In this document: positions 1-64,000 of the stretch, piece after piece | Layout: every line of letters begins with the position of its first letter | Numbering within the stretch: the first letter of the stretch is position 1 | Source: Vairimorpha necatrix | Lineage: Eukaryota | Direction: 5' to 3' | Assembly (NCBI GenBank): GCA_036630325.1 | Contig: CP142727.1 | Location: forward strand, 434,001-498,000 | Length of the DNA stretch: 64,000 nucleotides | Made by a program: the position numbers and the translations under genes | The notes under the pieces: model-generated | Database searches by the model: none | Told to the model about the DNA's origin: nothing | What the model saw: only the letters and a program-made list of their open reading frames with translations

Positions 1-118
1 GGAATATTTAAAAGTATAAATGAAGCTAAAATAATGCAGCAAAGTAAATTCAAATTTTCTCTTTTAAGTATGTATTTTGTAAACACATCAATCTTTTAAA
101 CATAAAGCATGTTTTTTC

Positions 119-2340
119 TCAACAATTGTTTGTATTTGATAAAAAATATACAATTTCTTCAATTAATCGAACTCCTAAACTTTCATTAATAAATTGCAAA
201 ATGTCCTTTTTTTCAAGAAATGTTATGATATTCTTTATTACAACAAAGTATTTTTCTTTAATAATTTCATTATCTTGAAATTCAGATGTAAATGCTTGAG
301 CTAAAACTATATGGAATTCTTTTTTTGCACACCTTTTTACGTTTTCTTTTATATTTAATTTTAGTTCTTGACAAAATCTAGATTTTTCTCTAATTTTATA
401 CTCATTTATTGTGTCTTTTTTGATTAGACTATTTGTTAAATGAGTCTGAAAAATATCTTCAATAATATTAATTCCCGCATATAATTGTTTTTCTTCAAAG
501 TCGATTCTTACATCATCATAAAATATATTTTTTATTTCTTTATTAGAAACTTCTGCTAACAATTTGGATATTTTGTCTTTCAGCGTCGTTTTTAGTAATA
601 TATTTATTATAGTTTCTGTCTCAATTTCTTTTCTTATTCTCTCTCTCTCATAGATCTCATCTTCAAAAATATTTTTTAATAACATGTTTTTAAGAATTTC
701 ATTGTTCCTTATAACTTCAGCACTATTAACCTCGATAGATTCGATAACGATTGATCTATCAACATTATCATTTTTAATATAGTATATACAAGTTACATTC
801 TCTATTTTCGAAAATAATGAAGTTACTTTACAAAAAAATTCTAAAACATCTTCTTTAAGAATCAAAAGTTCATCAATTTTTATATTTAATATAGCTTGAA
901 TAAGGCTTTCTGAGTTTATACCTTTACTATTAGATATTAATGTATATGATTCGTCGCCTTTCAGAGAAATAATATGCATTCCAAGCGTTTTTAAAAATTT
1001 AAATATTTTATCTTCTAACAAATGATTTTCATTTAAATACGTTTCTGCTTCTATTAGTATACAAATTTCGACTAAGTATATGATTGGACAATTAAAATAA
1101 ATTATTGTCATCTCTAAATAAAATGTTATGTAGTCAATTAAAGTTTTCATGTCATTCACGTTTAGTGTTTCTGTTCCTATTATTTTATTCAAATTTCTTT
1201 CGTTTATTACATCAGCAAAAAAAAGCAGATGTGCAAATATCAAATTCATAGCCGATCCTGTGTTATAAAGTATTCTATTTACGATAAATCTTATCTTTTT
1301 GTGGTTCTTTAATAATCCAAAAAAGAATTCTATACCTTTTTCCTTGTCCATGTTTTCAATAAAGAAATATTTTCCAGGATTTTTCGAAATTCATCAAAGC
1401 ATTCTTTGTTTATTATTTTTTTTTCGTCGTTGCAATTTTTATCTTTTCTTATTATATATTTGTATTCTTTATTATTCTCTTTAAAAATTATATATTCGTA
1501 TCGAATCTCAATTTTACAAGCAAAAGTTTTCATTACAATCTTTGTAGACTCGCAAATTATAACGTTTTCAGGAAGTGGCTTTTTTACTTTTTCATATTCG
1601 AAACCCATACTTAAGACAATTAAAGAATTGAGCAGTACTTCTTCTAAATTTTCTTTATTAATGAAATTTATTTTAATTAAAGGGTAAAATTCTTCTGCGT
1701 TTAACTCGAAGAAGAAACAGTAATTGTGAACATCAATTCTAAATCTAATAATTCTTTTATTATCATATTCTCGCAATACGCAATCAATAGTAGAAGCAGG
1801 AAATATGAACTCAGAATCTATGTCATAGAAAGGCGGTTTAATATAATTTATCATCTGGTTTATATGGCTAGCCTTTTCACTTATACTGCTGAAATAAATT
1901 TCCCAGGCTTTCTTGGCCTTTCTTCGTTGTTCATTTATCTTTGTTATATTTTCGATTACCGATTTAAAAAATTCGTAAAATTTTAGATCTAACGAGTCGT
2001 ACAACAAAATTATAGAATTATCATATGTTAATCCTATAATGCTTCTTAAATTTTCTTCAATTTCAACCGTAATATCATCCACAGATCTATTTTTATAATT
2101 AATTTCAAACTGTATTTTTTTTTAAAAAATATTTGTGCATGGTTCCATTTCAACTACACATTTTAGAAAAGTACTACCTTTAATATTATGCATGTATACC
2201 TTAAAATATCGTTTAAAAGGATAGAATTCATCATAATCTTTAAGTTTTATTTTGTTTGTTACAACTTCAAAGAATCTATCGTATAACTTTATATCAGCAT
2301 TTACAAATTTGAAAGCAGTTAATAATTTAAGGAAATTCAT
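119..2340 (-). pseudogene. Disrupted ~740-codon lineage-specific gene, possibly secreted
   Basis: ATG 2340 is preceded by CCC and begins a hydrophobic N-terminus (MNFLKLLTAFKFVNA). ORFs 2340-2122 and 2082-1330 are in the same frame, separated by one TAA at 2124-2122. ORF 1351-119 follows after a frameshift between ~1352 and 1395. No recognisable domain. Confidence 0.6.
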
Positions 2341-2749
2341 GGGTCTGTTTATTTAATACGAATTTATAACAATAAAAAGCAATATATTGGTGGAATAGCA
2401 ACGATGATTTGCAATTTTATGTTGCTAATTTAATAACAAGCAATACACGGTATGTTTTGTTTAGTATTTTGTGATGAAAAATAGAAATTTCTTCTTTAAT
2501 TTATTTTATAAATTTTGATTAAAAATAAATTATTTCTAGAAATATGCTGTATTTTGAAAACGTAACATATTACTTATGTGTACTGAATCAACAAATTAGT
2601 GAATTTACTTTAGTAAATTTTAAAAATCGTTTATGGCATAAAGTAATTTATTGAATATATATTAAAACCCCTAAAATCTTACGAATGTAATCAAACAATG
2701 TATATAGAATTTAATAATTGATAAACATATATGCCATATTTATATTTTT

Positions 2750-2830
2750 GGCTAAATGCACTTTAGTCCCCCCTTACCAAAATAAATACAGAAATTTTTA
2801 TTTTTAGCCCAGATTTTTGAAAATCAAACG
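2750..2830 (+). mobile_element. Isolated TIR-like end of the MITE family at 56.8-57.6 kb and 63.6 kb
   Basis: GGCTAAATGCACTTTAGTCCCCCCTTACCAAAA...ATTTTTAGCCCAG resembles 63588 GGCTAATTTTCACTTTGACACCCCCTACCAATA...ATTTTTAGCCCTG. Confidence 0.5.
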
Positions 2831-2881
2831 AAAAAAACGAGAAGTAGGAAAAAAATATCGAAATTAAATATGTTAAACATA

Positions 2882-3320
2882 TATGACCTTCTTGCGAATG
2901 AACTGGGACTAATACATAAATCACGGACATATATAGTTCCTTATGTAATGACATTAGATGGAGTGGTGACCAAATATCACAGAAAGTACATCAAGGAGCT
3001 AGAAATCTAGCCATATCTGCTGCATACATCCAGTATATTGTGATGAAGAAGACTCTAGAGTCCATCTCTTTAGAACGACGACGTGGATACGATCAGGAGG
3101 ATACAGGAGAAGAAGAAGTGGCTAGAGCTGTAAGCGCGCTAGCATATATGGCGACTGTTAAAGAAGTAATGTCGGCAAAGGAGAATGAAGCTGAAAAGGT
3201 GAAGTTGGAAATTATTTATAATTCAACAGAAACTAAAGTCTGTGAAGAGTTGAATCCCATGAGCGATACCGGTGAAAGATATGCTATGAAAATCTGAGCT
3301 TAATGATAAATTAACTCAAT
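2882..3320 (+). mobile_element. 3' remnant of an RLE-type (R2/R4/NeSL-like) non-LTR retrotransposon
   Basis: Translates from 2882 as YDLLANELGLIHKSRTYIVPYVMTLDGVVTKYHRKYIKELEI* and, after a frameshift, AYIQYIVMKKTLESISLERRRG. This is typical of the C-terminus of the restriction-like endonuclease domain. Confidence 0.75.
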
Positions 3321-3797
3321 AAATCTTTTAAATGTATTAATAATTGAATGATATAACATTAAACCTATAAAATATAAAAAGAACAAAAATGAGGTATGAA
3401 GTGATCATAACTATAAAAAGATCAAATTGCGTGGTGTCTAATAAAACATTGTTTTTATGTATATAATTATTAACATTGACTTCGTTTTATTCTTAAATAT
3501 AATTGTTTCTGAAAAAAATTCAAGTTAAGAAGAAAATATAACTAATTGAGACCATGCAGGGCTTTAATGGAATGGATAAATCAGTAAAAAATTATAATTA
3601 AGAACATAATAAAACAAACATTATTGAAACAAAACATAGTCATTCTTTAGGATTTACAATAAAAGACAAGAACATTGATTGAATAAAAATAACTAATACC
3701 TCTAAAAGTATAAAAATATAGACTCAAACAATGTTTAACAAAAAAAAGTCATTTATATTAATAAAACTTAATATATTGATTTTAAGAGATAAAAAAC

Positions 3798-3900
3798 TAA
3801 AATTTTTCTTTGGACTTTTTTAGTTATCAGAAAAGGAAATATAAAAAATCAAAATTATTTATTGGACTTTTTTAGTTATAAAAAAAGGAAATATGAAAAA
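3798..3900. repeat. Imperfect tandem duplication, ~52-bp period
   Basis: TTGGACTTTTTTAGTTAT(C/A)A(G/A)AAAAGGAAATAT(A/G)AAAAA occurs at ~3810 and ~3862. Confidence 0.7.
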
Positions 3901-4856
3901 TTTTGAAATTTATTAATATCTTGTGTCGTTTATAAAATTATATTATCTAATATAAGTGGTCTAAATGTGTTATATAGATGGCACTTACGGATCAAAAGTA
4001 TTTAATTGAGAATATTTTAGTAGATTGTTAAAAGCATTGGAGTATTTGTTTTTATTCACTCTTACCACACTCTTAAAATTTCAGCAAGATAATTTTATAA
4101 TGATTAAACAAGACCATAAGAACATTAAAAACAATGATATTTCATCTACAGAAAAACGGGATTCATTGAGCGGAATTGTATACGAACAAGGTATTAAAAC
4201 GAATAAGTCAATTCTATATATATGTAGATTGTTTTTTCTAATTAACTATAAAAGAGAAACATATGTGCTATCAGCCCCGTTTATATGCTTAAAAATTTTG
4301 CCCGTTAATTTATTTTGTTATAATTGACTTCAATTTGTAATAAATTCTCACAACTCTCTATATTACAATACATAATTCAATATATTCTTTTTTTTTATAC
4401 TCAGTCAATATTTAATCTGTCATTAAAGCAATATATTTTGTGACTGAAAGCCAAATTAGAAATAAACTATCATGTAACTATTTATACTAAAAAATAAACA
4501 AATGGTTTTGTTTAAATATTTGAGTACAATAAACATCAAAAACACCTCCATAAAGTAATGTTACCTACAAATTAGACATAATATTACAATCGATAGAAGT
4601 TAGAAATTGTAAACCTTTTTCAGGAAATGATCCTAGGTCTTAGTATAAATATATGCAAACCCCATACTTATGATCCAAATATTTGTTGATATAATTACAC
4701 TAACTAATATAACTACTTATCATAAATTTAATACATTAAAGAAACAAATCTAGGAATAGTTGAACGATAATAAAAGTTAATATAATTAAGACAAAAAATA
4801 TTATTATAATTTTAAATTCGAATGTTGTGTTTGAATAAAATTATATAATAAATAGA

Positions 4857-5516
4857 CTATTTATTTATAAATGTTGATCTATTTTTCTTGAATAATAAAT
4901 CCCTAGCATAGTTAATTCCCCTTTCGTTACAAAAATTCTGAGTATCCATGTGGTTATGTGGAGTTATGACGTATTTATCGTGGTAATCGGGAATTGGTTG
5001 TCGGTAATTTTTACTGTCCCTTAGTAAATTTATACATTCAACACTGTAAATGGGTATCTTCTTATCAAAAGTTATATTACATGTTAAATATAAATATGAT
5101 AATGTTTCGTTGTCTTTTGAATACATTCCTGTTATATAATAATCTTTTGTATCATCCAAAGTAATACTTGTTTCGAGAAATATTTTGTTGTCTAAATAGT
5201 TTTTTCTGTGCGAACAAGAACCTCCTTCCTGTGAACTATATTCATTAAGCTCGTTCTTTATGAAGTGACTAAACCAGCTGTATTCAAAATAATGACATCT
5301 ATCGGGATTTGTTAATTTCCATTCTAAAATGTCCCTAACAAAGACTGTTTTTTTCTTTGGTACTTCGTTCAATATATAAACATAACTTCCTGTATCAGAT
5401 GCATTGTAATAAAGAGGAATAGTTATTATACATTCATTTTTCTTCTTAAGCGACAAAAGAAGCTGAATAGTTTCACAATAAATTTTCATCATAAAAAAAA
5501 TATATGAAAAAAGCAT
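4857..5516 (-). CDS. Hypothetical secreted protein (~219 aa)
   Basis: ATG 5516 is immediately preceded by CCC. Signal-peptide-like start MLFSYIFFMMKIYC. Open frame to 4857. Confidence 0.7.
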   Translation of the reverse strand: MLFSYIFFMMKIYCETIQLLLSLKKKNECIITIPLYYNASDTGSYVYILNEVPKKKTVFVRDILEWKLTNPDRCHYFEYSWFSHFIKNELNEYSSQEGGSCSHRKNYLDNKIFLETSITLDDTKDYYITGMYSKDNETLSYLYLTCNITFDKKIPIYSVECINLLRDSKNYRQPIPDYHDKYVITPHNHMDTQNFCNERGINYARDLLFKKNRSTFINK

Positions 5517-8474
5517 GGGTGACAAAAAATTATATATTTATATTTTTAATTTATAGAATAAGTTTGAATTATATAACGAGTTAAAATGTCTAAAAAAATG
5601 TTTGCAAAATTCTATATTTCCACTAACTATTTTTTTGATAGGTATGTTTAAAGTTGTCCTTATTTTTTAAAAATTTTGCAACCCCTGAAATTATTTGGAC
5701 GAAGAAAACTATTAAATAACGTAGCTATGAATCATAAAATAATTTTAGCTCTTAAAACATGTCTTGTATCATTAAGATTAAACTATTTTTATAATAGTAT
5801 TCATAATAACTTTTTACAAATTTATAAATTAATAGATGAGTTCTTTCTTTTATATTTTATACCTTTAAAGACAAACTTCTTTTTATGTTTTATTTTAATT
5901 GAAAAACTTTAGAGCAATTTTATCAATGGTTAAAGCTTTTACTTTTATGAACTTAGTGCTATAGTATATTTTTGAAGGTTATTGGCGCATTGGGTCACCA
6001 TTAATAACTATTTGACAGATGATATTTATGACATTTGTTAATATGATGTAGTCCTTGACATCCTAATTTTAACTAAAGAATGAAAATTGGTTGTAATTAG
6101 TAAATTGTTGGTAGTATAATTTTAAGGCTTAGTCCTTCCTAGTTTTGCGTTTATTAATGTTAATTAAAGTTTAAATAATAATTTATAAGTATAAATATAT
6201 TTTTTCTCTGTTATAATTTAAGCTTATACACGAGTTTAATTGAAAATTTTAGTTTTGAATTTTCATGTAAAGCCTTGTTCAAACTTATAGTTCTCCTTCT
6301 GGATCACCTTTTGTATACACCCTCCGGGGGTCATTCAAAGTCCTTCGAGGGATTCTGGAAGTTCTTTACTATAATATGATTTAATAATAATTTAATTTTC
6401 AATCTATAAATGTCATTACTAATTGTAAACATGGCAAACAAGATCTATGGTAGAAAAAAAGAATCATGTTTCATAAAAATAAAATAAGTAGCCTGATGTT
6501 TCAAGTTTGACAATGAGGAATATAAATAGTAAGATAGAATGATCAAAACGATTAAAGTATATAATCGAGAATAAAATTGTGTCAATTTTTTCCACAATAT
6601 GAATAATTCCCGGGCAATAAAAGTTCCTCGTAACGACATATGTTGTATTAATGAAAAAATCTTAGGAAGCTATAGATCGATTCCGTATATGAAATATATT
6701 TTCGTATCTAATTATGCTTAAGAAGACTTTAAATTCGAAATTGACGGATCTAAGACGAAAAAAACGATGGAGTGGAAGCTTGAGAGGAATATTTGTCTTA
6801 TGTTGTAAATTCACTGTCTGAGTGACACTATGACAAGGTCTATGTGCATGTGTAGATAACCCATTAAAAAAAGCTCAAGAAACATTTTTAATCAGTAATT
6901 AATAAATGTAAAGAGGATGTTCTATATATTATCCGAGAATATCTTTACAAGTATATGTCTCAGAATAACTTAAAGGATTTATTAGATACTATCGATCATA
7001 ATCTTAACTCTAAAGGGTTGGTTCTTAATACTATTGTTAATATGAAAACTTGGGTTTATTTATTAAAAAATATACAAGGAGGATATGTCAATTATATCGA
7101 TTGAACATTGACATATGACATGTGTTACAATTCTTCAAATAATAAATTCTATATGTGTCATATACGAAAAATCTTCAATTCTATAGATTTATAATACGCG
7201 TATATGTACTGCCAGATAGCATCGGCGTATGGAGAATATTTTTGTTGTAGAGTTTGTCTTAAAACAGAATTGGTAGACTTTTTGAACACATCGTTTTTTA
7301 ATTAATTTTTTATTCATTATTAACTACTTTTTAATTAATTTGCTTATAATTTTTAGTAAAAATTTTCTAAATGCTCCATTTGGATAAAATAAAAAGAGAA
7401 CGAAAATAATAAAAATATGTGTAAAATGCATATACAACCCATAATCATTTGTATTCCAAAAATCTCTTTTGTCTTCCATCAAATTATAAAATTTTTTGTC
7501 TTGTGATTTATGATGGTCAGCTTAGCTTTATGGCATGACGATCATATTTTGGATTACATATAAATAATAATTTACATTCTTGTTCTTAAACTATATATAT
7601 CATATTATTTCTCTTTCTGCGATTTATTAATGAAATTCCTTATCTTGCACTTATGACTTTAGATTACATTTTTCACGGTCAAATTTAGTATTAGTATTGG
7701 TATCTTCATTAAAAATAAAATTTTGACAAAACCTCTTAGTTATTTAATTGTATAGATTTATGTTTGGTCAAATAATTATTATTTAAATAGATACGAAACG
7801 TAATTCGCATCAAAAGTATTGTTTGTAATGTAGATAAATCTATTTTCTCTTCATTGGATGATATGACAGGCTTATTTGTTGTTTATTAATTATTTAAACG
7901 CAAACGTGGAATCGTAAACAATCAACACACAGCACAATGCTCAAAGCATTACAACAGAAGTCGAAATTTATCTATTCATCTGTTTAAAACTTACTTCAAT
8001 TTACATTCTTACGGCATATTAAAATATTGATTGTAAATAAGTCTTTTACGCACGTATATTAGAAAAAGAAGCATTTTTAAATCGTGCTTAGATGTAAAAA
8101 TATTATATAAAAAATTCTCATGCTACAAAATTCTGTGAATTTTAAGATTAGATGAGGCTTTGATGATATCGCATCCATAGCTAATATTGCCGGGTTTGAA
8201 ATCATTTATTTTTTTAAATTTCTCAAAGAATGTCAAAAAAAATCTCAAATTTATTGAGAAGGACCATAATTAAAAATTATATATTTTTAACAAAAAAAAT
8301 TTCTTCAAAATTCTCATTATTTAATATGAATAAAAAAATTAAAATTCGAATCAAAACTATGAACTTCAAGTTTTAAATCCTAGAATGTAATAAATATTTT
8401 GATAGATCAAAAAATCATTGTTTATACACAAAATATATTCTCAGAAAAAAAATAAATAATTTTTATTAACCCCT

Positions 8475-9257
8475 ATGATTCTACTAAATTATTTTTCATT
8501 TTATATTTATAATGTGTTTTGTTCCGAACTATTAAATAATAAAAATTCTAACGACCTTGATCACAAAAATAATCCTATGCAAAGTTAACATACAAAAGAT
8601 ACAAATGAATGTGCGGAATTTGTTTTAGTAACTTTTGAATATGATGATACAAATCTTGACGATAAAAATAAAAAATTACAATTAGAAATTGTCAACAGAT
8701 TTCAAGGTCTTTGCTTTCACACCACAGAAAAGTTATATAAAAATGATAATTTTATTTTGAAAGGTGTTTATTATGGAATTGGCGACATTATGGTTTCAAA
8801 AAATGTGGCTAAACTAATTTTTGATGGCATTAAAATGGGCATTTCAAATATTGACATGTCTAATATCAATTTTTTCAAATATAAAATATCTAATGATGAA
8901 AATTTAAGATTTGAAGTCACAGAAACATTGATGTATCGAAAAAATATTGCTTTAGGCTTACATGCTTTGAATCTGTTTACTGATTTTCTTTTTGATGGAA
9001 TAAAGCCTAAAGTAGATTGTCATGAAATATTTAGTATAATAGCAAACGTTTTTTATGCAGCGTTAAAATGTCATACACTTATTTTTGAGTTTTATATAGA
9101 AGAAATGCAACTAAATAATTTTCAAATAATTAACTTTTATAACGATAAAGTTCATTTTGAATGTGAACTTAATACGTTACAGAAAAATTTTTGCACCGAT
9201 TATATCCGTATGATAACTACTGGACAAAGTAAGAGTATCAAATATTTTTTTAATTAA
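8475..9257 (+). pseudogene. Secreted-type hypothetical gene (260 codons) with one in-frame stop
   Basis: CCCCT-ATG at 8475 begins MILLNYFSFYIYNVFCS. A single TAA lies at 8586-8588, and the same frame continues into the listed 8757-9257 ORF. Confidence 0.7.
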
Positions 9258-10193
9258 TAACAAAAAAAATATTTTCTATTTTTCTAATATATTAAAAAAA
9301 TTAAATTTACATTTTAATGTTTATCAGGTTCTAGGCATGAGTAATAAATTAGTTCAAAATACCTAAAATCTAGTCTTGTTTGCATCTTATCTCCATCTTT
9401 TCTATGTTTGATACTTTATTTGTTTTTTTAATATCAAATCTTACTTATAAAAATTTCAATTTCTTTATGCTCCTAAAAACAAAAAAAAACATAATATGTT
9501 ATAATAATAAACTTATAAAGGGTTAAAGGCAAATCGTTGGTGTATATCTTAAAAATCTAGAGCGCGTTTTTTTGTTTACATTAAAAATAAATATATAATA
9601 GTAATATCGTCTTCTAAATTATTTTTTAGAATATTTTTTTTAAAATTTATATAAATAAACACGCAAATCTGGTTTAAAATAAAAGCAAGTTTTTTTTCTT
9701 ATATATGAAAATATTCAGCTTGTAACTTAGTAAAGTATATATAAAATTTTTTATAAATGGAGTAAGGAAATTTGAAAAACTCGAAAGCAAATCTTTTATT
9801 AAGTCTTTTAGAATTTGAATAAATAGAGCAACCATTTAAGTCGATAAAAAACAAAATTTAAGATGATTGTAATTCAATATTTACGTGTTAAAAAATTATA
9901 TTTTTGGTTCAGCAAAATTTAATTAATTAAATTTTTTTTTCGTGTTGTAAATAAATGATCTAGTTAAAGAATTATTAGGTTTATTTTAATTGATATTGAC
10001 TTCAGAACAATGTTAATTCGTACTAATATTCACCATTTGGTATTATAATATCTTCTTATAGTAATTTGTCAGCAAATTTTGAGCTATCATTGAAAATATA
10101 TTTTAAACTGTAAAATCTATCAGTACTTAACCACATTTTTGACTGTAAAGACAAAAAAAAATAGTTACTTAAATTGATTAAGTTAATATAATA

Positions 10194-10231
10194 TGTTAAC
10201 CATTTATTTATTAAGGGTTCTAAACCCTACA
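10194..10231 (-). repeat. 3' LTR of element 1 (38 bp)
   Basis: TG...CA ends, adjacent to the PPT. Contains the polyprotein stop codon (TAG, 10222-10220). Confidence 0.95.
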
Positions 10232-13200
10232 TCCCCCCTCCAGACGGGTAGTCTCTCCATCTTCTAAACAACTCTTCCTTATCTCTTTCAAATCATAATG
10301 CCTCTTTTTAACAATTTTACCATCCAGTAGTCTCACAATATATGAATCATTTTCACTTATAGCTACGATCCTTCCGCGACCCGTGAATCTTCCCTTGTCT
10401 GTTTTCGCACGTGTACCTAAATTTTCTCTCCTAGCGATTCTTACCTCTTGGCCTACTGTAAATGTCTCTCTGTGTCTTCTCTTGAACCGACCAGCATATT
10501 TTCCATTTTCATCATTTTCAATTATAACTTCAGCAGTTTGATCTCTCCACGCTTCCATCGGCGTACATTTTATTGCTGTATGTAGTGTATTATTATATCC
10601 TTTGATTGCTCTTTCTATCTTTTCAGAAATATTCCCATCATTTTGCTTTATCAATGTCTCTCTTATAGTTCTGATGCATCTCTCGATTCTACCATTACTC
10701 CTATGAGCTTCTAAGCCCACTTTCCTATGTTTAATATCATTAATACTACACCATTCTTTAAATCTATTACTTACAAACTCTTTTCCGTTGTCTGTCACAT
10801 ATTCCTCTGGAAAACCATCTTCCCTTATCCACTTTTGTAATACCTCTATAACTTCACTACTCTCTTTACATCTCAAATTCGAACCCCACAACCTTCTAGT
10901 AAAGTAATCAATACCCAGTAACACATACATATTCTCTCCACCTATGTCCATTAAATCCAACGCCACTTTCTCCAATTTCTTTCTAGTTACTACAAAATCA
11001 CATCCTCCTGTGTTTTTCCTATTGTTAATCCCACATATTTTTCAATTCTTAATTACCTTATTAATATGATCTTTCATACCAGGCCAATACCATCTTTGTT
11101 TAATGTTATAATAAGTGCCTTTGACACCTCTATGGTTTAACTCCTCATGTACTCTTGTTATTTCATGTTCTCTACTATCTAGGCTCAATATCTCTTTCAC
11201 CTCACCTGTGGAAAATTCCCAATACTGTTTACCGTCCTTTTCTTTAATATGTTTCTGCTTTTTTCCCAAAATTTGTTTTTCGATCACTTCTTTTCTCTTG
11301 TTGTCCTTTTCTTTTTGTTCATCCGAAACTTCTACCTGATCATACTGCCTGCTTAACGCATCTGCATCTGTCATCAACTCCCCTTTCACATACTCTATTG
11401 TAAAGTCAAACTCTTGTATCTGTTCTACCCATCTGTTTATTCTGTTATTATTGAAGTATGGCTTATTTCTGATCTCTGCTAATGCTTTATGATCCGTCAT
11501 CAAATGAAATTTCCTTCCTCTCAAATCACTTTCAAACTTCTTTATTCCAAAAAACACCGCCAACATCTCCTTCTCACTTATCGTATATCTTCGCTCGGTA
11601 GGAGTCAACATTTTCGATGCCCATTGTATCGGAATCCACTCACCCTCTTTATTTTCTTGTAATAGAATTGCTCCGATCCCCGTATCACACGCATCAGTTC
11701 TTACTCTAAATAGCTTTTTTCCGTCCGGAATCTTCAACTTTTTCATATCTCTCAAGCCTTGCTTCATATCCTCAAAGGCTCTTTCCATATCCTCCGTCCA
11801 ATTCCACTTAACATCTTTCTTTAAAGCCTCAGTAAGCCTTACTGTTCTATACGCATAGTTGGGAATAAAGTCTCTAAACCAACCAGTTAGTCCTAAAAAT
11901 CTTCTTAACTCTCTAACATTCTCAGGTTTTCTATATTCCAATGTCTCCTGCTTTTTAATCTCATTCGGTCCCATGACCTCCCCATTAATTGTTACTCCCA
12001 GCAACATCACCTCATCTTTTTTGTATTGTATCTTTGTTTGGTTTATTCTCAACCCACACTCTTTAAACTTTTTAATTACCCTCTCTAGTAACTCGTCATG
12101 CACTCTTACGTCTTTACCATGAATAACTATATCATCCATATATACTTCCACGCCTTTACCTCTGAATTCATCTAAAACTCTGTTCATTACTCTCTGCATT
12201 ATATGAGGCGAATTCTTAAACCCCATAACCATACTATTCCATTCGTATACTCGACCATTCACTTCAAATGCTGTTTTGTGCTTATGGTGCTCCTCAATCT
12301 CAATATGATAAAACCCTTCTTTTAAGTCGATAACCGTAAATACTTTTGACCCCTGTGTGGCTCTCATAATATCCTTAATTAACGGTAGTGAGTACGGGTC
12401 CTTGTCAACCAAATCGTTTAACGCCATCAAATTGCTTACCAATCTTACGTCCCCATTTGGTTTTTCAAGTGCTCTTATTGGACTCCTCCACTCACTTTTG
12501 GAACGTCTTATAACCCCTCTATTTTCCAACTTATTCAAGTACTCCTCAAATTTCACCCTAAGGTAGTATGGCACATTCTGCCCTCTTTTCACAACCTTTT
12601 CACCTTGCTTAGTATTTATTGGACACTTCTCTCCTGTGAGATATTTTATCTTTTCTTCTGATTCTTTAAAAACTTCCGGATACTTTTCAATTAAATTTTC
12701 TAACTTATTTACTGTTTTACATCTTTTCCCTTCATTGTTGATAATTGGTTCTTTCTGTAAAACTTGTTCCTTTTTAATTTTATATTTTTCCCTACCAGCT
12801 ACACTTTCATGACATTCTCTAGCGTAATGCCCTTCTTTCTTACATATAAAACATTTTGTAGTTTCTCTGATTTCTCTTCTTTTCCTATACATCCTAAGAT
12901 TTTCTTTTCTTTCTTCCCTAAACTCTTTCAACACTTTATCCATAATCTCTTTAATCATTTCTTGTCTTTCTTTTGACTCTCTCTCAAATTCTGCTCCTTT
13001 TTGTAAGCCTTTATAAATTTCCTCCCAACTGCTCCTTCCGTCACAAAAATTTTCAAAAATATAATCCTGCAAGTTCGCAGATGCCAAATCCATAACATCT
13101 TTCCACTCAACTTTCTCAACTTTCAATATTAACTTTAGTCTCTTATCTATCCTAATTGCCTCTTTCTCTAATGTTCTAGCCTCTTGACTACGGGACTCTC

Positions 13201-13240
13201 TTGTTTCCCTGTTCATCCTTGTGTTCGCCATGTTAACCAT
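10220..13240 (-). pseudogene. Single Gag-RT-RNaseH-integrase polyprotein of element 1 (1006 codons, one premature TGA)
   Basis: CCHC knuckle CFICKKEGHYAREC, RT YMDD, RNase H TDA...E...TDH...DALSR, and integrase D,D(35)E (VALDL/TDNG/SNGRIER). The two listed ORFs are in frame, with TGA at 11044-11042 replacing the first Cys of the integrase CxxC. Confidence 0.92.
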
Positions 13241-13268
13241 TTATTTATTAAGGGTTCTAAACCCTACA
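13231..13268 (-). repeat. 5' LTR of element 1 (38 bp)
   Basis: Minus strand TGTAGGGTTTAGAACCCTTAATAAATAAATGGTTAACA, followed directly by the TGG PBS. Confidence 0.95.
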
Positions 13269-13352
13269 TAATATATAAAATTTTTCTTTTATTGATGCAA
13301 TGCACTAGTCTTGATATTATATTGTAACTATAAAATTTGAACATGTATACAC

Positions 13353-16300
13353 TGTGTTTATTTTCCATAATGAGGGGTAAAAATAATAAGGATATATAAC
13401 ATCCCCCCTCCAAGACGGTAGTCTCATACTAGAACTCATTAATCCCAAGCAGACCTTTAAAATCATAATGCCGCTTTTTCACGATCCTACCATTTTCCAA
13501 ACTAACTAAGTACGAGTCACCTCCGCAAACTTCCTTGATAACACCATATCCTAAAAACCTTCCTTTCTCATACTTACTACAACCCAATAAGTTCTCTTTC
13601 TTCGCTACCCTAACTCTCTGACCTTTATAGAATTTCTCTCTTTTGCGAGCCACAAACCTCCTACTATAAAATCCTTCAGGTCCATTCTCGATCATAACAT
13701 GGCCCGTTTCGTCTCTTGAGGCCTCAAACGGTGTACATCTCAACCCTTCATGATAGCTGTTATTATAACGCCATATACATCTATTAACCTTGGCTTCAAA
13801 ATCCACAGCATCATCTTTCAATATTCCTTCTCTTATGGTTCCTATTACCCTTTCCACTCTTCCATTACTTCTATGACTTTCTACGCTTACTTTCCTATGT
13901 AATACATTTTCCTCTGAACACCAATTCCTCATATATTCATTACTAAATTCTTTACCGTTGTCAGTAATTATTTCTACCGGTTTCATTCCTGATCCACACA
14001 ACTGTTTTAAAAATCCTACAACCGAGCTTCCGCGTTTGTCCTCTATTACTTTTCCCCAAACGATCCTAGTATAATAATCAATCACGACCAACACATATTT
14101 CCCTAAATCTCTAAACTCAATCAAATCCAAAGCAACCTTTTCCAAATAAAATCTTGAACTAACAAAATCACAACCACCACTCTTTTTCCTATTATGTATT
14201 TGGCAAACTTCACACTTTTTTAAAACATCCTCGATATCCTTCTTCATACCCGGCCAATAAAATTCAAACTTCATTGCATAGTACACTGGTCCTAAACTTC
14301 TATGTCCCAAATTTTCATGAGCATTGACAATTAAACCTTCACGCAATTCTTTCTTTGGAATCTCCGCTTCTCTACCAGAGTCAAATACCCAAATTTCCTT
14401 TCCATCAACAACTTTAACATGCTTGTCCCATTTACCCTGTGCCTGTTTAATACTTCTCTCCTTATTCATTAGCGTTTTCTCATTTTCATGTACCCTACTC
14501 AGTGCATCTGCTACAACCATGGTACTAGGCTCTCTATATTCAATGCTAAAGTCGAACTCTTGAATCTTTTCAATCCACCTGTTAATTCTATTATTGTTAA
14601 ATGCTGGTTTATTTCTAATCTCGATCAATGCCTTATGATCAGTTTCTACCCTAAATCTTCTTCCGCGTAGTTCATATTCAAACTTTTTAATTCCCCAAAA
14701 GACTGCATACATCTCCTTCTCACTGATTCCATATCTCTTTTCCGTAGGCGTAAACTTTTTTGATGCCCACTGTACTGGTACCCAATTACCTTGATCATCT
14801 TCCTGCATTAAAACAGCACCCATTCCAACATTACTCGCATCCGTGCGTAACAAAAATTCCTTATTATAATTAACAATTGCTAAACCTTTTAAATCCCTAA
14901 TCACTTCCCTTAAACTAATATATTCTTTTTCCATTTCTTCTGTCCATTTCCAATTACTTCCTCGTCCTTTAAGAGAATCCGTCAACGCCAATGTACGTTT
15001 TGCATAATTATCAATATGATTTCTAAACCATCCAGCCAGCCCAAGAAACTTCCTAACATCTGATACACACTCCGGTTTGGGAAATTCTAACGCTTCATTT
15101 TGCTTTATTTCAGATGGCAGTATCTCCTTGCCATTAACTGTTACTCCTAACAACATCACCTCTCGTTTACATAATTGAACCTTAGCCAAATTAATTTTCA
15201 TATTATTCTCCTCTAATATATCCACAGCCTCTTTCAACAATTTGTCGTGACCCTCTCTTGTCTTACTATGAATCACAATATCGTCCATATAAATTTCGAT
15301 TCCCTTACCAATAAATTTTTCAAAAATCCCATTCATTATTCTTTGTAATATCTGCGGAGAGTTTTTAAACCCCATGACCATCGAATTCCACTCGTATACC
15401 TTTTTATTAAACTCAAAAGCCGTCTTAAACCTATCCTTCTCTTCATCTCAATACTATAAAACCCCTCCTTTAGATCTATCACGGTAAAAAATTCAGATCC
15501 CTGTGTACTTCTAATAACATCTCTTATCCTAGTTAACTCATAAGGGTCCTTCTCTACAATGTCATTAAGAGCAATTAAAATACTTACTAATCTTATATCA
15601 CCATTCGGTTTCTCAATCGCTCTAATGGGATTTCTCCAGTCAGATGTCGACCTTCTAATTATCTTTCTTCTTTCCAAACTATTAATATAATCTTCCGTCT
15701 TCTTCAACAAAGCCTGAGCTATAGCCTGCCCTTTTTTAACAACTTTCTTGCCTTCTTGAGTCTTGATAATACATTTTTCAACCTTACAAAAACTAATATC
15801 TTCATCCTCTCTTCCTCCTACCCGTGAAATAATCTCCTCTAAATACGCGATGCCTCTTACATCCCTTCTCAACAGAACTCTCTTATTATTGTCCCTTTTG
15901 CTATAATCTTGTATATCCCCTAAATTTTTCTTCTTACGTTTTCCACCATCAACATTATAATAATCACATTTGTCCGAATTGGAATCGTCATCAAATTTAC
16001 CCCCTAAGTCTAATTGCACTTTACATTTACCAACATAATTAAAACTACTTTTATTTCTTCTGTCTTCAGAATCTCGCCTCATTCCCCTACAAAATCTAAC
16101 ACTATGGCCTAACTTCCCACAATTGTAGCAACGCATATTCTTTTTATTTTCCTCACGAGACAACTTATTCTTCTCCTCAAATTTAGCCCATAACGCTAGG
16201 GACAACTCTTCAAATTCTTTTTTTCTCACTTGTTCCTTTTCCTCCTGAATAGCTAGCAACTCTAATTTTTCCTCAATTTCCTTCCAACTACCCTCTTGCG

Positions 16301-16535
16301 AGATCCTCTCAACAATAAAATTTCTCAATAAAATAGAACCTCTCCTAAAAATTTCTAACTTAAATCCACACTCATCAATTTTCTCTAAAAACAACTCATA
16401 AACAATCCTTTTAACCTCTTTTAATAATATTCTAGCCTCTTGGCCACGGTCCTCCTTTGTAGACCCATTTTCTGGTATCGCCCCCATGTGTTTATTTTCC
16501 ATAATGAGGGGTAAAAATAATAAGGATATATAACA
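13353..16535 (-). mobile_element. Ty3/Gypsy-type LTR retrotransposon, element 2 (3183 bp, 49-bp LTRs)
   Basis: Identical repeats TGTGTTTATT...ATATATAACA at 13353-13401 and 16487-16535. TSD TACAC at 13348-13352 and 16536-16540. PBS TGGGGGCGATACC and PPT GGAGGGGGGA. Confidence 0.97.
13429..16502 (-). pseudogene. Gag-RT-RNaseH-integrase polyprotein of element 2, one 1-bp frameshift in RT
   Basis: CYNCGKLGHSVRFC knuckle, YMDD, HHCC and DDE motifs. FYSIE(I)EEKDRFKTAFEF is restored by adding one base near 15445, which joins ORFs 15336-16502 and 13429-15381. Confidence 0.92.
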
Positions 16536-17361
16536 TACACTATTAATATGTAATTACTGTATAAATATGTACTATTTCAACCACTTATTCTTACTTTTCT
16601 GATATACAGTGTATTTTTTATTTTAGATATTACTTATATTAAAAATTTTAATGCGCATAAGGTATAATAAGATGTATTTTTTTCTCATTGTTTATTCTTA
16701 AAAATCAAATTCTGGCTATGATCAATAAATAATATAAAAAACAAAGTACATTTTTGTCAAGAAATAATTGAGGTCTATTAATTCTTTTTAAACATAATTC
16801 TTTTAAAAAAAAGAAGATGTTTAATTGCATTTTTTATAAGTTTTAATTCACATTTGTGAATTAATTTTCTTTATTTGATCAAAACAAATATTCATAAAAC
16901 AATGTTAACATTTAATTTTAAATTTAGAAAAGGAGACAATTTTTACCAATTTTTAAATAATAAAAAATTTATGAATGGTTAATGAATTTATTTATAGTAG
17001 AGTCGTGTTTTCAAGTAGAATAGAAAAGAATATCTTTAAGGTTATTTTTTCAATTGAATTTATTGCTATACAAACAAACAGTATTGTTTATATTTCATTC
17101 GGAAGAATAAATTTTAATAATAAGAGCCTTAAATCATCAGATTTTTTTGGACATATGTTTGTAGTCATTTTATTATTGAAAATATATATGCTTACTCAAA
17201 GTTTTAAAACTTTTGTATAAACAACATCATTAATAAGCACTTCCTAAAATATGCAATTCATATAGTATATTAGAATAAATGAAAAAATTGAGGACAAAAA
17301 TAAATTATAATTAATAAAATTGTAAAATATGAAAAACGGTGTAAAAATTTAGTTAATGAAT

Positions 17362-17808
17362 TTAATCTTGATCTATCACAAGATAATAATATCTTACATG
17401 TATCTTTTTGTAATAGAGCTTATATAACCATGCAAATATTTGCAATATTTTTTTAGAGAACGTATTGTTGATAAATGGAAGATTTACTATGTGATCATAA
17501 TTTCTCTCCCAAAAATTTTTCTTTTTAAGTGTTTTCAAAGGCGTTGTATGCAGTGTTACTATTATGTTTTTGATAACTTTATCTTTAGATTTCTTTTTAG
17601 TTATATTAGACACGAAGATTTTGCCATTATCTTTTTCATCCTTAATCACAACAGTCAATGTGTCTTCATAGTTGTTAATACGAATGACTGATATTCCATG
17701 ACGTTTTAATTGATCCATAAATTGTGTTGAGCATATTTGATCATTGGGAGAATTCAAATATCCTCCCATCATGTTACAACTTATTGTAAATAAGAATGCA
17801 AATATCAT
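17362..17808 (-). CDS. Hypothetical small secreted protein (148 aa)
   Basis: ATG start with short hydrophobic N-terminus MIFAFLFTISC. No known domain. Confidence 0.5.
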   Translation of the reverse strand: MIFAFLFTISCNMMGGYLNSPNDQICSTQFMDQLKRHGISVIRINNYEDTLTVVIKDEKDNGKIFVSNITKKKSKDKVIKNIIVTLHTTPLKTLKKKNFWERNYDHIVNLPFINNTFSKKILQIFAWLYKLYYKKIHVRYYYLVIDQD

Positions 17809-18932
17809 TTTTTGTTTTGATAAATTTTTGTTTTTATTTTTAAATTTGAAACATATGTAAGAAAGAAAAATTTATATTTTTGAATAATTTAATTTTATAT
17901 TAGTAATTTATCATTTTTTATTGATAAATTAATTATCTAATATGTTTTAGAATTTGGAAAATTGAAACTTAAACATAAAACCTTAAATTCTACCCAATTA
18001 AATTTTTACATTTCTTCTTTTACTTTTTCGTTTTTTATTTAAATCACAAAGATCATAAAAGGGGCAATTAGATAATCGAATTGATTAGGACATTAAGATT
18101 AAAATTGATGAAACAATTTAAAAATTAACTCATGTTTCAATACTCACTATTGTGTAATAGGACATTTATAATTAGAACACTAGTAATTTTAAGCACACAT
18201 CAGAGATACTCAGGTTACTACGAGAACATTATATTCTCTTGTATTTGAATTTAAATTTATCATAAATGCTAAAAATAAATGATAAGTATTTCTTATTCTT
18301 AACTTTTTTTATTGTCGATATGGACATTCAAAGGGCGGTTTTTTTTCTATGGTTATATTGTGACCTTAACTATAATTTCTAAGGAAGACTGTATTCACAA
18401 AGATCTTGCAGGATAAGACATGTAATCACTTAACAGCACTCAACTGTGGATATGTTTATCATTGTCTAATCCAGTCACATAGTTTATATTTGTACATTTT
18501 AATACTACCTCGTCCATGACATAACATACAAATAATACATGTCTTAGACTTATGAAGCGACTTTATTGTTTGTTAAAAGAAAAACATTACTTTTAGTATG
18601 CAACGGCAAAGACAGAAATAAACTTGTATATTTGAAAGCTAAGTATATTAGATTATGTTTATCAGTAATTTACAAATTTGAAAAAGAAAATTATAAATCT
18701 CATTATTTTTATCTTATTAGCATTATAAGTAGTTGAATCGGCACTGCCAACCATCGTAAAAAAAAATAATTATTTCTTTGTAAACTGAGAAAAAATTAAA
18801 GCAATAAAATTAAAAATTTTAAAAACAATGTAAAATAATAATAGATACCGTAAATTAGTTAAAATATCAATTTAGATATTTATACCGTAATTTTTAATCT
18901 TAAGTTATATTGTCTATTACAAAAATAAAGTA

Positions 18933-19685
18933 TTTTTGTTTTTCAATAATAAAATGGTGGTTCCTTGTATGAGAACCGGGCGTATTCGGACGTGATTCTT
19001 ATCCAACTGATACTTTTTATTTCTTACGCACCAAAACTCACTATATACCTTACTATGCAACAATCTAGTCGCCATTCATTGCACTTTGGCATCAGGAGAT
19101 ATAATTTTCATCAAAACTAAAAAACGCGTGAAGAAGTTTTCACGCAGATACCTCTACAAGAAAAATTTTTCAATAAAATAAAAGATACATCTTTTTAATA
19201 GATAAAATTCCCTAAAATGTAATGTATTTTAAATACGACAACCTTGCATCGGAATTACAGCACGGCATTTTATGAAAATGTGTTGACCATTAGTCTCCCA
19301 CTATCTACCCTCCGAGATACAATTACGTAGGATTTGTTTCCACGCTGCCTTCTACTTTCTACTCGTCTAGACTGAGTTAGCTCTATAATCCACACTAGGT
19401 CATCATTATGGGCTCCAACTAGGTTTGTTCTCGGCAGATACTTTTTGACATCATTAAGTCCTCAAGGAAACTATTTTTACGTAAAGCGATGTCACATTAG
19501 ATGCTAATCCCCCATGTCTTGACATACAGAAGGTTATTTGAACCAACATGATGTTTGCGTAGAGATTTTTAGCATCTGAGTTGTTCCAACAGCACCATGA
19601 AAGTAGAACATTTTGGAGCCTCTAGGATTCTAGCCTAGTCATTCTCGATGTAAGCTTTCCCTTGACCAATGGGCTAACGGCATTG
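18933..19685 (-). mobile_element. tRNA-headed SINE, diverged copy 3
   Basis: The reverse complement is collinear with 41546-42335. Shared blocks include GTTCTACTTTC...GTTGGAACAACTCAGATG, CTAGTTGGAGCCCAT, GCCAAAGT.CAATG.AT and CAGTTGGAT.AG.ATCA. Degenerate A/B boxes at the right end and an A-rich tail at ~18933-18943. Confidence 0.8.
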
Positions 19686-21617
19686 CAAGATATTTATATG
19701 TAGTTTTCTGTATTTCCACAACAAATATAAATTCTAACAAGAAATAATTTTCTTTTAGAGGTACAATTCGAGTTAAATTTATATTAAATTATTCAATTCA
19801 TAAAAACCTCTAGTATTAAGGTATGTATTTTACTTTAAGATTGATATTTTGAAATGCTGTTGTTGCACGTACAATGTTCTTTACGTTCGTATACCTTTAT
19901 CATTTTCACTATTAAAATTTCCTTTTAATGATGCCTTCTATAATATAGCGCCTATTTCCTTTGATGACGATGTAAAACTGTAGTTTTTGCTTGATATGCA
20001 GTTTTTCGGAGACAACAAATATCACACAAAAATCTCTAGAGCATAAAAATTTTATATCGATGATCTTATAACATCAAATAAAAAATTCATTTTCAATAAT
20101 ACTTTCACAGTATACCAAAGTTTGATTATATAAATGATATTAACCACATCTTTTATATTTGTATGAATGCAAAAATTATCATTTCATTAATCAGTTATTA
20201 CGTTTTAAATATTGCAATGTTAATTGGTCTAAAATAGAACACAGTATTAAAACTCAATCTACACAGAAAACCTATAATACATATTTTAAAGCCTTATTTT
20301 AGATAAAATCTGCATCAAATATCTCTAATTGGACTGATTTTTGGTATGGATTTTTTTAAAAAAGGTTTTTGAATGTGAATTTTCTGTAAACAATAAAGGA
20401 AGGTTTTGAAGTATTTGTATAAAAATATAAGATGAAAAAATTGTGTTTATATTACGTATATGCCCTTATACTGTATAAAATTCCTCTGGACAATCTCTTA
20501 TTACAACAATAAAATATTTTTATATGTTAAGTATAAAAAAGGATTTTTTTAAAAAAAATTTAATACTGTAAATACGTCCCAGTAATGTATTTTGACAAAT
20601 TTGTTGAATAAGAAAAAAGTTAATAAATAATACAATATAGGTTAAAATTTGTCTTAAGCAATATTATTATAAGTTTTCTCGGAAATATAAAAATTCTTTG
20701 AATTTTTTAAAACAAAAAGCTACAAGAGCTAGTGTCTATATTTATATGACATATATAATTCTAGATTGTAATTAATAAAGTGAAAAACAAAGATATATTC
20801 ATTGTAAAAACATTAGATAAACCTAAAAAAATGTAACCAAAAAATAAAATTAATTACAATATTTAAAATATATAATAAAGTGTTGTAATGTTTATTAAAA
20901 TTACTACTATAAAGATAATCATGCAAATTTATAATATTGAAGAACTTTTAATAAGACTTTTTCCTGTTTTTTTTTGCAACTTTTTATAATTGCATTTTAT
21001 TGAGGTATTTCTTATACTATACACGCATTCATGTAATAATATAATATATAGTCGATTTAGAAACGCCTCATCTTAAACAAAAAATAATTTATTTTATCTT
21101 AAAAGAATTTTTAATGTTTGTGTTGTTAAATTTAAATTATAATTCAATTGTTATAATTCTAATAGTATTAACAACGCAGATTTTTACATTAATGTGAAAA
21201 AATACATTTTATACGTCTTCTTAAAAGTATCTGCACATTACAAATAAACACATATTATATTTGGTTATTTATTATCTTATTAGTTTCGGATATGTGAATC
21301 CGTGTATATATATAATCACAAACATGCAACATAATATTCTGTGCTGAAATGATAAGTTTAATGTGACTGAACCATATATATATATTTAAAAATAAATTTG
21401 TATATATAATTAAATTTGATCCACAGAACAAAATTATTAAAAAAACGTAAGATAGATAGAACTATACCTGTTAAAATATGCCAAAAGTATATTTACTTAC
21501 AGATTTGTTTACACAAACAATTGTTCGGGTTAAAGCCAAAAAAAAACTCATGCAAAGTTTATAACATTATTGTTGAAAGTTTACATATATAAATAACAAA
21601 AAATGTGTTTACCCTAT

Positions 21618-22586
21618 ATGTTTATATTTATTGTATTTTTCAAATGTTCAGCCAATTTTTTCAATACTGGTGAAACATCTACACAGCTTCAATTTGATAA
21701 TCAAAAAAAGAACAACGAAGATATTTTTATTAAATTTTTGACAAAGGAAAACAATAAAGCACCTCAAGAAGAACGGGTAGATCCAACAATAGAAGTACTA
21801 TTCGAACATTTGATAAAAGGTGGTAATTTAGAGACATACAAAGGATTGACCACAAATGATAATTGTCAACAAATTGATAACGTCAATTCCAATTCGACGG
21901 CAAATGACATAGAAGACTATTTATTTTTAAATCATCAATTGAATGAGATGAAAGATAAATTTAATAATATCAAGCTGAAATTAGCGGAATTATTTCCTAA
22001 AAAAACAAAACGGGTTATAGTTGTAAAATTTAATAAAGACGAAAAAAATAAAATTAAATTTAACAGACGATATTTGTGCAAGAGGTTTTTAAAATATAAA
22101 ATAAAAATGTATAATTTTGCTATAAAAATAAAAGATGAACTTAGTAAATTGAACTATTTTGATATGAATATTGTGTTTGATTGTTTGGATTTTATAATTG
22201 AAATTTCTGATTTTGTAATACCGAAGATAAACAAATTATACTTAAGAAAATTTTCTCATAGTTTGCTCGATTCTCTTTCTTTAGATTGTTGGAAAATAGA
22301 GGAGGTTATTAATGTAATTGATATACCACGATTTATTTCATGCATCTATATCATTCTTGATTTTAAGATTAAAAATAAAAATAAGAAAATTATATCAATT
22401 TTGAATGATATGGTTGAACTAAAAGATAATTTTAGTTTTTTCTATAAACAAAAAATTATGCCAGTTTCACGAATAAATGAAATTTGCGAAATAATCAGAG
22501 AAAAACATAATATAATAAAACAAATGTACATGTATAAAGTTTACATTTCCATTTATTTTGTGTATATTTGTCTTAACAGGTTTTAG
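21618..22586 (+). CDS. Hypothetical secreted protein (~322 aa)
   Basis: CCC-TAT-ATG at 21618 gives MFIFIVFFKCSA, which is signal-peptide-like. Long open frame. The upstream ATG at 21603 is an alternative start. Confidence 0.7.
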   Translation: MFIFIVFFKCSANFFNTGETSTQLQFDNQKKNNEDIFIKFLTKENNKAPQEERVDPTIEVLFEHLIKGGNLETYKGLTTNDNCQQIDNVNSNSTANDIEDYLFLNHQLNEMKDKFNNIKLKLAELFPKKTKRVIVVKFNKDEKNKIKFNRRYLCKRFLKYKIKMYNFAIKIKDELSKLNYFDMNIVFDCLDFIIEISDFVIPKINKLYLRKFSHSLLDSLSLDCWKIEEVINVIDIPRFISCIYIILDFKIKNKNKKIISILNDMVELKDNFSFFYKQKIMPVSRINEICEIIREKHNIIKQMYMYKVYISIYFVYICLNRF

Positions 22587-24164
22587 ACAAAGAATTTTTT
22601 AACAAGGTCAAACATAACCCTCTATTTTATGCGATAAACAATAACATATAATTTAATTTCATAATACAACTTCAAGCATAGAAAAAATTTCAATACATCT
22701 TATTATTGCCCTGTTATCTAAAATTGAATCATATAATCTAAAATAAAGTTAGATATGTCCAACTTTTAATTTAATCATGGGCCAAGATTTAATTTGTTTA
22801 TATAAAAATTTATTTTATATGGCGAATTCTATTATAAACTCATTCACTACTTTTGAAAGATTATATGAAAGAAATTGTGTACATTTTAAGAAAATTATAT
22901 GACAGCACATTGATTTTTAATACAAATTATATGTAATATTTATTACATTTGTCTTTGTATGACGCAAAAACGAAGCTTGGCTTTGATGGGATGATATAGC
23001 ATTTTATGTACGCAAAAAAAAACTTTTATTTAAAATAAACCAATGTAAGATTGCATTTAACACTTTAAAGCCTTTTCCCTCATATATGGCCAACGGAAAT
23101 TTTTTTGTTCAGGCCAGCGTCACCCACTTCCCATGGGAACATTTTCACCCATGCTTTACACTTTAGCTCTTTCTAACTAATAGGATAATTAGATCGTTAG
23201 TTTTAATTCAAGTACAACCCTAGTTTTGTGTGCATATTAGTTAAAAAATTGGTAAAAAATTAAGATAAAAATATGCTTAATGGTCGAAAGACAAACTTTG
23301 GGCTATTTTCTATTCTTAGTTTTTTAAAAAGTGAAGACGCTAGCTTTAAGAAAAGAGATGTAAAAATGAACCGGTAGTCAACGTATTGATTAGTTTTCTT
23401 ATTTTAATTAATCAAAGAAAAATTTTATTTATCTAAATTTTGCCAAAAAACAAGAAGATCTTACAGCATGCTATTGGCCCATAATAAAACCTTTACTTCT
23501 GTAATAATAATACATTTGTCAAATGTCGCTTTATTGGAAAAAAGGCCATTAGGCATTCGTAATAGAGAAAAAAGTTTGTATTTTTGTAATATACTAATAG
23601 TACATAAATTGTTTATAAAATTTGATATCGGTATTTTAAACCGTCAATTAACAGATAAAAGTCGCCTGATAAAAATTGACCTTTTATATTGATATTTTTC
23701 AGCCATGCAACTAATAAAATCATACTCGGCCAAAGGTAATTATAACTTGTAATTTATATATAAAATGTGATTTAAGGGCATGAAAAATCCCATTTTCACC
23801 TTATTCAATGTCAATGACGATCAGACTTAAAATATCTACGATTGTCAGTCTGTCAGATTAATTTAATTGACTAAAGCCCTTAAATTATTTCTAAAATTCT
23901 TTCATAGTTAAGTTAAAAATTTGAGGCGACTATAAACTGCCATACCTTTCAATATCTCTACATATAAGTATAACCTTCAGTCGATGTCATAAACTTATTT
24001 TACAATCCAACTGTATTTTTTTTACAACATTCGCTTTGTCAATTTAGGAATTATTTTGTTAAATGGAAGTACTTACGGGGTCTACCATAATGTCTTTATT
24101 TACTTTGCATCATTTTTACCATTCATTAGCCAATAATATTAATTTGGATATAAGATCTTACTTA

Positions 24165-24470
24165 TTAATTACTTTTCACAAGATAAGCTCACATATCTTC
24201 TGATACTCTTAGAGTTCCCTCTTAAATCCACATATCGGGCTGCGAAACCCCTTCAATATCAGTATCAAATACATATTTATATGACATAGTTAGGATTCCT
24301 GAAACTATTTTAACACTCTTTTATGGATATATGCCTCGATCTGGTTCTGTTCGAAGCTCTTTGATATGCCCTCGGTACAAATCAATTATATTCCATCTCA
24401 AGCCATTATGTAGGAACCAATTTTTGGATTGTATATGTAAAGAGAAGGGACTATTTATTGAAGCGCTATA
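24165..24470 (-). mobile_element. Degenerate 3' remnant of an RLE non-LTR retrotransposon
   Basis: The minus strand gives fragments like DGI...RGHIKELR...EAYIHKRVLK. Collinear with 47560-47870, including the downstream CTTGTGAAAAGTAATTA. Confidence 0.65.
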
Positions 24471-25852
24471 TTTTAAGTAATATCTAAAAAGTGTTTATGT
24501 TTTTAATGACATTGAATAATTTAATAAAAGTGTGTTGATATAAAGTGCCTGATAATATCCTTCTGCATCGTATCTTTTTCTAAAACGTTATAATATACAA
24601 AAAAAACTCTTTGATGTTATATGCTATCTTAATAATCCTACTTATGTTAATATTTCACATAAAATTGCATATTTAAGTACTATCTAGAATTATTTTGTTT
24701 TATTTTTCATTCTGTATTGTTTTTGTTAAAATTTTTATATTGTCTTATTTGAATGGTAATTTGTAATAAATTAGATTAAAATTATTTGTAATATTTATTA
24801 TAAAAGTTGATGAGCATTTATTTGCACAATTTCTAACATGACATTCTCTTTACTATATATTACCTTACAAAACGCAACCTTTTTATTTTCTGCATTAGAA
24901 AAAATTCAATATAGAAAATTTTGATTTAAAATAGTCAAGATCAACCATCAATCACTTTTTTAACAAATAAAGTTAAAACTTGCCAAAATAATATTTTTTA
25001 TTTATTGTTTTCATTTAAGTAATACAACATTAAGTTAATGCTTTAATTTGCAATTAAAACTTAGAAAAAATAAATAGATATGTTTGGCGTACAACATAAA
25101 ATGCATCTAATTCGTTCCTATTGAATCAAAAAGCTTAGACCGTAATTTTCAGTAAATTTTTATTGATATAATATTTTTTAAAACACATAGAAGCCTTCTA
25201 AAATTATGTTCAGTAAAAAAAAATAAATTAATCTGCACAAATCTTTTTAGATGCTTCAAAAATCTTATTTGATTATAAAAAATAACACACGTGAATAGGG
25301 ATAAAATATTACATTTTTAATACAATTTTTAATATTCTGGGTTGTTTATACAAAATTTTAAGATATTTTTTAATGTTTGTTTTATAGATATATGTAATAG
25401 AATCTGAATGAACATTATTCAAATTAAATGTAAAAAAAGCAGAATAAAAATTTATTTATCAATTATGTCTTTTTTAAACTATTAACATTCAAGCAAAGCA
25501 CGATGTCTAATATTTAATCAAAATGTACACAAATGAAATGTTTATAGAATGAACCTGGTTTGTATTTTTATTTTTATGTTAGAGATTTATAAAAGCGAAA
25601 TTTAAAATCAGAAGAATTTTTCAAAGTCAAATTTTCTGGGGGATTTCGCTAATATTAAATTTATTCAATGGTATACATCAAAATTAAAAAGCTAATGCGT
25701 ATGTGACATTTAGGTAATCCATTAAAACATATCTTAACATCACGAAACATATAATGCTTCTTCAATTAATTCGAAGGATGTGGAACATTAAATCTATTAA
25801 ATATAAGCATTTTATTTTGTCGTTAGAAGATTTTTTTTTCTGCGAGTTAAGT

Positions 25853-25905
25853 CTACAAAAGTAATCAATAAAGGCAGGTAGCGCTTTTATTGATTACTTT
25901 TGTAG
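25853..25905. repeat. Perfect 20-bp inverted repeat with 13-nt spacer
   Basis: CTACAAAAGTAATCAATAAA (25853-25872) pairs with TTTATTGATTACTTTTGTAG (25886-25905). Confidence 0.9.
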
Positions 25906-26301
25906 GAAAAAAATAATGACTTATGATATTATGGTTTGCATATCATCTGAAATAATATTAAATCCAATTATTATTTAATTTGAGATCCTCCCCTATATAA
26001 AAAATTTTATGTATTAGGATATTTATTATAAATAGTCCAATTCACAATAGTGTATACTATATATAAAATATTCAAGTGTCTAATGTTTGAGATTTTTGAC
26101 ATGTGTTGACAAAAATTGAAAAAAAACTAAGCCATATTTTCAGAAAAAATTTCGGGTGTAAACATTGACAAGTAAATAAAAAAAGTAATAACAGAAGTTA
26201 GTTTAAGCACATTCGCGGTATAAAAAGAGCTTTTATACATAATAATCAAAATTTAAACACAGTAAATTTTTAAAAAGGTCTTTTTAAGGACACGTAAATC
26301 T

Positions 26302-27912
26302 TTAATAATATTTTAGTATTATTGTCTCCTCGACATTGTTCCTCAAATATTGCCCATTCATAATGTACAATTTGACTTCACTACTAATTTTGTCCGCGGG
26401 AGCATCGAAAGTAAACATGACATCTTTCAAATTCTTCTCGTCAATAACTTCAATATTTTTATGAAGAATATTGTCTACTGTCAAAAACACAGACCAAGTA
26501 CATAGGCTTCTTTCTTTAATATTGTAAGTGTGCACACATTTCTCAATTTTCGATTTATTTAAAATGTCTAATCTGACTTTTATGGTCACTAAACTTTTAT
26601 TTTCAATCTTAAATGTATTGAAATTCTTAATCTTCTCTTTTTTTACTATCAAATCTTCTTTATCTTCGTCTTCTACGTCTGACGCATCATTCAAATTTCC
26701 TGTATTCTGAGTCGCCGCAGAAAATTCTTTGACTACTATTTTCTTAATATTTTCATGTACCAACAAAGCATCTTTAAGTTCTTGACCACTTAAAAGATTA
26801 CTAAGAGCTTCTTGTACATCAACTTTCTGTCCAGAAATCTTCTTTAAGAATAAATCAGAAAATTTAACATGAGGATATTGTAACAAGAAATATTCTTCGT
26901 CAAATACAGATTGAAGAATCATAGCTTGTAAAGTAAAAAGTTTCTTATAGATTTCTGTGTATCCTTTAGTAATAGCTACACATTTCATACCATCTATTAA
27001 AATCAAACTATGTGTTTTTATAAAATCAAGATCTTTCTCTTTACACTCATTGAGTCTAAATAAATGATCCATTAGAACTAAAAAACCTTCATTAAGATTT
27101 TTTACATCGGGTAAAGGATACCCAAAATTATATTCAATATTAGATTTAATATTTTTGGCATTACTTGAAAATTTTTTAGTCGAAAATTCTTTAGACTTTG
27201 TTAGTATAACCAACAAATTCTTAATGTCGCATTTCTTCTTTAAATCCTCATTTATAAAATTAATAAAACATTCCATAGAGTCAAATTGCACTCCTAAAGA
27301 ATTTTTAGTTTTTATATTTTTCCATTTTCTATAGGCGTAATTTGGTAAACACAAACCTAAAATCAAGCAATAAATAATAAAAGCCAAAGTAGCATTTTTC
27401 ATTATAACATCAGGAATGGCCATAATTTCCCCTGACTTTGATTCGTTATTAAGCCATTTCGCAAATGTATTTTTATCTTTTACGATATTATAAGCTTTAC
27501 TTATTTCTATTATTTTTTCTTCATATTCTTTCTTTTTGTTTTCTGGACACCTGTCTACGTTGTATTTTAACATCATTTTCACCATTTTCTTTTTTATTAG
27601 TTTTGGATTTGTGTTTATATCAATTCCCAAGATTTCAAATGGGTCGAAATCTCTTTTTAGATCTAATTTGATTACTAGTACATTTTTAAGTAAAATTGAT
27701 ACTAAAATCCAGAGAAATATAAGAGAGAAGTTTCCGAAGAAATTTCTCTCTTTTGGTAAATTTTTACAACTTACGCACTTACAAGACAATCGAGAGATAT
27801 TTTTCTTAAAAAAAAATTTGTAAGAAAAGTACAAAGTTATAGGTAAAATGAAGGAGAGGGCTAAATAACTTGAAGCCAGACCAGATTCGTCGTATTGGTA
27901 TTTGTAAGACAT
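26302..27912 (-). CDS. SEC63: Preprotein translocase subunit Sec63 (ER J-domain protein)
   Basis: N-terminal MSYKYQYDESG, three TM segments, J-like domain FDPFEILGI...IEISKAY and MAIPDVI motif. ATG 27912 is preceded by CCC. Confidence 0.88.
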   Translation of the reverse strand: MSYKYQYDESGLASSYLALSFILPITLYFSYKFFFKKNISRLSCKCVSCKNLPKERNFFGNFSLIFLWILVSILLKNVLVIKLDLKRDFDPFEILGIDINTNPKLIKKKMVKMMLKYNVDRCPENKKKEYEEKIIEISKAYNIVKDKNTFAKWLNNESKSGEIMAIPDVIMKNATLAFIIYCLILGLCLPNYAYRKWKNIKTKNSLGVQFDSMECFINFINEDLKKKCDIKNLLVILTKSKEFSTKKFSSNAKNIKSNIEYNFGYPLPDVKNLNEGFLVLMDHLFRLNECKEKDLDFIKTHSLILIDGMKCVAITKGYTEIYKKLFTLQAMILQSVFDEEYFLLQYPHVKFSDLFLKKISGQKVDVQEALSNLLSGQELKDALLVHENIKKIVVKEFSAATQNTGNLNDASDVEDEDKEDLIVKKEKIKNFNTFKIENKSLVTIKVRLDILNKSKIEKCVHTYNIKERSLCTWSVFLTVDNILHKNIEVIDEKNLKDVMFTFDAPADKISSEVKLYIMNGQYLRNNVEETIILKYY

Positions 27913-28284
27913 GGGTAGAAAAATAAACAAAAAAAAAATAAAAAATTAGAAAAAATGTAAACAGATCAAAATAGTTCCATTTAACTTCTAGACAATAAAA
28001 AAAAATTTATTAAAAATTTATGATCATTTGTTGTTTACAAGAATGTTGAAAACGGGTGAACAAATTTCGTAAACAAATAAAAATTCTCCATAGTTTTATA
28101 AACAAAAAAATAAAAGCAAATTTTTTAATTCATAATGTTTTTCATTGTGAATTTTCTTATTCATTTTTCCATTGGTACTTTTTTACATTTCTTACATGTA
28201 ATTTTGCTTCATCTAATTCGTTCAAATTAATTAAAAACTGATTAGTGCCTTAAGATATAAATATATTGAAATTTACAAAAAAAC

Positions 28285-29193
28285 ATGTTCTCTAAGAAAA
28301 TCACACTCAATAACGGCAAAGAAATGCCTATGCTGGGACTTGGTACTTATAAAATCAATACTGAAAAAAGTGTAGAAGATGCACTTCGGAATGCTTTAAA
28401 ATGTGGATATCGACACATTGACACTGCTCTTCTTTATGAGAATGAGATTTTTATCGGCAAAGCTCTCTTGAAAATATTTAAAGAAGGTCTAGTAAAAAGA
28501 GAAGAATTGTTTATAACTTCGAAGTTATGGAACACATACCACGAAGATCCAGAACGCGGTATTCGGACAACTTTGAACAATTTACAAATGGACTATATTG
28601 ATTTATATTTAGTCCACTGGCCAGTAAAATTCAAAACAAATGAGAATTTTGAATCTTTAAAAAACGAAAAAGGCGAAATTATTTTGGACGAATTCGAATG
28701 CGTAAAATTGTGGAATAAAATGGAAAAATTATTAGAAAAAGGTCTTACTAAATCAATTGGTGTGGCGAATCACGGCGAACATAATTTACAACTTATTTTA
28801 AAAGAATGTAAAATTAAGCCAGTAGTTAACCAAGTAGAAATCAATCCATATTTGTCACAAGAAGGTTTAGTAGATTTTTGTCATAAAAATGGAATCAATG
28901 TAATAAGTTACTCGTCATTTGGCGGGCCAACTAAAAGTAAATATAATTTGAGAGAAGATGAAGAATTAATAAAAATATCAAAGAAATATAATAAAACAGT
29001 GTCACAAGTCATATTAAGTTGGTTAATAAAGAGGGATATAATGGTTATACCTAAAAGTACAAGTGAAGAGCATATAAAAGAAAATGCTGGGATTTTTGAT
29101 ATTGAAGATGAAGATATGAAAAAGATTTCGGGGCTGAATAAAAATTTTAGATTTAATGATGCAAGTTCATATGGACCTGACAGATTTAAATAA
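28285..29193 (+). CDS. Aldo/keto reductase family oxidoreductase
   Basis: MPMLGLGT, GYRHIDTA..Y, REELFITSKLW, DYIDLYLVHWP, KSIGVAN, NQVEINP and IPKS motifs. Confidence 0.97.
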   Translation: MFSKKITLNNGKEMPMLGLGTYKINTEKSVEDALRNALKCGYRHIDTALLYENEIFIGKALLKIFKEGLVKREELFITSKLWNTYHEDPERGIRTTLNNLQMDYIDLYLVHWPVKFKTNENFESLKNEKGEIILDEFECVKLWNKMEKLLEKGLTKSIGVANHGEHNLQLILKECKIKPVVNQVEINPYLSQEGLVDFCHKNGINVISYSSFGGPTKSKYNLREDEELIKISKKYNKTVSQVILSWLIKRDIMVIPKSTSEEHIKENAGIFDIEDEDMKKISGLNKNFRFNDASSYGPDRFK

Positions 29194-29243
29194 AAATGAA
29201 AATTCTAACTTTTTTTTCATAGTAAATTTTTTAAGTTTAATTT

Positions 29244-31334
29244 TTAAGGAATATATTCAATATTATTATTTTTCATATGAAGATATCCTTTAGACATCAA
29301 TCTCTGTAAAATACCTCGTAAATCTGAATCCTCAAAATCGAGCGAGCCTGAAATTTCCTTAATTGTTGATTTTTTATGTTTTTTCATAAATTTCATTATT
29401 TGCGAATCCACTGCGAATTCTACCAGAGAATTATTATTAATTTCACTGTCGAGTTTAACTTCATCTTGTATTTTATAATCAAATAAATCTATTGAGTCAA
29501 ATTCTTCTTCATTTTTTATTTTTTTGTTCAAAATTTTACATTTATCTTTCAGAATTTCAAGGTCAGAATTAATAAAAATTTTATTAGTTTCCCGTCTAAT
29601 AAATCCATGTTTCTCCAAAAAATCAATGTTTTCCTCAAAATTCGGATCTTTACTTAAATTTTTCACTTTTTTTATTAAATTTTCTTCTGAAAAATACATC
29701 AAAAGAGACACTTTGTCCGCGCTCAGCCTGAAATTTATTCCCAGAAACTCAAAAATTATAAAAGACGCTCTAAAAGAGCAAGAGATTTCTGATCTTGGAA
29801 ATTTCAAATAAAATCTTTTCACTAAAATATCTTGTAAAGCAGACAACTTCGGATGTAAATTTATCGAATTAATTTCGATATTACAAAATCCTTTAGTAAT
29901 TAATCGTAATTCTGTTAAAAAATTTTCATTTTGTCCACTTAATCCAAAACTTTGTTCAATTGGCGAATTGTAATTTTGTAAAATCAAAATTAACCAAGAC
30001 ACACTTGATGAACCACAATAAATCTCACAAACCCTAAATAGTTGAAGTTCTTGGTCTATTTTTGTAGTGTCATTGATTATTCTTTCCAGACAATCATGGC
30101 ATAATTTGTTTATTATTAAATTTTTCTGATTAAGTTTGTTTATCAAATAAAATGTGTAATTTAATTGTTCATCAAAATCTTCTTTTTGATTTATCCAGTT
30201 TGAAAAATAATTTGGTAAGTTTTCCGTATTTGATAAAAGTTCTACTATTTTTTTTTCGATGTTTAATTGAAAAGTGTCAATTTTCAAATTTTTAAATTTG
30301 AAATTTTCAAAAAATAATAAAAAAAATTTGAAAATTTTTTCTGGATCTTTTAAAAATTCTAAATGGGTTAGAATGTGAAGTTCTAATTTTTTAAAGAATA
30401 TTGAAATGTAATTTTCTTCCATATAAAAAAGAATATTTTCGATTTTTTTATAATTTTCAATGAATTTTGTATTATTTGCGTAAAACCTTGTATAATTAGT
30501 TACATTTGAATTATCGACTTTGTTTTGTTCATTATTATTTACAACATGATTTTTAGTATTTACAGAATTAATATCATTAGATTTTAAATTTTGTTCCCTT
30601 GGTATTTTTTTATTGTTAAAAAACCAGTTTAATAATTTTTTAAAATTTTTAGAAATAAGTTTCACAATCTCAGAATAAAATTCTCTATCAGAAGATTCAA
30701 ACAGTTCTTTTGCTATTTCCAATTCTCTATTAGTTTTACTTATCAATTTTTCTATATCATCATCTTTACAAATTTTAAAAGATTTAAAATAAATTTCCAA
30801 AAATTTTTCATATTCTTCCAAATTTTCACTATAAAAAAACAGGTCTTTTAGAAATGTCACAGATTTCTTTAATTCCTCCATATTTTCCAGTTTATTTGAT
30901 TTTCTTAGTGTTTCTATTTCATAAATGAAATATTCTTCTATATTTGTTATACGCGAATACATGAAATTATTATACAATAAGTTATAGAATAATGTATTAA
31001 GATGTACTACGTTACTACCTCTTTTTTTTATATTACAATTTATATAAAATCTTTCTAGATAATAATAAACTCTATTTATTAATATAAAACTTTTTTCAAG
31101 TTTTATATTTAATAGAAAAAAGCCTTGTAAAGAAGAAATAGGCCTTAAAGATTTGAAATATTCTGATAAGACCTTTTTTAGTAAGTCGTAGATGAGAGCG
31201 CCTTTTATTTCGTAAGATTGGGTTTTTTCTGTACAGTGTAAATAAATGATATTGTAAGATTTTATAAAGTCATTTGAAGTGAACGAGTCACTTGTTTTTA
31301 ACATTTTGAGAGTCAAATTTTCCAAGTCTTTCAT
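29244..31334 (-). CDS. Divergent cullin-family protein
   Basis: N-terminal Y..IY.HCT and ...VYYYLERFYI cullin-repeat motifs, LITKGF, and a C-terminal winged-helix/neddylation-type region VDSQIMKFMKKHKK...LQRLMSKGYL. ATG 31334 is preceded by CCCC. Confidence 0.8.
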   Translation of the reverse strand: MKDLENLTLKMLKTSDSFTSNDFIKSYNIIYLHCTEKTQSYEIKGALIYDLLKKVLSEYFKSLRPISSLQGFFLLNIKLEKSFILINRVYYYLERFYINCNIKKRGSNVVHLNTLFYNLLYNNFMYSRITNIEEYFIYEIETLRKSNKLENMEELKKSVTFLKDLFFYSENLEEYEKFLEIYFKSFKICKDDDIEKLISKTNRELEIAKELFESSDREFYSEIVKLISKNFKKLLNWFFNNKKIPREQNLKSNDINSVNTKNHVVNNNEQNKVDNSNVTNYTRFYANNTKFIENYKKIENILFYMEENYISIFFKKLELHILTHLEFLKDPEKIFKFFLLFFENFKFKNLKIDTFQLNIEKKIVELLSNTENLPNYFSNWINQKEDFDEQLNYTFYLINKLNQKNLIINKLCHDCLERIINDTTKIDQELQLFRVCEIYCGSSSVSWLILILQNYNSPIEQSFGLSGQNENFLTELRLITKGFCNIEINSINLHPKLSALQDILVKRFYLKFPRSEISCSFRASFIIFEFLGINFRLSADKVSLLMYFSEENLIKKVKNLSKDPNFEENIDFLEKHGFIRRETNKIFINSDLEILKDKCKILNKKIKNEEEFDSIDLFDYKIQDEVKLDSEINNNSLVEFAVDSQIMKFMKKHKKSTIKEISGSLDFEDSDLRGILQRLMSKGYLHMKNNNIEYIP

Positions 31335-31410
31335 TTGGGGCAAAAACAAAAAAAAATTAAAAAATTTATTTTATAAATTTTAATGTGTTCTAACTTCAAT
31401 TGTTTATAGA

Positions 31411-31475
31411 AATCTTTCTAATATAAATCTTACTAATATAAATCTTACTAATATGAATCTTACTAATATGAATCT
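31411..31475. repeat. 15-bp minisatellite, ~4.3 copies
   Basis: Unit AATCTTACTAATAT(A/G), in the intergenic gap. Confidence 0.9.
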
Positions 31476-31492
31476 AGAGCATATAAAAAATA

Positions 31493-32017
31493 TTAATTGT
31501 TAGATAAATTTTGATATAAATCTTCTATGTTGTCGATCTTAGGGAAATTTTCTAATTCTTGACATAAATTGTACAGTTCATTTATATTTTTACTCATCTC
31601 TGTCTCGTTGCCTTTGGTCTCAAGACTGAGATGATGAAATTTCACTGCCACCAGGATTTTATGCACAAATATTTTTTGATCTGTGCCATTTTTGACCATT
31701 TTATAAATATCCCGTGTATATTTATAAAGGCTCTTATAGTAGCCCACACTCTGAGACTTCCCTATCCTCATTTCTTCTTCTCTGTATCCTTTTATATAGA
31801 AAATAATGGACTGTATATAATTTTCTATGGCTTCTGGCTTATTGTCTTTATTTTCCATGTCTCCTTCCCTTTTAAGAGTTCGGGCTTTTATAAGAAAATC
31901 ATTAGAAAGAGACTGGGTGGATTTATTTGGACTTGTGAATGTGCCAAATCCCTTTTCGTCGATATTGCAGTCCTTAAAATATCCCGATTTGAGCAAATTA
32001 TTGACTCTTTCTTCCAT
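31493..32017 (-). CDS. Hypothetical helical protein (174 aa), possibly AF4/Ebp1 C-terminal-like or MIT-like
   Basis: CCCCC-ATG start in the compact gene cluster. Segment FLIKARTLKREGD...AIENYIQSIIFYIKGY. Confidence 0.7.
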   Translation of the reverse strand: MEERVNNLLKSGYFKDCNIDEKGFGTFTSPNKSTQSLSNDFLIKARTLKREGDMENKDNKPEAIENYIQSIIFYIKGYREEEMRIGKSQSVGYYKSLYKYTRDIYKMVKNGTDQKIFVHKILVAVKFHHLSLETKGNETEMSKNINELYNLCQELENFPKIDNIEDLYQNLSNN

Positions 32018-32186
32018 GGGGGCAAATTAAATTAAAAAGATTTAATTATTTACAGTAGAGTGTCTGATGACACAAAATAATTAAAAAATAATTTTTACTT
32101 TTATCTTCGTCTTTTCTGCCCTAGACTGTATTACTTTTATAGGGAAATAGTAAAAAGCACTTTTTTTCTGTCATTTTTTTATCCTT

Positions 32187-32594
32187 ATGGATCGACTCTA
32201 CGGTGAAACCACAGACCTTCTTTTGGACAAATTGGCCAAATTCAAAGAAAACAAAGCATCATACGAAGAACTAAAAGAATTATTCGACAAAGAAGAAATA
32301 TTATCAGAATACAAAAACTGGGAAAATATAGAAAGAAAATTAAGGAAAGAAATATTCGAAAAATTAAACAAATTGAACACTCACTTGCTAAAATTAGAAA
32401 AGAAAATTTTAACTTATAAAAATATGAATAAAAACCAAGAAATAGAAATAAATATGGAAGATATAAAAATTAACTCTAATATTTTATGTAGAAATAAAGA
32501 ACCACTAGAAGGATATTCTAATAGTCCTTGGTATTTGCCATGTTATCCTACTTTAAATATGATAGAATTTCTACATGAAAATGAGGATGAATGA
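32187..32594 (+). CDS. Hypothetical coiled-coil protein (135 aa), weakly Med4-like C-terminus
   Basis: Open frame in the gene-dense block, heptad-rich, ending PWYLPCYPTLNMI. Confidence 0.65.
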   Translation: MDRLYGETTDLLLDKLAKFKENKASYEELKELFDKEEILSEYKNWENIERKLRKEIFEKLNKLNTHLLKLEKKILTYKNMNKNQEIEINMEDIKINSNILCRNKEPLEGYSNSPWYLPCYPTLNMIEFLHENEDE

Positions 32595-32724
32595 AATTTG
32601 TTTAGAATTTGTTTGTTTTTGCATAAATAAAAATTAAGAAAACTATAAATTGAAACAAATTTTTGATTTAGCATAAATAAAACAAAGTTTTATAAAAACA
32701 TATAAAAAAACAAGCCCCTTTAAA

Positions 32725-35310
32725 ATGAAAGAAGAAATGGATTTTGAACGAGATGCATGTGAAAAGATAAATGTAGTACTTGATGGCAACATCGAGCAAA
32801 ACATGAGCATTCTTGAGCTCAAAAGCACAACTATAAATAGAAGTATTGATACAAATAAAAGTAATGATATAAATAATGACATAACCATAAATAATGACAC
32901 AGTTAATGATTTAAACAATATATCACATATTAATAAAGATATGAATAATAACTTAGATATTAATAATACTGATAATGTGGAAATAGATTTTACAAAGAAC
33001 TCAGTAAGATTTATTAATTCAAGACCTCTTAAAAATTTATGGCCAATTGATGACAGTCTTTTATTGTTCATTGAAAACACTTCTGATTTAAATCTAAGAG
33101 ATGATACAAATTTAAGATATAAATTTCTAAATGCAAATATCTTGAAAGTAGAAATTGATAAAAATCTAAAGAAGAAAATATTCATAAAAAAGATCTTAAA
33201 GCAGAAATTAATATTTTTCTATGGAAAATATTTGACAGATTTTAAGAAATTTGAATATTGTAATTTAACTTATAATGACAAATTAGAAGTTTCAATACTA
33301 AACGAACAAATAGAAGATTTATATGAAAAATTGACCAATTCTGATTCTGAGGTCGAATATTTAGAAAGAACAAATGAAACAGACAATATGAAAAATAATT
33401 TAAACAAAATCAAGGAAGATGTTTCTTTTGATAAAAAGAACAAAAAGATGTTATTTTTTATAGACAAATGTATTGAATGTAAAAATAATCTAACAGAAAT
33501 AAGTCTAAATATAAATCTCTGCCCGATAACTTACAATGTCAATTTAGGCTCAAGAATTTACAGCTTATTGAAAGTCGACCATTTGACAGAATTGACTATT
33601 TTCGAAGTACTCCAGTCTCTTTGTGTCATAAATGAAGATTTACAAACATTTATGAAACATTTCAAAGTTCTACAAATTACAGGAATCATAATTCATCCAC
33701 TTACAAAAGTAAAAGAGGTGTCTGCTGTTGACAATTACGTCATAGTCACAAATATAACAAATATAGATTTAGGAATAGACACGAAAATACAAAGAAATCG
33801 GAAAATCTTAGGATTGACAAATTTGGGAAATACTTGTTTTTTAAATTCAAGTTTACAGGCAATTATAAATTGTAAAGAATTTTCTGATTATTTTTATTCT
33901 TGTGAATTATCAAAATTTAATAAAACTAAAGAATTATCAGGCGCCTTTTCAGAATTGATCAAATTATTTGACCAAAATATCGACACTGTCCACCCTTGCA
34001 AATTTCGGAATATTTTAGGACTTAAAAGGGAAATGTACCTTGAAAGGGAAGAACAAGACGCCATGGAATTTATTGCAGATTTATTAAATTTAATACACGA
34101 AGAATTAAAAATGAAAAAAGATTTTTTTGAAGATTTAGAAGGATACCAAAAATGGCAAATAGAAAATCAATCTATTGTCACAAATTTATTTTTTTTAAAA
34201 ATGAAATCTTCAATAATTTGTTCAGAATGTCAAAATTCTAGATCTATTTTTGAGCCAAATTTGCATCTTCCTGTACCAGTCAGGCAAGAAAAAAGATATT
34301 TTGATAATATCGTAATATTTTACGAATCTTCAAACAGAGTGCCTTTGAAAATATTTGCAGAAGAAAATTCTACGATTTTTGATCTTAAAATCATTTTACA
34401 GAAAGAATATTCTGTAACAAATAGAATTTTATGTTGTAAAATTTCTAATAATAATATTGTCAAATTAGAAGATTTTATAAATTTGAAAAATATCAAATCT
34501 ACGATTTTCTGTTATGAATTTATAAATGAAAAAAGACATGAATATTTTTGGATCAAAATTAATAAGAAATATTTCTTCTGGAACTCGTCTTTTGATTTTT
34601 TAATTTTAGGACGAAGTAACGAAGAAATAACAAAATCGAAAGTTTTGGAAGAAATTAAAACGAGGTTGACACCATTTTTAGATCAAAATTATACGAATTT
34701 ATTTTATGAAAATTTAGATAAATATTTCATAATTGAAAATCAGAAAAATTTAACGAATTATGAAATTAGTAAAAGACAAGTCTCTTGTAATATTTCGTCT
34801 TCTAATTTTGACAAATTATTTGGCTATGATTTCCGGCCTATAAAAAATATGATCCGGATAATTTCAGAGAAAATAGATCTAAAAAGCTGTATAAATAAAT
34901 TCCTAGAAAAGGAATACATTTTTGGAGATGACAAACATCTCTGTGAGGGATGTAACAAATACACAGTCCAGTATAAAGACACGAAATTAGAGAAACTTCC
35001 TAAATATTTGATAATTCAACTTAAGAGATTTAGATTTACAGGGACAGAATTAGAGAAAATTAATACATTCGTAGATTTCGACCTGGGCTCTTTTATGATA
35101 AATAATTCTAAATATCAAATTATAAGCGTAATTAACCACATTGCCCCTTCGGCAAGTCACGCCTTTAGGAGCGTGGGGTCAAATGGGCATTACACGTCAT
35201 ATGTGAAATATAAAGGAGAGTGGTATCTTTGTAATGATGAAGTAGTAAATAAAGTGGATAACATAAAGAAAGATGATGCCTATATTTTTATACTAGAGAA
35301 AATAGACTAA
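32725..35310 (+). CDS. Ubiquitin carboxyl-terminal hydrolase (USP/UBP, peptidase C19)
   Basis: Cys box GLTNLGNTCFLNSSLQ, EQDAMEF, LPKYLIIQLKRF, and His box GHYTSYVK...WYLCNDEVV. Confidence 0.95.
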   Translation: MKEEMDFERDACEKINVVLDGNIEQNMSILELKSTTINRSIDTNKSNDINNDITINNDTVNDLNNISHINKDMNNNLDINNTDNVEIDFTKNSVRFINSRPLKNLWPIDDSLLLFIENTSDLNLRDDTNLRYKFLNANILKVEIDKNLKKKIFIKKILKQKLIFFYGKYLTDFKKFEYCNLTYNDKLEVSILNEQIEDLYEKLTNSDSEVEYLERTNETDNMKNNLNKIKEDVSFDKKNKKMLFFIDKCIECKNNLTEISLNINLCPITYNVNLGSRIYSLLKVDHLTELTIFEVLQSLCVINEDLQTFMKHFKVLQITGIIIHPLTKVKEVSAVDNYVIVTNITNIDLGIDTKIQRNRKILGLTNLGNTCFLNSSLQAIINCKEFSDYFYSCELSKFNKTKELSGAFSELIKLFDQNIDTVHPCKFRNILGLKREMYLEREEQDAMEFIADLLNLIHEELKMKKDFFEDLEGYQKWQIENQSIVTNLFFLKMKSSIICSECQNSRSIFEPNLHLPVPVRQEKRYFDNIVIFYESSNRVPLKIFAEENSTIFDLKIILQKEYSVTNRILCCKISNNNIVKLEDFINLKNIKSTIFCYEFINEKRHEYFWIKINKKYFFWNSSFDFLILGRSNEEITKSKVLEEIKTRLTPFLDQNYTNLFYENLDKYFIIENQKNLTNYEISKRQVSCNISSSNFDKLFGYDFRPIKNMIRIISEKIDLKSCINKFLEKEYIFGDDKHLCEGCNKYTVQYKDTKLEKLPKYLIIQLKRFRFTGTELEKINTFVDFDLGSFMINNSKYQIISVINHIAPSASHAFRSVGSNGHYTSYVKYKGEWYLCNDEVVNKVDNIKKDDAYIFILEKID

Positions 35311-35440
35311 AAACAGGAGAAAAGCCCAGTATAAAATTAAAAGAAGCCTAAATATGACGGATAATGAGATATATACAGAAAACTATAGAGACACAAATTT
35401 AATAAATATTTTTATCTTATTTTTTTACCCTTTAATTTCT

Positions 35441-38400
35441 ATGTCTAAAATTCACAAATATTTAAGGAAACTTATAAAATCAAAATTTCATAATAAAATT
35501 AGTAAGAAAAAATCAAAAGAAATTTACAAAGATTTGAAAATTAATAAAGAGACAAATTTCATAAATAACATTTTGTCAACTGATACATCGGACAATACAA
35601 AATATAAAAAACTAAAAAAATACTGGAATTATAAACTAAGTGAAAATGATATCGAATTTATAAATAATACACTGACACAACAGGACAAAATTTGTTTTAT
35701 AAACAACAAATTTGTAACAAATCAAAGGGCTTTGATTTGTTATAAAAAAAATTTTAAAGAATTTTTTAAATATCAAATTTCTGGTAAAAATTTCGAAAAA
35801 TTGTCACCAATTTTCCGAGATTTCATTTTGTACAACACAACCTATTCACCAGAAAATTTTCAAATTTTTGATATAAAATCTCAAATTTATAAACCTCATG
35901 AACAAAGACTAATTTCTAAAAATACAAAAGATTTACAATATTTTGATTATAATTCAATTCCTGAAGATTTTATTATTTTTATGAAAAATAATAAAATTCC
36001 AGACTTAAATAAAATTCAACGTATTGTCAGTTCTGTCGCTTTAAATACAAATGAAAATTTTTTAATTTGTGCACCAACAGGAGTTGGTAAAACAACTATA
36101 GCTATTATGACAATTTTTCGAATTCTAAATCAAAACCCTAAAATTTGTTATATTGCACCAATGAAATCTTTATCAAATGAAATTTATAAAATTTTATCAA
36201 AAATTTTTAAAACTTTAAAAATTTTCGAATGTACTTCAGACACTCAAATATCAAAAATTGATATATTAAATTTTAATATTTTGGTAGGGACACCTGAAAA
36301 AATGGAAATTTTAATGAGAAACAATTGTATCTTAAATTTTGATTTAATTATTTTTGATGAAATACATATTTTAAATGAAATACGTGGGTATGTTATAGAA
36401 AGTCTAGTAATGCGACTTAATAAAACCAGGATGGTTGGTATGTCAGCTACTATTTATAATTATGAAGATGTAGGAAATTTTTTACAATGTGCTTCCGATA
36501 ATATTTTTTATTTTAATGAAAATTATAGACCAGTGCCAATTTCATATGAATTAGTGCAGAGTTTGAATTATAAAATAGATTTATTGGATTTAATAAAAGA
36601 AAATAAAGGGCCATTTCTAGTATTTGTACATTCTAGAAAGGATACAGTAGAAATAGCAGAATTTTTGATTAATTATTTAGACAAAAAAAATTTTGTTGCG
36701 TGCCAAGACGACGAGTGTCAAATTTGTAAAATTGATACAAAATTTTTTGATAAATTTTTTTCTTATGGCGTGGGAGTACACAATTCCGACTTATCAAAAG
36801 ATGTGAAGTCTAAAATTGAACATTTGTATAAATCTGGTATTCTTAATATTTTAGTTAGTACATCTACTCTGTCTTATGGTATTAATTTACCAGTAGAGAC
36901 GGTTATTATAATGGGAACTAAGTTTTATAACAAAAATATAGGCGACTTTGAAGATTTAAATAGCATGGCAATCAAGCAAATGATTGGGCGAGCTGGTCGT
37001 ACCAAAAAGACTACAAGTATTGAAATCGAATCAAATCAAGGAACAGATCAACCTGAAAATAGTTCGTATAAATGTAAAGGAATTGTGCTATCTGAAACTC
37101 TTATTGATTCATTTTTCTATGAACAAACAATAGAAAGTCAACTACTTGAAAACATCCACAATGTCATTTTGTCGCAAATCGATAATCTAAAATCTGCTTC
37201 AGAAATATTTAAATGGTTTACTAAGTCATATTTTTACATAAGACTTCGTAAAATAAATCCACAATATTTTGATTATTCCATGTCTCTCATACACACAGTT
37301 ATAAAAAATTTAACAAATTGTAAAATGTTAAATAGAAATAATAAACTAACCCATTTGGGACGAATTACTACAAAATACTTCGTAGATTATAAAGATGCAT
37401 ACGATTTATATAAAAATATCAAAAATATAATGCTTGATTCGTCCTTATTAGATCTTTTAAACATTTTTTTTAAAAATTGTAAACTCAAAGATTTTACAAA
37501 AATTAATTTCCCAATCCCGTCGAGATCAGAAATTGCTAAAATTTATCAGATTTATGTCTCTGGTAAAGACAAATGCGATACTTTGGATGACAATTTGAGT
37601 AGAATTTTTAAATGCATTTTGGACATTTCCTTATATAAAAAATTGTATGTAAGTAGATTAGTAGTGGAATATTACAAATCTTCTATACACAAGAAATTTA
37701 TTTATCAAAAACCAGTACCACTTGAATTTTCAATACGGGCAGATTTTTTTGGAAAATTTTTAAGATTAAAAATTGTACCTACCCAAAAATACCAGAAATG
37801 CTTAATTTTAATAATTCATGATGATAAATTGTTAGTGTCAGATTTGTTGTATAAAAATAATATAAAATATTATAAAATACCGAAATATAAATTTTATGAG
37901 ATAAATATCATCAGTATGGAAACTTTAAACTCGTCATATAAAAAAACTATAAAAAGAGTCGAGTCAAATTTTCAATATAAAATTTTTAAATTTAAAAAAA
38001 TTTACAAGTGTAAATTTTTGGAATTCCACGACCAGTTAAATTATTTTTTAAATCATTTTGATTCTCAGTCTCAAATTGTAGTAGCAAATGAATATATTAG
38101 AAAATTCTTCTTATTAAAATGTAAAGAGACCTCTTTATATTCGAAAAATCAAACTATCAAGAATTTAGTAGACATTTCTGGAGATATAAATATATCAGAA
38201 ATCGAGAATAAAGACAAGATAGTCTTGTATTCAAATAATATTTACATTGAAGTAGAAGAAAATGACGACTTGTTTATATCTAAGAATTCTATAGAATATA
38301 TTGAAAAAAGTATCAAAAATAATATGAACATGACTAGTTTAGTAAAATTGATCTTCAGTCTACCAGAAATGTATAAAGAAATTACAATAGAAAAATATAA

Positions 38401-38791
38401 AAAAGCAACGGGAGCCGAACTCGGACAAGAATGTGTACTTTTTTATAAAAGTCTCTACGATTTAGAAGAATACGATTTTGGACGAGTAAAATTATGCCTT
38501 AATATTTTTATAGAAAAATGTAGTGAGAAAGGGTACCTGAAGACAATGCTAAATATTTTATTTTTATTACAGAAGATTAATAAATCAAATGAAAAATTTT
38601 TTAAGGTAGAAAAAAATGAAGACGAAGTCTTCATTTTAACAAGACAGGAAAGTAATTTTTATATTTTTAATAATGAAGGAAAATATAAATACTTAGAAAA
38701 ATTGAATAATAAAACGAAAATTGAAATATTTGAAGGAACAAATTATGTATTAAGTGATATTTGTAAAGGATATGAAATAGTAAAGAAATAA
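35441..38791 (+). CDS. Ski2-like SF2 helicase (Brr2/Slh1/Mer3 group, single helicase cassette)
   Basis: APTGVGKT, YIAPMKSL, TPEK, DEIH, GMSAT, LVFVHSRK, STSTLSYGINLP and QMIGRAGR motifs. ATG 35441 follows CCC. The frame is open from 35354. Confidence 0.9.
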   Translation: MSKIHKYLRKLIKSKFHNKISKKKSKEIYKDLKINKETNFINNILSTDTSDNTKYKKLKKYWNYKLSENDIEFINNTLTQQDKICFINNKFVTNQRALICYKKNFKEFFKYQISGKNFEKLSPIFRDFILYNTTYSPENFQIFDIKSQIYKPHEQRLISKNTKDLQYFDYNSIPEDFIIFMKNNKIPDLNKIQRIVSSVALNTNENFLICAPTGVGKTTIAIMTIFRILNQNPKICYIAPMKSLSNEIYKILSKIFKTLKIFECTSDTQISKIDILNFNILVGTPEKMEILMRNNCILNFDLIIFDEIHILNEIRGYVIESLVMRLNKTRMVGMSATIYNYEDVGNFLQCASDNIFYFNENYRPVPISYELVQSLNYKIDLLDLIKENKGPFLVFVHSRKDTVEIAEFLINYLDKKNFVACQDDECQICKIDTKFFDKFFSYGVGVHNSDLSKDVKSKIEHLYKSGILNILVSTSTLSYGINLPVETVIIMGTKFYNKNIGDFEDLNSMAIKQMIGRAGRTKKTTSIEIESNQGTDQPENSSYKCKGIVLSETLIDSFFYEQTIESQLLENIHNVILSQIDNLKSASEIFKWFTKSYFYIRLRKINPQYFDYSMSLIHTVIKNLTNCKMLNRNNKLTHLGRITTKYFVDYKDAYDLYKNIKNIMLDSSLLDLLNIFFKNCKLKDFTKINFPIPSRSEIAKIYQIYVSGKDKCDTLDDNLSRIFKCILDISLYKKLYVSRLVVEYYKSSIHKKFIYQKPVPLEFSIRADFFGKFLRLKIVPTQKYQKCLILIIHDDKLLVSDLLYKNNIKYYKIPKYKFYEINIISMETLNSSYKKTIKRVESNFQYKIFKFKKIYKCKFLEFHDQLNYFLNHFDSQSQIVVANEYIRKFFLLKCKETSLYSKNQTIKNLVDISGDINISEIENKDKIVLYSNNIYIEVEENDDLFISKNSIEYIEKSIKNNMNMTSLVKLIFSLPEMYKEITIEKYKKATGAELGQECVLFYKSLYDLEEYDFGRVKLCLNIFIEKCSEKGYLKTMLNILFLLQKINKSNEKFFKVEKNEDEVFILTRQESNFYIFNNEGKYKYLEKLNNKTKIEIFEGTNYVLSDICKGYEIVKK

Positions 38792-39025
38792 AAAATTTTA
38801 TAAATACGCATTTTATATCAAAACAAACAAATTTATAAACAAGTCTAGTAGGAAACAAATCTATAAAATCGTATTATAAAAATTAAGTTAGAAAAATTTT
38901 AAACAATAACAAATTTATTAAAATTTAATAATATCTAGTCTATTAAAATAAGTAACAAAAATAAGTCTGTAAAAATTTAGAGTAAACAACAACCCTAATG
39001 AAATTTTAGTAAAAATTTTTATTTT

Positions 39026-40198
39026 TTAACACTTATTTATATGACAAATATTTTCTAATTTCTTAATCTGTTCCAAGCAATCTTTCTCCATAGAATGATC
39101 TTCTTTACTGTCATACAATATAAGTGACATGTCACTATGATTTAATATTCCATTAATTTCCTTATCTAATATCATTTTTCTTACTCTTTTTTCTATTTCA
39201 TTCATTTCAAAGTTTAATTCTTTACAAATAAAATCTAAATAAATGACAGAATAAGACTCAATTATCTTTAGAATATTATTTTCCAATAAAATGTCATAAA
39301 GATATCCAAGATGAGAAGTCATAAATTCGTCATTCTCTATAAGTGACTTGTTTTCATTTAATAAATCCAAATATAATCTCAAATTTCTTTCTGTACAACA
39401 TTTTCCAATTTTTATTAGCAATTGGACGACCGCGTCAGGCACATGGCGGGTCGCGTTTTTATTCTTGAAAATTGTATCAATTTCATTTTGATTTTTACTT
39501 ATAATTTTACTTAAAATGAGGTATCTAAGAGAAATACAAGCATAGTCATATTTCTTATCAATTGTAAATCCTTCTATAGACTCTAAGAAATATGAGAAAG
39601 CTGTCTTGTAATTTCTTTCATCACATAAATACATTCCATTAAAGAGGTCAATTTGGGCTTGTAATTCGTACGAACAATACGTGCTGACGGCCAAAGCGCG
39701 CGCGGCCGTCAGACTTGATTTCGCCCTATTAAAATTTTTAATTTTATAAAAAGCTTTAGATTCATAAACATACAAACCTATCAAATTATTTTTATCATCA
39801 AACTTCTTCAAATCTTTAGCAATTTCTTTTATACGAGTAAGTGCTTCATGATATTTTGACACATAAATGTAGACATAAATTCTTTTACATTCCAAATCAA
39901 GTCTAAGAAGATTTTTATTATCTTTTGTAGCCCATTCAATTAAATCGTCAAGAACTTTACTCATGTTTTCTAAAGTGGCGAAATCGCATGGGACCATGTC
40001 AAATATTTTTTTTATTATTTTTGTAATTCTGGCAGTTGTAATATTTGACCAAGATTCTTTAATATTTATAATATTCATCTTAAGTGAATCAAAGTCATTA
40101 TTTTCAAGTGAAAACTTTTGTATTTCCAGAAAAGCTACTTCTTTTTCTTCTTGTGATGCATTTTTGTCACTTAGTATTGCTCTTAATTGGTCGCTCAT
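39026..40198 (-). CDS. RPN6: 26S proteasome lid subunit Rpn6 (PCI domain)
   Basis: LKKFDDK, ESKAFY, AKSSLTAARALA, YKTAFSYFLES and MILDKEINGIL motifs. CCC before the ATG. Confidence 0.92.
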   Translation of the reverse strand: MSDQLRAILSDKNASQEEKEVAFLEIQKFSLENNDFDSLKMNIINIKESWSNITTARITKIIKKIFDMVPCDFATLENMSKVLDDLIEWATKDNKNLLRLDLECKRIYVYIYVSKYHEALTRIKEIAKDLKKFDDKNNLIGLYVYESKAFYKIKNFNRAKSSLTAARALAVSTYCSYELQAQIDLFNGMYLCDERNYKTAFSYFLESIEGFTIDKKYDYACISLRYLILSKIISKNQNEIDTIFKNKNATRHVPDAVVQLLIKIGKCCTERNLRLYLDLLNENKSLIENDEFMTSHLGYLYDILLENNILKIIESYSVIYLDFICKELNFEMNEIEKRVRKMILDKEINGILNHSDMSLILYDSKEDHSMEKDCLEQIKKLENICHINKC

Positions 40199-41545
40199 TT
40201 TTAAGGGCTAGATTTCTAAACAAAAAAAAACAATATTTGCTTTTCAAAAAAAAAAATCTTTGTATTGAAATTTACAACGTAAAGTCATTGTGTTAAAATA
40301 AGAGGCATTTCTTATTTGAATTGAACTAAATAAATTTTTTTGTAATGTTTTTATTACGAAAATATATTTTAAATACAAAACAAGTAGTTTTGTACTATCA
40401 GAGATAGTCGAAATTATGAACGTTTTTGGGATATGTTTGAAGTTTTGTTTAGGTTTAATATTCCTAAAAATCCCAATTCCATTTCTTAACAACTATTTAA
40501 AAATAAAACTAAGATTTGATTGTTTGGTGATTTTGATCATTTCGATTGCTTGTTTGTAAAATTTAAAATATTTTAATTAACATTAGAAATTAAACTGATA
40601 TTTTTTTTAAAATTAAATTTACAACATTTTCTTATTTTTATTGTTATTTGCAATTTGTATCTATATAAAACTTGCGTTTTCAAACGTTTTAAATTACACA
40701 GCGTCATTTATTTTTACTTCGCCAATCTCATTATACCTCTTAATAAGATCTGTTTAATTCTCTAAGTCAAATTACATGAATAATGTATAGTTAAGAGGTT
40801 TTTAAATCTGTCTTAAACCACGACACTTAGCAGCCAAAGTTACGCTATCCGCACAACCTTTTTTTGATATAAGATAATTTTTATTTTTTTTAAATCTATT
40901 TTCTAATCAAATATGAGATTTCAAGCGCATTTTATGATACTCACATAAAAATATGTCTAAATTTCTCGTGGTATCATTGATTTTATTTATTCATTGTTAA
41001 CAGAGCTCAATTCTTTCCATGTTTTTTCCCTGCACATTTAATAAGTCTGCAATTTTAAGGCATTGAATCAATTACCAATCTTTCCACACTACCTTTTATT
41101 TATATTCAAAACTTGTTTTTTTACAATTACATATATGTTTTAATCTACTATAATATAAAATCAAAACTATATTTTTTTTACAGATTAAATTAATACATTT
41201 GTATACGAATGTGTTTGCTCGTATAATTATACCATCCACCGATATCTTCGTTCATCTGTTTGATAATCCTATTAATGTACTTCATACAATATCTCAAGAT
41301 AAAAAAGAAGAAAAGTTTTACATATTGTTTTTTCTGCGCAGAAAATCAAATGGTTGTTTGCTGTACATCTTATGCCTAAGTGAACATATGTTTTCCTTTT
41401 CTCATTCTTGTTGTACATATGTTTACCATATTCAAAATGTAAATTGTTCTAAATTTTATATATTCTTGTATTACATAATTATATTGAAAAAAATATGAAG
41501 ATTTTTTATAATTTGTTCCTCTTTAAATAAGTCTAATACAGTGGA

Positions 41546-42335
41546 GGGGCTCTTAGCACAGTGGTAGAATGCAATGCTTCCATTGAGCAATGGCCGGGTT
41601 CGATTTCCAGGGGCACCAAAATTGGTTCTACTTTCTATAATGCAGTTGGAACAACTCAGATGATGAAAATGTCCACGATAATCATTAAGTTGATTCAATG
41701 AAACTTTGTAAGTCCAGCCACAAGGGGATTATCATCTAGTGTAGAAACGCACCTCAAAGCCAAAAAGCAGTATCACTCTTTGGTGACTTAATGATACATA
41801 AAAGTATCTAATGGGTACGGACTAGTTGGAGCCCATGGCTGGTGCACTCTAGAGTCGTATCCTAGAGCTAACTAAGAGACTAGACGAAGTAGGGCAATAG
41901 AAGGTCTCGTGGATCCTATCCTACAAGATTCTGTAACATGGTGGCCGAACCTAGTGAGAGACTGGTGGTCAACGCAGCCCAATAAAACCGCCGGGCTGGT
42001 GATGTGGTCGTGTAAGGAGCCGTGTGTGCAATATGGATGATTGTAGGGACCTTTGAGTCAGTACGATGATGTCTCTCCTCGGGTTATAGATAACCATGCC
42101 GGTTAAGTATATCCGCTGTGAGGTCACTCTGGACGCGATTTAAGGTATAAATGGGGAGTGTTTTCCTGGAGCCAAAGTCCAATGGATACGGCGGAGCTTG
42201 CTGCACCGGCAAGTTGTATGGAGGGAGTTTTAGTGAGTACAAATCTCACAGTACCAGTTGGATGAGGATCAATCAAATCCCTCTGGTCCCTATGTAAGGT
42301 TTCTCCCTGCCTCTTACTTGCAAGAAAAAAAAAAG
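41546..42335 (+). mobile_element. tRNA-headed SINE, best-preserved copy 1 (790 bp)
   Basis: tRNA-like head 41546-41618 with A box TAGCACAGTGG, B box GGTTCGATTTCC and terminal CCA. Then a GC-richer non-coding body and an oligo-A tail. 10-bp TSD ATACAGTGGA at 41536-41545 and 42336-42345. Confidence 0.9.
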
Positions 42336-43699
42336 ATACAGTGGATTTTTTTATATTATTTCATACTTCACAAAAGAGATAGTTTTTAAAAATATTTACT
42401 GATATAATGTTTTTATAAAAAGACTGGCTTGATTTATTCTTTATAAGTTTTAATATTTTGTTTATAAAATATTATATGTTATGTTACTGCGTAAAAATTA
42501 TTAGTCTGATGATTTATTCAATTATCTTTTCCAATGTTAAAGGGTCTATCAACTATTATCTCGCATTTTTCATTTTCATTATAATGCTAGATATATTTTG
42601 TCTCTTTTTTAATTATAAAATATATTTTTTTATCATTCTAAATTTACAACTATCTTTATACATTATCCGGACTATTTTGAATTTAAAGAAATTATTGCAA
42701 GAGTTGTAATTTCTACCTTATATTTAGGTGCGTAAAATAAATGTTGATGTAGCTAGTATTGGAAAATGTTTGTTTGACTGGTAAATCAGGATTACTGCAA
42801 CAATTCTAAGTTTAGAATAAAAAACAAAAAGAAGGTGCCGAGTAAATACAACCTAATGGCAGAATATACCTATTGAACTAAGATAGTACGTATAAAAAAA
42901 ACTGATTGGTTTGCAAGAGCCTGTATGTGTTTGTCTAACGAACGAAGTAACTTAATGACAAAATGAAGCTCTAGAAATATTGTAGGAAGTCATTATAGGT
43001 TTAAATTAGTATCACTAAATATGCAAACACGTTTATTCGAAGTAATATTATCAGCATTCTGAAATATCATTTAAAATAATCACATTAGTTTATTTTTATC
43101 TTCTTATTATGTGCGATTTTAGAAAATTGCATTTATAGTATTTTTATGAGGTATACACTATAGCTAAATTTTTTTTGGAAGCAGTGACCGAATTCCCTTT
43201 CATTTTATGTAATTTTTTTCTTAATATAATTTGACATTCACAAGAAATTTTTTTGTTAATTACAGATTATTTTTAAAATACAAACTTTAAATATCTTTAA
43301 ATTTTGTGTTTTTAGAATTTTTATAAATATACTTTTTCAAAAAAATAATTAAGTTAAATGAGTTTTTAAATTTTGAAAAATTCTATTTAAATGTCATCAT
43401 TAGTATTTTAAGTTTTTTGTATAAACTATATAAGATATAAGCCAGCTTTTGACTACTCTAATTGTATTGCTTTCATCTTGCAGTTACAGTCTTAGATTTA
43501 GTAATTGCATCCCAGTTAATAGTGCTTATTCTGTAGGAAATGTTTAGTTAATTTATACATAAAAAACATTTTGAAGCAAAGTACTAAGAGGGACACAATA
43601 TTTTTGTGTACCAGTAATGTCTTCAAAACCAAATAAACTCGATTCAATTATATTTTTCGCCTATTATTTTTTATTATTTAAATTTTTTACATGGGTTTA

Positions 43700-44481
43700 T
43701 ATTGCCTTGGCAGTGGTCGAAGGCGATGCTTAATTGAGCAAAGGCTAGGTTCGAATCTAGGGCAACCAAAAATAGGTTTACTTTCTATGCTGCAGTTGGA
43801 ACACTTAGATGATGAAAATGTCCACGATAATAATTAAGTATATTTTGAGAAACTAGTGTGCATCCAGCAATAATAAAATTGGCTCTAGTGTAAAAAAGCA
43901 CCTAAAGGTCAAAAAAATTTATCCCCCGTGGTGGCTTAATAGAACATAAAAGTATCTAATGGGTCGGGTCAAATTGGAGCATATGGCTGGTGCACTCTAG
44001 AGTGAAATCCTAGAACTAACTAAGAGACTAGACGTAGTAGGACATAGAAGGTCCTGAGGGCGCTAAATGGCCAGATTTTGTAACATGGTGGACGAAACTA
44101 GTGTAAACTGGTGGTAAACGCAGCGCAATACAAATGCCGGGCTTTTGATGTGGTAGTATAAAAAGCCTTTTATTCAATACAAATGGTTGTAGGGACCTTT
44201 GAGTTAGTACAATGATGTCTTTCATCGGGTTATAGATAACCATGCTCGTTAAGTATATCCGCTGTGAGGTCACTTTGGCCGCGATTTGAAGTATAAATGT
44301 AAAAAGTTCTCCTGGTGTCAAAAATCAAAAAATACGGCGGAGCTTGCTGCGCAGGGCAAGTTTTGTGGTAGGTGTTTTAGCGAAAAAAAAATCTTACAAC
44401 AACAGTTGGAATAAATTACATTCAAATACCTCTTGTACCTATGTAAAGTTTCTTTCTACTTGTTACTTGCAAAGAAAAAAA
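43700..44481 (+). mobile_element. tRNA-headed SINE, copy 2
   Basis: Collinear with copy 1 over its full length (e.g. GATGATGAAAATGTCCACGATAAT, TGGCTGGTGCACTCTAGAGT, TTAAGTATATCCGCTGTGAGGTCACT, TTACTTGCAA plus A tail). B box GGTTCGAATC. Confidence 0.9.
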
Positions 44482-45776
44482 CATAATTTTATTTAAAAAT
44501 AAAATTTCATACCACAAAATCATTACAAAGTGAATGTGATATATCTTTCTTTTATTAGGTAATAGTTTTGTATTTGCTTTTTATCTATAATATGTATATA
44601 TACTATTTTTTTAATTTTTAAAATGTTTTGCAAGCTAATTGAATTCTTGTTAGTAATATATATATATACGCAATAAATTTTTTTCAAAAATTTACATTAA
44701 AAACTTTATGCCTTCTAAAGTATTATGAAATCAGTTTTTTTGTTTATACGATATCGATGGGTATATTTTTTTATCTTATTTGGTCATAATACAGCCATGT
44801 AACTGTTTTTAGCTCTCGTTAGTGAGTTTGCTTCATTTTCACAAAAAAAAAACATTTAAATCTCTTCGAAAAACACTTATTAAATACAAGCATCAGTTAC
44901 AAGGATTTATCTACAACATAAAAAACAAATATATTGTAAAATGAGCAAGATTGTATCAGTACTTTATTTTTTTCTTTCGATATCGGAATAAAAATGTCAA
45001 ATATTTCATGTATTATAATCATAAACTACGTGTACAATTATAGATCAAAATTTCTCCGTTTCAAATATTATTTATAAAGTTTAAAATAAAATAGTAGTCA
45101 TAGTAGCTCAGTGTTATTTCGTTTAAATGTAATAATCTATGAGTTAGCTTAATTAAAATGTTTTGTCACCACATTTATTTTCTAACATATAAAAAGATAT
45201 TAAATTATTTTTCATAAAAATTCCATTCACAATATAACGACATTTGACACACATGACACATTATTAATAAATATTAAACATCGAACTGATAAACACAAAT
45301 TTGACATATTTAATCATAAAATTAAAAAAAAAGAGACTTATGCTCCTTAAAACATCTCAAATCTAATTCTAGAATTGTTGCTTATAAATTAATAATACTA
45401 AAAGAAAATTTGAATTTTTATATTATGAAGTGTCAAACATTTCGACACGTTTCTATATTGCCACTTGGCGGGCAGATTACATAAACAGATTTATTTAGTG
45501 AACAAATGTGCAAATTATAATAATTTTATCAAAATACAATTTTTTTTATGATGTATTTTTGTTACAAAGAAAATGTTTAATTTGAATAATGTTGCATAAA
45601 AAATGCACTTGTTTAGTACATTTAATTAATTGAAAAACAATATATGATTCAATTAATGTATCTATCTCGAATAACAAAGCGAACACATTACAGTACTCAT
45701 CATTAAATAATAAATATTATTTTATGTTTTATTTTTCAATATAAAAATATAAATACAAAAAAAAATTACCCTTAAG

Positions 45777-46247
45777 ATGTTTTTAATTTTTTTAATTTAC
45801 GCTCTTGCAATTAGAAAAATAAGTAAGGAAGAAATTGAAAAGATCATTGTTTTGACAAATGATGGAAAGTCCTATGTAGTAGATGGGAATAAATTTTCAA
45901 CCCGAAAACAGAATGAATATTGTATGGCCGAAGATTTGTTCATGGCCGAGAACGGCCAAGAAAATAATGAAAGAGAATCATTATTGACTCGAAAAAAAAG
46001 TTCACCAAAAAATAAAAAAGATGGAAAATGTTACACGTATAAGAAGGCTTTGATATTATCTTGCGTGTTAATTTTTAGTATTACTACTGTTGGAGCTTTA
46101 TTATATAATTATAAAGATAGCATTGGAAGTTTTCTATCGACATCTAAAATATTTTTTAATAATTTAAACGATTCTAATTTGAGCTCAACAAATAGCGAAG
46201 AACCGACATCTTCCCCAATTTATACTTCGTCGGAATATATACTTTAA
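45777..46247 (+). CDS. Small signal-peptide + single-TM protein, family member A
   Basis: CCC before the ATG, hydrophobic N-terminus, KEEIEKIIVLTNDGKS shared with the 58045 paralog, a TM segment and a Ser/Thr-rich tail. Confidence 0.8.
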   Translation: MFLIFLIYALAIRKISKEEIEKIIVLTNDGKSYVVDGNKFSTRKQNEYCMAEDLFMAENGQENNERESLLTRKKSSPKNKKDGKCYTYKKALILSCVLIFSITTVGALLYNYKDSIGSFLSTSKIFFNNLNDSNLSSTNSEEPTSSPIYTSSEYIL

Positions 46248-47559
46248 ATTAAAAAGTTTATTATAAAATGTATAAAGTTAAAATTTATAGGAACTCTTAT
46301 ACTGTGATTTATGTTATTTTTATATGTATCACATGGTTTATTGGATTACATTATAATATTCTATGTGATAATTTAAAATGATGTGGTAACTGATTGCCCC
46401 CGATACTATATAAAAAGCAGAATCTGAACTGCGAAATCGAGCATATCCCCAAGGAAGAATGATTAAAACGACACAGTAAATAATCTAAAGGTGCTGGTCA
46501 AATAGATGCAGAATAGGGGCTGAAAGTTATTACATAAAGCTATAAAGGTGTCTGCCAGACCATTTTATTATCTCGTGTAAGAATGTAATTTATAAATGTT
46601 TATATCTAATCCAAGATCATGTTGCAAGGCCTTGGATCTTAAATGTAACTTTTTTCACCGCAAAACCACGTAAGAGCTTCATTTATAGTTCCGAACGGTA
46701 TCATGTATGCAAACAAAGATCTTGTAATGACTAAAAGAATAATTGCGTCAAGCAAATATTGTCTGATATTGATCAGGACAAGATATTCGATAGCCCAATG
46801 TGAGAATCTCTAAGCAAAAGAGGTGGCTGATGTCGTTGAATCAAGAGTACTGTTAAAACTATTTGATTAATGAAGATATTTATTTAAATAAATAAAAAAA
46901 TTTTCTTTAGAATTATAAGTTGTCAGTGGAAGTTGTTTTAAAAAAAAGAATTTACAAACAATATAATTTTAGTGCATTTAAAGTATATGCGTAAATGAAA
47001 TGACATGAAAATACAAAAATACCCATTAAAGATGTTACTTATAAAAAAATTACTAATATTCATTAAAATGGTTAGAACGCTTTTTAGCATAGCATCAGAC
47101 CATATAGCAAAACGAGATTACGCTAAAATGATATTGTCTCAACATAAACACACTCTGATCTTTAGTATCCCTTTAAAAAATTTTTTTCTAGAATAAATGA
47201 GATTTTTTACAATTAATTTATAAAAGATCACTTTGAGATTTTCTCATATTTACGAATTTACAATGTTTTTGTTAAATATTTCACATAAATTGTTCTTTTC
47301 ATATTTTTTAATTCACAGCTTAAAATATACCAATAAAGATATAGTACAGTGCTTTACTTTATTATGCATAATTTATAAGTCAAGTTTAGAATTTTTTATT
47401 AAATCATTTTATATCATAATAATTCAAAAGTAGGTCTTGTAGCCTTTATAATTGTGATAAAGGTTACGTCTTTATTGCCTTTCATACTCCTACAATATCT
47501 TCTTCCTTCTTATGTTATTGAATAAATAATTTATTTTGGTATAATATAATTTTTTACTA

Positions 47560-47870
47560 CTAATTACTTTTCACAAGCTATACTCACAATTTCTCCTAAA
47601 AGTTTCTGAATATTCTCCTGAAATCCACATATTGTCCCTCTAATCTTCTTTCCTGTTCAGTATCAAGCCCATGTCTGATTAACATAATAAGCTTTCTAAA
47701 GTCATTTTAAGGGCTCTTGTCTGTATATATTCTTCCGATCTGGGCTCTAATCGAAGCTATTTGATATGCGAGCGGTGGAAATTAGATACTATTCCATTCC
47801 AAGTCATCTTAAAAGGAATAATTTTCGGCTTGTATTATAGAGAATGGCCACATGATTTGCAAGCCTATGA
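47560..47870 (-). mobile_element. Degenerate 3' remnant of an RLE non-LTR retrotransposon
   Basis: The minus strand translates as KPKIIPFKMTWNGIVSNFHRSHIK*LRLEPRSEEYIQTRALKMTLESL, homologous to the 2882 remnant. Confidence 0.75.
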
Positions 47871-48559
47871 TATTGAAAATGATAATTAGATATTTCACAA
47901 AAAGATTCTTTAATTTGAGTTTTGAATTCAAATTAATCTTTAGTTTTTCTTGGAATTTAGTTACCTTGCGTTCACCGCTGCTACCTAATAAAAATTACAT
48001 TCTTCACTTCCTTTTTTAAAAACAATACATTGGACAAGAACCCTGCATGGTCCTCTTTTTTTAATAAAAACCTTTTGATTTCCTCATAGTACTATTTTTT
48101 TATTATCCTAGTAATTCTTTGGACCAATATGAATGTTTAAGAAATTCGATTTATTATTCTTTTTTTCTTGTGATAATTTTATAAATACATTTATTAATAT
48201 CTCAACATTCTTATTTGAAACCGTCCGTTTGAAAAATACATATGTCTTTCTTTGATGGATTAATTGCATATATAAATTACAAAAGTGTAGATCATAAATT
48301 CAACACTTCGTTGTGTAATCGGTTAAAATTATTCTCACGTTTAAAAACGTATGTCTACCCTTTCCAACCATTTCTCGATCATATAATGATTTCCTCATAT
48401 TCCAAATAATATGTTTTGGGTCTTTGAGTACATAAATTAACATTCTAAACTGCTGTGATGTTCTCACGTGTTTTTATTGGTAGATAATTTTAGTATAATA
48501 TCTCATAATTCTGGCTTTTATTATAATTTTAATTGTCCGTATGTATTTTAAAATTTTAT

Positions 48560-50602
48560 TGTCCTGTATCAACGGGACTTTGCTATATTTAAAATAGCAT
48601 TCTAAATAGTTTTTAATATTATATAATTTATTGATGGTTTCTCTATTTCTCTTATACTCCATACCCTTCACAGACAGACTTTCTTTTATATTTTATTTTT
48701 AATTTATTATTTCTTGTCAACACTAAACACAAACATTGGCGTACTTACGAATGTAGTAACGACCATCCAACTTTCGTTTGTTTGTTTGTGTGACACATCT
48801 TGACAGGTCATTTGAAATGCTTGACATGTCTTTAGACATCAGTGACAGCTGATGGTTTTAGCAGCTGTCCATGTGATGTAGTAATATACATCACATTCTG
48901 CCCTCTCCTAAAGCTTTAAGTTTTGAGCCTGTCTCCATTCATTGTTATATATTGCTGACAACCCTTCATGTTTAGATATTTCATCCGGCGGTTCTACTAT
49001 TATATTATTTGTATCGTTTTTTATAGCGTTCTGCTTATTCTTTGTGTTTATATTATTTAATGATTCTTTCAGCTTATTTCTTATTTTATTCGTATTCATT
49101 TGTTTGTCTTTATCACGATATTTTATTTTTGTTAGTTTAAAATCTCTATTCCTTTTATATTCATCTTTTTTATTGTTTTTGAAGTTATTTTTCATCTTAT
49201 TGATTAACGTCTTGTCAATTTCTGTCATTCTTTCGATATTTTTATCTTTTTCTTTTAGTATTTTTGTTTCAGCTACCTTTTCACGTAGATTTTCCTGGCT
49301 AAGCGTATTCGCTTTTGTTTCATCATTTGCTGATGTTTCATGTTTAATTTTAACTTCTTTCAATTTTTTCTTATTTAAAGTTTCTTCTTTTAATAAGTCA
49401 TTATTCTCGACTTTATCTTTTGTTTCTTTAACTTCCTTCATCATGTATAGCTTTACTGGAACATCCTCTTTGACTTTTCGATGATGCGATGTTTTCCTTA
49501 GCTGTTCGGAAGTATTATTTTTTATCGTAAAGCATTCATTTGAATCGTGCGTAGTATTTTTGTGTAAACTGCACCATTTACTATTCATATAGTTATCGTT
49601 TTGATTCCTAAATCGTTCTCGATCCATGTTAATTTGTCTTTGTTTGAGACCTCGTCTCTTACCTTCTAATATAAGATATTCTTCTACTGATTCTAGATAT
49701 GCAACGATATCTTCAATTTTTTTTATTCCCAATTCTAAAATTTTTAATCTAGTTGAAAATCCTAAGCCCATAAAAAAACTTTCTCTTAGTTTTCTTTCAT
49801 ATTCCTTTCTGGTTAAACCTTCAATTCTGCTATATTGGTCAATTAAGTCTTTTAATTCTGTTAAATATTCTTTAATATATTTGAAATGTGTCTGCCTACA
49901 ATCCATTATTTTCAGCTGGAGCATTTCTGAACTCATTTTTTTAGTTAAATTTTTTTCTATAAATATTTTTATTTCTTTTAATTCTGATAAAGAAAATACT
50001 GGTTGCAACATTGGGTCTTTAATGAGCTCTCCTAAAGCTATTTTCTGTTTCTTAATATCCCAATTCTTATGTTTACTTATTTGGTTGAATTCTTCAAACC
50101 AATGTTCTAATTCAGCATGATCATACTCTCTGATGTCTGCTATTATGTCTAAGTGTTTTTCCACTTCTAAATCGATCTCCTCGATCGTGTATTTTAATTT
50201 TAATCCTTCTCTGGATTTTTTTTTTTATTTTTTCCTGCAATACAAGTTGCTCTTTGAATTCAAATTTGTCCTGTATCAACGGGACTTTGCTATATTTAAA
50301 ATAGCATTCTAAATAGTTTTTAATATTATATAATTTATTGATGGTTTCTCTATTTCTCTTATACTCCATACCCTTCACAGACAGACTTTCTTTTATATTT
50401 TATTTTTAATTTATTATTTCTTGTCAACACTAAACACAAACATTGGCGTACTTACGAATGTAGTAACGACCATCCAACTTTCGTTTGTTTGTTTGTGTGA
50501 CTCATCTTGACAGGTCATTTGAAATGCTTGACATGTCTTTAGACATCAGTGACAGCTGATGGTTTTAGCAGCTGTCCATGTGATGTAGTAATATACATCA
50601 CA
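48560..50602 (-). mobile_element. Non-autonomous Gag-only LTR element, element 4 (2043 bp, 336-bp LTRs)
   Basis: Direct repeats TGTCC...TCACA at 48560-48895 and 50267-50602, with one mismatch seen. TSD TTTAT on both sides. Purine tract AGGAGAGGGCAGAA before the 3' LTR. No RT or IN sequence. Confidence 0.93.
48908..50369 (-). CDS. Gag-like protein of element 4 (capsid-like helices, CHHC knuckle, Lys/Asn-rich tail)
   Basis: RQTHFKYIKEYLTELKDL (MHR-like), LRESFFMGL and WCSLHKNTTHDSNEC. Probably starts at ATG 50369 inside the 5' LTR and needs a one-base shift at the A11 run 50216-50226. Confidence 0.75.
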
Positions 50603-53600
50603 TTTATAATGTTAAATTTCTAAAATATATCAGAATTGCTATATTGCCCTAAATTACTTTCTTAACTTTTCATTTACCTCATAAAAATAATATTTTTTTA
50701 ATTTATTTACTAAATAAGTTTTAAAAAAATTACCGCTAAAGTTCAAGGCGAAGTTTATTAATATTATCAAATTGTATACTTATGCCCACATAACATATAC
50801 TTGTTCATACACAAATCGAACTTATAAATTTATACTTTTACTAATTCTTCGGAAGAGGTATATTAGAAATTGTATAAAAGCATATTATTTGGAAATATAA
50901 CATTTATTACGTTTTGAATCAACTTTAAATTTTAAACATTCAGAACCAAAAATAGAGTCAAGAAAAATATTAGAAAAATGTTTAAGTATTGATAGTTCAA
51001 GAATTAAAGGGCTATAAAATAATATAAATCGATTTAATAAATGTTGTAAAATAGTGCTATCAGTAAACAAATTCAAATAAAACGATAAGAACCAGTTAAT
51101 AATGAAGCTGGGACCGATGTAAAGTTTCAATCTCTATTAGGGTGCAGGAATATAATTTCAATCTAAAAGAAGGTGATGAAGTTTCTTAGAGTTCTATAAA
51201 TTACATGATATCCATTGCTTATCAGGGATAAGATTAAATCTAATACTACAAAATAAGAGTAAGTAGTTTTGATTTTATGGTCTTAAAAACACTGAACTGA
51301 TATACAGCTTTATTGTTTAAGAAAACAAACTAAGCAAAAAAAATAGTTATATTTTAGCATACAAGATTTTGAGAACTCATAAATGAGCACTTCAAAAAAA
51401 TTTAGATCACTAATAGACATAAACAAAAAAACAATATTAAATTTCACAATATGTATCAATGAGCTATTAGGTCGCAAGTATACAATATTAAATAAACGTG
51501 ATCCACATTAAAATTTTGCTGTTCCCTTGGTACAATCTATACTATCATTCTTTAAAGCCATTGTATATGTTTTTGAAGCTTTTTTATAATTTGTTCGATA
51601 ATACTAAATATCGTATTCAGTAATTTAACAAATAAAGTTTACAAACTAAAAGAATAAACCAGTATTGCTATGCGCCAAATAAAATACATCACTTTATACT
51701 AAAAAAAAAAAGAATCAAAACAGACTCATGTCATAAAAAAAATTGAACAATACATAAGATTTTTGTCAGCTATATTAATCGCCTGCGAAGTTTGATATGA
51801 TCATAAAGGGTATTTTAAATTGGTGAAAACATAAATATATACGACGATGATATGATCGTACCTGTAAAATATGCGAAAAAACATGCAAAAACCTTGAAAT
51901 TGTCTCAGCTTTAATTTTCTTAGCAAATTTACAAACAACAATTAAAATATAATCTAGATATAAGAAGAGCTAATAAGAATTATTACATTGAGAATCACGC
52001 CCAAATAAACATTTTAAATGCGAAATTTAGAATAAGAATATTATTACAAAAAAAAAAAGATAGATAATTTAGGATTTCAACAAAACTACTTTGGAGTTGG
52101 TGCTCTACTTACTGAACTTTATAATGTTAAATGAAAAAAATAATTTGAATGCAAATATGGAATTGACTAAAATAGAAATATAAAAAAGCTCGAAAACAAA
52201 ATCAAACGTGTTTCTAAGATACCTCCAAGCAATCATTTATTTTGACAGCAGATTCCATAAAAAGTTATAGGAACAACAGTGAGGACAATAATGATATAAG
52301 AGGCGTCGATTGTATTTTGAAAAAATAAACAAAAATTAAATTCTATCATAACGAAAAATAATTGCCCGCGGTGTTTTCAATAAAATCTATGACAAATACC
52401 TAAAGAGGTATGTTTCACAACTAATCACATGTGCTAAATACATGTATAACTTAACAGATACTTAAATATAAAAATAAAAATAAACGCGAATAAGACATTT
52501 AACTGTAGTATGAGTCAAAAATGTAAAATGCAACTTATAGATATAAAGAACTTATGTAAGAATGTAGAGATGAGGAGAACAAGAAAGTATATTTATATTA
52601 AGATAATTTAAGATGGGCTAATTGATCTAAAAAATAATACTTCAAAAGCAATTAGCATACGTAAAAAAACATCGCAGATTAATAGAAAATTAGATAAATA
52701 CTGTACTTATAAGAATCCCACATGGCGTCAATGTCCTGTTGTTATTTGAAGTTAACAGAAAGAATTAGATTTTAGATACAAGACATAATAATTATTTTAT
52801 CTAGATTATGAATATCTTAAGAATAAATAAAAAAAACTTTAACATTTGTGATATATTCCAAAAACTTCCCTCAAAACAGAAAGCAGTTTATTTTTGGAAG
52901 TTAGAAAACAACTATACTCATTGTTACATACTTTACAATAGATTTTTATGGAAAAAATTCATAAAAACATTTTTATAATGATATAATCAAGCAAAAGCTT
53001 CAAACAAGTAGTAAATGGAAAAATAGTAATGTAAATGGATGATTACTATAAAATAGAATATAATCATCGGTCAGCTAAGAGATTGAGATCATCATCGTGT
53101 GTGATTGAAAAAAAATAAAATAAGCATATAAGCCACACAATGAGATATCTGAAAATATTAGAAATGTTATTATGTTTTTGAATTTTTTTTTTGAAATTTG
53201 ACATTCAAAATTGATTAAATATAATAAGAACAATCAATTGGACATATAAAGGCAATGGATAACAACAAATATGCGAAATCAAATGAAATAACAGACAGGA
53301 GTTTATAAATAAATTTAGTTGAAAAACATTTCGATCTATTTAAACGAAAACAGATAAACATCTTCAGTATAAGATTTTGCTTATGTCAAGAAGGTTATGA
53401 TGCCTTATGAAATTGTCTTTATATTTCGATATTACCAAGAATGTTTGTTCAATAATAGTTGTATACATAATAAAACCGAAGTATGTAGAGTAATAAAGAG
53501 AAAATAAATTAGAAAAGAATAGTTAGTTTATTATTTATTTTTTAATTAACAAAAATGATAAATTCATTTAGAAAAATGTAATATTTCTCCCATCAACTTA

Positions 53601-53604
53601 TAAT

Positions 53605-54000
53605 TTGCTAAAAGGGAGATTTCGATGCCGAAAACGAATTATTTCGGTTCAGATGATTTACATGAATGTAAAAACGTTAATTGTTATTAAACCCCTTTTT
53701 ATGCCATATATTGAGAACAAAAATAATGTAACATCTAGATTTTTAATTCAAAGAAAAACTTTTACGAAAAAAAAGATAAGAAGAGTTTGTAAAATTTTCG
53801 GAACAGTTATATTTATATTATTCGTTTCTGTTATTGTCACTTTTGTTATAGGTATTTTATGCTTCTGGTATAAGGATAGTGTTGAAGGTTTTGTATCGAA
53901 GATTTTTGAATTTTTTATAAGGCTATACATAACTATTAATGTTCTTTATATAAATAAATATGTTTTGATAACGAACGAAACTACATCTTATGATGAGTAA
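53605..54000 (+). pseudogene. Degenerate third member of the small TM protein family
   Basis: LFMP...NN.T..LI...KKK...C-TM-YKDS...NETT aligns with 45777 and 58045. Lacks the conserved N-terminal part and a proper ATG context. Confidence 0.6.
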
Positions 54001-56816
54001 CCTAAAAATTAAAAATTTAAAATTTTATGATATTTTTTATACGATTAATAGAATGTAAAAGTACTTTTTTTTAAAATCTAAATATTTTTTGATATAGTTT
54101 TGGAGCAAGTGATGATAAAAAATTCATATATATAAAAAAGGTTTATTTAATTTTTTTACCCCTCTTTTTGTGGCTTTGAATTTCTACACGTCAATATTTT
54201 ACATATGCTCCAAATATAATATCAGATTCGAACTTATTTTAAGATTTTGACTAATAAAAATACGTATACTATATATTAATGCATTTTTATTTTTATTTGA
54301 TTTTGTAAAACTCAGTTCCAAAATATCGTCAGAATCGTTTTTTAGAATTTATTTAACCCTTCTAAGAAAAATTCACAAAAACATGTACCAAAAATAAGTT
54401 GAATATAAGTGTTAAAAATTGAGCTTTTAAGTTCCCAAAATTATCCCATTATAATTATTAAATGTTTTTAGCTCAACTTTACTTCTTAAATGTTACTAAA
54501 AAGTATTTTTCAGAAATAATGTTTTCTTTTTTTCAAATTCATTCATCCCATAATGGAAACTTAATAAAATTGTAAGAGGAAATACATATTAAAAAACTAA
54601 ACATTTAGATCCCGTTACAAAATGGGAAAGCATACGCTAGTAGCAATATAAGGAAGTTTGTAATTTTAGAATAACCCTTTTATTATTCTATCCTTTTTTA
54701 ATAAAAATGTTTTAATATAAAAAATTCACTATAATTTTATTTTGAATATATTCAGTTGCATATTTATTCTTAGTCGAGTAATTAGTTTTTACACTGAACA
54801 AAAGTTATTAAATTTATATCTTCATGTTGCATACAAAATGACATATTTTTGCCACGCTAGTATCATTTTGCCGTAATTTAACTATAATTCTTAAAGGTAA
54901 CGAGATAAGAAAGCTTTAAGTATGTACATAAAGAACCGCGTTGATTAACTACGAGCACAAAAAAGTACTCTTTTTTAGATGTGTTTGTCTTGCTGGAGGA
55001 TCTATGTGTCTACAGGGATGTAGATTGGCTTATGTTTTTGTATGCGTTAAAATATTGAAAAATAATGTTATTATGTATCACTTATCATTTCCTATAAGGT
55101 GATTTTATTCACGTTGTTTTGTTGTGTAATACTACCCAGATTATAAAATCCGTAGATTGGGGGCATCATGTATGGGGTCTAGATTTTTTTACAAAGATGT
55201 GAAAAGAAATCATATGATTATTATTTTAACGTGAAGATTAACACTTTGGCCGAGACTTATAAAATCCCGGAATCTGGATGTGCCTGTGTAAAGAAATGTA
55301 TGTGCGAAGCAGATGTAGTAAGATCATTTATAGTTGTTTAGTAAAAGTCTATTCTCGGGCATTCAATACATACAAGACATTTTGATTTGTTGTGAATCAT
55401 TCTAAACGTGATGTTAGTAAGATAGTAATTGATTCATCTATAATCAAAGCAATCAAATACAAAGGTTCCCCATTGGCAAGTGTATTTTTTTGGTTTAATG
55501 AATAAGGTTTTTGTAAGAGTTGGTAAAGATCACAGACTCTAGTCCTTTATTTAATGGTTAATTTTCTTTCTGTTGCTGAGATTATACATAGCCTAATACG
55601 AAAGGACCTTCGTTTATAATTTATTACAATAATATTAACCCACAGAAAATTTATCTGTGATTACTTAAGTACCTTGAGCATCATTTATATGGTGTATTTG
55701 TTAGATATTTAAGAGTAAATGCACCTGGAGACCTAGACATTCTATGTAAAAGTAGCACATAAAGATATTCATGGAGGTAATTTGTATTCTGTATTTTATA
55801 AAATAAAGTCAAAATCATTTATGTATTAGTTCTTTAAATCGAAAAAATTTAAAACGTGACTTTTCTCTTTTATCGCCTATAATCTGTTCATAAATGTCCA
55901 AACACGGACTCTTAAAATTACTAAGTCGACCCGTACGTCTGGTTAAGAAGAACTGAAATATTTTTTAGAACCCCATGTTCTCTATTTTTCACAGACAATA
56001 TTTTATATGATTTTTTTTCGAATGTTACTTCATAGTCAAAAGACTACAGCTCTTTATTTATTCTGTCTTACAATTTTTCACTTATCTTAGATTGTTTGTT
56101 CATTTTACATAATTGAATAATAACTACAACAACATTACTTATTTTTACGTTTCAGCTAGAACATACAGGTTTTGTTTCTTTATTTTGGCTATTATTTTCT
56201 TCTTAATCGTGAAAAGCCGATAGTATGGCATATAGATTATTTATACTTCAATAAAATCTTTAAAAGCAAATATCTTCTTTTAATATGAATTTTGAGAATA
56301 TTTAAATGCCTCTAGTAATTAATCAACCCCTTATAAATATTTATACATGATTAGTCAGTAATCTTTTATTAAACTTGGTTTATACTATAATCACTTAAGG
56401 ACATGAACATACAGTTTGTAGACGTCTTCATTCATTTTTACATCATTATTTATATTTTTTCTTAATAAGAATAAAAAAAGATGTGGTTTTTACATCTTTC
56501 TGCATTATATGCAAATATTTTACATTTTTTTTTCTTTTTAATTGTAAATTATACATATTATGATGCTAGTTTTACAAAAATAATTCATATTATTGTTGGA
56601 AAACACAACAATACATAATTGGAAGTACCCTGGGTAATGTAGATTTACATTCACATATATTAAACCTAACCTATATGAGAAATTAGATAAACACCTCAGA
56701 AAGATAAAGTTTATTGTAATCTAAACAATTTGATATAAAAACTATTATATGCAAATTTGTTAAATAATTCATTACATTCTATACAAATATGATGAATTGG
56801 TTTATATTCTAAGGAA

Positions 56817-57594
56817 GTCAATTTTCATCTTAGTCACCTTTTCAAAATGAATATAAATTTTTTATTTTTAGTTCGGGGGTTCTAACGTTAAAGCGTCCAG
56901 AGCAGAAAGATACATACTATATAAATATAGTAAAAAAAGTGGTTTTAAAAAGATATAATTTGTTTATTATTTAAAAAAAATCATTTCGAATTCTTTTAAC
57001 ACTTTATTTATAAAATATGTGTTTAATAGTAGTCCAATTTTTTTAAAAATAAATATGAACCCTTTTTGCTCTTTTGTCATTACAATCAATTTTTCTATTT
57101 ATTTAACATGTTTTAAAACAGTTTATGTTTTTTACACAGAATACTGGTTTAGTTATTGCTATTTTTAGTATATATTAATTTGGCTCTTTATACTACTTCA
57201 TTGATTTTTATAGTCAGGCCATGTCGTAATGTGTAATATTTATGCTCTTTAATGGAGGTTGAATTAAATATAACATTGATTTCATAAGATATGTTATGTT
57301 TTCTTTAAAAAGTAAAGTATAAATATATTATATTATTAATAAAGAGATTGATCAAAACGTATCTTTCTATGCATGGCAAGGTATAATAAAAATTATTCTT
57401 GATTCAATTTGTGGAAGAAGGAAAATCTTATAAATCGCTAAAAAATTTGCTTATTTTCTGTTATTATGTTATTTTATCATAACTTGATTATTTTGGTTTT
57501 TTTGTCACAAACCGCACCGAATCACAAAAAACAGTGCTAAAAATAAAAAATTCTATATAAATATTGATTAGGAGGGGTAAAGTGAAAATACACT
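56817..57594. mobile_element. MITE-like non-coding element with ~65-bp imperfect TIRs
   Basis: The reverse complement of 57525-57594 matches the family end (TTTTCACTTT.CCCC...TATTTTTAGC.CTGTTTTTT). The interior (GTCCAGAGC.GAAAG, TCTTTTGTCATTACAAT, CAGTTTATGTT) is collinear with 63660-63950. No TSD identified. Confidence 0.6.
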
Positions 57595-58044
57595 ATAAAA
57601 ATTTTATTTAAAACTTTTACTCAACATTTAACTTTTTGAAGACAAAGTCTGCCAAAGAAAAATAGGGAGTTTGACTTCCTATATAGGTCAGCAAGCATCT
57701 TTTTTTGGTGCTCTTTAGTTTCTCATTAAAAGTCTTGTGATTAGAGTATATTGTATAAAAACTAAAAATATAATAAATTAAATATAAAATAATTTTAAGA
57801 TCTTGATTTATTTAACTTTTGATATATTACTTTCGTGGTGCGTTATTTTTTTGGACACAAAACACGAGACAATTTCTCTAGAAAGTATGATAAATACCTT
57901 AAAATAAAATGATTAAATTAATAATCGACAAAAAATCTAAAAGTGTGAATATTGATGGAGTAGAAAATTATTAATGAAACATTTTCCTCTTATTGTATTT
58001 TTTGATTTCTATTATTATAATTTATCATGTTTTATTGCCCCAAA

Positions 58045-58515
58045 ATGTTCTACTTGTTTTTTATTAATATAATTACAGCTATCCAACTTAAAAAAGAAGA
58101 AATTGACAAAGTTATTGTTTTGACAAACAATGGACAATCTCATGTAATAGACAAGAATACTATTTTACAAAGAGAAGTTAACGAATATTTTATACCTGCA
58201 AATTTATTCATGCCTGAGGATTCCGACGAAAATAATGAAACACGGCCGATTTTAATTAATCAAAAACCACCAGCATTTAAAAAAAAGAAGAGTCAGTGTT
58301 CAATAAGCAAGTGGCTATCGATAACAATTGTGTTTATTATTATTTTATCTTTTTTTTATATATTAATATTATATTTTTATAATGATGTTAAAGATTTAAT
58401 TAAGAAATTTTCTGCATTCTGTAAGTTCATAGAAAATATTTATTTTGCTTCGGACTTTGGCAACGTATCGACTTCTTCTGCAAACGAAACTACAACCAAC
58501 GTTGTTTCCCTTTAA
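58045..58515 (+). CDS. Small signal-peptide + single-TM protein, family member B
   Basis: CCCC-AAA-ATG at 58045, KEEIDKVIVLTNNGQS, a TM segment and a Ser/Thr tail with NVS and NET sequons. Paralog of 45777. Confidence 0.8.
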   Translation: MFYLFFINIITAIQLKKEEIDKVIVLTNNGQSHVIDKNTILQREVNEYFIPANLFMPEDSDENNETRPILINQKPPAFKKKKSQCSISKWLSITIVFIIILSFFYILILYFYNDVKDLIKKFSAFCKFIENIYFASDFGNVSTSSANETTTNVVSL

Positions 58516-59513
58516 ATAAATGCTTTTAAAGAAACGGTTTTTTACTTTTACAAAAAGCATGTATTATTTTTTATCATACTTAGATTTTAAAATTTTATTC
58601 TTTGAGATGAGATGCCACTAAAATAAGCATATTAATATGAGAAAATGTGATAAGAGCTTTTAAATCAATAAATTAGTTTAGTAAATTCATAAAACATGTT
58701 TGAGTTAAAAAATAAAAAATTTGAGATAAATTGTGAACTTTTATTTTTTTGATGTTTTAGCATTTATATAAAATTCCAAGAAATATTTGACAAGGACAGT
58801 CAAAATCAAATCAACATTTAATGGTAAGATTGGTGTAAATTTTATAAAAATTTATAATATTTTTGATTTTCAAGGATAGAAAAATTATCATATGATACTA
58901 AAGCTGTATGAAATTGTTAAATCTCGGCTAGCAATAGAACTTAAATAATACACCATATACTTAAAATTTTTCATGTTTATTTATATGCTTTTGGTACAGA
59001 CATTTATTTTAAAGTTTCCTGTTTAATTTAAGAAAAAAAGTCGAATTGTAAGTTAAGTGTGTGTTTATCTTAACATGGTCACAGGTTCAAAAATGAGATA
59101 TTGTGTAATAAAATGAAAGACAGAAAATTATAGTTTACTTAATGCAATATTATCGTAAGAAATTATACTACGGTAACAAATGTTTCAAAAAAAATAAATT
59201 TGTTTTTATAACGAGTCAAATTTACAAATTAAAGAAACTTTCGTCATGCGAAGAATATAATAGAAGACGTTGTAGTGACACTTTATTAGTATCACAAGAT
59301 ATTCCGATTAGAAATATATAAGAATGTGCAAGTAAATAAAGCATATAAATAAAGTATGATAGTCACTACATAGGGAGATTAGGGTTAAGGCCAAAAAAAC
59401 TTAAATGGCGTTTTTTTAAATGATTACATTTCTTTAAGATTTCTTTCTCAACAATAGTCAACAGAAGAAAACATCATAGAAAACTAAACAAAATTATATA
59501 AACTTATATTTAT

Positions 59514-62500
59514 TGTTATATATTTTTATTTTTTTGATCCCCAATTATGATAAATAAATACATGGGGGCGATACCGAATCGTGAGTTAACAAGTGTTGGC
59601 TGTGGTCAAGAGGCCAGAAGGTTATTAGAAGAGTTTAAGAGATTTGTTTATGGATTAGTATTGTCTGATTATGATTTTGAGAAAAATGTAAAGAACGAGA
59701 TTTTTGATCTTGGAACTGATGAGTTGAAAGAATTTATGGTTAAGAAAATTAAGATTGGAGATCATTGGAAAGTTATGGAAACCAAATTAGAGGAATTGGT
59801 TAAAGTACAGGAGGAAAAGGATATGAGATTACGGATGATTGAGGAGGTCACAAAGATGGTGGCAGAGGAGATTAGAAATATTAGTAGAGAGGAAAGAATA
59901 TTTGAGAAGAGAAGAACAATGAGATGTTATAATTGTTCAAGAATGGGACATAAGAGTCAGATGTGTTATTATAAATATAGAAATGTTAAGAATAAAGACG
60001 AATGTGAGAGTATTAAAGAAGAAGATAGCATAGCTGTGGTGAAAGGACTTATAGGAACACATGGGATGCTAAAAGACAAAAGAAACAAGAATGGAAGACA
60101 AGAAATAAAAGATGTTATGATGAGGTAGAAAAGAACGGTCTAACATTAGAAGACATGAGAAAGAGGTTTAGGAACGTTATAGACAACGAAGAAGAGAAAA
60201 TAAGATATTGTAAAATTGAGAAATGCAGAATCAGAACTGAAGAAGGTAAGAAAGTTGTAAGGAAAGGTCAGCAGGTGCCACAAGCGCATAAAGAAGAGCT
60301 GAGAAAATATATTCAGAGGTTAGAGACAAGGAACGTCATAAGAAGATCGACGTCGGAATATAGAAATCCGATCAAAGCTTTAATTAAGCCAGATGGAAGT
60401 ATAAGACTGGTAAGCAATCTCATGGCATTAAATGATTTAGTGGAGAAAGACCCTTATGAATTAGTGAACATTAGGGATATCATAAGGAACACGCAAGGAT
60501 CGAAGTTTTTCAGTGTTATAGACCTTAAGGAGGCTTTTTATGGAATCGAAATAGAAGAGCAAGACAAGCATAAGACTGCATTTGAGTATGATAAGATAGT
60601 ATATGAATGGAATAGTATGGTCATGGGTTTAAAAACTCGCCTCAGATCATGCAGAGAATTATGAATAAGATTTTTGAAAAACATTTGGGTGGTAAAATAG
60701 AAGTATACATGGATGATATAGTGATTCATGCGAAGACTAGAAAAGAACATGATAAATTATTTGTAGAAGCGATGAAATTGTTAGAACGGAATAATATGCG
60801 GATAAATTCAAGGAAAATTCAGTATTGCCAAAAGGAAGTCAAGTTATTGGGAGTTACATTAAACGGAGATGATATGATGCCGTCTGAAATCAAGAAAAAC
60901 GAAGCACTAGAGTTTCCAACGCCGCAGAATGTGTCTGACATAAGAAGATTTTTAGGACTGAGTGGATGGTTTCGAGGATTTATTAAGAATTATGCGGAGA
61001 AGACATTATATATGACTGAAAGTTTGAAAGGTAAAAGTAAAGTATTGAATTGGACTGATGACTTAAATAAAGAGTTCGAAAATATGAAGGAAACGTTAAG
61101 AAGTATGAGTAAGTTGAAAATTGTAAACTATGACAAGGAATTTTTATTAAGAACTGACGCGAGCAATATAGAAATGGGCGCAGTACTCATGCAGAAGAAT
61201 GATAAAGAAGAGTGGGTGCCAGTACAATGGGCATCGAAGAAATTCACCCCGACGGAAACTAGATATGGTATAAGTGAAAAAGAAATGTATGCCATATATT
61301 GGGGAATAAAGAAATTTGAGTATGAGTTAAGAGGACGAAAATTTAAAGTAGAAACGGATCACAAAGCAAAGGCGAAGATAGGAAGAAAGCCGTGTTTTAA
61401 TAATAATAGAATTAATCGATGGATTGAAAAGATCCAAGAATTTGACTTTGAAATAGATTACAGGAAACCAGAACATATGGTCGTGGCGGATGCTTTGAGT
61501 AGGATACACGAGGAGGTTGATCCAAGAAAAGAGATGATAAAAAAAGAAGTGAGCGTCAAATTGAAGGTAAATGGTTGAAACACGTCGAGACAATAGATGG
61601 TAAAGAATACTGGAATTTTGATTCGGGGAGGAAAGCATTGATTCCTAAAATAAAAGAAAGAGATGAGCTTATGAGACGTTATCATGAAGAGCATGGACAC
61701 AGAGGACTAGGAAGCATGTATTATGCAATGAAGTTTGATTATTATTGGCCAGGAATAAAAGAAGATATAGTGAAAATGATAAAAAGATGCGAGGAGTGTC
61801 AAATTTACAATAGGAAAAAGTCTGGAGGATGTGATTTTGTTGCTACAAGCAGGTATTTAGAAAAAGTGGCGTTAGATTTAATTGATTTTAGAGATAAGGG
61901 CAAATATGTATTAGTTGCGATAGATTACTATACGAGGATAGCGTGGGGATGTGTATTATACGATAAGAAGAGATCCTCTGTGGCCCAGTTTATTGAGAAC
62001 TTATGTAGGAATGGCAGGAGGCCGAAGAAAATAATAACGGATAATGGGAAGGAATTTGATAATGTTGACTTTAAGGATTTGTGAAGAAAATTGGATATTA
62101 CCCATAATAAGGTGAGTGTCGAGTCTCATAGAAGCAATGGTAGAGTTGAAAGAGTTATAGGAACGCTTAGAGAGCTAATATTGAAAATGAGTAAAGAGAC
62201 GACGAGTTTTGAAGACATAGTGATGAAAAGCTTTAAAATTTACTATAATAGTTTTCATGAAGGTATAAGAAGTACTCCCAATGAAGCGGTAAAAGACAAT
62301 ACGGGAAAAGTGATGATATTAAATGGACCAGAAGGAGACTACAGTAAAAGATTTGTTAGAAGATATAGAGAGCGGTTTATTGAAGGACAACGAGTAAGGA
62401 TAGCTAAGAAAGAAAACATCAAAGGATGTAATAAATATGAAAAGGGAAGGTTTTTAGACGAAGGTATTATAATGGTGATATGCCCTGGGGACTCGTAAGT

Positions 62501-62654
62501 TGTGAAGCTATCTAATGGGCGATATGTTAAAAAGAGACATTATGACTTGAAAAATCTGCTTGGGGTTAATGGTGATGTAGGAGACTAACCGTCTTGGAGG
62601 GGGGATGTTATATACTCTTATATTTTTGATCCCCAATTATGATAAATAAATACA
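59514..62654 (+). mobile_element. Ty3/Gypsy-type LTR retrotransposon, element 3 (3141 bp, 49-bp LTRs)
   Basis: LTRs at 59514-59562 and 62606-62654 (3 mismatches). TSD TTTAT at 59509-59513 and 62655-62659. PBS TGGGGGCGATACC and PPT GGAGGGGGGA. Confidence 0.96.
59547..62588 (+). pseudogene. Decayed Gag-RT-RNaseH-integrase polyprotein of element 3
   Basis: CYNCSRMGHKSQMC, YMDD and DDE motifs. Frameshifts in the post-knuckle linker, near 60630 and near 61545. In-frame stops at 62082-62084 and 62496-62498. Natural stop at 62586-62588. Confidence 0.9.
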
Positions 62655-63587
62655 TTTATTATTATTGATAAGGAAAATCAAAGAGTTAAATGTAGATTCG
62701 ATATCAATATAAAAAATTATATATATCATATTGAAATATGATAAAAATGCATCTGAACAAAAAGTAAATGTGTCTTTTTAGTATTTATTAATAGTTAAAA
62801 ATTTTTTATCGCCCAATAATAGAAAGTCAATAATAAGCTGTATGATTTTACCCTTTCACAAATATCAGAAAAATTAATATAAAAACGATATTTGTGTCTT
62901 TAAAGTTTTTTATTTGAAGTTTAAAGCGGAATATCGCTTTATTTACTTACATTTGTCGATAAAGTATACATTCTTTGAAAAATCGCAACGGTCAATTCCG
63001 GACAATTTCTCATTAGAAAGAATCTTAGAGAGATTTAGAAAAATAATGAAAATGATAAAATCATTTTTTTTAAAAACTTTGATGTTGCAAACAGAAATAT
63101 GCTACTATTCTATAATTTTTAGATATCCTATGCTTCTTCGATGGATTAAATCTTTCAAACCCCCGGCATTGGAGCTTCTCGTATTGTTTTCAAATATTTA
63201 TTCCTATTAGATACGATCAGGGCTTTATATCAAATTATAACATTACCTCCTTCATTTATATTAACTCATCATAAAAAACATTGCAACTTTGGCAGTTATA
63301 TTATTCGACTGCCTTGATTTATATTTACCAATGTTATACAAGTTAAAACTTATAAAAGTATTTTTTAATGAAGCATTTCCCATGAGAAAAATTCGGCGTG
63401 TGCCGTGCAATTCTCAGTTCCTTTATTCGTACTTTCTAAATATATGTCAAAAAAGTTTAATTTTAACAAGATATATGCATTCAAAGTAATTTAACAAGTT
63501 TTACGCCACAATAACCGTTTTGTTGGTTTTTTACAATCTCTACTATTTTACGGCATAAATTTTCCTTTTTTGTTGTTTTGTAAATTA

Positions 63588-64000
63588 GGCTAATTTTCAC
63601 TTTGACACCCCCTACCAATATAAATTAAGAATTTTATATTTTTAGCCCTGTTTTTTCAAAAGTCAAAGTGTCCAGAGCGGAAAGGAACAAAGAAAAATTT
63701 ACATAAGTAAAAAAATGGTCTTATAAATATCTAATTTGAACATAGTTTATAAAAAATTTATTATTTAAACCAATTTAATGTTTTTTCTAAAAAACTATGA
63801 GTTAAATAGAAGTCTTAATTTGTAAAAATATGTTTTAACCTATTGCTTTCTTTTGTCATTACAATTAATTTTTGCCATTGATAAACTTGTTTATACTTCA
63901 GTTTATGTTGTTTAAAACAAATTTTAGGTTTGGTTATTCTTAGTTTGGTAGTTTTTTTTTAATCTTGTTTTTTAGGTTTTCATTGGTTTTTCTAGACAAA
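63588..64000 (+). mobile_element. Second copy of the MITE-like family, running off the window end
   Basis: TIR-like start GGCTAATTTTCACTTTGACACCCCC, with interior homology to 56830-57170. Confidence 0.65.

Follow-up and report, generated by a model that had tools for sequence, protein, structure and literature searches.

A microsporidian Ty3/gypsy lineage that probably transposes as ∼3.1-kb elements with 38- to 49-bp LTRs

Textbook long terminal repeat (LTR) retrotransposons require a two-domain capsid, a protease and LTRs that measure from a hundred to several thousand base pairs. Ty3 of Saccharomyces cerevisiae, the type member of the Metaviridae, is 5.4 kb long and has LTRs of 340 bp; GAG3 and POL3 are distinct frames, and their products include a two-lobed capsid and a protease. 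TRIMs, whose LTRs measure ∼100 to 250 bp, encode no protein, and LTR-finding programs default to a minimum LTR of ∼100 bp. In microsporidia, the Nbr1–8 elements of Nosema bombycis, described by Xu et al. in 2006, are reportedly Ty3/gypsy elements with a single polyprotein. Parisot et al. 2014 (PMC4202319) describe Ty3/gypsy groups that are specific to microsporidia and encode one gag-pol polyprotein, and nearly all N. bombycis Nbr elements encode a protease according to a passage that cites Xu 2006 (PMC2474625). The article texts on these microsporidian single-polyprotein elements yielded no LTR lengths and no mention of a primer-binding site (PBS) or polypurine tract (PPT) within the reading frame. 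A literature search for short-LTR retrotransposons in microsporidia found no paper.

The window analyzed here, a 64,000-nucleotide stretch of a Vairimorpha necatrix contig (CP142727.1), contains three elements of this kind, E1, E2, and E3, and no other retroelement. E1 (10194..13268, minus strand) measures 3,075 bp from LTR to LTR and consists of identical 38-bp repeats, the 5′ LTR at 13231..13268 and the 3′ LTR at 10194..10231, around a reverse transcriptase (RT)/RNase H/integrase frame. E2 (13353..16535, minus strand; 3,183 bp) has identical 49-bp LTRs at 16487..16535 (5′) and 13353..13401 (3′), and E3 (59514..62654, plus strand; 3,141 bp), which is degraded, has 49-bp LTRs at 59514..59562 (5′) and 62606..62654 (3′) that differ by three mismatches (94% identity). 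All of these repeats are direct, start with TG and end with CA. At ≤3 mismatches, the E1 LTR has two matches in the window compared to zero expected from shuffles, and no extra copy of the E1 or E2 LTR, hence no solo LTR of either, was found in the window at this threshold. Perfect 5-bp target-site duplications lie directly outside the repeats in all three elements: TATTA on the element strand for E1 (left copy 10189..10193, right copy 13269–13273), GTGTA for E2 (13348..13352 and 16536–16540) and TTTAT for E3 (59509..59513 and 62655–62659). The estimated chance of such a duplication is ∼0.003 per element at the window's GC content of ∼25%.

Directly after each 5′ LTR, on the element strand, stands a candidate PBS that starts with TGG: TGGCGAACA in E1 (13222..13230) and TGGGGGCGATACC in E2 (16474..16486) and E3 (59563–59575). 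The E2/E3 site starts TGGGGGC, which we take to resemble tRNA-Pro-type sites. No tRNA gene was found in the 64-kb window or in the seven loci searched, and Rfam gave no match in the window at the gathering score. The polypurine tract GGAGGGGGGA directly precedes the 3′ LTR in all three elements, at 10232–10241 in E1, where a conserved block upstream extends the stretch to 10255, at 13402..13411 in E2, and at 62596–62605 in E3. The sequence-only reading had described TG...CA direct repeats of only 38, 49, and 49 bp, identical LTR pairs in E1 and E2, perfect 5-bp duplications outside them, and a TGG-starting PBS and a PPT inside them; the repeats were recovered at the same coordinates, and the other three descriptions held as well.

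A single ∼1,000-codon frame fills the space between the LTRs, with the PBS and PPT inside or beside it. In E1, the frame (10220..13240, minus strand) opens at an ATG within the 5′ LTR, takes in the PBS (codons M-A-N-T) and the whole PPT stretch (10232..10255), and stops within the 3′ LTR, the stop codon being LTR positions 10 to 12 (10220–10222). It comprises 732 + 273 codons, split by one in-frame TGA (11042–11044) where the integrase zinc finger has a Cys. The E2 polyprotein (13429..16502, minus strand), whose PBS likewise lies within the frame (M-G-A-I), is read in two frames that overlap at 15336–15447, with a single frameshift at ∼15444/15445. Disabling lesions are present in all three window copies. 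Just one lesion per polyprotein had been claimed from the sequence, which is right for E1 (one stop) and E2 (one frameshift) and wrong for E3, whose polyprotein is broken into at least five open reading frame pieces: the frame changes three times and is interrupted by two or more in-frame stops, at least five lesions in all.

Each LTR contains a Nosema-type start-proximal motif, a T-run followed by CCC, together with an in-frame ATG and an AATAAA. Specifically, on the element strand, the E1 5′ LTR has CCC at position 15, AATAAA at 20, and the ATG at 29, and the E2 5′ LTR has TATATAT at 4, the T-run and CCCC at 25, the ATG at 34, and AATAAA at 40. The T-run/CCC motif is 8 to 14 nt before the LTR's ATG; a TATA-like box is present at about −30 in E2 and E3 and absent from the 38-bp E1 LTR. 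AATAAA is 4 to 13 nt from the LTR end, so near that cleavage would probably occur in flanking DNA, and it occurs in the 5′ LTR too, where it would have to be read through. In the published text on N. ceranae, the T-run/CCC motif lies within 15 nt of starts and TATA peaks near −27 (PMC2685015), and in that on Encephalitozoon cuniculi, 5′ UTRs are <7 nt and AAUAAA is used (PMC2803860). The motif positions in E1 to E3 fit these data, and we infer that the LTR may have shrunk to a microsporidian core promoter.

Pfam searches identified RVT_1, RT_RNaseH, Integrase_H2C2, and rve, in that order, between the repeats of E1 and E2. The same RT–RNase H–integrase order was found in 22 of 22 intact relatives, and a predicted structural model agrees; in structure comparisons, the modeled RT fold matches the cauliflower mosaic virus (CaMV) RT and Ty3 RT. 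The full domain plan opens with a small helical Gag-like part that contains one CCHC knuckle; a short disordered linker connects this part to RT, which is followed by RNase H and integrase. The knuckle is invariant among relatives and gave weak Foldseek rows on HIV-1 nucleocapsid. None of the 22 intact relatives matched any retropepsin family at E ≤ 1 (Pfam). In the AlphaFold model, nothing but a disordered stretch (residues 141 to 216) separates knuckle and RT, and across relatives this linker is unconserved, with a length of about 30 to 110 residues. A protease is absent from the polyprotein, in which none was found, and there is little space for one.

The Gag-like part amounts to only ∼105 helical residues and the one knuckle. 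No Gag Pfam family matched among the 22 relatives searched, and Foldseek with the Gag-like model against the PDB gave no match at E ≤ 0.001. The best match of a 144-residue N-terminal model was the Arc C-lobe (4x3x; Z 6.2, rmsd 2.6 Å, 64 residues aligned), and capsid lobes, those of RSV, MLV, HIV-2, HTLV-1, HERV-K, PNMA2, dArc1, Arc, or Ty3, accounted for 12 of the 50 matches listed, with Z scores of 4.7 to 6.2, where Z < 8 may mean merely a shared helical arrangement. As a lead only, an atlas feature search with residues 1 to 145 returned nearest clusters that carry zf-CCHC (scores 0.89 to 0.94); in some of these, a minority of members have Retrotrans_gag, Ty3_capsid, or Caulimovir_coat.

Relatives of ∼1,000 residues occur in several microsporidia. 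The nearest named ones are from Nosema granulosis, Vairimorpha apis, V. necatrix, Enteropsectra, Pseudoloma, and Pancytospora, counted as six microsporidian genera, and looking up the clusters of 10 relatives added no further organisms; the host genes of the window are nearest to those of Vairimorpha bombi. Among 24 full-length-like relatives, 14 are on contigs of 3,035 to 3,283 nt, the frame opens at an ATG 3 to 7 codons before the LTR/PBS junction in 13, and it passes through the PPT in 8. One relative, P0014, is an intact protein of 1,024 residues, 96.6 to 98.2% identical to E2. Another, 57% identical, has a 49-bp TG..CA LTR behind its own PPT, and the same LTR stands before a TGG... site on another contig. 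The polypurine tract of a relative reads GGGCGGGGA. A scan of genome contigs gave two loci, L001, a 3,024-nt contig without repeats, and L002, which is degraded, neither of them informative on LTRs; the element sequences at both were found within bacterial bins. A metagenome scan gave 37 loci, with close relatives (42 to 57% identity) only at L003, L004, L005, L007, and L013, and at none of the 37 were both LTRs of one element on a single contig.

The window copies were compared with the assembled contigs of four public runs, X1, X5, and X19 among them. The E2 frameshift is absent from all four, which have one more base behind 15444, and at the E1 stop, X19 contigs read a sense codon. The E2 differences listed against the run contigs (n = 32) comprise 20 synonymous and 12 nonsynonymous changes. 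RT, RNase H, and integrase remain intact, with synonymous changes in excess, and the lineage is under purifying selection. E1 and E2 appear to be young copies; their families are intact in public runs of other samples, where they occupy more than one site. E3 appears to be an old, decayed copy.

The explanation that we favor, and consider likely, is a microsporidian Ty3/gypsy lineage whose native transposing form is ∼3.1 kb, with 38- to 49-bp promoter-like LTRs, one frame, and no protease. The LTR would consist essentially of a core promoter with the AATAAA signal behind it, and a transcription start a few bases ahead of its ATG would leave R + U5 of only ∼10 to 20 nt; a tRNA 3′ end would prime at the TGG... 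candidate PBS; and the polyprotein would work unprocessed or be cut by a protease encoded outside the element. We put forward more tentatively, as a conjecture on which we would lean slightly to the doubtful side, that this design is smaller than that of any self-sufficient LTR retrotransposon seen before: a ∼40-bp LTR (core promoter plus poly(A) signal), an R of perhaps 10 to 20 nt, coding PBS and PPT, one capsid-like lobe plus knuckle, and a ∼118-kDa polyprotein that goes uncleaved for want of a protease. If this is true, the least that the LTR, Gag, and the processing step must supply for retrotransposition would have to be set lower than before.

The architecture could also be real but non-autonomous: lacking a protease and a full capsid, the elements would rely on a host protease or on another retroelement as helper, and perhaps also on transcripts that read through from neighboring genes. 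We know of no protease-less retroelement that is autonomous. The failure to detect a protease and the reduction of the Gag-like part to its ∼105 helical residues and single knuckle are as such a dependence would have it, and transcription overrun is reported to be common in microsporidia (PMC2803860). Yet the window, with no other retroelement, offers no candidate helper, and protease-type Pfam families occur in just 5 of the 120 relatives listed (P0080, P0092, P0101, P0115, and P0119), all at ≤31% identity and none named as microsporidian. Moreover, RT, RNase H, and integrase are conserved with the synonymous excess noted above, and the LTRs carry host-type start motifs ahead of the in-frame ATG. 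We consider a dependence of this kind unlikely.

The short repeats might instead be remnants, the elements being ordinary long-LTR Ty3/gypsy elements deleted internally or terminally, as the typical Ty3/gypsy LTR of hundreds of base pairs would lead one to suppose. This is very improbable and largely refuted. In all three elements, the perfect target duplications stand directly outside them, and the PBS and PPT adjoin them. Two independent runs contain contigs (X19 record 15 and X5 record 25) that are both 3,165 nt, that is, the 3,134-nt LTR-to-LTR period + 31. Such contigs correspond to one short LTR, the interior, and an assembler word, indicating that the elements are not deletion debris. 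Copies at other sites depart from homology at the LTR terminus or within 13 nt of it: in X1 record 1, the match begins exactly at 13353, behind 132 unlike letters, and X19 records 12 and 14 leave E1 homology 2 and 13 nt beyond 13268. The same 49-bp layout in the 57%-identical relative and the passage of the frame through the PPT in 8 of the 24 relatives also argue against truncation. That the elements transpose in their minimal form rather than being debris had been the central claim of the sequence-only reading. The claim was supported by the intact target duplications and lesion-free copies in four runs, by the 3,165-nt contigs and the homology ends at the LTR, and by the intact 1,024-residue copy and the 49-bp LTR of the 57% relative.

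Domestication of retroelement-derived host genes, suggested in the published text for an Anncaliia algerae Pol polyprotein that was seen by proteomics and has a GGG motif before its start (PMC4072689), offers a precedent and would suit the microsporidian start-proximal motif ahead of the ATG, but it is still less probable given the target duplications, LTRs, PBS, and PPT, the copies at different sites in several runs, the disabling lesions in all three window copies, and a word depth in X19 that is far higher for element contigs than for flank pieces, depth here not being equal to copy number. An assembly artifact was rejected, the same structure being found in four independent runs. A pararetrovirus was rejected on the presence of integrase, and DIRS or Ngaro elements on the lack of a tyrosine recombinase and the presence of direct LTRs with a target duplication.

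A transposing short-LTR lineage, the reading we favor, would mean that a natural lineage persists, at more than one insertion site and in several samples, despite 38- to 49-bp LTRs, no detectable protease and almost no noncoding DNA. If the proposed mechanism is true, it would show how much reduction the LTR scheme of replication tolerates where host promoters are tiny, and both strand transfer on a very short R and the function of an uncleaved Gag-Pol could be studied on a minimal natural scaffold. Standard programs with their default 100-bp minimum would miss such elements, and therefore the retroelement content of microsporidia may be under-annotated.

E1 to E3 are like the groups of Parisot et al. 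and the Nbr1–8 elements in their microsporidian host, in the Ty3/gypsy order of RT, RNase H, and integrase, and in having one polyprotein rather than gag plus pol. Nearly all Nbr elements are reported to encode a protease (PMC2474625), but in the E1–E3 family none could be detected; either the Nbr account conflicts with our result or it concerns other families. TRIM and LARD elements are similar in small size and short terminal repeats, but E1 to E3 were rejected as members because they encode RT, RNase H, and integrase in full. The Gag-like part may resemble retroviral and Arc-type capsids in its lobe-like helical match (Z < 8) and its CCHC nucleocapsid-type knuckle, and differs in having one candidate lobe, not two, followed by a 50-residue helix. 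With Ty3, the elements share a 5-bp target duplication, TG..CA ends, a candidate tRNA-type PBS, a PPT, the RT–RNase H–integrase order, and the RT fold (26 to 27% identity to Ty3 RT, 4ol8); they differ in being 3.1 kb long, in the 38- to 49-bp length of their LTRs, in coding within one frame, and in having no protease and, as a candidate, only a single capsid-like lobe. E1 to E3 are among the most stripped-down elements of the Ty3/gypsy kind, members of a wider family already known from microsporidia.

A composition scan of the window (~25% GC) revealed three blocks at 35% GC with strong strand skew, which occupy the same places as three Ty3/gypsy-type LTR retrotransposons of ~3.1 kb. Element 1 (E1; 10194-13268, minus strand) lies between identical repeats of 38 bp, element 2 (E2; 13353-16535, minus strand) between identical repeats of 49 bp, and element 3 (E3; 59514-62654, plus strand) between 49-bp repeats with 3 mismatches. 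Every repeat starts with TG and ends with CA, and each element carries on both sides a perfect 5-bp duplication, for which we estimate a chance probability of ~0.003 per element at the base composition of the window. The E1 and E2 LTRs had no matches in shuffled sequence. On the element strand, a primer-binding-site (PBS) candidate lies directly 3′ of the 5′ LTR (TGGCGAACA in E1, TGGGGGCGATACC in E2 and E3) and the polypurine tract (PPT), GGAGGGGGGA, lies directly 5′ of the 3′ LTR in all three. Thus, the repeat lengths, the identity of the E1 and E2 LTR pairs, the target duplications outside all three elements and the TGG-starting PBS and PPT at the inner ends of the LTRs, as put forward in a sequence-only reading, were all borne out. 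The E2/E3 PBS start, TGGGGGC, resembles that of tRNA-Pro-primed retroviruses. E1 and E2 share the same orientation, have their own target duplications and are separated by a gap of only 84 bp (13269-13352). The pair represents a small cluster of insertions or, alternatively, a region that is preferred as a target. No tRNA gene was found near this pair, nor in the window or the loci containing relatives.

The window harbors other repeats as well. A 300-nt perfect direct repeat (48559-48858 and 50266-50565, spacing 1707 nt), each copy continued by an identical 26-nt palindrome (48871-48896 and 50578-50603), flanks a 367-codon ORF (48908-50011, minus strand) with no match in Pfam; this arrangement may stem from recent tandem duplication or may mark a different type of repeat-bounded element. 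Between 41654-42209 and 43803-44355, three blocks recur directly and in collinear order at a spacing of ~2148 nt with 82-85% identity, suggesting an older tandem duplication of ~2.1 kb, and a 52-nt unit is present in two tandem copies, 87% identical, at 3789-3892.

Pfam searches of the elements identified, in order, RVT_1, RT_RNaseH and RT_RNaseH_2, Integrase_H2C2 and rve. The E1 frame (732 + 273 codons) is broken by one TGA (11042-11044) where the integrase zinc finger would have a Cys, and the E2 frame by one frameshift near 15444. The proposal of a single lesion per polyprotein therefore holds for E1 and E2 but not for E3, which three changes of frame and two or more stops split into at least five ORF pieces. 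The 6% divergence between its LTRs fits E3 being an older copy. E1 contains zero noncoding DNA between its LTRs. The ATG at position 29 of the LTR shares its frame with a second ATG that spans the LTR/PBS junction, its A being the last LTR base and its TG belonging to the PBS. The PBS translates as M-A-N-T, the PPT codes for part of L-E-G-G and the stop codon falls at 3′ LTR positions 10-12.

The sequence-only reading had proposed that the elements transpose in this form and are not deletion debris. Contigs from four public sequencing runs (X1, X5, X19 and X20) were aligned to window 9500-17200. At ≥92% likeness, E2-type copies were recovered from all four runs, and E1-type copies from X19 only. 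Contigs of all four runs have an extra base behind 15444, so the sole lesion of E2 either is confined to the window copy or results from misassembly, and X19 contigs carry a sense (Cys) codon where E1 has its stop. Two contigs (X19 record 15 and X5 record 25) are each 3165 nt long, that is, the 3134-nt LTR-to-LTR period plus 31. This length matches de Bruijn assembly of a cycle composed of one 49-bp LTR and the interior, a fit that excludes longer LTRs in the X19 and X5 samples. Similarity of X1 record 1 begins exactly at 13353, the first LTR base, the preceding 132 letters being unlike; X19 records 12 and 14 depart from E1 2 and 13 nt past its LTR end, and X20 contains additional LTR-to-flank junctions. 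Hence, the elements also occupy other sites, at which homology extends no more than 13 nt past the end of the short LTR. An intact 1024-aa relative protein, P0014, encoded on a 3797-nt contig, is 96.6-98.2% identical to E2. Among the 32 E2 differences listed (102 more lie over the compared stretch), 20 are synonymous and 12 nonsynonymous, far from the ~1:3 ratio expected without selection. Together, the intact target duplications, the copies lacking the window lesions, the 3165-nt contigs, the other insertion sites, intact P0014 and the synonymous excess support transposition in this form over deletion debris.

A protein search returned 121 matches; the 120 listed include proteins from Nosema granulosis (the top match among them, 73%), Vairimorpha apis, V. 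necatrix, Enteropsectra breve, Pseudoloma neurophilia and Pancytospora philotis. One host gene in the window, for a Brr2/Slh1-type helicase, is nearest to that of Vairimorpha bombi (57%), which assigns the genome to the Nosema/Vairimorpha clade. Among 24 full-length-like relatives, 14 lie on contigs of 3035-3283 nt, and 8 read through a G-G-[DCMG] tail, the translated PPT. The start ATG precedes the M-A or M-G junction codon by 3-7 codons in 13 of the 24, coincides with it in 5 and lies elsewhere in 6. Metagenome contig L005 (57% identity) has GGGCGGGGA followed by a 49-bp TG..CA block, and L004, from the same project, has the same block ahead of TGGCACCCGATG. Similarity between the two is limited to these 49 bp. 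The short-LTR layout is thus a family trait. At L004 900-1140, an element 5′ end (LTR 1046-1094, minus strand, then PBS) lies directly against the beginning of another relative on the plus strand, in what looks like a head-to-head pair or nested insertion. Family members are also encoded on L001 (3024 nt, 68% identity) and L002 (6049 nt, 52% identity), binned as Clostridium sp. and Turicibacter sp., respectively, and probably representing eukaryotic contamination.

A ~24-nt block ending in the PPT (GAGACTACC..GTCT..GGAGGGGGGA) is conserved above the surrounding coding sequence in E1, E2, E3 and L005. The block (window 10232-10255, 13402-13426 and 62581-62605; L005 3197-3221) is near-invariant although the element proteins are only 47-57% identical, and a stem of 4-5 bp is possible in its first half. 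The block may serve in cis, in packaging or in priming of the plus strand.

At E ≤ 1, no retropepsin family in Pfam was matched by any of 22 intact relatives. Protease-type Pfam accessions occur in only 5 of the 120 listed relatives, all ≤31% identical and none named microsporidian. The AlphaFold model of P0014 (mean pLDDT 80.4) predicts helices (residues 16-122), a CCHC knuckle (124-138), a disordered stretch (141-216, pLDDT <50), RT from about residue 217, RNase H at about 520-660 and integrase at 696-1017. Across aligned relatives the knuckle-to-RT linker is unconserved and ~30 to 110 residues long, and in several members thus cannot fit a retropepsin of ~100 residues. A separate model of the N-terminal 144 residues (pLDDT 83.3) gave the Arc C-lobe as its top structural match (Z 6.2, rmsd 2.6 Å, 64 aligned), and 12 of 50 listed matches are retroviral or retroelement capsid lobes; all Z values are <8, and such scores may mean just a common helical arrangement. 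Foldseek with this model gave no match at E ≤ 0.001. The N-terminal domain is probably a single capsid-like lobe. If the elements encode no protease, the polyprotein would act uncleaved or be processed by a protease encoded outside the element.

In the LTRs of E2 and E3, TATATAT (position 4) is followed by a T-run plus CCCC (25-26), the in-frame ATG (34) and AATAAA (40); the E1 LTR has ACCCTT at 14, AATAAA at 20 and ATG at 29. In N. ceranae, genes are reported to carry a T-homopolymer plus CCC motif ≤15 nt from the start, and TATA occurrence to peak near -27 (Cornman et al. 2009, PMC2685015); start motifs are given as TTTTTTTACCCC in N. ceranae and ACCCTT in N. apis (2024 paper on Nosema genomes, PMC11592040). 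In E. cuniculi, 5′ UTRs are <7 nt, a CCC-like motif lies immediately 5′ of the start and AAUAAA is used stochastically (Peyretaillade et al. 2009, PMC2803860). Read against these signals, the LTR motifs suggest a layout in which U3 would be the first 25-30 nt, transcription would start a few bases 5′ of the LTR's ATG, R plus U5 would be the final 10-20 nt and the transcript 3′ end would form at or past the end of the 3′ LTR. The R regions of some retroviruses are only about 15-20 nt, so strand transfer with so little homology is conceivable. We infer from these motifs that the LTR may have shrunk to a microsporidian core promoter.

Literature searches on short LTRs in microsporidian retrotransposons, or on LTRs of the Nosema bombycis Ty3/gypsy (Nbr) elements, found no paper; judged by title, none of the papers found on very short LTRs is on microsporidia, and Parisot et al. 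(2014, PMC4202319), who describe microsporidian Ty3/gypsy groups with a single Gag-Pol polyprotein, state no lengths in their text. Neither the minimal architecture nor its core-promoter reading was found in the texts consulted; both could already be contained, unstated, in published figures or supplements, in Repbase or in Xu et al. 2006. E1-E3 are real members of a published clade, and our data show that they form a coherent lineage that is under selection and was recently mobile, with 38-49-bp LTRs and no detectable protease. In Anncaliia, a Pol polyprotein with a GGG motif ahead of its start was detected by proteomics and interpreted as a case of domestication (Panek et al. 2014, PMC4072689). 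The eight Nbr elements are described as encoding polyproteins with Gag, protease, RT, RNase H and integrase (Williams et al. 2008, PMC2474625, citing Xu et al. 2006). The window family, in which no protease was detected, departs from that description of the Nbr elements.

Follow-up and report, generated by a model that had tools for sequence, protein, structure and literature searches.

Compact Ty3/gypsy-type retrotransposons of microsporidia without a recognisable protease

Maturation of Gag-Pol by a retropepsin is taken as a fixed step for LTR retrotransposons and retroviruses. Retroelements without a protease of their own are known in DIRS/Ngaro, in the hepadnaviruses, whose P protein consists of terminal protein, spacer, RT and RNase H, and in the LINEs with ORF1p and ORF2p. 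A single Gag-Pol ORF, as in the elements described here, is found in Tf1 of fission yeast. According to the available text of PMC3281118, most reported LTR retrotransposons are larger than 4 kb, as compared to a total of about 3.1 kb for the present elements. The microsporidia-specific Ty3/gypsy groups of Parisot et al. (2014) encode one polyprotein and no separate gag and pol (PMC4202319, available part), and the elements share with these groups the single ORF and the microsporidian hosts. The Nbr elements of Nosema bombycis nearly all encode Gag, protease, RT, RNase H and integrase and, as far as they are known from the available part of PMC2474625, differ in this from the clade reported here, which is without protease.

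The window, a stretch of 64 kb of Vairimorpha necatrix DNA, contains three such elements (Table 1). Like Ty3/gypsy elements, elements 1-3 carry RT followed by RNase H and then by a DDE integrase that has an H2C2 finger, show a CCHC knuckle upstream, and possess TG...CA LTRs, a PBS-like sequence, a polypurine tract and a 5-bp duplication. Pfam recognises zf-CCHC, RVT_1, RT_RNaseH, RT_RNaseH_2, Integrase_H2C2 and rve, in this order, in elements 1 and 2. The RT lead-in of element 1, KLENLIEKYPEVF, begins at residue 179 and YMDD is located at 367, and the N-terminus of this RT is the only part of the element 1 model matched in a Foldseek search against the PDB, with the RT of Ty3 as best hit (4ol8, E=0.036). 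In the trees the elements nest among gypsy-type elements; a DIRS-like identity is ruled out by the rve DDE integrase and the direct LTRs. Different from Ty3/gypsy however, they are without aspartic protease, their Gag-like region of about 130 residues contains no recognisable capsid domain, and their ORF starts within the LTR and crosses the PBS-like site.

Table 1. Positions of the elements and their parts in the window
Feature	Position	Strand	Remarks
Element 1, complete LTR retrotransposon	10194..13268	-	3075 bp, 98% coding; ends from identical terminal repeats
Element 1, ORF	13240..11042, stop, then 11041..10220	-	
Element 1, 5' LTR	13231..13268	-	38 nt, TG...CA; identical to 3' copy
Element 1, PBS-like sequence TGGCGAACACAAGG...	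13213..13230	-	placed as a PBS would be, and beginning with TGG
Element 1, residues 1-129, helical Gag-like N-terminal domain	12854..13240	-	AlphaFold2 model
Element 1, residues 130-143, single CCHC zinc knuckle	12812..12853	-	nucleocapsid-like
Element 1, residues 144-178, linker at the usual place of the protease	12707..12811	-	35 residues, basic, predicted disordered
Element 1, residues 179-611, RT and RNase H	11408..12706	-	Pfam; RVT_1 259-418, RNase H 481-611
Element 1, residues 690-end, integrase (H2C2 finger, DDE core, C-terminal part)	10220..11173	-	Pfam Integrase_H2C2, rve
Element 1, in-frame TGA of the window copy	11042..11044	-	at a cysteine site in the zinc finger of integrase
Element 1, polypurine tract GGAGGGGGGA	10232..10241	-	adjoins 3' LTR
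Element 1, 3' LTR	10194..10231	-	38 nt; TATTA duplications 10189-10193 and 13269-13273
Element 2, complete	13353..16535	-	3183 bp
Element 2, LTRs	16487-16535 and 13353-13401	-	49 nt
Element 2, PBS-like sequence	16469-16486	-	
Element 2, polypurine tract	13402-13411	-	
Element 2, target duplications	16536-16540 and 13348-13352		GTGTA
Element 2, residues 139-217, linker including VQLDLGG	15852..16088	-	about 80 residues, predicted disordered
Element 2, frameshift inside RT	15336..15447	-	overlap of two reading frames
Element 3, older copy	59514..62654	+	3141 bp; ORF in five pieces
Element 3, LTRs	59514-59562 and 62606-62654	+	49 nt, mismatched at 3/49 positions
Element 3, PBS-like sequence	from 59563	+	
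Element 3, polypurine tract	62596-62605	+	

The retropepsin that is a hallmark of Ty3/gypsy elements between nucleocapsid and RT is not found in elements 1-3. This had been pointed out in a preliminary description of the segment 12690-13240, which corresponds to residues 1-184 of element 1. What was observed there is confirmed, and the interpretation given is supported in part. As it stated, the CCHC knuckle of element 1 begins at residue 130, 35 residues separate it from the RT lead-in, and the linker of element 2 comprises some 80 residues (knuckle at 125-138, VQLDLGG at 162, lead-in near 218). The linker of element 3, which was called similarly short, can be given an approximate length only, because a frameshift of this copy lies inside it. 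Also in agreement, the sequence preceding RT holds no D-[ST]-G motif in element 1, 2 or 3; the motif was found only within RNase H (at residue 519 of element 1) and in the part that separates RNase H from integrase. Gag and Pol were moreover rightly described as sharing one frame in elements 1 and 2, where Gag-like region, knuckle and RT are continuous. The window copy of element 1 has one in-frame TGA in the integrase finger and that of element 2 a frameshift in RT. Neither interruption is shared by other copies: at 11041/11042, the site of the element 1 stop, contigs of the public runs X1, X2 and X3 read differently from the window, and those of X1 and X2 contain one additional letter behind 15444, at the frameshift site of element 2. 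In addition, a relative with 96.6-98.2% identity to element 2 (P0170) has an uninterrupted ORF of 1024 aa.

Pfam and AlphaFold, both proposed in the preliminary description, point in the same direction. Searched with Pfam at E<=1, the four pieces that make up the ORFs of elements 1 and 2 yield neither an RVP-type or any other protease family nor Retrotrans_gag. AlphaFold2 models of both elements show the linker as predicted disorder (pLDDT <50 for residues 153-177 of element 1) with no beta-rich domain. The suggestion that VQLDLGG of element 2 is a protease relic is unsupported, since the linker is modelled as disordered (pLDDT about 28-30, no strands in model residues 147-258). A custom HMM, for which the closest relatives with a protease supplied 13 protease segments, gave a best E of 0.6-2.1 against the window pieces and nothing at E<=100 against the N-terminal piece of element 2, which includes VQLDLGG, and none of the 434 six-frame ORFs of the window scored below E=1.9. 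Among the matches listed, this HMM detected no protease at E<1 in any of the 44 family proteins (P0162-P0205), whereas 39 of the 69 other proteins of the same list were positive at E<=1e-3, elements of animals, of plants and of Amphiamblys among them.

The N-terminal region is short as well. Across the clade 121-164 residues precede the knuckle, as compared to 184-262 in six of eight protease-bearing relatives, and the preliminary description is supported in that the Gag-like part is short. The sequence blocks which it saw as shared by the N-termini are real too, with Q19, E20, R22, L24, E27, R30 and W72 invariant in 6/6 aligned sequences. In the AlphaFold2 model of element 1 this region is predicted to form helices at residues 14-39, 46-52, 55-66 and 72-127 (pLDDT 80-88). 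VIA-align of residues 12-132 against 48,161 chains returned generic helical bundles (best Z 6.3), and neither VIA-align nor Foldseek listed a capsid or retropepsin chain for the element 1 model, which is not proof that the folds differ. In a profile comparison with the Gag of the relatives the knuckle alone aligns (E=2.4e-9), a further stretch around the conserved W72 being weak (E=0.006, probability 6%). The knuckle itself, C-x2-C-x4-H-x4-C, is invariant (C130, C133, H138 and C143 in element 1). It matches HIV-1 NC at E=3.7e-4 in a phmmer search of PDB sequences, in which zinc knuckles were the sole matches, and its Pfam zf-CCHC score of 19.2 is slightly below the cut-off of 20.8. Over 23 intact members the mean pairwise identity is 19% in the N-terminal domain and 59-64% in RT and RNase H. 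The N-terminal domain evolves fast, and its function is therefore either loosely constrained or hard to read. The spacer between knuckle and RT varies from 28 to 163 residues, has 16% identity and is predicted to be disordered.

The same architecture recurs in at least 27 uninterrupted ORFs of 985-1091 aa among the matches listed, mostly on contigs of 3.0-3.8 kb. The hosts named by the source records are Nosema granulosis, Vairimorpha necatrix, Enteropsectra breve, Nematocida, Pseudoloma and Pancytospora, at least six genera. Some family copies are filed in records labelled as bacterial genome bins. A tree computed from 65 rows and 829 columns groups all 39 rows without a protease in a single clade and needs one change of the protease label (SH-aLRT 94). 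The sister of this clade, with a support of 99, is a protease-bearing clade (P0155, P0160, P0161, P0025 and P0085) that likewise consists of compact single ORFs (1079-1163 aa; contigs of 3.5-3.9 kb for the first four) but differs in having retained the protease, which is about 95 residues long (HMM E=1e-18 to 1e-28), and in a Gag-like region that comprises about 200-240 residues and has no knuckle. The trees are quick searches with hand-selected rows; an earlier one of 50 rows agrees, the uniting branch reaching SH-aLRT values of 92-94 over both trees, which is below 95. As the protease-less rows are monophyletic, they fit a single loss, and most simply the protease would have been lost once in this microsporidian clade; given the support of the uniting branch there may instead have been two losses. 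That the short Gag and the missing protease are features of the whole clade, with its many intact members, is supported by these comparisons of predicted proteins.

All three elements in the window are complete: they end in direct TG...CA LTRs and are flanked by 5-bp target duplications, which in element 3 are TTTAT. At 38-49 nt the LTRs are far below the usual Ty3/gypsy range of hundreds. A PBS-like sequence starting with TGG follows the 5' LTR in each element (these sequences include TGGCGAACACAAGG and TGGGGGCGATACC), and GGAGGGGGGA precedes the 3' LTR; the window itself contains no tRNA. Self-priming as in Tf1, by pairing of the RNA 5' end with the PBS, was unconvincing on inspection by eye. 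Within the LTR of element 1 lie a CCC motif, the ATG at which translation starts, and AATAAA. With the start codon inside the LTR, the ORF begins there and crosses the putative primer-binding site, the PBS-like stretch of element 1 being translated as part of the ORF (M-A-N-T-R); at its other end this ORF crosses the polypurine tract and terminates within the 3' LTR. For microsporidian ribosomal-protein genes a pattern of T-rich sequence, CCC and ATG is tabulated in the available part of PMC2803860, where 5' UTRs of <7 nt and the use of AAUAAA are also reported. The LTR stretch 5' of the ATG resembles the pattern as tabulated there, and with its T-rich run and CCC motif the LTR looks like it carries a microsporidian-type core promoter.

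The elements appear to be really and recently mobile. The two LTRs are identical within element 1 and within element 2, target duplications are present, and a contig of run X1 contains the empty sites of both, joining 10189 to 13270 with 5 shared letters (element 1) and 13348 to 16539 (element 2). Contigs of X2 and X3 continue at 16537 into other flanking sequence, and X2 does so at 13269 as well. In the X1 contigs the depth is 59-65 over the elements and 2.2-2.6 over the flanks, a hint at many copies, depth not being a copy number. A relative of element 1 with 66% protein identity (L004) has a matching 38-nt 3' LTR after a similar polypurine tract. No terminal repeats of >=25 nt were found at three metagenome loci of 47-57% relatives (L001-L003), and a further locus (L005) shows a candidate 5' end only, its contig ending before the 3' end.

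How would such an element replicate? We consider the chances about even that elements 1-3 represent an extremely compact Ty3/gypsy clade which has lost its protease and whose polyprotein works unprocessed as a ribonucleoprotein. Nearly the whole element is an ORF of about 1000 codons, which encodes a helical domain of about 130 residues, read as a reduced Gag, the CCHC knuckle, a spacer of variable length predicted to be disordered, RT, RNase H and the DDE integrase. The resulting polyprotein of about 115 kDa would be active without processing itself. By its knuckle a newly made polyprotein would bind the very RNA that had encoded it, and by its long N-terminal helix it would form multimers and so bring about an RT dimer and an integrase multimer; replication would take place inside this ribonucleoprotein rather than in a closed capsid. 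Ty1, Ty3 and Tf1 fail to transpose when their protease is mutated, so that the use of an unprocessed Gag-Pol would depart from the known mechanism. More tentatively, and with less than even confidence, we propose that the clade is active and replicates with neither protease nor capsid shell, the polyprotein of about 115 kDa binding its own mRNA in cis as a naked ribonucleoprotein, and that all cis signals, namely promoter, start codon, polyadenylation signal and strand-transfer homology, are contained in an LTR of 38-49 nt. The hypervariable spacer, predicted to be disordered, between an N-terminal nucleic-acid-binding part and RT is reminiscent of the hepadnavirus P protein, and the module of predicted helices and knuckle for RNA binding resembles that of some LINE ORF1 proteins. 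Unlike DIRS/Ngaro, hepadnaviruses and LINEs, however, the elements keep LTRs, a PBS-like site, a polypurine tract and a DDE integrase, and the resemblance is one of possible working mode and not of descent.

The data show a lineage that has persisted while encoding no protease itself, and they are equally compatible with the three options of the preliminary description, namely an unprocessed fusion, a protease of the host or one supplied in trans, and replication with no conventional particle. Maturation might be outsourced to a host protease that cleaves the polyprotein in its disordered spacers, between knuckle and RT and between RNase H and integrase, candidates including the host's retropepsin-like Ddi1, the proteasome or a subtilisin-type enzyme. 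We regard this as rather unlikely. A spacer of such length, variability and predicted disorder would be expected to expose cleavage sites, and a K-R pair directly before the RT lead-in is invariant in 6/6 and 5/5 sequences, but the pair is equally explicable as a nuclear-localisation signal. It is more doubtful still that the protease comes in trans from protease-bearing sister elements in the same genome, the elements being autonomous for RT and integrase and parasitic for maturation. The sister clade attests to related compact elements with a protease; then again, the protease-less clade is old and diverse, as judged from its 39 tree rows and at least six named genera, and the only protease carrier named as microsporidian is the distant Amphiamblys element (among the matches listed, best 120 of 240). 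Moreover, no protease was found in the 64 kb of the window, and one of the sister proteases has DPG in place of D[ST]G, so that the sister proteases may themselves be decaying.

Could a protease that is very divergent or non-aspartic have escaped recognition, hidden in the N-terminal domain, in the linker or in the lead-in of RT? Fast-evolving microsporidian proteins are often missed by profile searches, and no fold is assigned to the N-terminal domain. We nevertheless consider this very improbable, as the 35 residues between knuckle and lead-in are all that element 1 offers, the N-terminal domain is modelled with good confidence as all-helical whereas retropepsins are beta-rich, the custom HMM detects proteases even in very distant relatives, and relatives that do carry a protease have the lead-in too, located downstream of it. 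Finally, each of the three window copies has at least one stop or frameshift, which would suit dead relics or assembly artefacts that miss the protease through deletion in defective copies. This explanation is scarcely credible in view of the many intact ORFs with the same architecture, its occurrence throughout the clade, and the identical LTRs, target duplications and empty-site contig of elements 1 and 2.

In the published literature we found neither microsporidian LTR elements described as lacking a protease nor a report of LTRs as short as these. The word 'protease' does not occur in the available text of PMC4202319 and PMC7313128, no occurrences were found in the accessible supplement of the former (all but one file), and the available part of PMC11592040 contains none of the looked-for terms on this subject. 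The consensus sequences of PMC4202319 may include members of the protease-less clade. Standard LTR finders demand a minimum LTR length and a protease domain and would therefore miss or misclassify these elements.

An intact, diverse and apparently mobile clade without protease questions the need for processing and for a closed capsid. With 3.1 kb and one ORF, its members offer a small system for the minimal proteins and cis signals of LTR retrotransposition. Their compactness fits the streamlining of microsporidian genomes, and the LTR seems to reuse the host layout of promoter, leader and AAUAAA. If the unprocessed polyprotein does work as a naked ribonucleoprotein, these would rank as the smallest LTR retrotransposons that are autonomous, and nature would have tested in them which parts of such an element are essential.

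The preliminary description had ascribed to elements 1-3, the three Ty3/gypsy-type LTR retrotransposons of the window, a polyprotein that lacks an aspartic protease and in which only a short linker separates the CCHC zinc knuckle from the RT, and this is borne out by the analysis. The linker of element 1 amounts to only 35 residues, between the end of the knuckle at residue 143 and the RT lead-in at residue 179, and that of element 2 to about 80 (knuckle 125-138, RT lead-in near 218); in element 3 a frameshift falls inside the linker. D[ST]G is absent upstream of RT in all three elements, and the Pfam matches at E<=1 comprise zf-CCHC, RVT_1, RT_RNaseH, RT_RNaseH_2, Integrase_H2C2 and rve, with zero protease families and zero Retrotrans_gag. 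The N-terminal blocks said to be common to the elements are real, Q19, E20, R22, L24, E27, R30 and W72 being invariant in the alignment.

An HMM built from 13 protease segments of the nearest protease-carrying relatives reached at best E=0.6-2.1 with the pieces of the window, left the N-terminal piece of element 2 without a match even at E<=100 and found nothing under E=1.9 among the 434 six-frame ORFs of the window, so that no protease is concealed there in an alternative frame. Among the matches listed, 113 further proteins, it recognized at E<1 none of the 44 rows of the family, the group of related single-ORF polyproteins to which those of elements 1-3 belong. We judge this HMM to be sensitive because 39 of the 69 non-family proteins, including animal, plant and Amphiamblys elements, were matched at E<=1e-3. 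The AlphaFold2 model of residues 1-270 of element 1 (14-row alignment, mean pLDDT 70.7) shows helices at 14-39, 46-52, 55-66 and 72-127, followed by the knuckle, a stretch with pLDDT <50 at 153-177 and the RT N-terminus. In residues 1-351 of element 2 the helices recur and the linker (147-258) is strandless at pLDDT ~28-30, which, together with the silence of the HMM, leaves without support the earlier suggestion that VQLDLGG in this linker might be a protease relic. Directly before the RT lead-in a K-R pair within a basic cluster (element 1 residues 172-173 and neighbours; window 12716-12724) is conserved without exception among the close relatives aligned; it might act in nuclear localisation or mark a host-protease cleavage site.

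Location, size and conservation of the elements and their parts (identity: mean pairwise, 23 intact family members)
Feature	Location	Size or value	Remarks
Element 1	10194-13268	3075 bp	LTR 38 nt, both copies identical; target duplication TATTA
Element 2	13353-16535	3183 bp	LTR 49 nt, both copies identical; target duplication GTGTA
Element 3	59514-62654	3141 bp	LTR 49 nt, copies differ at 3/49; target duplication TTTAT
5' LTRs	13231-13268, 16487-16535, 59514-59562	38-49 nt	each with T-rich run, CCC motif, ATG, AATAAA
Element 1 ORF	reads from 13240		minus strand
Element 1 N-terminal region	residues 1-129
Element 1 knuckle	residues 130-143		C-x2-C-x4-H-x4-C
Element 1 RT lead-in	begins residue 179		KLENLIEKYPEVF
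Element 1 YMDD	residue 367
N-terminal domain		identity 19%
Knuckle		identity 37%
Linker		identity 16%	28-163 residues
RT core		identity 59%
RNase H		identity 64%
Integrase regions		identity 44-47%
Knuckle to YxDD, family first set		224-271 residues
Knuckle to YxDD, family second set		232-309 residues	excluding three rows where the motif search took an earlier match
Knuckle to YxDD, protease-bearing relatives		298-394 residues

The elements of the window are complete and recently mobile. All their LTRs have the form TG...CA and are followed by a PBS-like sequence starting with TGG, and GGAGGGGGGA directly precedes each 3' LTR. When contigs from four public sequencing runs were compared with window 9600-17100, a single 183-nt contig of run X1 was found to join 10189 to 13270 (5 shared letters) and 13348 to 16539, both sites thus being empty; with 5-9 letter differences per piece from the window, this contig may stem from a related strain or a paralogous locus. 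At 16537 contigs of runs X2 and X3 continue into a different flank, as do those of X2 at 13269. At the TGA of element 1 (11041/11042), which falls on a cysteine position in the zinc finger of the integrase, contigs of X1-X3 depart from the window sequence, and at the frameshift site of element 2 contigs of X1 and X2 have one extra letter behind 15444. The related protein P0170, with 96.6-98.2% identity to element 2, is an uninterrupted ORF of 1024 aa. Elements 1 and 2 stand head to tail in the same orientation with 84 bp between them (window 13269-13352), which may reflect a preference for inserting locally or a safe site common to both.

G+C content of the window is ~25%, but three strongly strand-skewed islands, located at 10-16 kb and 60-62 kb, reach 35%. 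Against ~25% in host DNA, the elements have 35% G+C and a GC skew of ~0.42-0.50 in magnitude (window 10001-16000, 60001-62000), the sign being negative in the 10-16 kb region and positive in that at 60-62 kb, and purines are very abundant on their coding strand. Proteins encoded in the islands have their nearest named relatives in Nosema granulosis and Vairimorpha necatrix, which makes a Nosema-like microsporidian the most probable source of the DNA. Between the islands lie compact eukaryotic genes, each one long ORF (Sec63/DnaJ, aldo-keto reductase, ubiquitin hydrolase, DEAD-box helicase, RPN6). The 64-kb window contains no tRNA gene, and five long ORFs of 219-696 aa (119-1351, 4857-5516, 21603-22586, 29244-31334, 48908-50011) match no Pfam family at E<=0.001; these are typical fast-evolving microsporidian genes.

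Relatives were collected by phmmer, in which the intact relative P0004 (1014 aa, contig of 3091 bp) was compared with 1.84 billion representatives, and by a subsequent profile search (E<=1e-60), of which the best 120 of 240 matches were used. The family comprises at least 27 ORFs of 985-1091 aa, mostly on 3.0-3.8-kb contigs, and its named hosts among the matches listed are Nosema granulosis, Vairimorpha necatrix, Enteropsectra breve, Nematocida ausubeli, Nematocida sp., Pseudoloma neurophilia and Pancytospora epiphaga. Some members (metagenome loci L004, L005 and L006, proteins P0003 and P0204) lie on short contigs whose records bear the label of bacterial genome bins (Clostridium, Turicibacter, Bacteroidales); most probably this is microsporidian DNA that ended up in bacterial bins. 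The distance from knuckle to YxDD separates the family from its protease-bearing relatives; in P0008 it is 370 residues, the surplus being E/K-rich low-complexity sequence.

The main tree (829 columns, LG+G4, quick search) was built from 65 chosen rows, 2 from the window, 37 long protease-less and 26 protease-bearing, fragments and most of the distant matches being left out. One change suffices for the protease label (SH-aLRT 94). All 39 protease-less rows fall into a single clade, the sister of which consists of the compact protease-bearing P0085, P0025, P0161, P0155 and P0160 (99*), with remoter protease-bearing elements outside both. A second tree, of 50 rows and computed with a mixture model, is concordant (support 92, then 97* one node deeper inside). 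The simplest reading of these trees is that the protease was lost a single time in the clade; alternatively, there may have been two separate losses. The basal protease-less lineages (P0026/P0196/P0197; P0011/P0188/P0190/P0192) have no knuckle and a longer Gag-like region, with ~170-270 residues before RT, and protease and knuckle were thus lost or kept independently. In the sister elements P0025 and P0159 the protease reads D-P-G instead of the expected D-[ST]-G; protease decay may be under way in the sister clade too.

The Gag-like region is short, as had been described, with 121-164 residues ahead of the knuckle in those clade members that possess one. The corresponding stretch measures 184-262 residues in six of eight protease-bearing relatives, and the other two, at 99 and 114, may be truncated predictions. 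Profile-profile comparison with the relatives' Gag aligned the knuckle alone with confidence (E=2.4e-9) and matched the W72 region weakly to tryptophan-bearing helices of sister-clade Gag (E=0.006, probability 6%). The N-terminal domain would be a reduced Gag remnant.

The polyprotein ATG sits within the 5' LTR and the ORF continues across the PBS-like sequence (M-A-N-T-R, M-G-A-I-P); since in element 1 it also crosses the polypurine tract and ends inside the 3' LTR, this element is 98% coding. The ATG is preceded by ...GAACCCTTAATAAATAA in element 1, ...ATTTTTACCCCTCATT in element 2 and ...TTTTTTGATCCCCAATT in element 3, and AATAAA overlaps it or lies downstream. This matches the promoter and leader layout of microsporidian ribosomal-protein genes, for which the available part of PMC2803860 describes a T-rich run, a CCC motif and a few nucleotides before the ATG, along with microsporidian 5' UTRs of <7 nt and the use of AAUAAA. 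We infer that the LTR combines a host-style core promoter (U3) with a very short R carrying start codon and poly(A) signal. The compact layout is suggested to be family-wide by the M-[AG] N-termini of 18 of 23 intact family proteins, at position 1 or behind a leader of 3-7 residues, which fit a CA/TGG LTR-PBS junction, and by locus L004 (66% identity to element 1), at the end of which the polypurine tract recurs together with a 38-nt LTR that matches.

Microsporidian Ty3/gypsy elements with a single polyprotein are already known (available part of PMC4202319). The Nbr elements of N. bombycis are reported to encode a protease (available part of PMC2474625), whereas none was found in the family of elements 1-3. 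A published account of protease loss or of 38-49-nt LTRs in such elements was not found in the literature covered, to which Xu et al. 2006 does not belong, and the word 'protease' is absent from the available text of PMC4202319, PMC2387174 and PMC7313128. Published consensus libraries may already contain members of the clade, uncommented.

Without a protease of its own, the lineage has endured and has moved. But how would its polyprotein then be used? That the copies are dead relics is hardly credible, complete and recently mobile as the elements are, and a cryptic protease within the polyprotein, of which the HMM gave no sign, is very improbable. Cleavage by a protease lent in trans from the sister elements, two of which read D-P-G, seems distinctly unlikely to us. 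A host protease might cleave the polyprotein in its spacers, for which the pre-RT K-R pair could provide a site; this we consider somewhat unlikely.

That the polyprotein works unprocessed is the likeliest reading, with odds that we put at roughly even. Binding of the mRNA in cis would fall to the knuckle, and multimerisation through the long amphipathic helix would give an RT dimer and an integrase multimer. In the P protein of hepadnaviruses a spacer serves as a flexible tether, and by analogy the disordered spacer of the family may do the same. A closed capsid would not be formed.

Follow-up and report, generated by a model that had tools for sequence, protein, structure and literature searches.

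Ty3/gypsy-type retrotransposons with terminal repeats of 38-49 nucleotides in an AT-rich, very probably microsporidian genome

Three 3.1-kb retrotransposons of the Ty3/gypsy type, two of them adjacent (A and B) and a third apart (C), are present in the window, the whole 64-kb stretch of AT-rich DNA analyzed here. Their long terminal repeats (LTRs), primer-binding sites (PBS), polypurine tracts (PPT) and target-site duplications (TSD) identify all three as genuine LTR retrotransposons with true LTRs. Their families have been recently mobile, and with terminal repeats of 38-49 bases they rank with the most compact of such elements. The initial annotation had described a CCC run, an ATG and an AATAAA hexamer packed into each tiny LTR, and this layout was borne out when read in A, B and C. 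The best explanation of these observations is, in our judgement, probably that of recently mobile, extremely compacted elements that would be transcribed from a host-type promoter within the LTR and complete first-strand transfer on a short repeat. Their host is a gene-dense, AT-rich eukaryote and very probably a microsporidian of the Nosema/Vairimorpha group. Its RPN6 protein falls in a cluster in which most of the few labelled proteins are microsporidian, a lead and no more, and its 861-aa UCH protein matched only unlabelled relatives.

Structure and ends of the elements

The features of the three elements, in window positions, are the following.

13353..16535, minus strand: element A, 3183 nt, Ty3/gypsy-like, gag(CCHC)-RT-RNaseH-IN; covered by X1, X15, X16 and X19 contigs at 95-99% likeness
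16487..16535, minus strand: 5' LTR of A, 49 nt; CCCC at 16511-16508, ATG at 16502-16500, AATAAA at 16496-16491, junction ATG at 16487-16485
13353..13401, minus strand: 3' LTR of A, identical to its 5' LTR
16472..16486, minus strand: PBS-like TGGGGGCGATACCAG of A, adjoining the 5' LTR; translated Met-Gly-Ala-Ile-Pro
13402..13411, minus strand: polypurine tract GGAGGGGGGA of A, abutting the 3' LTR
16536..16540 and 13348-13352, minus strand: target-site duplication GTGTA of A
10194..13268, minus strand: element B, 3075 nt, related to A (58% nt identity)
13231..13268, minus strand: 5' LTR of B, 38 nt; CCC at 13254-13252, AATAAA at 13249-13244 and 13245-13240, ATG at 13240-13238, junction ATG at 13231-13229
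10194..10231, minus strand: 3' LTR of B, containing the pol stop TAG at 10222-10220
13217..13230, minus strand: PBS-like TGGCGAACACAAGG of B; translated Met-Ala-Asn-Thr-Arg
10232..10241, minus strand: polypurine tract GGAGGGGGGA of B; translated within ..Leu-Glu-Gly-Gly
10189..10193 and 13269-13273, minus strand: target-site duplication TATTA of B
59514..62654, plus strand: element C, 3141 nt, of the A-like family (65% nt identity to A), an older, much-broken copy
59514..59562, plus strand: 5' LTR of C, 49 nt; CCCC at 59539-59542, ATG at 59547-59549, AATAAA at 59553-59558
59563-59575, plus strand: PBS TGGGGGCGATACC of C, adjoining the 5' LTR
62606..62654, plus strand: 3' LTR of C, differing from the 5' LTR at 3 positions, each within the first 17 nt
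62596-62605, plus strand: polypurine tract GGAGGGGGGA of C, preceding the 3' LTR
59509-59513 and 62655-62659, plus strand: target-site duplication TTTAT of C

The paired LTRs are 100% identical in A and in B and 94% identical in C, with TG..CA ends, and 5-bp target duplications flank all three elements. Pfam domains in A and B follow the order zf-CCHC, RVT_1, RT_RNaseH, Integrase_H2C2 and rve, the zf-CCHC matches scoring 18.5 and 19.2 bits, just under the curated cut-off of 20.8. Searches with Pfam profiles returned no family match for an aspartic protease between gag and RT in any of the seven window ORFs, about 110 aa separating the zinc knuckle from RT, and no solo LTR was found within the window at up to 25% mismatch. 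The frame of A is interrupted by a single break inside RT, near 15444-15450, and that of B by a single break in the integrase, between 10975 and 11042; with C much broken as well, none of these particular copies is autonomous.

Insertion polymorphism and recent mobility

The window was compared with the public runs X1, X15, X16 and X19 at the level of their contigs only. One X1 contig, with sides of 53 and 51 letters, joins position 10189 to 13270 and position 13348 to 16539, leaving out both A and B, and at its element B junction five letters fit both sides. Since this contig joins the flanks without either element, both A and B are recent insertions with exactly these ends. An X15 contig carries a different flank that begins exactly at 13353. 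In X1, the elements reach a word depth of about 60-65 and the flanks one of 2-4, values that are not to be read as a copy number. Depth along element A is uneven in X15.

Gene signals in the LTRs and at host genes

Read in the sense direction, the 49-nt LTR of A carries CCCC at LTR positions 25-28, ATG at 34-36 and AATAAA at 40-45, and ends in ..CACA. The LTR of C, also of 49 nt, has CCCC at 26-29 and the other two motifs at the same positions as A (34-36 and 40-45), and the 38-nt LTR of B has CCC at 15-17, AATAAA at both 20-25 and 24-29, ATG at 29-31 and an ..AACA end. Each of these ATGs opens a long frame (ORF starts 16502, 13240 and 59547). The LTRs of A and C agree at 39 of 49 positions, against 65% identity over the whole elements.

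Comparable signals accompany the genes of the host. Once TE ORFs and any ORF overlapping a longer one by at least 60 nt had been dropped, 18 host ORFs of 100 aa or more remained; eight of them present CCC within 15 nt upstream of the ATG, and their CCC-to-ATG spacing is 0-7 nt. Of all 1932 ATGs in host DNA, 82 (4.2%) have CCC within those 15 nt, amounting to a roughly 10-fold enrichment at the ORFs. The assertion that this layout precedes most host genes was thus too strong, and 'many' is the apt word, though the frequency is well above background. Around stop codons (-23 to +40), A[AT]TAAA is found in 14 of the 18 host ORFs versus 5.3 expected, making the hexamer a plausible host 3'-end signal; AATAAA proper, in the 0 to +40 nt following host stops, is not enriched (3/18). 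A microsporidian CCC motif and very short 5' UTRs, invoked in the initial annotation, are documented in passages of two published studies (PMC2685015; PMC2803860), the latter reporting for E. cuniculi 5' UTRs of less than 7 nt with CCC immediately upstream.

Conservation of the layout among relatives

The closest named proteins are from Nosema granulosis (73% identity), Vairimorpha apis, V. necatrix, Enteropsectra, Pseudoloma and Pancytospora, and many relatives are single proteins of 1000-1040 aa, each on a contig of only 3.0-3.3 kb. RT, RNase H and integrase domains are present in all 25 aligned relatives. A zf-CCHC match (E up to 0.01) was obtained in 13 of them, and the alignment consensus shows CxxCGxxGHxxxxC. 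Pfam profiles detected no protease in 24 of the 25, the remaining one giving a weak match.

A CCC run, a downstream in-frame ATG and an AATAAA hexamer are found in 8/8 readable LTRs or upstream regions, a set comprising A, B, C, the relatives L004 (38 nt), L007 (58 nt), L029 (75 nt) and L025 (176/172 nt), and the upstream region of L035. The layout is not confined to the smallest LTRs but extends to relatives with LTRs of 58, 75 and about 176 nt. The two LTR copies of L025 differ at the motif, the 3' copy carrying CCC and the 5' copy GGG. The position of AATAAA shifts among lineages, where the hexamer may precede CCC, follow the ATG or stand between the two, and the independent lineages behind its conservation number only about 3-5. 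The longer-LTR relatives (58, 75 and about 176 nt) diverge mainly upstream of CCC, a pattern that fits a shrinkage of U3. The polypurine tract at the 3' LTR is GGAGGAGGGGA in L004, and no clear purine tract adjoins the 3' LTR of L007. None of the three complete relatives on MAG contigs, which are possibly assembled from several copies, showed matching target duplications. Scans of viral contigs for further LTRs found none, and no recognizable LTR lies beside the frame in L020. As sources of LTRs, L001, L002, L003, L005, L006 and L008 were dropped, being truncated or decayed and devoid of an LTR pair, and so were the contig-end repeats of L023 and L027, which look like assembly overlap.

These data bear on an alternative in which CCC, ATG and AATAAA are mere by-products of composition and coding, the first two being needed or tolerated by any expressed frame in this genome and the third arising by chance in AT-rich DNA, with transcription provided by read-through or by a start near the LTR 5' end. 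Such an account draws on the frequency of AATAAA alone, present in 12-18% of random LTR-sized host windows, on its unfixed position among lineages and on microsporidian transcription, described in passages of PMC2803860 as leaky, with read-through across genes. The combination of CCC, up to 20 nt, ATG and AATAAA, however, occurs by chance in just 0.19%, 0.40% and 0.59% of random 38-, 49- and 58-nt host windows, and a joint chance of 0.2-0.6% per window contrasts with its presence in eight of eight LTR types. Moreover, conservation between A and C is higher in the LTR than in the coding average, the three differences between the LTR copies of C all lie upstream of CCC, and Asn-Lys, encoded by AAT AAA, is the only dipeptide kept in otherwise variable leaders. 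A transcript started in the flank would also yield strong-stop DNA unable to anneal at the 3' end, yet transposition has been recent and exact-ended. We accordingly regard the by-product account as improbable.

The spacing between CCC and the first in-frame ATG is 5 nt in A, 4 in C, 11 in B and 10 in L004; it is 0 nt in L029, the L025 3' copy and L035, and reaches 18 nt in L007, outside the 15-nt limit applied to host ORFs. The distance from the last C of CCC to the LTR end is 18-20 nt in each of the five tiny LTRs. A constant spacing of this size was considered as a rule for the family and rejected, since L029 has 30 nt and L025 has 48 nt between the two.

A coding frame running through LTR, PBS and PPT

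Throughout the family, the frame opens inside the LTR and continues across the LTR/PBS junction. The last 10-16 nt or so of the 5' LTR, the entire PBS and the polypurine tract are all translated, and in B-type elements so is the first third of the 3' LTR. Intact relatives encode a single gag(CCHC)-RT-RNaseH-integrase frame of about 1000-1040 aa. The PBS-encoded peptide of B, Met-Ala-Asn-Thr-Arg, is also the start of the relatives P0005, P0009 and P0012, and the hexamer is translated as Asn-Lys in A, C, L029, L025 and L035, with variable flanking residues. In each of the six 5' LTR/PBS junctions read (A, B, C, L007, L029 and L025), TGG directly follows ..CA, and the final A of the LTR and the TG of the PBS form an in-frame ATG.

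The extent of this overlap was gauged on 34 of 120 protein matches, namely those with identifiers up to P0072, a length of at least 930 aa and an initial M. Fifteen of the 34 present a leader of 3-7 codons followed by Met-[Ala/Gly], and the leader is exactly 6 codons long in 10 of these 15. In-frame reading of ..NACA|TGG would call for a NAY codon ahead of that Met, and His, Tyr, Asp or Asn occupies this position in all 15. Another five begin directly at Met-[Ala/Gly], and the remaining 14 follow neither pattern.

The ATG inside the LTR, which the initial annotation took for the gag start, is the first codon of long frames, but it may not be the sole or an essential start, given that a junction ATG is present in every junction read and is the only start in some relatives. 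The junction ATG could even be the real start, with the in-LTR ATG of A, B and C a dispensable N-terminal extension that forms no part of the design; in that case transcription might begin anywhere from CCC to the LTR end, leaving an R/U5 that may fall well below 18 nt. Besides its in-frame presence at every junction and its use as first codon by 5 of the 34 homologs, the junction ATG is the first ATG of the L007 frame, and the leader peptides differ in both sequence and length (3-7 codons, 10 in L029, 16 in L025). Set against this, the in-LTR ATG follows CCC by 0-5 nt in A, C, L029, the L025 3' copy and L035, which is the spacing seen at host genes (0-7 nt), and in the 10 six-codon leaders the initial ATG falls immediately behind the place of CCC. 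Were R only a few nt long, it would also be shorter than the 12 nt for which transfer is reported in passages of PMC13370168. We consider it unlikely, on balance, that the junction is the real start of translation and the in-LTR ATG a dispensable addition.

Proposed mode of transcription and strand transfer

On the favored interpretation of compacted elements with working LTRs, the T-rich stretch and the CCC run would constitute a host-type core promoter, from which RNA polymerase II would start a few nt past CCC, as at host genes. This would leave a U3 of about 17-39 nt, with no more than some 18-20 nt of LTR sequence (R and any U5) at the 5' end of the RNA. A minus-strand strong-stop DNA of this length would result from tRNA priming at the PBS. 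The transcript would pass through the 3' LTR, where AAUAAA may direct 3' processing, and the short strong-stop DNA would pair with the 3' LTR copy in a normal first-strand transfer on short homology. The PPT would prime the plus strand, and integrase would create the 5-bp duplication. Observed are the structure, the element ends, the insertion polymorphism, the overlap of frame and LTR across the family and the conservation of the motifs; the TSS, the poly(A) site, the identity of the primer and the length of R are inferred. A promoter placed just upstream of an R/U5 of about 18-20 nt is plausible.

The location of the hexamer imposes a constraint on this scheme. In A and C it stops 4 nt short of the LTR end, so that cleavage 10-20 nt further on would fall in flanking DNA and could not define an R/U5 border within the LTR. 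Processing of A and C transcripts would thus have to take place at or beyond the LTR end, making the 3' R internal to the RNA, and the RNA would carry this hexamer about 10 nt from its 5' end as well. The proposal that compact host signals allowed the LTR to shrink below 50 bp holds in part: LTRs of 38-49 nt are real and the relatives fit a shrinkage of U3, but the hexamer lies too near the end of the A and C LTRs for cleavage inside them.

It had further been argued that so short a strong-stop DNA implies an unusual strand-transfer step. This does not follow, since an R of 12-16 nt is known to work in retroviruses: according to the relevant passages, MMTV has an R of 16 nt (PMC6088434), and 12 nt are enough for MLV and 14 nt for a lentiviral vector (PMC13370168). 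Non-standard priming or transfer, such as self-priming of the Tf1 kind or a transfer without R homology, would nonetheless accommodate a very short R/U5. No tRNA complementary to either PBS was found in a weak search covering the window, which has no tRNA genes, and two relative-bearing MAGs; in these MAGs an 11-nt PBS pattern was matched exactly at two places, each of them in ordinary bacterial-looking sequence that holds no tRNA, and these matches are attributable to chance. The lack of a Pfam-detectable protease in 7/7 window ORFs and 24/25 relatives suggests, too, that particle biology may be unusual. Against non-standard priming stand the TGG directly after ..CA in all six junctions, which is the normal tRNA-CCA arrangement, the lack of complementarity by eye between the last 20 nt of the LTR and the PBS, the sufficiency of 12-16 nt of R in retroviruses and the weakness of the tRNA search itself. 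We deem a departure from standard priming or transfer very improbable.

A bolder interpretation, to which as a joint claim we give slightly less than an even chance, is that a microsporidian Ty3/gypsy clade has squeezed the retroviral plan to about 3.1 kb, with every cis signal overlapping the frame. It would combine LTRs of 38-58 nt, below any autonomous LTR found in print; a promoter ending about 20 nt from the LTR end, with translation beginning in the R/U5 equivalent; and an LTR/PBS junction that spells ATG, a PBS and a PPT that double as codons, and no recognizable protease left. If this is true, a minimal working LTR would amount to about 10 nt of integrase end, about 15 nt of host core promoter and about 12-20 nt of repeat, and each 3' LTR, like any solo LTR, would act as a mobile promoter whose start codon faces host DNA.

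Comparison with known systems

The elements share with canonical Ty3/Metaviridae the RT-RNaseH-IN order, a CCHC gag, TG..CA LTRs, 5-bp TSDs, a putative tRNA-type PBS and a PPT. They differ from them in their length (about 3.1 kb versus about 5 kb), in having no Pfam-detectable protease and in a frame that overlaps LTR, PBS and PPT. The usual LTR of Ty3/Metaviridae is a few hundred nt long, and the LTRs described here are about 5-10 times shorter. They suggest a natural lower bound for LTR content, and the overlap of frame, PBS and PPT offers a sequence-level handle on the minimal R homology and U3 of retroelements. The usual search tools require an LTR of at least 50-100 nt and would overlook elements like these, and the retrotransposon content of microsporidia may consequently be under-annotated. 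The insertions of A and B, absent from another sequenced sample, are usable as strain markers.

Microsporidian single-polyprotein elements resemble those of the window in their GGAGGGGGA-kind PPT and TG..CA-type ends, and the closest named proteins are microsporidian. The Nbr elements of Nosema bombycis (Xu et al. 2006) are reportedly microsporidian single-polyprotein Ty3/gypsy elements. The microsporidian elements described in passages of Parisot et al. 2014 (PMC4202319) likewise present one fused gag-pol frame and form microsporidia-specific clades, but the terminal repeats of the Anncaliia algerae 'retroA' consensus (file S1 of the same study) measure about 190 nt, versus 38-49 nt here. The passages of the PMC4202319 main text covered hold nothing on LTR length, an in-LTR start codon or a translated PBS or PPT, and in the literature covered we found no statement on the LTR length, PBS or PPT of microsporidian elements.

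The shortest LTRs that we found in print come from grasses, where passages of PMC3281118 report 85-bp repeats for the non-autonomous FRetro129/SMART and LTRs of 76 and 90 bp for the autonomous copia element FRetro64. Like the elements of the window, these have TGT..ACA ends, 5-bp TSDs and LTRs far below the usual size, and the presence of termination signals inside their LTRs is equally uncertain. They are, however, plant elements related to Ty1/copia, with LTRs about twice as long as those reported here and a frame that starts outside the LTR.

Among retroviruses, those with a short R carry out first-strand transfer on 12-16 nt (PMC6088434; PMC13370168, in the passages covered), close to the predicted maximum of about 18-20 nt for the window elements. 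Such retroviruses keep a long U3 and U5, whereas here the entire LTR does not reach the length of most retroviral R regions, and the extent of R is a prediction. If transcription starts right after CCC, the hexamer of A and C would be present at both RNA ends, as in LTRs of the HIV-1 type with AAUAAA in R, and the 5' copy would have to be ignored, in a manner comparable to the 5'/3' poly(A) control discussed in passages of PMC13370168. Unlike HIV-1, the elements show no sign of its RNA structures or upstream elements, and the hexamer of the B type lies between CCC and ATG.

A parallel to the LTR signals lies in microsporidian genes themselves, for which passages of Cornman et al. 2009 (PMC2685015) and Peyretaillade et al. 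2009 (PMC2803860) describe an AT- or T-rich stretch with CCC near the ATG and an AAUAAA-like hexamer near the stop codon, both of which are seen at host ORFs in the window. A parasite's mobile element would thereby have adopted the miniature gene signals of its own host genome and, unlike at host genes, both ends of the element carry these signals, since they sit in its terminal repeat.

Element structure and relatives

The window has a G+C content of about 25%, with 35% G+C and strong strand skew in two stretches, 10-16.5 kb and 59.5-62.7 kb. Three elements with very short long terminal repeats (LTRs) were delimited, each with a target duplication, a primer-binding site (PBS) and a polypurine tract (PPT).

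Features of elements A, B and C
16535..13353, minus strand: element A, 3183 nt, LTR 49 nt
16535..16487 and 13401..13353, minus strand: LTR-A copies, 49 nt, identical, TG start, CA end
Both outer flanks of the LTR-A pair: A target duplication, GTGTA
Immediately 3' of the upstream LTR-A copy: A PBS, TGGGGGCGATACCAG
Immediately 5' of the downstream LTR-A copy: A PPT, GGAGGGGGGA
13268..10194, minus strand: element B, 3075 nt, LTR 38 nt, 83 nt beyond A
Flanks of B: target duplication, TATTA
3' of the 5' repeat of B: B PBS, TGGCGAACACAAGG
B PPT: identical to the A purine tract, GGAGGGGGGA
59514-62654, plus strand: element C, 3141 nt, LTR 49 nt, three differences between copies
Flanks of C: target duplication, TTTAT
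C PBS and PPT: identical to those of A (TGGGGGCGATACCAG, GGAGGGGGGA)

On re-reading, every letter of the LTR strings in the initial annotation (its LTR1, LTR2 and LTR3, here LTR-B, LTR-A and LTR-C) proved right. The repeats, target duplications, PBS and purine tract, together with the Pfam domain order of the element frames (zinc knuckle, RVT_1, RT_RNaseH, Integrase_H2C2, rve), identify A, B and C as Ty3/gypsy-type LTR retrotransposons. No aspartic protease was matched by Pfam in any of seven element ORFs (window 10194-16535), and only one of 25 full-length relatives gave a weak match; about 110 aa between zinc knuckle and RT are unassigned. LTR-B also contains a small palindrome, GGGTT TAG AACCC (13262-13250 and 10225-10213), with the CCC motif as its second arm; the related locus L004 keeps the GGG..CCC with a different loop.

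Purines strongly predominate on the coding strand of the elements (for A and B, plus-strand GC skew is about -0.45), and G+C is 35% in the elements versus 25% in the host (window 10001-16000, 60001-62000). Judged from G+C and skew, element composition has still to reach host values.

Homology searches with the 732-aa frame of B recovered relatives in Nosema granulosis (73% identity), Vairimorpha apis, V. necatrix, Enteropsectra breve, Pseudoloma neurophilia and Pancytospora philotis, as well as many single proteins, 1000-1040 aa in length, whose contigs measure only 3.0-3.3 kb, so that a compact one-frame plan is common to the family. Two metagenome-assembled genome (MAG) records that bear the names Clostridium sp. 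and Turicibacter sp. (L004-L008, L019-L045) hold dozens of contigs with Ty3/gypsy polyproteins of eukaryotic type, at 51 and 17 matches, evidently microsporidian or other eukaryotic contamination.

Insertion sites and coding frames

Comparison with contigs from public sequencing runs revealed an empty site. One contig of run X1 joins 10189 to 13270, skipping 3080 nt, and the five letters that match both sides of the joint represent one copy of the target duplication. A second joint in this contig, from 13348 to 16539, omits 3190 nt and has two other letters in between. A and B are therefore both missing from that sequence, precisely between the element ends given above; the copies are genuine and transposed in the recent past. 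A contig of run X15 carries unrelated sequence as far as 13353 and then element A, which indicates an additional insertion site of A. The 3165-nt contigs of X1 and X19 have the length of the element less one LTR plus 31, the size expected if the assembler merges both LTRs. On the elements, word depth in X1 reaches about 60-65, versus 2-4 on the flanks; this is not a copy number and gives no more than a hint of many element copies. Runs X15-X20, labelled as several different organisms, contain element A only, at 95-99% likeness and with no flanking host DNA; they represent either low-coverage infections from which the repeat alone is assembled, or different hosts or parasites that carry near-identical elements.

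A and B lie head to tail in the same orientation, 83 nt apart (13269-13352). Because one X1 contig lacks both, this closeness reflects either two independent insertions almost at one spot or a preferred target locus. The frame of A has one break, in the RT domain near 15444-15450, and at 15444 the contigs of X1, X15 and X19, the three runs covering the site, each have one base more than the window. The frame of B has one break, in the integrase, and that of C has many.

Conservation of the LTR layout

The initial annotation held that each tiny LTR packs the host-type promoter motif CCC, a start ATG and the hexamer AATAAA, and set conservation in a larger LTR set as a test. The set assembled here comprises A, B, C and five types from contigs in the two bacterial MAG records.

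Additional LTR types
L004: LTR 38 nt; B-like, 68% amino acid identity
L007: LTR pair 58 nt, 100% identical; flanks one frame, about 1089 codons long
L029: LTR pair 75 nt
L025: LTR pair 176/172 nt
L035: upstream region only

A C triplet 5' of an in-frame ATG, plus AATAAA, was found in all eight types (for L035, in the upstream region), although no more than about three to five of these types count as independent lineages. Random host windows of LTR size contain CCC followed by an ATG at most 20 nt on, together with AATAAA, at a rate of just 0.2-0.6%. In L025, GGG in the 5' copy occupies the place of CCC in the 3' copy. The first in-frame ATG follows CCC at a distance of 5 nt in A, 4 in C, 11 in B, 10 in L004, 0 in L029, L025 and L035, and 18 in L007, whose first ATG is the one at the LTR/PBS junction. 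The hexamer lies 3' of the ATG, translated as Asn-Lys with varying adjacent residues, in A, C, L029, L025 and L035; in B and L004 it sits between CCC and the ATG, and in L007 it is 5' of CCC.

The five tiny LTRs, whose length variation is confined to the part upstream of CCC, have the final C of the CCC run at 20, 19, 20, 19 and 18 nt from their last base; this distance is 30 nt in the 75-nt LTR and 48 nt in the 172-nt LTR. LTR-A and LTR-C agree at 39 of 49 positions, versus 65% identity for the whole elements, and all three differences between the LTR copies of C fall within the first 17 nt.

Overlap of the coding frame with LTR, PBS and PPT

All three long frames begin within the 5' LTR, at 16502 in A, 13240 in B and 59547 in C, giving the N-termini MENKH-MGAIP, MVN-MANTR and MINKY-MGAIP, respectively. 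In each, the second Met is formed by the final A of the LTR and TG of the PBS, which also provides the four or five codons that come after it. A set of 34 near-full-length homologues (M first, 930 aa or longer, ids no higher than P0072) comprises 15 with a leader of 3-7 codons followed by Met-Ala/Gly (exactly six codons in 10 of the 15), five that start directly at Met-Ala/Gly and 14 with neither pattern. The residue preceding Met-Ala/Gly is His, Tyr, Asp or Asn in 15/15 leader-bearing homologues, the NAY codons expected for an in-frame ..NACA/TGG. At its 3' end (GAG ACT ACC CGT CTG GAG GGG GGA TGT AGG GTT TAG) the B frame crosses the purine tract and runs 12 nt into the 3' LTR; a C-terminal peptide of this ..ETTRLEGG.. 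kind occurs in six of the 34 homologues.

Host gene signals

Host ORFs in the window are ordinary eukaryotic genes (Sec63, aldo-keto reductase, DEAD helicase, RPN6, ubiquitin hydrolase). An Atlas comparison adds a weak lead towards microsporidia; taken with the element relatives and the CCC motif, it makes a microsporidian host probable. In a set of 18 non-overlapping ORFs of at least 100 aa, some of which could be non-genic or start elsewhere, CCC occurs within 15 nt upstream of the ATG in eight, at a spacing of 0-7 nt, against a background of 82/1932 ATGs (4.2%). The claim that the same layout precedes most host genes hence stands as a strong CCC enrichment, but not as "most". Over-representation of CCC was first shown in Nosema ceranae and E. 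cuniculi (PMC2685015). In LTR-A and LTR-C the upstream T-rich run and CCC together resemble the upstream regions of CCC-bearing host ORFs. The exact AATAAA shows no enrichment over the 40 nt 3' of host stops (3/18). A[AT]TAAA, at -23 to +40 of host stops, is found in 14/18 versus 5.3 expected, often wrapped around the TAA stop or at most 7 nt downstream (for example at ORF ends 17362, 26302, 29193, 38791, 39026 and 46247), which suggests that host 3' UTRs are only a few nt long.

Proposed working of the LTRs

From the structure, element ends and overlaps established here, we infer the remainder of a working model, reading promoter, R and 3' processing from the sequence. Polymerase II would start a few nt 3' of CCC, as in host genes, leaving a U3 of about 17-39 nt; the LTR-derived RNA 5' end would measure at most about 18-20 nt, with the start codon at the first or second codon-sized step, and a tRNA primer at the translated PBS would yield strong-stop DNA of about 18-20 nt. 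In B, L004 and L007 the hexamer lies 5-9 nt beyond the pol stop, a host-gene-like placing, and cleavage 10-20 nt past it would fall close to the LTR end. Only 4 nt of LTR follow the hexamer in A and C, so that cleavage would occur in flanking DNA; the 3' R copy would then be internal to the RNA, where it could still anneal. First-strand transfer may proceed by the ordinary route on a short R. MMTV has an R of 16 nt (PMC6088434); for MLV 12 nt is sufficient, and for a lentiviral vector 14 nt (PMC13370168). The unusual strand-transfer step that the initial annotation took to be implied is not needed. The hexamer of A and C would also lie near the RNA 5' end, where it must be ignored; HIV-1 likewise has a hexamer near its RNA 5' end.

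Comparison with known elements

Microsporidian Ty3/gypsy elements with one fused polyprotein are already described (PMC4202319). The literature searched, a scope outside Xu et al. 2006 and the PMC4202319 tables, holds no statement on microsporidian LTR length, PBS or PPT, and an earlier description is therefore possible. A, B and C represent a real and striking miniaturisation, the functional side of which is predicted: their repeats measure 38-49 nt, versus about 190 nt in the Anncaliia consensus, the one examined (PMC4202319), and 76-90 nt in grass elements, the shortest LTRs found in print (PMC3281118).
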